Shown here: in pieces, positions 1-34,285 of the stretch
How positions within the stretch are numbered: the stretch's first letter is position 1
Layout of the letters: every line of letters begins with the position of its first letter
NCBI GenBank assembly: GCA_002256025.1
Contig: NKIB01000251.1
Location: 1-34,285 of the forward strand
Direction of reading: 5' to 3'
DNA: 34,285 bases
Source: Asterionella formosa
Lineage: Eukaryota
Program-made: the position numbers and the translations under genes
The notes under the pieces: model-generated
The model's database searches: none
Seen by the model: only the letters and a program-made list of their open reading frames with translations
What the model was told of the DNA's origin: nothing

Positions 1-1708
1 TGCGGAATGTTCCAGCTGCCTTGTATACAGCCTTTGCTGTATCGGCCAACTCATCTTCCTCATCAACTTCTGCATGGTACCTCATCTTGCCGACGCAACT
101 GAGGGGAATATGTTGTTTCATTTCTTCGCTGAATCCCTTCGTCCACAAACAAATAACACGATATCCACGCTTCAGTATTTCGTCGACAATGCAGCATCCG
201 GTTGAGTATGGATCAACCATAACGACAACCTCGTTGGAGGCGTCCACAGTTGTCATAGCACGACGGAGCATTTGAAGCTCAGGTCGATCGTTCGACATGT
301 GACGAAACAATGTCGGCCCATCACCCGAAAACGCACGGTAACGTGTCTGATCAGGTTGGTCAGCAAAAGTGACATGCGTGTCGGCGGTGGGTCTCTTCAA
401 GTTCTCTAACTTTGTCTCATAGTTTAACATTCCATTGAATTCTTCCATGTATCTGATAAACTCAATGTCCTTCTTCAAGACTTCTTCGTCGGGGTGCATG
501 AGAATGACACTACCAATCGACGTGATGAGATCGGTAGTATACTCGACCTCATCTCCCACTTTGACTCCACTCTCCAATGAGACGAAGGATGGCAAATGCT
601 TTATGACTTCAAAACCTGGCGTTCCCTTCACTTTTCCGCGAGAGTATGATACCATGATTACATAATCACCTGCAGCCTTGAATGGCGACGGCGGCTTGTT
701 GGGCAGTTTGTGAAACTGCACGGGATCCATGAAGGAATCGACCGTTGCTTCAACTTGCGAATATCCTCCCGTCAAAGCTCGGCATAGAGGACGCCAGCTT
801 CCGTCACCTCCATGGGCTCTGCAATTCATCTCAACCAAGCAAGGGCCGTCTTTGGTCATGATGACTTCACCGTGGGATGGTCCGTTCTTGATACCCAAGG
901 CGTCTAGGACACCTCTAACATAGGGAATCAAAATCTTGGCCTCTGGAGATTCTGAGTTGACAGGATGACATCCAAAGTATACAAAAGCTGCACCGTTGGC
1001 AGGTCGCTTGTCATAAACCCATAGCATAACAGTCTTGTGGACACCATCGCGAGAGACGTGGTCAACCACGTACTCCTTTCCCCGCAGGAACTCTTGACAC
1101 AAGACAGAGGGACAATCCCCTCCGTTGACCATTTGAGAGTTCATCAAAAGCTCAAAGTGTTCCTTGGCTTCTTCAAAGGTGCTGCACAGTTTGACACCGT
1201 CCGACCCGGCAGATGCTGTTGGTTTCAGTACCACAGGAAATTCTTCCTCTTGGAGGAAGCTCTCCACTTCATCGAAGATGGCGCCTCCCGCTTGCCGTAC
1301 CGAACGCAGCCCTGCAGCTTTGATTACTTCCTGTTGAATCTTCTTGTCCCTGCGACAAGCATCAGTCCCATTGGTAAGGAGGCCTAGCTTTTCAGACATG
1401 GCATCCGCCAGATCCACACCAGCTTCGCCTCCTGCCAAGCAAGCCACCATTTTGTGATCACCGCATGCCGCTTGTAGACTGGCAACAGTGGCATCCAATG
1501 AGTTCTCGACTTCGTCAACATTAGCAAGGTAATCCAAATGACCACAGGCGATAGGGACATGCGTCTTCATTTCTTCTGCAAACCCGAAGGTCCACAGCGC
1601 CACCACTTGGTAGCCACGCAGCTTGAATTCCCGGACTATCAAACATCCCGTAGAGTATGGATCGACAACGATCACCGCTTCTTGATCAGGTATGGGTGCG
1701 AGTGTCAT
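1..1708 (-). CDS. Tandem (two-module) ATP-grasp ligase, L-amino-acid/peptide ligase-like; 3' end lies outside the window
   Basis: Manual translation of the minus strand from ATG at 1708 (MTLAPIPDQEAVIVVDPYSTGC...) found no stop before the window edge (>=569 codons). ATP-grasp motifs: RRDKKIQQE, PVVLKPTASAGSDGV, QEFLRGKEYVVD, GPSHGEV, LVEMNCRAHGG. A second N-terminal module (VVVMVDPYSTGCCIVDEILKRGYRVICLWTKGFSEEMK) starts near 230. Confidence 0.9.
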   Translation of the reverse strand, partial: MTLAPIPDQEAVIVVDPYSTGCLIVREFKLRGYQVVALWTFGFAEEMKTHVPIACGHLDYLANVDEVENSLDATVASLQAACGDHKMVACLAGGEAGVDLADAMSEKLGLLTNGTDACRRDKKIQQEVIKAAGLRSVRQAGGAIFDEVESFLQEEEFPVVLKPTASAGSDGVKLCSTFEEAKEHFELLMNSQMVNGGDCPSVLCQEFLRGKEYVVDHVSRDGVHKTVMLWVYDKRPANGAAFVYFGCHPVNSESPEAKILIPYVRGVLDALGIKNGPSHGEVIMTKDGPCLVEMNCRAHGGDGSWRPLCRALTGGYSQVEATVDSFMDPVQFHKLPNKPPSPFKAAGDYVIMVSYSRGKVKGTPGFEVIKHLPSFVSLESGVKVGDEVEYTTDLITSIGSVILMHPDEEVLKKDIEFIRYMEEFNGMLNYETKLENLKRPTADTHVTFADQPDQTRYRAFSGDGPTLFRHMSNDRPELQMLRRAMTTVDASNEVVVMVDPYSTGCCIVDEILKRGYRVICLWTKGFSEEMKQHIPLSCVGKMRYHAEVDEEDELADTAKAVYKAAGTFR

Positions 1709-2634
1709 TGGAAGTGGAGATATCTTGGCCTGGTCGCAGACAAATGTGGTTTTTCAGCTTGTTGCCGACTTTTGCGATATCTCTACATCTACAGTATCCG
1801 TATGCACAGTATCATATATATCTTTACTTGTTTCTTTGATGCTGCATGGGCGAAGGAAGAATGCCGTTTTTTGTTGTGACCTCCTCTGGATATATGATAT
1901 TAAACTGTAGCGACATACAGTATGGATTACGTAATGTAGAGACTACTGGTGGTATGTACAGCATGGTGTAGAACTACAGGATGGTGGTCTAGAAATCATG
2001 CATTTTTTTAATATGTACCGGTATTCTACCGTTATTTACTCCGAGTACCTGTTCTAGTCTATGAACTGACAGGTACGGTGACCATACCTGTACTGGTACT
2101 GGTGGCAGGTACCAGGTACCAGGTACCCATCAATGTAGTTTCATGATGTACCCAGCAACTTACCGGTATTCGGGTATGTATGCACTGATGAAATTTCGGG
2201 ACCACTGCCGCTTGTCGTTCCTACATACCGTATGTACGGAAAATTGCAACTCCAAGCTGCCGCCGACGCAACTGAATTCACATCATTATCCTCGTCATAG
2301 GTCGAATCTATCACATTTTTTGTTGCATTTGCTTGCGCGCTGGTTCCTGCTTATCAGGTACTCTGACGATCACTGCAACACAGCTATATAGCAACTGGCC
2401 TGAGGACAATCTGTGATACACGCCTGCTGCTGGTTGATTTAGTACACATATAAAAAGTGGAATCGGTCAAGATCTTGAACGACCGACACGACGATACATC
2501 AATCTATTAAACGGTATCTCAATTGCAGGACTTTCATCATCAGCTGATACAATCTACTGCACCTTCGCAACAGAGCTCAACAGATCGGTACATTAACGTT
2601 AACCTTCCTTTGTTTACGAAACATACAGTGCGAC

Positions 2635-4053
2635 ATGACAGCGTCTGCTGGTAGTAAAGACGTCCCCAAGAAATGTGGCTTGATGGAACTCCTCATCTTC
2701 CTCGCCGCTATTGTTTCTGGAACCGCATGCAGCATTTGTAGCAAGACAATGATGGACTTGCACGGGGTCGGAATGACAGGAGCCACGGAGCCATTCTCCA
2801 AACCGCTCTTTCAAACCTTTGGAATGTTTGTCGGTATGCTCTTTGGATTGGCCATGCATTGTGCAGTGGTCTTCTTTGGACTCCCGTTTCCAGGATATAT
2901 CCATCCGCTCAAGGCGACGACCACGAACGGAGCAGCAGCCGATGAAAAAACGGCATTGATTAGCGGCAGCAAACTCAGTGCCGTTGCGGCGAAACCTGCA
3001 GTCTCGCTTCCCATTTGGATGTATTTCTTCCTCGCGATTCCGTCGATATTTGATCTCGGAGCAACTGCACTCTGCATGATGGGCCTGAGATACTTGGATG
3101 TTTCTGTGTATCAGCTCCTTCGCGGATCCGGAATTATTTTCGTCGCCATTATGAAGCATAACTTTCTCGGCAATCATCTGTATCACTTTCAGTGGTTGGG
3201 CGTTGTCTTTAATGTCCTATCTGTCGTTTTGGTGGGACTTACGGCAGTCCTATCGGAAGGAAGTTCGGGGAAGGAAACTTACGACTCTACACATGCACTC
3301 TTGGGGATTGGGCTTGTCATGACGGGAGCCTTCGTACAAGCCTTGCAGTACGTCCTTGAAGAAAAGGTTATGACGATGGACATCCCATCTCCTCCGCTGC
3401 TGTTGATTGGCATGGAAGGTCTGTGGGGCACCATTCTGAGTCTTTTTGTGGTGTATCCAGTGGCATATTTCTTGCCAGGAGATGACCACGGGAGTTATGA
3501 AAACCCATTCAACACGTGGCACATGGTCGTCAATACTCCTGCCATTCAGGAAATGTTTGTCGTGTACTTTGTCGCGATTTTCTCCTACAATCTGTTCGCT
3601 GTGTTGGTCACTTTTACGATGAACTCCATTTGGCACGCCATTTTGGACAATTTCCGCCCAATCACAGTTTGGCTGGTCGATATGGTGATTTTCTACCTCA
3701 TATCTCCCTCCTTTGGTGAACCATGGACCCACTGGTCGTACCTTCAGTTGCTTGGTATGGGCGTCCTTCTCTTTGGAACTGCGGTCTACAATGCTCCCAA
3801 TGCTGGATCTATCAAGTTGCTGGGTGCTTGGTGGGCCCTTGGCTTTGACTTTACCGAAGAGTACGCAAAGATTGATTCCGATGCGGAAGAGCAAGCGCTC
3901 GACGCCGAATGGCAAGAGCGTCAGACTTTATTCAAGAGCCGGGCCAATTCGAGTTTCATTGGAGGGCGGTCTCCTTTTCTTACATCCGTCATTTCTAGCC
4001 CTTCGACGAGGATGCTTCCACTGATACAGGCGGATGGAACTAGCGTTGTATAG
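2635..4053 (+). CDS. SLC35F6-like drug/metabolite-transporter superfamily membrane protein (nucleotide-sugar/CRT-like)
   Basis: 472-aa ORF with about 10 hydrophobic segments. Motifs FSKPLFQTFGMFVGM, PSIFDLGATAL, SVYQLLRGSGIIF, QYVLEEK, IGMEGLWG and ILDNFRPITVW are typical of SLC35F6-type proteins. Confidence 0.88.
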   Translation: MTASAGSKDVPKKCGLMELLIFLAAIVSGTACSICSKTMMDLHGVGMTGATEPFSKPLFQTFGMFVGMLFGLAMHCAVVFFGLPFPGYIHPLKATTTNGAAADEKTALISGSKLSAVAAKPAVSLPIWMYFFLAIPSIFDLGATALCMMGLRYLDVSVYQLLRGSGIIFVAIMKHNFLGNHLYHFQWLGVVFNVLSVVLVGLTAVLSEGSSGKETYDSTHALLGIGLVMTGAFVQALQYVLEEKVMTMDIPSPPLLLIGMEGLWGTILSLFVVYPVAYFLPGDDHGSYENPFNTWHMVVNTPAIQEMFVVYFVAIFSYNLFAVLVTFTMNSIWHAILDNFRPITVWLVDMVIFYLISPSFGEPWTHWSYLQLLGMGVLLFGTAVYNAPNAGSIKLLGAWWALGFDFTEEYAKIDSDAEEQALDAEWQERQTLFKSRANSSFIGGRSPFLTSVISSPSTRMLPLIQADGTSVV

Positions 4054-4689
4054 CGGGGAGAAGAATCGTATGCTATACTTAGATATGACTCCTACTTGAT
4101 GTTTTGTGCTGTATATAGTTTAGGTTTCTATGCGGGCTAAACATTAAATTGAAACTTCGCGAGCCAGTTTTATTTCGTTTTCCCTCGCCTCACCGGGATG
4201 GGATGAGTGCTTTTCCCTTTATTTTGAATCGATTGCAGAATAATTTTTCAGGCGAACCTTGTACTTTTGCCACCTCTCTGCTGATTTTTTATTTACGTTG
4301 TTGTTGTATTGAGCATGGTACAATGCTACTTCATTTTGGCTTTATGTAAAACATTGCATATTTTCAAAACTTGACGCCATTGCATTTTCATTTGGGCAGC
4401 CATCACAATTACGATTGATCATGATCATCTCCCACCCTCAATGAACTAAACTATAATGCATTTAACATCACTGTAGATGTCATAGTGGTTTGGAAGGGAA
4501 ATGAATGGCTCGATCTCAGTTCAAAACCATGAAAACGCAATTAATGGACCGACTCTGCTAAATACTAATTGAAGGACATCATGGCTGTAATTGTATTAGA
4601 CAACTCTATTTTGTTCTTGTTCTCACAGTGCGGATACCTGGCTATTCTGGAGTAGTCTACTACTAGCTATTTTACTTCATCGTGATTTT

Positions 4690-6720
4690 AGTGTTGTCAT
4701 TAGTAATTTCATCCCATTTTACTAGGTATGCTTTGGCCTTAAGTCCAATAGACTGGATTCAGTCTGTATTTTCAATCCATTGCCCCTTGTTCAATTCATC
4801 AAATATTTCATTTCTTAAAAGATAATTTATATCTTCAGAACTGCAGGTTTCTGGAAGTATACATTTTAATAAGTTTCTAGGTTTAAAAATAAATTCAGTA
4901 GCATGAGAAGCCTGTCTGCCAAAATTATATCAAAATTATTTGTGCGGGATGGCACGAAAATGAAAATTGACAATGAGTTAAGGTACCATCAATTCATGCC
5001 TTTCCAATGACATTCACCCATCATTGTTGGTCCGAAATCATCATTTGAATATCACCTAGACACTTTTTAGCTAGGTATAAAAGCGATTATAAAAAAAACC
5101 TAGTTTAGTACAAATATAGACCATCAAGGAATCCGCTGGTAGTCAAGCTACGAAGGTTTCCGGGTTTTGAAAAAGGGTCATCACCATGGTGACAAAGCAA
5201 ACGTTCATGGCAGGATGGGAAGATGAGTTGCACAACCATTTTACCGGACACTGAGGTCGGTGTGTTCCGTTTGTGCCAGGCAGCTACCACATACGACAAA
5301 TTCTACACACGAGTATATGGAGAAACGGAATCCAGAATCAGCTTGGATGTAATGCTTGATGTCGAAATCGAGCATCACATCATCAGCATATCATCACTCA
5401 CACCGGGAGGCATTGCAGCTGTTACCAGGTACCACGATGATGCATGTCTCACAAGTGTACATACGGTATGTGGTAGTTATATTTTGTGAGGGAGTATAAG
5501 GTAATGTACCGGTACTGTGTTTGGATAAAAATGGAACAGCAATAATTCATTTGGACATTGTAACTGCATAAAATCATACACTATTCCTCTTAACTATTAC
5601 CAGTACTCTAGAATCCCATGGATAAATGCTTTTCTTCCTTACAAAGGATCAACAACCAGCAATGTCTACAGTCTCAACTGAGGATAGCGGCATATATAAT
5701 GCTGATTGTTACCATAATTTAAAACCATTTTGTCTACTACTGCAGAGTACATTCTTGCCATCCAAGGATCGAGAAGCTCATCATCATTGCTTGTCCTCAA
5801 AACCTGTTAAAAAGTGACAAATCTCTTGTCTTGGTCATGGCCTGGAAACAACTAGTATTTTCAACAGCTGCATTGAATTGACATAAATACATTGCAAGTG
5901 CAAAGATTAGACAGATAACCATTGGATTGGGATATGCAGGCCTTGAGAATCCTGACTGGTCACCTTTTAAATATTTATCGCTCAAAAATGCTGTTTTTGG
6001 TCATCACAACGGCCATTGCAATGGCCATCACCTAACTTCTCTTATCTTTGTTCCTTACTGTGATCTTGTGGATTGCTTGTTCACTGCTGGTTCAAGAATT
6101 GTAACATTTGGACTTATAGAATGAGTTGATGGTTCCTCAAGGGCACTCATTCCAATTTAGTTTTGAGCAATTTTAACATTGTTTGTCAAGGCAAGCACCA
6201 GCAAACATCTTGAAATTAAAAAGCAAAATGCACAGGACATTTGGTCTGATTAGGGGGAATGAATGAACCATGACAAGTTTGATGAGCCTCAAAACTGCTA
6301 AGGAAGATAATTAATGCTAGAATATAATTAATAACATAGATTAGTAAGTGGAAAGGATTAGAAAGTTCAATTATATAGCAACCATTATGAATCATATGTG
6401 GTTGAGAACATGCATATTCATTGCTTTGGTCCACCTTGCTTTGTGTACTTCGCAACAATTATATCAAAGTCTGTATGGCCGTAAGTGGAGACCAAAATGC
6501 AATGCATTCAAGATTTAATTGCCTTCCTTTTTTTCCTTCCTCCAAAGATGTTTACAAACAGAAATCACATCAAATATGTTGAGCACACTCAATTTTTAGA
6601 AAATGAATTTGTGTGGGTACATGTTCCTGTTTCAACAAACTATAAAGGAGTACCCACATTTCCCATAACATCATTCTAGTATCCTTGATTGATACAGGCA
6701 TTCTCTTGTCACCATGAATC
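4690..6720 (-). mobile_element. Heavily decayed Crypton-like tyrosine-recombinase transposon remnant
   Basis: Broken minus-strand frames give, in order: KGDQSG..AYPNPMVICLIFALAMYL (~5970-5880), PSVETVDIAGC*SF (resembles P..V..RAGWS), LLFHF (resembles LPPHF) and FRAIP. This order matches my recollection of stramenopile Crypton-type recombinases. Many stops and frameshifts; boundaries approximate. Confidence 0.45.
5222..5383 (+). repeat. 162-bp direct repeat, copy 1 (copy 2 at 8276-8437)
   Basis: GATGAGTTGCACAACC...GAGCATCACATCAT; only two mismatches seen between the copies. Confidence 0.95.
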
Positions 6721-6823
6721 GACTACAGTAAAGTTCGTACTTGGTTCGAATTTTATCATATAAGAAACTTTAATGATTTTAGTCGAAAGAAAGAGTACTG
6801 AAACGTTGAATCTCAGTTTTTAG

Positions 6824-7972
6824 GTGGTACCGTATGCCCGATTTCATCCTCACAAATATAGTTCTCACTCTATCTTGCCTGCCTTTGCTCTATTCGGGCT
6901 TGCAATAGGCAACGTTCGTCTTTCTTTGATCCCATCGTCAGCTGCTTGTAATGCTAGTTGAAGCGGATCGGTGAGTACAACAGTGAAACACTGAATGTGG
7001 ATTTTAGATCGTATTTATCGACTTTCCAATTTGATTGCTTCCGTGGTTTGTTTTGATCGCTTCCATCGTTGTTTGTCATTCCGCACTGTCGTTTTGATTC
7101 GATTGTTATTTATCTACATAAGAACCAATGCATTTATCAATGACTACTCGTTGAAGATGTGTTATTGTTCCGTTGTTGATCATATTTGTTGACTTGTACA
7201 GTCATTGACAATGATGTCAATATTGCCGCCAAGCAATGCTTTTCTTGTACTAACGCGCATTGCTACATTTCTACTACGAGTTCGTATCAGAAGCTACATG
7301 AATATTCAGCTAGAGGGAGTCAATAGTGCTGAATCAGCCTGGCGATTATACTCAATCAGAATGGATTGGAATGGAATGATGATCAGGGTTGTTCGGTGGG
7401 AGGAACGAGGACTGTGGGCGGAAGGACTGCAACTTGTGTCAGGCTCCTACAGCTATGTGCATGGTTACAGCAAGCAGATCATCTATGCTAGCTACTACAT
7501 AACGATGCAGGTCAAGATTGGATTCAGCTTTTCCCTTCTTATTTCGGTTGCTGATTGTGTGGTGATGGAAATTCAATTGCCTGTGTAAGTGCTACAATGT
7601 CACAATGCATAAATCTCCATTGAAACTCTTATTTTTTACTACATTTCTAACCCAAAACAATTTTTCTATTTCTCATTTTTTGCTACTTATTACATCGCAT
7701 TTCATAGTTTGGTTGCTCCAAACATCATGTTCAATTTCCATTGATGTTGCATGTTACAATCATTCTCGTTTGTTTTATGCTTGTTGTACCAGCAGGTACC
7801 ATCTCTATGCATATTGCCGTTATTCTGGTTGTCATGCTAAAATCGGCAATTTTATTGCCGAAAAATTCGATGTTCCCCATATGGCCCTTAAATAAAAATT
7901 ACTTAAGAAATTACTTAGAGCCTAAAAATTACTTAGAAGCACCCGAATGGCAAGACGATAGCTGGAGCGGTA
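6824..7972 (+). repeat. ~1.15-kb unclassified dispersed repeat, copy 1 (inverted diverged copy at ~28932-30034)
   Basis: Colinear similarity along the whole length, e.g. ATGATGTCAATATTGCCGCCAAGCAATGCTTTTCTTGTACTAA and CCCGAATGGCAAGAC. No credible ORF. Confidence 0.9.
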
Positions 7973-8275
7973 AATTCCCATACACAAATGATTCTTACGT
8001 AATTTGCATCGAAGTGCAGAAACACAGATTCCACCAGGAAAACTGCAACATGTGTAAAATTCCACGAGAAAACAGCAACCAGAAAAAAACGGCCATTTGT
8101 CCGTTATTCCCCTCAAATGATCAAACTTCACTCCAAGGTCAACAAAGAAGTAATTGATATACCGTGTTAAATAATAAACTGGGAATGAGCGGAGGTTCAG
8201 ACTTCGGCTGAAAAACCGGCCTATTGTCCGAACATTTCTACAAAAATCAGCTTAAGTGTCCGGTAGATGTCTGAT

Positions 8276-8437
8276 GATGAGTTGCACAACCATTTTACCG
8301 GACACTGAGGTCGGTGTGTTCCGTTTGTGCCAGGCAGCTACCACATACGACAAATTCTACACACGAGTAAATGGAGAAACGGATTCCAGAATCAGCTTGG
8401 ATGTAATGCTTGATGTCGAAATCGAGCATCACATCAT
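8276..8437 (+). repeat. 162-bp direct repeat, copy 2
   Basis: Near-identical to 5222-5383. Confidence 0.95.
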
Positions 8438-8579
8438 GGATACAGAAGCAAGAAGTTGGAACAACCGGTATTCGGGACCTACTGACATTAACTACAAATA
8501 CTCAAGAATACACGGGCATCACTGACGACGATCAAAAGAAAATGCATACACTGGAGAATAAACAGAGAACACGCACACA

Positions 8580-8672
8580 GCACTGTTACTGTATGGACTA
8601 AAAAACCGGTTTTAATTGTTTAGATTTGTTGGGTCACAAGTGCGATTATTGGATAGCTTTAATGTACTATAA
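8580..8672 (+). mobile_element. 5'-truncated SINE-like fragment carrying the family B' tail
   Basis: CACAAGTGCGATTATT.GATAGCTTTAATGTACTATAA is shared with 10282-10319, with weaker similarity further upstream. Confidence 0.55.
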
Positions 8673-9480
8673 GATTTAATTGACAATTTTCAAATGCACG
8701 TAGTCATAAAGCACTTGCCTTTGTGATGTACTCCTCCCTGATGAGGGAGTACCTAGAAGCAACAGGAACTGATAGTACATAGTATGTATCCCGGTATTAG
8801 TATGTGAATTTAATCGGTAGGGGAAGGGCTTAGTGGTTGGTGACCTATTGTGCATAGCATTATCTATATAGCTATCAGACTATGTAAATAGCTATAATTA
8901 GCTAACCGAAGCTATATAGCAACGTTAGCTAATTCCAGGAGCTCTACTAAAGTAGATGCCAAATAACTTGATGGATCTGGCGTGCAAAGTGAGTGAAAAA
9001 AACACTAATGCAGAGTTATGATTCAGTATAGACATCTAGGACTTATATTTAGCCTATTGATTACCTCTTCAGAACACATACTACAACGTTTGATCTCGAC
9101 GTAGGGTCTCATACTACATTGATTTCATAATGGTCAAAGGGTCAATAAAACTAAACTATGACTTATGCTCTAGTAGTAAGCGGTATCCCATAAGTAATCT
9201 TTACTTAGTAATATCAAAGCTAGCTAGCTAGGATTAAACCTAGTAAAGATTAGTGGATGAACTAGATTTCCCTTAAGTCTAAACCAAGGGTGACAAGTCC
9301 TACTAGTATGCAGATGTTTCAAGGGTTCTCAAATGACCCCTTTCCAAGATAAGATCTGCACAGCGAGTAGTTAATATAAAATTTAACCTCACTTATAATG
9401 AGCTCTTCAAGACTAGTCATTTCCTAGAAGGGTAGACCGCATAGCGCTTCCTGGCGCTGTAACAGTCGCTCCTGATGTTG

Positions 9481-9687
9481 ATGTACTTATGTACTTAATT
9501 ACCAACCCAAGATCATCCCAACAAACGTGGTAACTTCGGGCGTTGGTGCACGGGGATCTGTACCGGTTTAATCGTCTGTATGGTACAACAGGAACATTTT
9601 TTAATTCATTACTCCCGCCCCCGGAACCCTAGGGACTAAATGAAAAAGAAAGACAGGTAGAGAAGAATGCAGGAATCTAACCCGCCA
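9481..9687 (-). mobile_element. tRNA-headed SINE-like element, family B, 5'-truncated copy
   Basis: Homologous to ~17523-17730. Keeps the T-arm-like GCGGGTTAGATTCCTGC and ends in a short TAAGTACA repeat. Confidence 0.7.
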
Positions 9688-10040
9688 GTTAGCACATTAC
9701 CTTTGATCTGAGGTTGTGAGGTTCGATTCCCGCAAATTTTATGAGAAGCAATTGTTGGGTTCGACTCTCACACCTTACCTTCCCGCACGGTCTTGCCATG
9801 GTGTGCAAGAAAAGTGGGTGTGGCACCCCTACAAGTAGCTTGTGCCGCCTTCCTAGGTGGCGGTCGGAGTTTCCCCTAACGCTGCGGGTAAGACAAAAAC
9901 CTCTTGCGAAAGGTGGTTGGGGACTCACCTACACTAACGAAACTAGGGAAGCATAGGTCTTGTTGGCAGGTAGCACAATGGAAGACTTGCCTATAGAAGA
10001 AAATGAGGGAGTACAAATGCGATATAAAAATAATATCCTT
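9688..10040 (+). mobile_element. tRNA-headed SINE-like element, family A, copy 1 (5'-truncated)
   Basis: B-box GGTTCGATTCC at 9720-9730 and a second B-box-like GGGTTCGACTC at 9757-9767. Body homologous to 24410-24795 and 25242-25599. Confidence 0.78.
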
Positions 10041-10109
10041 TTATTTTAACAACATTTAGCTCACTCTTTTCTTATTCCCTGAACACGTTTAGACTTGATC
10101 ACCCAAGCA

Positions 10110-10319
10110 GAGTAGGGCACTTAGCACACCTTCTGCACTGGTGAGTTTGATTGGTCCTGTATTCTACACCTGTATTTTTCATGTAGTCCCTAGTGTTCTG
10201 GTTGTTGCGGCTGAGAAGAAGACGGGTCCTGTTGTAACATACGGACAAATAGAACAATTAATTGCTCAAAGTGTGCATGGACACAAGTGCGATTATTTGA
10301 TAGCTTTAATGTACTATAA
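10110..10319 (+). mobile_element. SINE-like element, family B' (family B head and core with a different 3' tail)
   Basis: CCTG.ATTCT.CAC...TTTTTCATGTAGTCCCTAG...TGCGGCT...GTTGTA..CATAC.GAC matches the reverse complement of ~17600-17720. The sequence then switches to the tail shared with 8635-8672. Confidence 0.62.
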
Positions 10320-10423
10320 AAGATCGACTTTCATGAACAAGGACCAGCTTTATGTTTTGATTTGTTGGATGAAATCTATCAAAAAAATAAACAAGAAGAA
10401 TTCATATCATGGAAGCAAAGCGA

Positions 10424-10544
10424 AAATTGATATTGGGTTTGCTGAAAGATTACGTAAAGAATCAATTTTATATGAGGCGAGATAAATTGATATTGGGTTC
10501 GCTGAAAGGTTACGTAAAGAATCAATTTTTTATAAGGGGCGATA
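10424..10544. repeat. Imperfect 60-bp tandem duplication; looser copies near 10737 and 11157
   Basis: AAATTGATATTGGGTT(T/C)GCTGAAAG.TTACGTAAAGAATCAATTTT occurs at 10424 and 10484. Confidence 0.85.
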
Positions 10545-11882
10545 TTTTTTCGAAAACGTATTGTTATAACGAAGAAGAATTCACACATGTGTGAAAATTC
10601 GATTAGGATCCACCAAGCATTCAAGAACCGAAACAATCAGTTCGGTTAGGTTTGTGCTGACAATTCAAAAAGTGCATATGTATTGCTTGTTTTGTGGAAT
10701 AATCTATCATCAGTATAGAATGAAGTATAGAAACCGAAAATTGATTTGGGTCCGCTAAGATTTGAACAAAAAACTTTCGATTTGAATCTACTAGATCGAA
10801 AACTGCTTTGTAGTGTTGGATGATCTAAGAACATATGATGAAGGCCAATGATTCATATTGAAAGTGAGACTTTGCGTCTGTCTGCCGAGAGTTCAACTCA
10901 ATCAAACAATTCTTTTTATATCAAATAATTCAAAAAGTAAAAACATACTGTTTTATTTTTTTGGATAATTTCATCATCATGACGAAGCTTATTTATTTAT
11001 ATTGAATGTGAAATCGGTTGGGTCCACTGATAGCCACTTCAACTCGAAAAATGTAGCACGATTTGATGTGCATCAATTTGCTAAAATGAGGACCATATAA
11101 TTGTGATATTGGATAACTCTATAATCATAACAAAGAATAGTAAAAATCTGGAAAGAAAAATTATGTTTGGGTTTGCTGAGCAACAGATTATTAAAAATCA
11201 ATTTCTATTTGAGTTGAGTTTGACAGGTTTTGTTCGAAGAAGAGAAGTTTGCAATAATTTGCCGTCAAACATTGCAAGTGGTTCTGCTGAGTACCGGTAT
11301 AGCCAAGTTCTGTTGGCATAATGGAGGAAGCAAATATTTGTGATAGCTACAAGGAAATAATAAATGAAGTGCAAATCTTGGAAAACATTCTGAACTACTT
11401 AACTTGTTTAGATTGCTGTGCATTTGGACCTGTATCAATTACTCAATGACTTACCAAGCCTAATAAGCATTCACCAAGAGGATGATTAATGGGAGCAGCC
11501 ATCCAGTCATGCAGTAATGAAATGATGGAACAATGAGATGATGGTGCATAAGTGTGTTGATTGTGATGCATGTTTCAAAACTCTTTCTAACACACTTGAA
11601 CTCACGAAAAACTTATTCGTGTACACAACACAGGATTCCATGAATATATTTTGCCTTTGGTAGAATACAACTACGATCTAGTACCAGGCAGCTACCGGAC
11701 AATTGTCCGGGAGAACGCTGTGAAGGTGACTTTCGCTGTAACTTCAACCGAAAATCACTATGTATGTAGCTTCACCGTTTTCCTCTTGATTATGGGCAGT
11801 TTGATCATTTTCTCAAATACGCACGCACCGGACGATTGTGAACCTTATTGTGGCATTACAAGCAACAATGGGTGCGTTGTAT

Positions 11883-12340
11883 TACCGGTACCAGGTACCA
11901 GGTACCGGTACCTGGTACCAGTTTGTAGGACCTGTGACTCGATACCTGGTACCAGGTACCACATGGTGCACCTCGTACCGTTCCGTACAATACCATGTAT
12001 CCTACACCGTGGTACTTGGAGTGCCAGGGAAGAAAATTGTGAGCGATGAAGGAGAAATATATTAACCCGGTACCTGGTACCAGGTACTATGCTATCTAGC
12101 TGTACATAGAGTTTTCCTTAGCATAGGAAGAACCGTCTTTTTCCACAGGGTACCTGGTACCAGGAAACTAGGTGCATATTGTGCGGTTGTACGAGGATGG
12201 AAATAATTTATGTACCGGTATATAAAATATGTTTGTACCGGTATAATAATATAAGCAATGGTGCTCGTTCGATTTTGCAATTTCCCGAGGAGTACATCTG
12301 AACTTTCCGCTAAACACCTTTTGTTGTATTATACCGGTAA
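11883..12340. repeat. Dense array of palindromic TACCGGTA / GGTACC(A/T)GGTACC motifs upstream of the PTR gene
   Basis: For example TACCGGTACCAGGTACCAGGTACCGGTACCTGGTACCA at 11883-11920, with further copies up to ~12340. Confidence 0.85.
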
Positions 12341-12591
12341 TATCCAATGCATGGACCGCATCGCTCCGGAAGAGATTCGGTGGCTTTGCTCGCCTGTATG
12401 GCTGATCGTATACCACGTATGAACTTATTCATAAATCGAAACGCACTGCATTGTTTTGAATGAAACTGACTGTATTGATTGAACCAATAGAAAGCTGACG
12501 ACAATTCCCCTTCTGATTCTGCTACCGCCGAGAACACGACAACATTCTGAAGCCCTGCGATAATACGACCTGCCCGGACTCACGCATCGCC

Positions 12592-14487
12592 ATGGCGGAC
12601 CCGCAAATCAGAGAAGCCGCAAGGACGCTGATTGATCCTCAGAATCGAATCATCAATTACCAGCCTAAGGAAGACGAAGTCATTCCCTCCAATGTGTCCA
12701 CTGTAGACCAATTAGAACTTGTCCCAGATGAATTCAAGTCCACCAACAAGCACCGTCCGTTGAAGTTGAAAGATGATCGTGGCAAAGTCAGCCTATATTA
12801 CCTGAAACCCATGGCGAATTCCGTCATCTTTATCCTCATGGTGGAACTCTTAGAGCGATTTGCATTTTACGGCGTCAATTACACTCAAACCTCATTTCTC
12901 ACCGGTGCCTACAACAAACATTGGAACGCTGACATGTCGGCAGTCACAGCTTCTAGCTATGTCTCGATCAGCACTGCAATCGCCTACACAGCACCGTTTG
13001 GGGGAGCTATTCTAGCCGATAGCCTCATGGGAGAATATTGGACAATCATCTTCGGGACCTTGGTCTTCTACATTCCAGGCATTTTGTTGATCGCTCTGAC
13101 GACTGTTCCTTACTTGCTTGGACCAACCTTTAATCACACGGCACTCTGCACCGGACTCTTATTTTTATGGCCAATCGGAACAGGAATGGTCAAGGCAGTT
13201 GTTAATGTCTTTGGAGCGAAGCAGTTTCACCCGTTTCTGCAGTCATCGCTGATTGAATCATATTATGTTAGCTTCTATATGTGCATCAACATTGGAGCAT
13301 TAGCCGGAGGAATTATCGTTCCGATTATGGCGCAAAAAGATATTTCTGTGGCGTACATGGTTCCAGTCGGGATGCTCGCTTGTGGAATTTCGTGCTTCCT
13401 TTTTGGATCTCATCGATACGTTGTGGCGAAACCACGGGGTGACCTGCTCTCGACCACGGCAGAAGAACGAGCTTCGGGACTTTCCCTCTGGTCTGTGCTC
13501 AAAATGGTCATGCTCATTGTTCCCTTCTGCATAGCCTACTCACAAATGGCAACAACCTTTATTGTTCAAGGAACTGTCATGCAAAAAGCCTTTGGCTTTA
13601 TCGACGCTGCCAGTATGAACAACGCCGACGCTGTTGCCGTCTTGTTCTTTGGTTATTGGATTGGTGGAGTGCTCTATCCTACCTTGGCCAAATACAACAT
13701 CAAGATTCCCACAACATACAAATTTGCCCTGGGATCTGGTCTAGGATCGATTGCTATCTTATGGGCTGTTTTTGTGGAACGCAAGATTCATTCAACCTAC
13801 AACGCCACAGGCGGAAAGATTTCAGTTCTTTGGCAGACGTTGTCTTTTGCCTTGATTGGCATGGGGGAAATATTTGTCGTCTCAAGTGCATACGAAGCAG
13901 CCTTCAAGGCAGCACCACCGAGGAAGAAGGCGCTCGCGTCAGCGATAAACCTCTTTGCCGTCGGTGGCCTCCCAAATGTACTATGCATCTTTCTCTACAA
14001 TGTCTGCAGCGCTTGGTTTGAAAACGCCGAGGGCAAGGCAAACATTCGCTCCATTAAGAATTATACGGAAGCGCAGGTGGGAAAATACTTTTGGGTCCTG
14101 TTTGGAATATCTTTCTTAGGCGTTGTTGTGAATTTGTTGCCCGGCGTTAGGGACTGGGTTGCCAGGTTGGAAGAGTCGGCCGCTGAAGCTGTCAAGACCC
14201 CCTGTTCAACACCCCAGTTATCTACCAGGAAGAAGCAAAGAGAAGAAGGTGAATCATCGCCGCTGATTCGTACTCGGCAGGTCCAAAAGTATCTCGAATA
14301 CGGAGCAGTACCGATTCTGCACAAGTCGGGGAGTATGCGTGCTGCTCCCTTTTTGAAAGCGACGGACGAAACTAGCAAGCAGCGACAACTGAAAATGGTT
14401 CAAAAATTTCAACGACATCACTATGAACGACCTGTGGCGCCCAAAACGACAGAAAGGGCAAAAGATGACTCTAACCTAGATGTTTAA
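12592..14487 (+). CDS. Proton-dependent oligopeptide transporter (POT/PTR, SLC15/NPF family, MFS)
   Basis: 631-aa ORF with the ExxERFxxYG signature (ELLERFAFYG), GAILADSLMGEYWTI, GTGMVKAVVNVFGAKQF, FYMCINIGAL and GMGEIF; about 12 TM segments. Confidence 0.93.
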   Translation: MADPQIREAARTLIDPQNRIINYQPKEDEVIPSNVSTVDQLELVPDEFKSTNKHRPLKLKDDRGKVSLYYLKPMANSVIFILMVELLERFAFYGVNYTQTSFLTGAYNKHWNADMSAVTASSYVSISTAIAYTAPFGGAILADSLMGEYWTIIFGTLVFYIPGILLIALTTVPYLLGPTFNHTALCTGLLFLWPIGTGMVKAVVNVFGAKQFHPFLQSSLIESYYVSFYMCINIGALAGGIIVPIMAQKDISVAYMVPVGMLACGISCFLFGSHRYVVAKPRGDLLSTTAEERASGLSLWSVLKMVMLIVPFCIAYSQMATTFIVQGTVMQKAFGFIDAASMNNADAVAVLFFGYWIGGVLYPTLAKYNIKIPTTYKFALGSGLGSIAILWAVFVERKIHSTYNATGGKISVLWQTLSFALIGMGEIFVVSSAYEAAFKAAPPRKKALASAINLFAVGGLPNVLCIFLYNVCSAWFENAEGKANIRSIKNYTEAQVGKYFWVLFGISFLGVVVNLLPGVRDWVARLEESAAEAVKTPCSTPQLSTRKKQREEGESSPLIRTRQVQKYLEYGAVPILHKSGSMRAAPFLKATDETSKQRQLKMVQKFQRHHYERPVAPKTTERAKDDSNLDV

Positions 14488-14599
14488 GCATTCTTAAAAA
14501 TATTGTCGTTCTTTCATTTTGAAGCAGAACGTCGTCTCGCTTTGGAACCTAACGTCTTTACCAGCCCGCTATCGAGAAACATGAACTGGACAATCATTG

Positions 14600-15401
14600 A
14601 AGAATTGGTCCCATAGATAGTTTCGAGTCATGATTCAACTTGATGCAATTCTTCTTTGATAGTAGCCAGCTCAATTTTGAATAACCATACTTCGTCAACA
14701 TATGATGCGTACTGTTGTCGCCTTCTTCATCGATAAATGCTAATCATGACCACCGCTTTTCCTTGAGGACAACCGGCATGCAGCGTAGCTCGGCGGTCGT
14801 GCAAAATGTTTACGATCCATGTAGAAAACCCGAAGTTGATATCATGTATTGAATGCAAGAGGATCCAGCCGGTTAACTACAACAAGTATCCAATGCTTCA
14901 ATGATGACATCATGAGTTCAAAATAGCCAAGTGACTTCCCGATCACGTTTGCCGCCTTAATAGCAAGCGAATCTTGATAGGTATTGGTGGGACAACCACA
15001 ACAGTGGGCACGTCGCTAACTGCGTCATTACTAACTTCTGATAATGAAGCACAAAATCTTTGCAGAATGTCTTTTATGTTGTTTGACAGAGCAAAAGCGA
15101 AAGGTCCTGTAATGTCCTCAATGCTAAAATAAATTTCCTCGTCGAACTTGAGTATTCCTTGTGCCACCAAATGAGCCTTTCGTTCACTCATTATATGGCA
15201 AGTGAAGCTTTGATTTCCAAGGATTTGAATCTTTAATGAAATGAAGTAGCTGCTCCCTGGTGATTGTGCTGCTCGAGTCCCATGGATGAGAGGCTTATCA
15301 TCGTTGGTTGTAGTGCCGGGAATTGGAGGTGTGCGAGGTGCAACAACGCCAATTCTGGACTCTACAGGCAAGCAAATCGCCAACAACGTCAGTAGTACCA
15401 C
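14600..15401 (-). pseudogene. Possible decayed gene or short hypothetical ORF
   Basis: 152-codon ORF (14943-15401) with a hydrophobic start but no ATG at the track start. Gene-like composition continues downstream but with stops. No domain recognised. Confidence 0.25.
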
Positions 15402-15447
15402 TTCAATTGAGAATTAATGGAGGCTCGGAATACTGCCTGCTGTAAAC

Positions 15448-17520
15448 TGTTAAGAAATTATTTTAGGAGACATCCCGGTATACCAGTATACCGGTATATA
15501 TATATATATTGAATAAAATGATGAATCAAAAGATATCGAGGTCAGAATTCGAAAACAAACACAAATCACAAGTAAAACTCATAATTCTATAAAATAATTT
15601 AGGAATGATTTACAATCAATCTCAACCACACCGTTGTTCAAGAAACAACATCAGGTGGACTGTGGAGAGTCTGAAGACAAGAATTGAATTTACCGGACTA
15701 TTCAGAGTTTGAAGAAGTCACAGAAGGCGCAAAAATAGTGGCAAAGGAAGGTTTACAAAGAAGGCTCATGTCAAAGGCAAATCCACGCAAAAGGAGGGAG
15801 CAATATTGCATCTCATACCAGCAAGAAGTCTATTAATAAATTCAACTTCTACATCAGATTGGCAAAGCAGGCATCTGACTATGAAACCATGACATAGAAT
15901 GCACCTGATTAACTATATCAAGAAAGTGTTCAACTATGGCAATGACGTAGGAGCCATGCTTGAGTTACTAGACCAACGATCACACTGACATGGAAACCAA
16001 GAATGCAGGTGGGCTCTGCAACTACAGGTGAATATCATGATGCAGAGAATCGCCAATATGAAATCAAATTTAAGGCTGGTTATGATGCCTACAGCAAGAG
16101 GGGTCGTGGTGCAGACCTACAAAAATAATAAAACCAAGGCATATGTGTTGCTTGCTCTGGGAGAAATACAACAAGGCAATGAAAAATAAGATTGAGGCAA
16201 GACCTGATAATGACAAAATCAAGAATAACCCAGTCACATTACTCATTGCAATTAATGAACATGCACTAAGTTATTATTAGGAAAATTGATATTCAATGTT
16301 GATCATTTTAGATGCAATGAGGATGCTTTGACTACAAACCAGAGAGAAGGAGAGATTCTGCAAGATTATACAAAGAGATTTTGTGATATTGCAGGACATG
16401 TAATCCTAACCAAGTTTGTCAAAGCCATAGATGGATACAATAAGATGGATACCAAGCTGTGAGATAAATTTCGTGAACAGGCTTTCAGTCAATTCCTGGC
16501 CTACTTATACTTTTAAAATGTGCATAAGGCCGAATACCAATCAATTCTGACCTGGCTCGATATTCAACATTTGCTAGGCAATGATCTATACTCGAAGAGT
16601 ATCACCAAGGCAAGCAATGTTCTCAGTAATCATAGAAGCTGGCGGTCGTAAGAATCGAGGGGCTCATATTAAAGATAGGGATCCAAAGGATGCAGGGAAG
16701 GAAGACAAAGATATGAATTTGTCATTTGCCCAACTAGTTTGATTCAAAACAGTAGGAATGAATCTATACATATTCAAGCCTACCATATCTATAAAGGCTA
16801 TCTATATTACGCTTTGGGCATGCCATCGATTAACGATTTCAAGGCAATACTTCTTATGAATACTATTAATAACAACCCCGTGACTACCAATTATTTCAAA
16901 AGTACCGAGAAAATTTTCGGACCTGATATTGGCTGGTAGAGTAAACGGCAAGACAACTCGTCGCAAACTGCTGCGAGTTGTGGATGACTACATTGAGATT
17001 CCTGAGGAGCTTATTGAAGCCCAACGCGAAGTCACTCTTTGCATGGATGAAATGAAAGTGAATGGACAATCCTTTCTCACCATGATTTCCCAATACATTA
17101 TGTACAGGACAGTGCAATGGGTCAAGAATCAGATGGCAGACATCTACTGAGATGCTTTGACTCAGGTATTCCGTATTTACTATACCGGTGGATTTATAAT
17201 TACAAGGATCTAATGCAACAACAAGTCTTGTCTTTTGATAGAACCACTTGCCAACGAATTTCAAGTAACGATATTTCACGCCAACCCACAAAAATATCAA
17301 AGGTGCAGAGTCGGCTATCTTTCCAGGAGAATTTCACATGACATGTTCAAGACATCAAAATTATGTGATAGTACTGCAGGAGTTATTGAATGGCCAAAAG
17401 AATCTAAGGAGCAAACAAAAGACAAGATCATGTGAGGGCAAGATTGAAGATGCTGTTAAGGAAGAAATTCTCTACATAGATATCAATTGTTTAATAATAA
17501 TTCTAATGCTGTGTAGATAA
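15448..17520 (+). mobile_element. Decayed, internally deleted Ty1/copia (CoDi-like) LTR retrotransposon
   Basis: Broken gag-like peptides (KNNKTKAY, LQDYTKRF, FLAYLY, LGNDLYSKSITKASNVLSNH). Integrase N-terminal-like peptides (GMPSINDFKAILLMNTINNNPVT..EKIFGPDI, GKTTRRK, VTLCMDEMKVNGQSFLTMIS). Candidate 5' LTR TGTTAAG...AACA at 15448-15650; a second TGTTAAG at 17454. Confidence 0.8.
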
Positions 17521-17522
17521 CG

Positions 17523-17767
17523 TAATTACTTACCAACCCAGGATCATCCCAACAAATGTGGTGACTTTGGGTGCTGGTCCATGGGGATCTGTACCGGTTT
17601 TAATCGTCTGTATGATAGTACAACTGGAACCTGTCTTGTTCGCTTCTTTAATTCATTAGCCGCACCCCCGAAACCCTAGGGACTACATGAAAAAGAAAGG
17701 CCTGTGGAGAATGCAGGAATCTAACCCGCCACCTACCAAGGCTCGCTAACCAACGAAGCCATCCCCC
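17523..17767 (-). mobile_element. tRNA-headed SINE-like element, family B, with complete head
   Basis: Minus strand begins GGGGGAT GGCTTCGTTGGTTAGC...GCGGG TTAGATT CCTGC ATTCTCC A. The 7-bp acceptor stem and the T-arm can pair (tRNA-Ala-like), while the anticodon arm is degenerate. A ~170-bp body follows, shared with ~9500-9660. Confidence 0.72.
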
Positions 17768-17994
17768 TGGAACATCTTTGATCATATATAGCCATAATGG
17801 CGCCAGAGATGAACAACCCCTAGTAACAAGCACATGCTACTATAAAAACTGATCATCCAGGAATGTGCAGGCCACCAACTCATTTGCTCCTTCGCCACCA
17901 CCTGCTTGTACCTTACTATCTATTTGCATCCCTGCCTGCTGCTCTAAAGCAGCTTTCCCAATGTGTGGTATGTCAAAGTTGTTGTGGCTGTTTA

Positions 17995-18972
17995 AGGTTC
18001 CTGCATTTCAATCCTAAGGCAAAAATTTAAAAAATGCTTAGGGTTGCCGAAGTTCCCTGGAACTGGGAACATTTACATACTAAGTATGAATAACAATGAT
18101 TCCGTTTAAAATATTTAAATCAGCGGAAATATGCGCGTACATATACAGATTCTTTCTTGAATTTGCTAAATATATATACATTCTTCATCAATGCATGTAT
18201 ATATACTCTATACTCCGATCAACAACTATGTGTCCAATGACCCGGCGGCTCGGCAAATTTTTGAATGTGCATTTTATCACTGGTACGCACATGATCAAGG
18301 ATGATAATAAACACCCCAGAAAATGTTTCGTGTGTATCCTGTATGGCCAGCTTGGGTTTGCAAGACCTCTCAAGCCAGGCCAGCAATCAAATGGTAGTAA
18401 GTAATTCAATTTGACCAATAAAAATATTTATAGTGAAGAGGGCACGTACAGTAGAATTTTTGTACAGGAGATTGAAGGACGAAAAATTGAATCACAGGAC
18501 TCTTTGATGGCATTTCGGCGATTAGTGGTTCTGATTCCGATTTTTGAGACCGTTGAAAAGGCCATTTTTTTGTACAATGATTGCTCAACGTTAGCTGGAT
18601 CTGAAGGCGATTTAGCTACATAGGTAACCTTCAAAAAGCATCAGTTTATAGCTTCTAGAGAGAAACTGCAGAAAGGAACTTTGGTTTTTTAAATCCCAAA
18701 TAAAGTGATTTCCCCCAAATTTCTGGTCTTAATAGCATGGTTTAAAATACCCAATGTTCCTTTCTGCAGTTTCTCTCCAGATCCTATTTACTGACGTTAT
18801 ATAGAGTCGACACATACCCCTACTTTGATTAATGAAAGGGTGCATATTGGTGAAAGCTCCGTTTTGTGATATACATTTACATTTTACTTGTAAGAAGTCT
18901 GTGTTTGACTACTCTGACTTAACATTATTTATTTAATCCTACCTCTAATCTAGGGTTGAAATGCAGGAACCT
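17995..18972. mobile_element. Non-autonomous PIF/Harbinger-like (Tourist-type) MITE, 978 bp
   Basis: 22-bp TIRs AGGTTCCTGCATTTCAA(T/C)CCTA at 17995-18016 and 18951-18972 (21/22 match). Flanked by TTA on both sides (17992-17994 and 18973-18975). No transposase ORF. Confidence 0.78.
18641..18794. repeat. Long imperfect inverted repeat (arms of ~53 bp) inside the MITE
   Basis: GAGAGAAACTGCAGAAAGGAAC at ~18658-18679 is the exact reverse complement of GTTCCTTTCTGCAGTTTCTCTC at ~18756-18777; pairing extends imperfectly on both sides. Confidence 0.9.
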
Positions 18973-20044
18973 TTATTCTCCTCCAAGCAACGCTAACCTT
19001 CGGTATTTAGTATCGCTCATATGTTGGGATATACAAGTCCTAAGTATGGCTAGATGCAAATGCCAGAAACACTGGGTTGCCTTGCATAGGCCTGGTATTT
19101 CAATAAACTGTACTAACCCTACATTTTTTCACACCTAATATTGCTATCAAAATCCAGATCACCATGGCACTCACAATGTTGTTGCTTTTCTCTTGTTGTC
19201 GTTGCGCTCAGCAGCCCCTTCAAGGCCCGGTTATAGAATTGTCATTGTCTGTATGAGTAGGAACTTCTCCTTGAAGGGGCTGCCACACATTATGGCATTA
19301 GTTTTGACATGCTTCACATTTGTTGGCACCGACACCTGAATCTATGACTACACAAATTGCCAATACAATCAATCAATTATCAGTTAATGAATACCTTGTT
19401 TCACATCTTTTGCTCCTATTAATCATGTTATTGTATTAGTCTTTGTATTGTCTGTTTTGCAGCTACTGTGTAGTGTCAAATCTGCTCAAACCATAGTCAT
19501 TTTAAAAATTGTACATTTCTAAATTACATGAAAAATGCGTCATTGGCAACTTGAATAATTCTTTTATGATTGTACTGGCTGTCTATGTGTTGCTTGATAG
19601 ATGTACAAATAGGAAGGCGTCGTGTTCGTGGAGATAATCGCTTTTTCCGTCATGGGCAGTCAAGGCTGAGACGACATTCTTATGAAGAATTCTCCAGGCA
19701 CACACATACGTTTTCTGTATACCGGTATATCAAATCGCATTTTCTCAGCTAAATAGTTATGTACCGGTACCAGTTCGCACATGTACTACCTCCTACAGTA
19801 CTCCTCTAATCTTGAACAGCCTTATGTACCCCATGTGAGGCTTCCGGTCCCCCTAGATACATACCGGTATCCGCTTCGATGGGTTTGCTTATTCGTGGCA
19901 TGATTTTGAATAAGGTTTTATTAAGCTCTGAATTAATCAGACAAGTATTAGGAATTTCCTTCTCGCAAAACTCTGTTCATCGCTGAGATCCTTGTACACC
20001 TTATCTATAGGTGTCAGCACACTGATTCTCTTCCTTTTCATTCA

Positions 20045-20422
20045 ATGATGAATTCAGATGAAATCGAAGGATCCATTGCGACAGTGCAGAAGGCTTTGCA
20101 TCACCTTGATAATGAGCACGAAATGATCGAATCAACAGAATCAAGACTCTCAAATGTCCTTGCCCGTCTCAAACAAGAAGAAACACAACTTCAAGAGGCC
20201 CTCCAACTGGCGTCAGAAAGTGGAAGCGAACGATTAAAGCGCAGTAAAGCGGCGCGAGATAACGAAGCATTGCTGCGATTGGAAAAGGCGTGGCAAGTGG
20301 ATAGTAGCAGCGATGACGGTGGACCGGATCCTTCTGTGCTCTCCATGGGAGATTGGAATCCAGATGAACATGAAGTAACAGCGAATCGTGACGATAATGG
20401 CAATAAAAAGAAGAATATTTGA
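20045..20422 (+). CDS. Small hypothetical coiled-coil protein (125 aa)
   Basis: ATG-initiated, with gene-like GC and CpG content in AT-rich surroundings. Heptad-like E/L/Q-rich helix, acidic tail and terminal KKK. Confidence 0.55.
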   Translation: MMNSDEIEGSIATVQKALHHLDNEHEMIESTESRLSNVLARLKQEETQLQEALQLASESGSERLKRSKAARDNEALLRLEKAWQVDSSSDDGGPDPSVLSMGDWNPDEHEVTANRDDNGNKKKNI

Positions 20423-21420
20423 AGCTCAAGCTTTCATTTTGAAATATCAGAACTGATATTATGATTGAGGAGTAGACTGCAATCTTTTTTTAATCTACAA
20501 TCCCAACGAATTCATAAGAATGATACAGAATGTGTCATAAAGTGCGAAATGCTCAAATAGTTCCTCAGGTCTTCCGGTACTTGGATTCTGTGCGCTTGGG
20601 TCATTTAACTGATGACGAGAGCAGGATAATTCTATGCTTCGTTCTTCTACATTGATCATACTCTACTTGTTGCTGTAACGGTATTTTAGATCTTGGCTTT
20701 ATTGGCTGCCATTGCTATGATTGACTTTTGCACCTTGGGCCCCCCACCCCAGTTTTTACCCAACCCTTGTACCTGGCATACAGTGATGACAGCTTGCAAT
20801 TTCTTTGGCAATCAATTTATTCATTAATCACTGTATTATTAGAATCTCCTTAAGGAGATCAATCCCTGTATGCCAAGACAGTTACTTCAAATACGTTTGG
20901 AAGTAAAGAAATCAGCATGTTGCTATATATGTAGGCTACATACAATAAAACAATATCTCTCGGCTTTTTCTTCTAAATGTAAACAGTACATACACATATA
21001 AACGGTGTATACACTTCGTCAACCGACTTTGTATGACGACATAAGTAGGGGCTCACCATTATGCACGCAACAGACTTTTTCTATTAGACTTCATGATCGT
21101 ATATATTTCGATATATATTTCTTGCATATGTCTAATGTTACGTATAAGTGACCGAACACATACAAAGATATTAGTACCGGAGTACATATGTATCAAGGAA
21201 TAATTTAGCCTCCGCATCTGCCACCATTCATCATGATCACTTCAATCGCAACGACAGGACGACACGACATTATCTGAAACAAAACAGAGGAAGGAAATAC
21301 CGGTATATATGGATTCCTATTATGTCCGAGACGTGTAATAGACTATAGACTAATAGGCAATGGTGTTTCGGGTAGTCTAATAGCAGGAACCAGTGATTAT
21401 CATCATCCGTGTCTACCAAT

Positions 21421-22125
21421 ATGGCGAAATTTCCCTTTCATCGCTTTGTCTTCTTTCTCATTGTTATTTCAAAGGAATCATCGCTTGGATTTTATGCACG
21501 GAATCAACACGCGAGTTCGCCAAGATCTGAATATGCCCTGTCCACAAATATCTTTCTATCCGGAGGTGCAGCTTCCAATTCAGACACATTCAATCCTTCC
21601 TTCACGTTCCGAACCATGGAACTCACTAAGCCGATGGGTCTCCTCCTGGAGGAAGTAGATGAGAACAGTCCCCAAGGAGTTCAAGTAGCTGGAATGAGTT
21701 TTGGAGCCGCTCAAGCCTCTCGTGAGGAACAAGTGGATTTATGTATTGGGGACATCTTGACAATCATTGACAATCAGGACTGTTCGACATGGACATTTGA
21801 TAAAATCATGGAAGCCTTGGCAGAGGCGGAAAGTCCCGTTTGTCTACAGTTTAAACGAGACTCCGAAGCTGTTGCCGTGCGATTTTCACAAAATGGAGTT
21901 GCCGTTGCCGCAAAGCCTGGCACGCCATTTGGAATACTCGCAGCGCAAGCAAAGGTGCGAGTTCCATATTCTTGTAGGAATGGAGGATGTGGGACTTGCG
22001 AACAGATTCTGCTTATTCCAGGCCAAGGAGAGCCGAGATACATTCGACCGTGTGTAGCACGTGTGCCTAAAGGACAGGATAGGATGACTATCATTGCCAG
22101 CGACCGCTATGACCTAAATAATTAA
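21421..22125 (+). CDS. PDZ-domain + 2Fe-2S ferredoxin-domain protein, probably plastid-targeted
   Basis: Signal-peptide-like start ending SLG-FY followed by a Ser-rich segment. PDZ-like LTKPMGLLLEE...GDILTIIDNQD...FDKIMEAL. Fer2 motif VPYSCRNGGCGTC...RPC. The first ATG is at 21421 (the track starts at an upstream GTG). Confidence 0.85.
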   Translation: MAKFPFHRFVFFLIVISKESSLGFYARNQHASSPRSEYALSTNIFLSGGAASNSDTFNPSFTFRTMELTKPMGLLLEEVDENSPQGVQVAGMSFGAAQASREEQVDLCIGDILTIIDNQDCSTWTFDKIMEALAEAESPVCLQFKRDSEAVAVRFSQNGVAVAAKPGTPFGILAAQAKVRVPYSCRNGGCGTCEQILLIPGQGEPRYIRPCVARVPKGQDRMTIIASDRYDLNN

Positions 22126-22559
22126 GTCATAGCCCCTTAAAATGGAAGTTTTTCTATACCAAGGTTGAGTTGCTACTTTTGTGCGTGATGTTACTGTCAA
22201 GTCTCTCAGGTGAACGATGCAAAGTAAGTTTGCACATCATGAAGCAGTTCATTATAACTACTCCTTCTGTTATTTAAAGAAAGCAAGGTCTCTGCAGTTA
22301 ATTCTGTCTTGGGTATTGTAAAGGAATAGAAGCATTCATTAGTTTACACCATTATTTCTGTAAGGACCACCAAATATGCCATTCAATACTATTTATTGAT
22401 CACAATATTTGTAAAAGTTAGAAAATGAAGGATGAATGAATGAATTCTACTTTTATTGATCAAATCATCAATGTGATGTATTCATATAATATATTCTTGA
22501 TATATTCAATTATGAATTTTGATCATGGTGTCTACACGAAATAATTCATGTGATCCATT

Positions 22560-23960
22560 CAAAGTCAGCTAGGCTTATTTACTTGAAGTGTCTTCACGTA
22601 ATCCGCAGCTTAGATGTAAGGACATCTATACACACACACAATGGGAACAAACGACTGTTGATATACTGTTGAAGAAAGGAGCAATTAAATTGGGAGCTAT
22701 GTCCAGCCATCTAAGATGAGGAAAAGGTTAATTCCATCAGTGTGATCAAGCAATTATAGAGAACAAATTTCGGCTAACATTCTCACCAACACTTCTGCAT
22801 TAATGCTTCGTCCTGATTACGCACAGCAACATTAATCAGGCACATATTTTCCATATACGGAACACACAGTCTCTCGGGATATCGCTTTCCTATAGCATTT
22901 GTTTAGTTTGAAGTAGTCTTCATTGTCATGCCATTCCACAAAAGAGCAAGGTTCTGTACCCAACTAACAAGTTCAAGTTCTTTGGCAGCAAATATTAGAG
23001 CACAGATAACTGGAGCTCCTTTGGGAGCTGTGAATCCAAAGACTTTCAAATGATTATCTTTCATGTCATTTCATTTTTGTGGCCTTGCAGCTATACATAT
23101 CGCTTTCTCACCCCCTTCTGTCCATCTTTTTCTTGATTGATGTTACTTCCGACTACATCAGCAAATTTACGGTTGGTGGGATGCTTCAAGATGTACTTTG
23201 TTTTCATTCCTAGTGTATCTTCCTTATTTTCAACAACATCTCCTGATTCATTCAACCACACTTCTTCTTCATCGTCCCCAAATTTTCCACAATACCCATC
23301 ATGGCCATTTCCTAGTACAAATACTCAAAATTCCATAAGAATAAATACCAGTCAGCGCGCCTTCCCCCATCGAATTCAACACCCTTCTTTGCCTTGACAT
23401 GAAGCCAATTGCGACCCATGAATCCCCTTGGCCAGTACTCTGATCCCAATGGTTTAGACACTGTTGGGTCCTCGCTGAATGAAATTTTACCTGACACACC
23501 AAGTGAGTTAGCAAGTTTCAGCCCCTGCTGACATGTGGTAATTGGGACTCGCATTTTGAAGAATTGGTCAATCAGCATAATAATGTATGGCTCATCTTAG
23601 AACATTGGTGATGTCGAGGCTTCGCTGTTGCCTTTTGCCTTTTTCCCGAGATCACTCGCACTGTCTCTATCATGTTTATTTCAACTCCAGGAAGATTACC
23701 AATAGCCCCTTTTCTTTCTGAGCCTACACCACCATCTAAGTGATGGCTCTGTATGGGATCTTTCCATTATCATTGCTGGCGTTTATTGGTTCAAGTTCTG
23801 GAAAAATGCCAAGCATCTTGTATTGGATTACCACCTTCTGAGCGTAATGAAGTGCTTCAGTCACCTTCTTGATGTGAAAGTTACTTTTTCTTGTCATCTT
23901 CCGGCATGGTCGCTCATACTGGTTGGCATAATAAGTGTGTACTGCGTTTTCAAATTTTGA
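22560..23960 (-). mobile_element. Decayed DDE transposase remnant (pogo/Tc1-mariner-like)
   Basis: Broken frames give QGLKLANSL, YW.RGFMGRN, FADVVGSNINQEKDGQKGGEK, VFGFTAPKGAPVICALIFAAK, and a degenerate LDGHSS-like / VCI.V region. Many stops and frameshifts; ends not defined. Confidence 0.65.
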
Positions 23961-24409
23961 GGAATGCTGATGGATAGAACATAAATTGAAATCCCCAATC
24001 AGATATAGGTGCCCCCATATCATTTGCCATCTATGTACAAGTCAATAACAAGAAATATATATATTAAAAAAGTGGATCAGACAACAATAATCACTTTCGA
24101 AAAATTTGTATATGTCATTCTATATCATATAATGATGAGAATTAAAAATTTACCTTTATTTGTGTTCTCTTTGTTTTCTTGTATCGAGATGAACAACTGA
24201 CTTTGAATCTCAAACTAATAAAATATATGGCTAGCCTACTTTTCAGCAGGAGCAAGGAGCCACCAGCAGTGCTCTGAGAATTTTACATTTACCTAATTCT
24301 TGATAGCAAAAATTGTTCTTTCCGTTTTTAATGAGTTCTATATACGCAAGCATAAACTCGCAATTAGTAATTCAATTATTAGCATCTTAATAAATAAAAA
24401 TTATTTGTA

Positions 24410-24795
24410 GGGAATGGCTTACAGTAGTTCTTGGTTGAGCACGTTGCCTTTGATCTGAAGTTGTGTGGTTCGATTCCCGCAATATTTTGAGAAGCAATTT
24501 TTGGGTTTGACTCCCATAATCATCGCCATCCCGCACGGTCTTGCCTGGTGTGCAAGAAATAGTGGGTTTGTCCCCCTACAAGCAGCTTGTGCCGCCTTCC
24601 TAGGCAGGCAGTCGGAGTTTCCCCTACCACTGTGGCTAGGATGATCACCACTTGTGAAAGTTGGTTGGGGACTCACCTAGCTAACCCAACAAAACTAGGG
24701 AAGCACAGGTTTTTTCGGCAGGCAGCGTAATGAATACTTGCCTTGAAAAAAGGGGAGTAGGAATGGGCTGGTGTGTAAAACAGATTATCATTTCA
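24410..24795 (+). mobile_element. tRNA-headed SINE-like element, family A, copy 2
   Basis: Begins GGGAATGGCTT..TTGGTTGAGC (A-box-like); B-box GGTTCGATTCC at 24467-24477; ends AAAACAGATTATC. Confidence 0.8.
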
Positions 24796-25241
24796 TTTGG
24801 TACGTGTACATATCGCCAAATGCAATTTTATATCTGCTGGCCATTCAAAAATTTGCAGGAAACCGAATAAAGCATGTCACTATCAATATCACAACATGAC
24901 TAGAATCACAGTCACACTCTACAGTTGTTACATGTACATGGACCATACCACCGGATATTTCTTGGTTCCATTCATCAATATGAGCATACCATCATTTTCT
25001 TCCTTCCCATTATTGCCACTTCTAGCCAGGGTTGCACATTCCATAATTGAATGCAAGTTGCCATTGGTCTACATGGTTATATTCTTGTATGTATGTAGAG
25101 AATAGATTGTTGGGGGAAAATGGGTCCTCATGCATCTGCATTTTGCTCAAGAAGGCCATTAGTGAAAATCGAAAAAGCCAAAAAAATTTGAAACATGGTT
25201 GCCAATTATAAATTTATTGCATAAATATTATACATAGATCT

Positions 25242-25599
25242 AAAAGAGAATGGCTTGCGGTAATTGGTTGAGCATGTTGCCTTTGATCTGAAGTTGTGTG
25301 GTTCAATTCTCGCAATTTTTTAGAATCCCACACTCCTTACCATCCTGCACCATCTTGCCTGGCTGGTGTGCGAAAAATAGTGGGCTTGTCCCCTACAAGC
25401 AGCTCGTGCCACCTTCCTAGGTGGTTGGAGTTTCCCATAATGCTGCAGCTAAGATGATCACCTTTTGCAAAAGGTGGTTGGGGACTCACCTACACTAACA
25501 AAACTAGGGAAGCACAGGTCTTGTCAGCAGGTAGCACAATGAAACTTCTTGCCCTGAAAAAGGGGAGTACGAATGGGCTCCAAAACAGATTATCTTTTT
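25242..25599 (+). mobile_element. tRNA-headed SINE-like element, family A, copy 3, with target-site duplication
   Basis: Flanked by a perfect 11-bp direct repeat TACATAGATCT (25231-25241 and 25600-25610). Ends AAAACAGATTATC plus a T-run. Internal deletion between the two B-box-like motifs. Confidence 0.85.
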
Positions 25600-26170
25600 T
25601 ACATAGATCTGTAGCTAAAGTGATTGTGCACATTAGGGCAAGTGAGCGAGAGAAAATCGTAGGAGTCAAAATAGCCCTGGATACCGGAGAACATTTAAGA
25701 ATCGCTTCAACTACTATCCAGAGGGAGTACCGGTATGTACCTGGCTGTAACCATGTACCGGTGGTCTGATGAAGAGAACCTGGATCTTCTTCGATGCAGT
25801 CCAAGAACGTTCCAAAATGTTCTATGGTATTCTTTCGCACATACCGATATGCCGGTAATATACCCGGTATACAGTATGGATAATAGATCATTGTTGCCAT
25901 CATGAATCCTCCACCCCCAGTGGAATCTGTATACCAGGTACTAGATACCGGTGGTAGTATCTATTATCTACTATCTACCCCACTGTTGTACACCATTATT
26001 AGCGGGCGGGTACACAAAGGAAATCTATCAATGCAGATTTTTCATACTTACTTGTCACATTTTCAAGAATTGTTCCCTGATTTTGTCCTGGGTTACACTT
26101 TATCCCGCAGGCTAGCAAAACACAAAAAAATCGTCGACCTTCATCATATTCCTTGCTTTCTTCCAAAGCT

Positions 26171-26818
26171 ATGATTTCACCCACTACCGCTACTGCAGAT
26201 GCGAAGAGATGTCCATTTGCCTCGAATTCAGGGTATGCAACGGCAGACACCAGGCAAGATTGGTTGAAACACAAAGGCATCATCGCCGATGAGTCCATGT
26301 TATCCCTTGAAGCAGACTCGGACACTTCTAAGCCACTATACTTTTGGCAAATATATTCACTGTTAGGCCATCGACCTATCCTTCATATTGTTCGCGACTT
26401 TTACTTACGAGTTTTCGATGATAGTGATGACCCTGAATTCCGAATCACCTTCACTCGACTTGGAGGAGTGGAATACCATATCCAAAGGCAGGCAGCATAC
26501 TGGATCGACTCCATGGGTGGCGGACGATTCTATCATGGTGGAAATCATCGAATCCTGTTTCATCATACGTACAATGCTGAAAAAGTGATGAATGCAACAG
26601 GTGCAGCAAGATGGATGTTTCATATGCGGGGTGCAATAAATGCATTTGATTTTTCCAGATTTCAAGATGCTCGCATCAAACCGTGCATTGTTGATTTCCT
26701 CAAAGTTCGGATGATGAAGTATGCCTTCGAGCATGATTGGATTTTCGATGAGAGCGATTTTCTCCTTGAAGGCAATGTTGAAGTTCCCCTGGGACAGCCG
26801 ACGTCAAGAGCAACCTGA
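26171..26818 (+). CDS. Truncated (2/2) globin-like protein with an N-terminal extension
   Basis: IYSLLG..I..IVRDFYLRV (B9-B10 Phe-Tyr), EYHIQRQ (E helix), MGGGRFY (GG motif), ILFHH (candidate proximal His) and AARWMFHM (G8 Trp). First ATG at 26171. Confidence 0.78.
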   Translation: MISPTTATADAKRCPFASNSGYATADTRQDWLKHKGIIADESMLSLEADSDTSKPLYFWQIYSLLGHRPILHIVRDFYLRVFDDSDDPEFRITFTRLGGVEYHIQRQAAYWIDSMGGGRFYHGGNHRILFHHTYNAEKVMNATGAARWMFHMRGAINAFDFSRFQDARIKPCIVDFLKVRMMKYAFEHDWIFDESDFLLEGNVEVPLGQPTSRAT

Positions 26819-27185
26819 CTTGTCGTCGTGCGAGCAACAGGATTAGCTACTTGAAAAAATGATAAGCGACGGAAATGATACTTGGCAGGATTCAATTCAA
26901 TAAACCCTTGTACTTGCTTCATAAATTCTACGAAAAACCTAGTGTAAGCTATAATATACTATAAATCCAATTATAATGAGAACTTGAACATCCCGTTTAG
27001 ACTCTAGTATATTACCGACATACATCCAATTACTATTGATTAGAAATGGAAGCTCATTACGACCACACATTCCTACTCAAATCTCTGTGGTGTTTGCCAG
27101 GTCATTGGAATCCTTCTTCTCATCCATATTCCTCCTAATTTCCAGATGAAAGCAATATAATCAAGAGTTTACAACAGATTCTTAT

Positions 27186-27887
27186 TTATCTATTTATCCT
27201 CCTTTTGAGATTGAAAACCATTTTGGTGATCCGATAATTGTGTTTGAAGAATTGGTAGAAGTAGCTTTTCTTGTTGTGGAGTACATGAAGACAAGCAACG
27301 TCGCCATTGTGGCAGTATACTTCGCAATCTTCAATAACAGGAATTATCTGGGTGATTATTTCAAATGCCGATGGCTCATCACTATCTCCCACATCACATG
27401 ACAATCCGAAAAGGAAAATTCGTACTTCACAAACCATGCGAATGATGGGACAAAAAGTCGGTACAACTTCGAGTGTTTTGCTAAAATCATCATAACCAAT
27501 GAAAGAAATTTTGGAACAAAAATCTCTCTCTGTCTCTTTGATGTCCTTGAAAGTGAATTCGGACACTGTTGAGCGCCAAACCTCATGCACCATTGAGTTA
27601 CATGAGAGAAACGAAGCGTCGTCCTCATCGTCATTGTGATGAGACCAGTCACTTGTTTGTGCAATTATGAAATTATCTGTATCGCAGTCTATGTATTCAT
27701 CAAATGTAGCGTCGATGGATAGTGCAGAAACAGTTGAGAGGTCGTCATCAGAATGGACTCTACGGGGAAGTGCTTGAAACAATTTCATCACCTTGGTTCG
27801 TACTTTCTTAGTCACTGAGACAACGGCTTGATGGCGAAATGCTGTCATGTCGATAGCATAGGCGACGCCTAACGGTAGGAATAACAT
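27186..27887 (-). CDS. Hypothetical protein, acidic/Ser-rich, no recognised domain; start uncertain
   Basis: Open frame of more than 230 codons with gene-like composition. First ATG at 27887; alternative ATGs lie downstream. Confidence 0.5.
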   Translation of the reverse strand: MLFLPLGVAYAIDMTAFRHQAVVSVTKKVRTKVMKLFQALPRRVHSDDDLSTVSALSIDATFDEYIDCDTDNFIIAQTSDWSHHNDDEDDASFLSCNSMVHEVWRSTVSEFTFKDIKETERDFCSKISFIGYDDFSKTLEVVPTFCPIIRMVCEVRIFLFGLSCDVGDSDEPSAFEIITQIIPVIEDCEVYCHNGDVACLHVLHNKKSYFYQFFKHNYRITKMVFNLKRRINR

Positions 27888-28931
27888 GATTTTATAAGCT
27901 GCGGGCAACGAGTGACAAGTGGGGATACATCATTTCAGTCAGCTCCACGGCAATCCATCCGCTTCATAAAAATCATTAGTCAAGCAAAACAGTCAAGTAT
28001 TCTGAAAAACGTGGACCTTTATCGTTTCGATCATCACAGCATATCAACTTTTCTCTGACCAAAGCTGTAGTTTTACGGAAATGTACACCATTGAAAAGAA
28101 TATATTTTGTAATGAATATTGTAACGCAAACAGAGATACCGGTATATGTAACATGCCGATACAGTTGAAACACATAGAGATTCCTGATTCCTGATCAGGT
28201 TATGAGTGTCAATATATTTTCGCCTCTAGTGACCTGATTAGGAACATGTACCACAATCCACTAGATGATTGATTCAAGATTACATGGTTAAATATCGCGT
28301 GTAAAATGCCACAGTTGAGAGAGGAACTTTCAGGAGAAGTTCTCTCTAACCTGTTAATTGGACTCTAGAAGACGATCAGACCTAGAAGCCAAATCAATAA
28401 ATGATTGACTAGACAATTACAGATATGTCCGCAACATCAAGGAACATTAAAGAAGCAAACTAGATATGATCTAGTTATGATTAACAGGATCATTCTGTAA
28501 GCAGTCTTCGATCTAACAGCATCTGGCCTAAGTTGAGACAAGGCCAAGATTAAGACAAATGTGTATTTAGGAAGAGGATGTAGTTTATTCTCAGTTCAAG
28601 TTGGGAACACAAATGAACCTCACCTCCGAAGATCACCTCTATTTTGAAACATGCATGAGCTTGGGAGTTTCAAAATTATACATTCAAATTTACATTTACA
28701 TTAAGCTCACTCTTTTATAAAAACAATTATTAGCAAACAAAGTAAAACAAACAAATTGTCTAGAAAACTTATTCTAGCAAATTTTACTGCGTGAGAGCTA
28801 CAGATACGTAGCATCTACCAATTGATACTACCGGTAGTCCTATGCTTCATGAGTATCTATGTGGGGAGTATGTATTTACATAAAAGTTCCGCTGGCTCAC
28901 CGGTATTCATTTATAAATTATTTTAGCAATT

Positions 28932-30034
28932 CCCACTCCAGCTATTGTCTTGCCATTCGGGTACTTCTAAGTAAATTTTACGCTCTAAGTAATTTGTTAA
29001 GTAATTTTTATTCAGGGGCAATATGGGCCGGGGCACATCGAATTTCTCGGCATTAAAATTGCCGATTTTAGCATGACAGCCAGAATAATGGTAAAATACA
29101 TAGAAAGCGTACAACAAGCGTCAAACACACGAGAAAAATTGTAACATGCAACATCAATGAAAATTGAACATGATGTTTGGAGCAACCAAAGTATGAAATT
29201 GCTATATAATAAGTAGAATCAAATAGCAAATAGAAAAAATTGTTTTGGATTAGAAATGAATAGAAAAATAGGAGTTTCAATGGAGACGTATGTGTTGTGA
29301 CATTGTACTACTTACACAGGCAACATTGACTTTCCATTACCACACAATCAAAGACCGAAATAAGAAGAAAAAGCTCAACCCAATTGAAATCTGCATCGTG
29401 ATGTAACATAGATGATCTGGTTGCTGCAACCATTCACATCGCTGTAGTAGCCTGACACCAGTAGCAGTCATTCCTCCCACCAAACAACCCTGATCATTCC
29501 ATTCCATTCTGAGCGAGCGAGCATGATCGCCAGGCTGCTCCAGCACTATCGACACCCTCTAGCTGAGTATTAATGTAGCTTGTGATACGAACTCGAAGTA
29601 GAAATGTATCAAATCGCTTTAGTACAAGAAAAGCATTGCTTGGCGGCAATATTGACATCATGGTAAACGACTGCACACATCAAATACGATCAACAACAAT
29701 ATGTCGTCATAGAGTAGTCATCAAAAAATACTTGGTTCTTATGTAGATAGATACAATAGAAACAAAACGACAGTGCGTAACGACAAACAACGATGGAAGC
29801 AATCAAAACAGACCATGGAAGCAATCAAATCGGAAATTCGACAATTAGAATCTACAATCACATTCAGTGTTTTACTGTTGTACTCACCGATCCGCTTCAA
29901 CTAGCATACCAAGCAGCAGACGATGGGCTCATAAGAAAGTCGAAAGTTCCTGTTGCAAGCCCGAATTGAGCAACGGCAGGCAAGATAGAGTGAGAACTAT
30001 AATTGCGAGGACAAAATCAAGCATACGGTACTAC
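28932..30034 (-). repeat. Unclassified dispersed repeat, copy 2 (inverted relative to 6824-7972)
   Basis: The reverse complement aligns colinearly with 6824-7970, with many substitutions and small indels. Confidence 0.9.
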
Positions 30035-31647
30035 TACGTGAAATCAATCAATATGTGAAAGATACAATTTAACATTCTCGTCTCGTAAAGATAATACCGA
30101 GTCTACAGCAATAATATTATAACGTGCTCAAAGTAAGCGTTAAAGTTTAGCTTAAACCATGCATGGTTGTTTCTGGTGCCATGCACGTTTGTAGGCTACT
30201 AGATGACTGCTGGTGCTGGTAGAATATCCATTAAGCATCATCACATGCATGACCGGAGCAAAAACCGGCCACCAACATCAGATGTATCGAGATCATCATT
30301 TGTCCGACGAAATTATGGACGATGTGATTACATGAATCCCTCGAGAAGACAAGCAATCCAACAATCAACCGCATCCGTTAGACAACGAATCGCTACTGGC
30401 GTCATCACTGAACTGATTTCGCTTCAAACCGGTCATGATGGATGACGATCGGCATGGTGAAAGCAAGGTGAATTGCCGGAGTCCACTTTTCAGGCAATGA
30501 ACAAAAACGAGGTGAATTCTAGATATAATATAACCAAATCTGTAGATAATATATAATGGTTTCCTTAAGTAGAACCCTTGCCAATTTTTGCAATCCCAGA
30601 TATGGAAAACCAAGTGGCAATCGGCACAAATTGTAATGCCAAAATGCGAACATAGGAAAAATACAAAATGTATTTTAATAATGCGCAATGTTCTTGGACC
30701 CATTGCAAATTTCAATGTGAAGATAGAAAATATACAAAATATATTTTATATGATGGGCTATGGCAAGCTGAAATTGACATTTACACTCAATGAGTGGGCA
30801 GGGTAAGCGAATGGCGCAACAATAGCCAGTTTGTGAATTGCATCAACAATACCCTTCTTGGTGGCTACATGCCTTCTCGTACACATGTGTACTTGCAGGA
30901 ATGAGACTTTATTGCTCCGAAATGTGTATCTGTGTGTATTGCTATAGAAACAGCATTAAGAAATACTATTTTTATAAATTTGATACATGTGATGTAATTA
31001 AAAGCCCTGGCTCAATGACAGCAACTCTAGAAATAGAATAGTAAGAATGCGCTATAAAAAGATTAATAAAATATATTAATCAACAAAGACACTGTTTTCA
31101 CCCCTAATGCTAACAATGGCAAATATCAAAAACAATTATTATTGCAGCTCATGTAATTATGCTTTTCAACACTTGAAAACAGTAGCCACTATTTACAAGT
31201 TGCGCTTGATGTTGTTGGTGTTGCTATTTTTCATTGTGTCATTTGATTCTTCAGACAATGAAATTTACTCTATCCCTAGGAAACTGGATGACGAGTGGGT
31301 TGCAACTATCACTCCAGCTGATTACATCTGCTCATAAATGTAGAAACAAATTTTTATCTCTGCTCAGATCGCCCCTACAGTCAACAATCTACTCACTGAA
31401 TAGTGATGTAGTATACAGCATTGCAATTGTATTGAACAAGAAATAACAAAAATGTAATAGTTAAGTGTTCAGTTGTCTCTATTGTCCATTTATATCAAAA
31501 CTGTTGAAGTGAATGAATCAGTTTAGATTTCTGGTGAGATCTTGGCTTTTCAAAGAAACAAAAGTTTAACTTGGTAAGTGTTTTATCGAAGTTTGATGGA
31601 TTCCACCACACGTCCACTTGTAAAACAGCATCTCGCTTTAAAATGAT

Positions 31648-32940
31648 TTAGTTCTGCTGTGGCAATACATTGACAATCGCAGCGCTGCACTCCTTCTTGT
31701 GCTTGCTAGAATCATCCATCCCTTCATGATATGCAACATCCAAAGCACATTGAGTCAATGCTGGGTTCGACCGCAAGAGCTCGAATATGGTATTAACGTC
31801 CGAATTCTGACCTTCTGCTGCTAACAAAAATGGATAAAGCCTAGTTGCGGAGTCTTGCATCATGAGAGCATCTGGGTTTGCGTCCATGATCGCCTTGACA
31901 CCATTTCCCCATACTTTCCCAGATGCAATCGCCAGATGAAGTGGTAGTCGACCCTTGGGGTCAGGCGAAAAAGCAGGATCACCGGAAGCTGTGACTAAAA
32001 TTTCTATAACAGACGGCTGCAACGATGCTTCCTCCAAATAGTGATCGTCCTCATCTCCGTTCTCGTAGTTTTCGTCTCCGTGAATTCTGTCTTCCAACAA
32101 GTAGCCTTCATCTGACAAGTCGCGGACTTTGAAAATTGGCGCCATGGCAGCAATCAGTAAGGGCGTCAATTTTTGTTCGTCTAGCTCCTCCACTTGTTGA
32201 GGATGAACAATTGTGGCAATCTTGACAACTGCTCTAGGGCAGTCCACAGCGGAGGCAGCATGTACAGCACGAAATACAGTTCCTTCGTCCTGTTGCAACG
32301 AGCCCAAATATGCACACCGGAGCAACAATTCTGTTTTCTTCCAAGCTTCACCCAATTCTCCCGTTAAATCTGCCGCTCCCTTGACAGCATCAATAACATA
32401 ATCACCCAAAATCACAAAATATCTGACCCAGAGGCGCAACAGCGGTGTCAAGCCTTCATAATCTCGTTCCATGACAGCAGCAGGATTGGCTTTGAGCAAG
32501 ACTTCGAGTACTTCCATCGGAGCCCCGCAGCGACACGCGGCATGTAATGGCATATCGCCGTCGACATCCTGTCTCTTGCTCGCTTCGTGTCCCATACCGC
32601 TTTCAAGAAGCACCCTTACGACTTGAACACTCGCGTGTTGGCTGGAACACGTAATATGCAGCGGATTCATGTTCGACGTCCCAACCATGATACTGGCTTC
32701 AGGATAGGCGGACAAGAGCGCTTGAACGACGAAAGCTGGGGCGTCTTGATCACAAGCTACATGGAGCGCGGTCCGCCCTTGAAAATCAACGTTTCTTGCT
32801 TCCTCCGGGTTTGATTGGATCCGGGCCAACGTTCCTGTCCAGTCGTACCCTTGCACTAGCGTTAGTAGCACGGAGTCCTCGCCACCATCGTAGTCGTCCT
32901 CCTCGCGGTCGTATTGTTCGTAATCGTAACTGCTCGTCAT
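31648..32940 (-). CDS. Ankyrin-repeat protein
   Basis: Repeated GRTALHVAC, NMNPLHITC, GDMPLHAAC, GLTPLL, KLTPLLIAA and GRLPLHLAI. C-terminal LYPFLLAA..DVNTIFELLRSNP is a type common in diatom ankyrin proteins. First ATG at 32940. Confidence 0.92.
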   Translation of the reverse strand: MTSSYDYEQYDREEDDYDGGEDSVLLTLVQGYDWTGTLARIQSNPEEARNVDFQGRTALHVACDQDAPAFVVQALLSAYPEASIMVGTSNMNPLHITCSSQHASVQVVRVLLESGMGHEASKRQDVDGDMPLHAACRCGAPMEVLEVLLKANPAAVMERDYEGLTPLLRLWVRYFVILGDYVIDAVKGAADLTGELGEAWKKTELLLRCAYLGSLQQDEGTVFRAVHAASAVDCPRAVVKIATIVHPQQVEELDEQKLTPLLIAAMAPIFKVRDLSDEGYLLEDRIHGDENYENGDEDDHYLEEASLQPSVIEILVTASGDPAFSPDPKGRLPLHLAIASGKVWGNGVKAIMDANPDALMMQDSATRLYPFLLAAEGQNSDVNTIFELLRSNPALTQCALDVAYHEGMDDSSKHKKECSAAIVNVLPQQN

Positions 32941-33569
32941 GGTCAATCGGTCAATCGGTCAATCGAGAAACAGGAACTTGCAAGCATCCATTCTGAACGT
33001 CGCTGCAATTGGGAGGATAGCACCCACATGCCAACTGCAACCACAACAGACAGAAAACAGAAGGCTCTACTGGAACCTGCGTCTGCTGACGTCCCGGTAT
33101 TTGTCATCGAATTTACTCCCCGTCGAATTAGCTAAGTAAAAGCAGAATGATGACGAACTTGTTACCGAGCCGCCGGTAATCAAGACGTCAGCATGTCACA
33201 CTCGATGACATGCATATTTCGGTTACCGGTAACCATGAAAAATGGAATGACATACCAGGGTACCACTGAACGAAGAAGACATACAGCTACTCTATGTGCC
33301 TCCATGTAGTGCATATGAAGAATTATGCAGGATAGCTATATTGCAAAAGAAGTAGGAGAATCATAACAATCGATTGCCATGCATAGAAATTTTTCGTTGG
33401 CAGAGAAAACCGAAGTGATTGCTATCGATCGATGATTCTTTACCGGATATGTCATATACCAGTACCAGGTACCTTACTTATCACTTCACTGTGTACCAGT
33501 ATGCAGTTGTGGTGATATAATAAATCTACCGGTAGGCAACTAATTACCTGGTAACTAGGAGGTTACCTC

Positions 33570-34285
33570 TGTTGAGGGGAACCTTATCGTGAATAAAGGT
33601 GAACTACAATATTATGACTATTCTATTGCTGTTCCAAGTACATCGTTGTCAGCACTCACGCATGTACCTAATCTGGTGGCTGCGCCGGTATGGTTCGTAC
33701 GGCGCATGTATGGAGCATCATATGCAGATATTAACACACCCTCACCAACAGATGCAGGCAGAAGAACAGGAGCGGGGATGGAGATGCTATCAGCATCGGA
33801 AGCCAAGCACGCATAATAGTTAGGAGGACTAGGGAGGGATGGAGGGCAATGGAGATAGTGCGGGCGCATCAACATATGATGGGAAGCGGGATGATGTTTA
33901 GTGAAATAATCAGCACGATTCAAACTACCTTTTTTCCAGTATACAAGAAATTGGCCTTGGCGAACCCGATCGCGTACCCAGTAATACCGCATATCCATAG
34001 CTTTGGAACGTTTTTGTCGGACAGTATCATTGGCAATGCCACTGGCAGTGCTATTATCGGTGACAATACGGGTAGAAGGTTGGGGATGACCAAGCTCAGC
34101 AAGAATGGTGCGAATAGCATATGCCTCTTTGCCATTGTGGAATAAAGCAGCTAATTCGGCCTCAGCAGCACTTGATACAACCTCCTTAAGAATTTGACAG
34201 TGGACGTAAATAGCACCGTTAAGAGGAGGGATGGATGTAGTGAGGCTAGGTGGAGACACGGGTTTACAGCTGAGAAAGTGAATGC
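33570..34285 (-). mobile_element. 3' end of a Ty1/copia (CoDi-like) LTR retrotransposon: RNase H region, PPT and 3' LTR
   Basis: Copia RNase H motifs SSAAEAELAALF, TDNSTA, KRSKAMDMRYYWVRDR and NRADYFTKHH in an unbroken frame. G-rich tract GGTGAGGGTG is followed by a candidate LTR TGTTAA...TCAACA (33736 to 33570, 167 bp). Confidence 0.92.

Follow-up and report, generated by a model that had tools for sequence, protein, structure and literature searches.

A two-module ATP-grasp protein akin to bacterial L-amino-acid ligases and its transporter neighbors in the diatom Asterionella formosa

1. Introduction

Does a diatom encode a bacterial-type peptide ligase with two ATP-grasp modules in one chain and, if so, would these modules catalyze one reaction or two? 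The question is raised by the left end of contig NKIB01000251.1 of Asterionella formosa, which was analyzed as a single stretch of 34,285 nucleotides, here called the window. Most of the known dipeptide ligases that work without the ribosome come from bacterial antibiotic pathways; among eukaryotes, carnosine synthase is the well-known example. A literature search, conducted chiefly at the level of titles and abstract openings, retrieved no publications on a tandem ATP-grasp ligase of diatoms or oomycetes, on PITG_20994 or on PDB 30vh.

2. Gene Structure and Expression

The reading frame starts with an ATG at 1706–1708 on the minus strand and continues without a stop up to the left end of the window. 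A preliminary description of this DNA had reported an uninterrupted frame with one complete ATP-grasp module, a linker and the beginning of a second, paralogous module, and this account holds: 569 codons are open (Table 1), profile matches cover the first module, and the motif VVDPYSTGC..RGY.V..LWT.GF.EEMK.H.P occurs twice in the frame. Because residues 491–564 repeat residues 9–81 (39 of 74 positions identical, 53%; BLASTP E-value 4e-24), a second paralogous module begins within the window. The frame had also been called hidden. It is indeed absent from the ORF list, yet this carries no biological meaning, since the frame runs off the contig end and the default list omits such frames.

The fragment is colinear with the 961-aa homologue P0168 at 67% identity, and a relative with 88% identity, L101, holds a complete 958-aa ORF with an intact module 2. 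As module 2 of the window copy runs off the contig, its catalytic motif was checked in L101 and in 43 homologues instead. No leader peptide is readable in the window copy.

RNA contigs from three RNA-Seq runs of two studies, two on polyA RNA and one on cDNA, cover positions 482–1999. They contain no joint within the ligase frame, and one RNA contig extends 76 letters beyond the left window end. On the upstream side, the contigs of the three runs stop at 1881, 1992 and 1999, and RNA cover resumes only from 2300–2390, while a DNA run continues across this gap. The frame makes up 59% of the gene from its 5' end, and the gene is an expressed nuclear one of a freshwater diatom that lacks introns.

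Table 1. Positions of the ligase features and of the transporter genes in the window.
Feature	Position	Strand	Basis or remark
Ligase ORF, first 569 residues (about 59% of ~960)	2..1708	-	truncated at the left window end
Module 1, complete L-amino-acid-ligase-type ATP-grasp unit, about residues 9–429	422..1684	-	profiles, PDB 30vh_A
Linker, about residues 430–489	242..421	-	diatom-conserved motifs
Start of module 2, residues 490–569	2..241	-	paralogous to residues 9–81; full module in L101
Catalytic E-x-N-x-R motif of module 1, E293-M-N295-C-R297	818..832	-	alignment
Predicted ATP-binding lysine K162 (VVLKP)	1223..1225	-	alignment
Probable 5' untranslated region and transcript start zone	1709..1999	-	RNA contig ends, weak hint
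SLC35F/nucleotide-sugar-transporter-like membrane protein, DMT superfamily, 472 aa	2635..4053	+	SLC35F, 32.9 bits (cut-off 21)
POT/PTR2-family proton-coupled peptide transporter, 631 aa	12592..14487	+	PTR2, 148.6 bits

3. Kinship to Bacterial Ligases

By sequence, the gene encodes two ATP-grasp units in tandem that are of the same kind as bacterial L-amino-acid ligases. Its place in the ATP-grasp superfamily follows from domain matches above the curated thresholds, namely Pfam ATP-grasp_4 (PF13535; 49.2 bits, cut-off 27, residues 156–303), PF01071 (37.2 bits, cut-off 27) and PF02655 (37.1 bits, cut-off 23.2). Within NCBIfam, residues 10–423 align to positions 3–409 of the 416 in PRK07206 (NF005543). 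The 569-aa fragment attains 304.4 bits against a cut-off of 302, a value that is summed over two stretches, and the single modules of L101 score slightly below that cut-off (292.6 and 289.4 bits). The best solved relative is PDB 30vh_A, deposited as 'L-amino acid ligase' (E-value 7.7e-45, residues 12–425), followed by BL00235 and then BacD. A Photorhabdus or Pseudomonas relative as the source of 30vh was considered and ruled out, as it reaches only 210–220 bits. Membership in the L-amino-acid-ligase group is further indicated by the LAL_C2 domain, which gives 18.4 bits in the window fragment (cut-off 29.4) and rises above the cut-off, to 34 bits, in the full-length L101.

The preliminary description had placed the protein among bacterial L-amino-acid ligases of the DdaF type. 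As to kind, this is borne out: 30vh is the top solved match, and DdaF (NF041595) is the second-best NCBIfam model. An actual DdaF equivalog is not supported, given 177 bits for the fragment and 165–171 bits for the modules of L101 versus the 840 needed; the BacD equivalog model (NF053745) yields 32.1 of the required 850 bits. The diatom ligase matches the PRK07206/DdaF-like enzymes along their full extent of roughly 415 residues (DdaF positions 6–414 of 424) with the same Lys/Glu/Glu/Arg set, and single-module proteins of Sorangium, Vibrio penaeicida, Streptomyces, Photorhabdus and others share 31–39% identity with it. Unlike these proteins, it has two modules, a conserved linker and tail, and a eukaryotic host. 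All eukaryotic sequences form a clade of their own in two quick trees (support 100 and 98). The dipeptide-forming Bacillus enzymes BL00235, RizA and BacD/YwfE, which are characterized structurally, have the same fold (best single-module matches, with target-normalized TM-scores of 0.79, 0.72 and 0.69, respectively) and a detectable LAL_C2 domain; they differ in being single-module enzymes of only distant sequence kinship (E-values from 5e-11 to 6e-8).

A misread enzyme of primary metabolism, i. e. PurD, PurK, PurT or biotin carboxylase, would account for the automatic names of some relatives ('biotin carboxylase', 'argininosuccinate lyase 2'), for weak Pfam matches to GARS_A and CPSase_L_D2, and for PurD and PurK structures further down the fold-search list. 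The respective models nevertheless remain far below their cut-offs, with 37 versus 288 bits for purD, 11.1 versus 327 for PurK, 12–13 versus 740–768 for biotin carboxylase and 103 versus 625 for PRK02186. Moreover, the ligase model is matched end to end, and neither the C-terminal domain of biotin carboxylases nor a lyase domain is present. Orthology to PurD or biotin carboxylase, against which the preliminary description had weighed its own reading, is already contradicted by these scores, and a primary-metabolism enzyme is therefore extremely improbable.

4. Catalytic Residues in Both Modules

A search with module 1 as query returned 6775 representative proteins with E-values up to 0.001, bacterial relatives included. 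When homologues were first sought within the 'near' length range, almost all of the hits were fragments of the same eukaryotic family. Among the 46 long homologues from diatoms, oomycetes and others, 43 contain both modules at full length with the catalytic Lys/Glu/Glu/Arg retained. These 43 two-module proteins (18 diatom-like and 25 other) provide 86 modules, in which K162, Q205 and E293 are invariant (86 of 86 each) and E206, R297 and E281 are kept in 85, 84 and 83 modules, respectively. From general family knowledge, we take K162 to bind ATP, Q205 and E206 to form the hinge, E281 and E293 to bind Mg, and R297 to be the catalytic arginine; the ATP-binding lysine, the hinge Gln/Glu pair, the two glutamates and the arginine are all present in module 1 of the window. 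Position N295 is glycine in the group outside the diatoms, as it is in the consensus sequence of bacterial-type single-module relatives. For module 2, the check on the E-x-N-x-R motif that had been proposed earlier turned out in favor of an active module: in L101 and the homologues, module 2 has its full length and retains the motif, and neither a stop codon nor a loss of catalytic residues is seen. Both modules are therefore predicted to be catalytically competent.

Conceivably, one module could have become a non-catalytic pseudo-enzyme that regulates or scaffolds the other. Diatom module 1 evolves slightly faster than module 2 (mean identity 63.9% among first and 68.7% among second modules), and some gene models, namely P0013, P0014, P0018 and P0019, deviate at catalytic columns of one module, which may reflect model errors or real decay. 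These deviant rows are few, however, and scattered across both modules, and nearly all of the 43 proteins retain K162, E293 and R297 in the first as well as the second module. A pseudo-enzyme is thus quite unlikely; the conservation pattern rather suggests that selection keeps both modules active.

5. One Reaction or Two?

The preliminary description had raised the possibility of two sequential amide-bond formations. The modules would then differ in specificity and act one after the other to give either a tripeptide or an amino acid that is amidated twice, similar to bacterial DdaG/DdaF or RhiM/RhiC, or to the unequal ATP-grasp halves of carbamoyl-phosphate synthetase. Such a scheme is in line with the catalytic integrity of both modules as read from the sequence. 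It also finds a precedent in the fold search, in which the large subunits of carbamoyl-phosphate synthetase, an enzyme with two different steps, give the best Foldseek E-value for the whole model (2.8e-31, with a TM-score of only 0.29). The two systems have in common a single chain with an internal duplication and two ATP-grasp units, for which the synthetase is the classic example. In contrast, the synthetase model TIGR01369 yields 15.6 bits on the diatom ligase where 1027 are needed, which leaves it outside that family. In the synthetase, whose large subunit also has oligomerization and allosteric domains, each half catalyzes a phosphorylation of its own, and folded domains together with a tunnel link the two, whereas the diatom halves are near-equivalent and connected by a disordered linker.

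A comparison of modules 1 and 2 within the diatoms speaks against two distinct steps. Not a single column is conserved but different between them, compared with 158 that are conserved and the same, and even at a 70% threshold just three differences emerge, all of them conservative. The mean identity between first and second modules (59.4%) is close to that among first modules, and the modules of P0003 are sisters in the tree, with 78% identity. In oomycetes, 55 columns show fixed differences versus 173 shared ones, so that two specificities are conceivable in that group, yet this may merely reflect the closeness of the sampled oomycetes (77–82% identity). Because fixed differences are lacking, two different sequential ligations are disfavored in diatoms, and we regard such a two-step route as unlikely overall. 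Two considerations temper this judgment: the lack of fixed differences could stem from gene conversion rather than from a common function, and specificity in ligases of this type can depend on a few variable residues. Recent gene conversion inside the window was ruled out, as no long DNA repeat exists between the starts of modules 1 and 2 in the window.

Since the diatom modules 1 and 2 cluster together in the tree, separate from the oomycete pair, the module duplication appears to have been either repeated or homogenized.

6. Linker, Tail and Module Arrangement

In diatoms, the segments outside the two catalytic cores are conserved as well. As a comparison of the linkers and C-terminal tails of 17 proteins shows, the linker carries the diatom-conserved motifs YETKLENLKRP, R-x-F-S-x-D-G-P-x-L, R-H-M-S-N-D-R-P-E-L and R-x-M-T-T-V-D-A-S. 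Each diatom module is followed by H-R-R-x-x-S-S-D and then S-x-D-R-P-[ED]-[LM]-[FY], which after module 2 forms the very C-terminus of the diatom proteins. These stretches are predicted to be disordered yet are conserved; in P0168, residues 437–508, the counterpart of the linker, are modeled with a pLDDT below 50.

A conserved disordered tail after each module may point toward a docking, regulatory or substrate role. In the last case, the protein could be a ligase that modifies proteins or peptides, possibly its own tail, in analogy to RimK, tubulin-tyrosine ligase or the ATP-grasp enzymes of RiPP biosynthesis. Every close relative that is named or solved joins small molecules, however, and the RimK model obtains 15 bits versus 143. 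Furthermore, the tail motif is absent from oomycete and single-module algal relatives despite the same catalytic core, and the basic R-R-x-x-S element would fit regulation by phosphorylation equally well. Modification of a protein substrate hence appears very unlikely, and the joining of small molecules is preferred.

How the modules are arranged in space can be approached by modeling. The full-length AlphaFold model has a pTM of 0.52, a disordered linker and no confident arrangement of the modules. When association of the modules was predicted, the median score was 0.42 (best control 0.00), with at least 95% contact agreement between runs and a partner pLDDT of at least 88. In the benchmark, this mark is attained by 2 of 215 mismatched pairs and by 116 of the 157 solved complexes, but scores of 0.60 or below stem from only 18 of these 157, and from both of the mismatches that passed. 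The prediction thus weakly supports the idea that modules 1 and 2 might pack against each other. At least one characterized ligase of this kind, LdmS, is a monomer (PMC9486568), so that a fused dimer is no rule of the family.

7. Transporter Neighbors

Two genes for membrane transporters accompany the ligase gene in the window (Table 1), and both recur beside it in a number of diatom lineages. The SLC35F-like gene, which is conserved across diatoms, is transcribed divergently from the ligase gene. In addition to the window, an SLC35F-like divergent upstream neighbor with 61–63% identity exists at L086, L087 and L102, i. e. at three of the seven related loci whose upstream flank spans 1.5 kb or more. 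The POT protein, whose translation contains the ExxERF motif as VELLERFAFY, is encoded 10.9 kb from the ligase in the window. Orthologue-level counterparts (57–60%) lie within 4 kb of the ligase gene at L081, L086 and L087, corresponding to three of the ten loci whose flank on either side is 1.5 kb or longer, and they do so in three different arrangements. Five further ligase/transporter pairs are indicated indirectly by longest contigs of identical size. Both transporters are missing as neighbors at L092/L094, L097, L106 and L109, and the lineages that have them may simply share inherited synteny.

No further neighbors are common to the window and the related loci. An ORF that L086 and L087 share (33–34% identity) was dropped as a candidate fourth cluster gene, as it is unmatched in the window. 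Runs of GGTACC[AT]GGTACC occur upstream of the ligase/SLC35F pair and upstream of the POT gene (12 matches versus 0.04 expected). They were rejected as a shared promoter element and look like a genome-specific repeat: none is found in the 111 retrieved loci, and DNA contigs break there.

An EamA (DMT) transporter lies no more than 1.5 kb away in 10 of 80 bacterial relatives, including Sorangium, which represents the closest bacterial locus by E-value. A joint transfer of ligase and transporter from bacteria was nonetheless discarded, since no specific kinship between the diatom SLC35F-like proteins and the bacterial EamA neighbors was detected (best E-value 0.004 over 55 residues; empty profile search).

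POT carriers transport di- and tripeptides, which would also suit the sequential two-step scheme discussed above. Because a POT peptide transporter recurs as a neighbor, a peptide product gains indirect support. A working analogy for the pairing of a ligase with a POT carrier is provided by animals, in which carnosine synthase (CARNS1/ATPGD1), a eukaryotic ATP-grasp enzyme, forms a free dipeptide. Carnosine is transported by POT-family (SLC15) carriers, and the genes for ligase and carrier are not known to be clustered in animals.

8. Proposed Function and Outlook

In the explanation that we consider fairly probable, tandem L-amino-acid-ligase modules act as a fused pair on the same or nearly the same ligation, and the neighboring transporters move the resulting small peptide. 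Following the chemistry of the family, each module would bind ATP-Mg and phosphorylate an amino acid, or a small acid resembling one, at its carboxylate. From the acyl-phosphate thus formed, the acyl group would be passed to the amine of a second substrate, giving an amide bond without the ribosome. Because the diatom modules are so alike, they most likely work as two fused protomers whose ligations are identical or almost so, rather than as the agents of two different steps. The product would most likely be a small peptide or an amino-acid amide, made in the cytosol, and the SLC35F-like DMT carrier and the POT peptide transporter would then move it across a membrane.

A bolder and rather doubtful extension is that the tandem ligase, the SLC35F-like protein and the POT transporter constitute an NRPS-independent diatom cluster that makes and moves a small peptide serving as an osmolyte, signal, chelator or allelochemical. 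Its core could have been doubled or homogenized separately in diatoms and oomycetes, which would imply a general advantage of the fused pair, and the R-R-x-x-S and D-R-P-D-[ML]-[FY] tails could act as a regulatory switch.

The protein belongs to a large family without a published function. Its two-module form occurs both in diatoms, primary producers of major importance, and in oomycetes, a group to which major plant pathogens belong. The recurring transporters, one of them a carrier of di- and tripeptides, turn this into an assayable hypothesis in which a small peptide metabolite is made and then transported. If true, the genes would belong to a very small set of metabolic gene clusters known so far from diatoms, of which the domoic-acid cluster is an example, and they would direct metabolomics to an algal and oomycete compound still to be assigned. 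Finally, the repeated fusion or intragenic homogenization of the modules offers a clear-cut example in which to ask what makes enzymes become tandem.

A tandem enzyme of the L-amino-acid-ligase type

The left end of the window carries the 5' part of a gene for a tandem ATP-grasp ligase (see the table). Residues 10-423 of its protein match ATP-grasp ligase models end to end in a profile search, covering positions 3-409 of 416 in NCBIfam PRK07206 and 6-414 of 424 in the model of the dapdiamide synthase DdaF, and reaching 49.2 bits with Pfam ATP-grasp_4 (cut-off 27). Residues 9-81 are repeated at 491-564 (39/74 identical, E 4e-24), which bears out the preliminary description of one complete module followed by a linker and the beginning of another. 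That description had also called the frame hidden, which is a listing artefact: the frame is absent from the default ORF list because such lists omit frames running off the end. The closest relative lies on contig L101 from a metagenome or metatranscriptome and shows 88% identity over residues 2-569; it is a complete 958-residue ORF that continues directly past the end point of the window. Judged from this relative, the full protein has about 960 residues, and about 59% of its gene lies in the window. Module 2 of L101 contains LVEMNCRAHGGDGNWR, and each L101 module alone scores 289-293 bits with PRK07206.

Among solved structures, PDB 30vh_A, deposited under the name 'L-amino acid ligase', is closest in sequence (E 7.7e-45, residues 12-425), followed by BL00235 and BacD. 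In the AlphaFold model of the homologue P0168 (961 residues; mean pLDDT 85.7, pTM 0.52), both modules are confidently modelled. Its Foldseek matches to BL00235 (TM 0.79), RizA (0.72) and BacD/YwfE (0.69) are single-module ones, whereas carbamoyl-phosphate synthetase large subunits are matched over both modules with a TM of only 0.29. Curated models of named enzymes all remain below their cut-offs, namely the DdaF equivalog (177 vs 840), BacD (32 vs 850), RimK (15 vs 143) and, far under theirs, the primary-metabolism candidates PurD (37 vs 288) and biotin carboxylase (12-13 vs 740-768). Combined with the kinship to solved L-amino-acid ligases, these scores argue that the protein is an L-amino-acid-ligase-type enzyme and the orthologue of no named one.

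The linker is predicted to be disordered (pLDDT <50 over residues 437-508 of P0168) and harbors motifs that are conserved among diatoms: YETKLENLKRP, H-R-R-V-F-S-S-D-G-P-x-L-I-R-H-M-S-N-D-R-P-E-L and K-R-M-T-T-V-D-S-S. The linker pattern recurs in the tail behind module 2, which often terminates in H-R-R-[IV]-x-S-S-D-R-P-D-[ML]-[FY]. These motifs were not found in oomycete or single-module algal relatives; their basic R-R-x-x-S sites suggest possible phospho-regulation.

RNA contigs from three runs of two studies (two polyA RNA-Seq and one cDNA RNA-Seq) cover 482-1999 at >=99% identity with no joint within the frame. They end at 1881-1999 and restart at 2300-2390, the start of the neighbouring gene, while a DNA run spans the gap. 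This pattern fits an intron-free ligase transcript whose 5' UTR would measure about 170-290 bases, albeit as a weak hint. Runs containing the ligase stretch are labelled as lake or freshwater metagenomes. Over window positions 1-480, public RNA and DNA assemblies are broken into pieces of 30-350 bases, possibly because the assembly graph branches between strains or between the two similar modules; one high-depth RNA contig over this part has 7 differences.

Two probable catalytic units

From 43 two-module proteins, 18 diatom-like and 25 others, both modules were aligned together with window module 1, and columns were counted over 86 modules. K162 (in VVLKP), Q205 and E293 (window numbering) are kept in 86/86 modules, E206 in 85/86, R297 in 84/86 and E281 in 83/86; we take their catalytic roles from general knowledge of ATP-grasp enzymes. 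The putative catalytic residues are retained in module 2 as well in nearly all of these 43 relatives. Deviations fall mainly in P0013, P0014, P0018 and P0019, four gene models that may be mis-predicted. N295 of the E-x-N-x-R motif is present in 34/36 diatom-like modules, while Gly occupies this position in 49/50 modules of the other group and in the consensus of bacterial-type single-module relatives; the motif of this subfamily is really E-x-[NG]-x-R.

Two different sequential ligations, one of the options initially proposed, are not favoured in diatoms. Across the window and 13 diatom proteins, 158 columns conserved at >=85% in both modules have the same residue in each and none has different residues; lowering the threshold to 70% yields only three differences, all conservative. 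Mean identities in diatoms are 63.9% (M1-M1), 68.7% (M2-M2) and 59.4% (M1-M2). By comparison, 15 closely related oomycete proteins display 55 fixed differences vs 173 shared columns. The lack of fixed differences in diatoms favours two near-equivalent catalytic units, although gene conversion could produce the same pattern. The original interpretation largely stands, except that the hidden frame is a listing artefact and the two-step notion is not favoured in diatoms.

Near-equivalent modules might also pair. Complex prediction for L101 M1 and M2 gave a median score of 0.42 (best control 0.00), with >=95% of contacts common between runs and partner pLDDT >=88. Of 157 solved complexes 116 reach this mark, as do 2 of 215 mismatched pairs, and scores <=0.60 comprise only 18 of the 157 solved complexes and both mismatches that passed, so that an M1-M2 association is weakly supported. 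LdmS, a characterised ligase of the same kind, is a monomer (PMC9486568); a fused dimer would therefore be inferred rather than a family rule.

Distribution and origin of the tandem

An exhaustive profile-free search with module 1 retrieved 6775 representative proteins at E <=0.001, 1061 of them at E <=1e-30. A search among longer proteins gave 46 matches, 43 of which have two full-length modules by phmmer domain split and 997-1070 residues each. Their sources include diatoms (MMETSP entries labelled 'Cha…' and 'Nitzs…'; Thalassiosira sp.), oomycetes (Phytophthora, Pythium, Lagenidium, Plasmopara, Peronosclerospora) and one transcriptome labelled Euplotes. Single-module eukaryotic forms occur in Emiliania huxleyi and Durusdinium. 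The ligase module was also seen in two fusions: P0045 (1875 aa), from the dinoflagellate Symbiodinium natans, combines one module with EF-hand domains, and the unnamed protein P0047 (1304 aa) has a PF13640 oxygenase-type domain. In prokaryote genomes, relatives are encoded at 580 of 594 pattern matches; the best 80 of these 580, from Sorangium, Vibrio penaeicida, Streptomyces, Micromonospora, Photorhabdus, Burkholderia and others, are single-module proteins of about 410-435 residues and 31-39% identity. Literature searches found no publication on the tandem family, whose members carry automatic database names that do not agree with one another (hypothetical protein, ATP-grasp domain-containing protein, biotin carboxylase, dapdiamide A synthase, argininosuccinate lyase 2).

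Tandem proteins were split into modules, and a quick maximum-likelihood tree was computed on 80 rows (12/18 diatom-like and 12/25 other tandem proteins, window module 1, 15 single-module or other rows and 16/80 bacterial loci). Set against the bacterial ligases, all eukaryotic rows form one clade (100*). Within it, diatom M1 and M2 group together (99*, 25 rows), with single-module algal proteins as their sister group (100*, 36 rows in total), and core oomycete M1 and M2 fall into a clade of their own (96*, 14 rows). A 38-row quick tree under a site-heterogeneous model gave the same grouping (95*, 100*, 90). A constraint placing all M1 rows in one clade, chosen after the first tree was known, lowers the log-likelihood by 181 units and is rejected (p-AU 1.4e-48).

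Hence, the duplication may have occurred separately in diatoms and oomycetes. In keeping with this, single-module algal proteins branch between both tandem groups, and the diatom modules are joined by a linker of 50-130 residues, whereas those of oomycetes abut behind an N-terminal extension of about 120 residues. Alternatively, an old tandem may have been homogenised by intragenic conversion: in the 80-row tree, modules of the same lineage pair up or mix in three further cases (P0036, P0044 and the P0023 group), and the two modules of P0003, another tandem protein, are 78% identical and sisters.

Genomic neighbourhood

Coordinates of features in the window and in related metagenome loci
Feature	Location	Strand	Remarks
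Tandem ATP-grasp ligase, 5' part	2..1708	-	single 569-codon frame, ATG 1706-1708, open at left end
GGTACC[AT]GGTACC runs	2108-2127		ligase/SLC35F-like intergenic region
SLC35F/DMT-like transporter gene	2635-4053	+	head to head with ligase gene
GGTACC[AT]GGTACC, one mismatch	5421 and 33461
GGTACC[AT]GGTACC runs	11887-12161		430-700 bases upstream of POT gene
POT/PTR2 transporter gene	12592-14487	+	ExxERF motif
PDZ + 2Fe-2S ferredoxin-like ORF	21409-22125	+
Bacterial-like (truncated) globin ORF	26153-26818	+
Ankyrin-repeat ORF	31648-32946	-
PDZ/peptidase S41 (C-terminal processing protease) gene	L100 3658-4416; L103 3575-4975	-	convergent, just downstream of ligase
Two ATP-grasp genes, one of them the tandem ligase gene	L097 5-964 and 2581-5658	- and +	head to head
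ORF without Pfam match	L086 1493-2329; L087 3378-4427	-	past SLC35F-like gene; 33-34% identity

The neighbourhood was surveyed in 31 related metagenome loci. The best named relative of the window's SLC35F-like gene comes from Fragilaria crotonensis, a freshwater diatom. An SLC35F-like gene is divergent and upstream in three of the seven loci having >=1.5 kb of upstream flank (L086, L087 and L102; 61-63% identity), and was not found upstream in the other four (L092, L094, L097, L106). The POT gene occurs in three of the ten loci having >=1.5 kb of flank on either side (57-60% identity), placed downstream and convergent in L081, downstream on the same strand in L086 and upstream, past the SLC35F-like gene, in L087; a fourth match at the end of L089 is weak and partial. 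For five further ligase/SLC35F-like pairs, linkage is indicated indirectly by longest contigs of equal length and matching source, two of these contigs being only 11.4 and 12.8 kb. Independent lineages are few, since L102 and L103 represent a single gene (100% identical), L092 and L094 seem to stem from a single organism, and L081, L086 and L087 are related (73-77% identical mutually, 66-68% to the window).

No further neighbour is common to the window and the related loci, and the ferredoxin-like, globin and ankyrin ORFs do not recur near the ligase gene there. Other lineages have other neighbours, i.e. a peptidase S41 gene (L100, L103; copies 83% identical) or a second ATP-grasp gene (L097). 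The ORF shared by L086 and L087 has no match in the window and may be an additional neighbourhood member in their lineage.

GGTACC[AT]GGTACC runs number 12 matches in the window vs 0.04 expected. They may represent a shared regulatory element, given their positions before both transporter genes, yet they were not found in the 111 loci fetched, and DNA contigs break at 2106-2133; they are probably a dispersed repeat specific to this genome. The 8.5 kb between the transporter genes (4054-12591) are AT-rich (GC 0.34-0.43), with small tandem repeats only and no ORF of >=150 codons; they might harbor short-exon genes or a decayed mobile element.

Among the best 80 of 580 bacterial loci, ten from several phyla have a mutually orthologous EamA (DMT) gene immediately next to the ligase gene, within 1.5 kb (L001, L002, L003, L008, L009, L023, L045, L049, L067, L071), including Sorangium, the closest bacterial locus by E-value. 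Four of these EamA neighbours were compared and share 26-31% identity (E 1e-29 to 1e-48), and six annotated bacterial loci resemble small amino-acid-derived metabolite clusters. Single-module ligase and EamA thus form a conserved, seemingly uncharacterised ligase-exporter pair in bacteria. The diatom SLC35F-like carrier has no specific kinship to these EamA neighbours, so the arrangement is a parallel and no evidence of co-transfer.

Proposed function

The best-supported reading is a cytosolic enzyme with two active sites, whose acyl-phosphate chemistry would, as we infer, yield a small peptide or amino-acid amide; the product would probably be handled by the neighbouring SLC35F-like and POT carriers. 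The diatom tandem ligase is a variant of a known enzyme kind rather than a separate one. Yet it belongs to a large, unstudied family in ecologically and agriculturally important eukaryotes. The maintenance of both modules is one reason for interest, and the recurring peptide-transporter neighbour provides a testable hypothesis for the role of the ligase.
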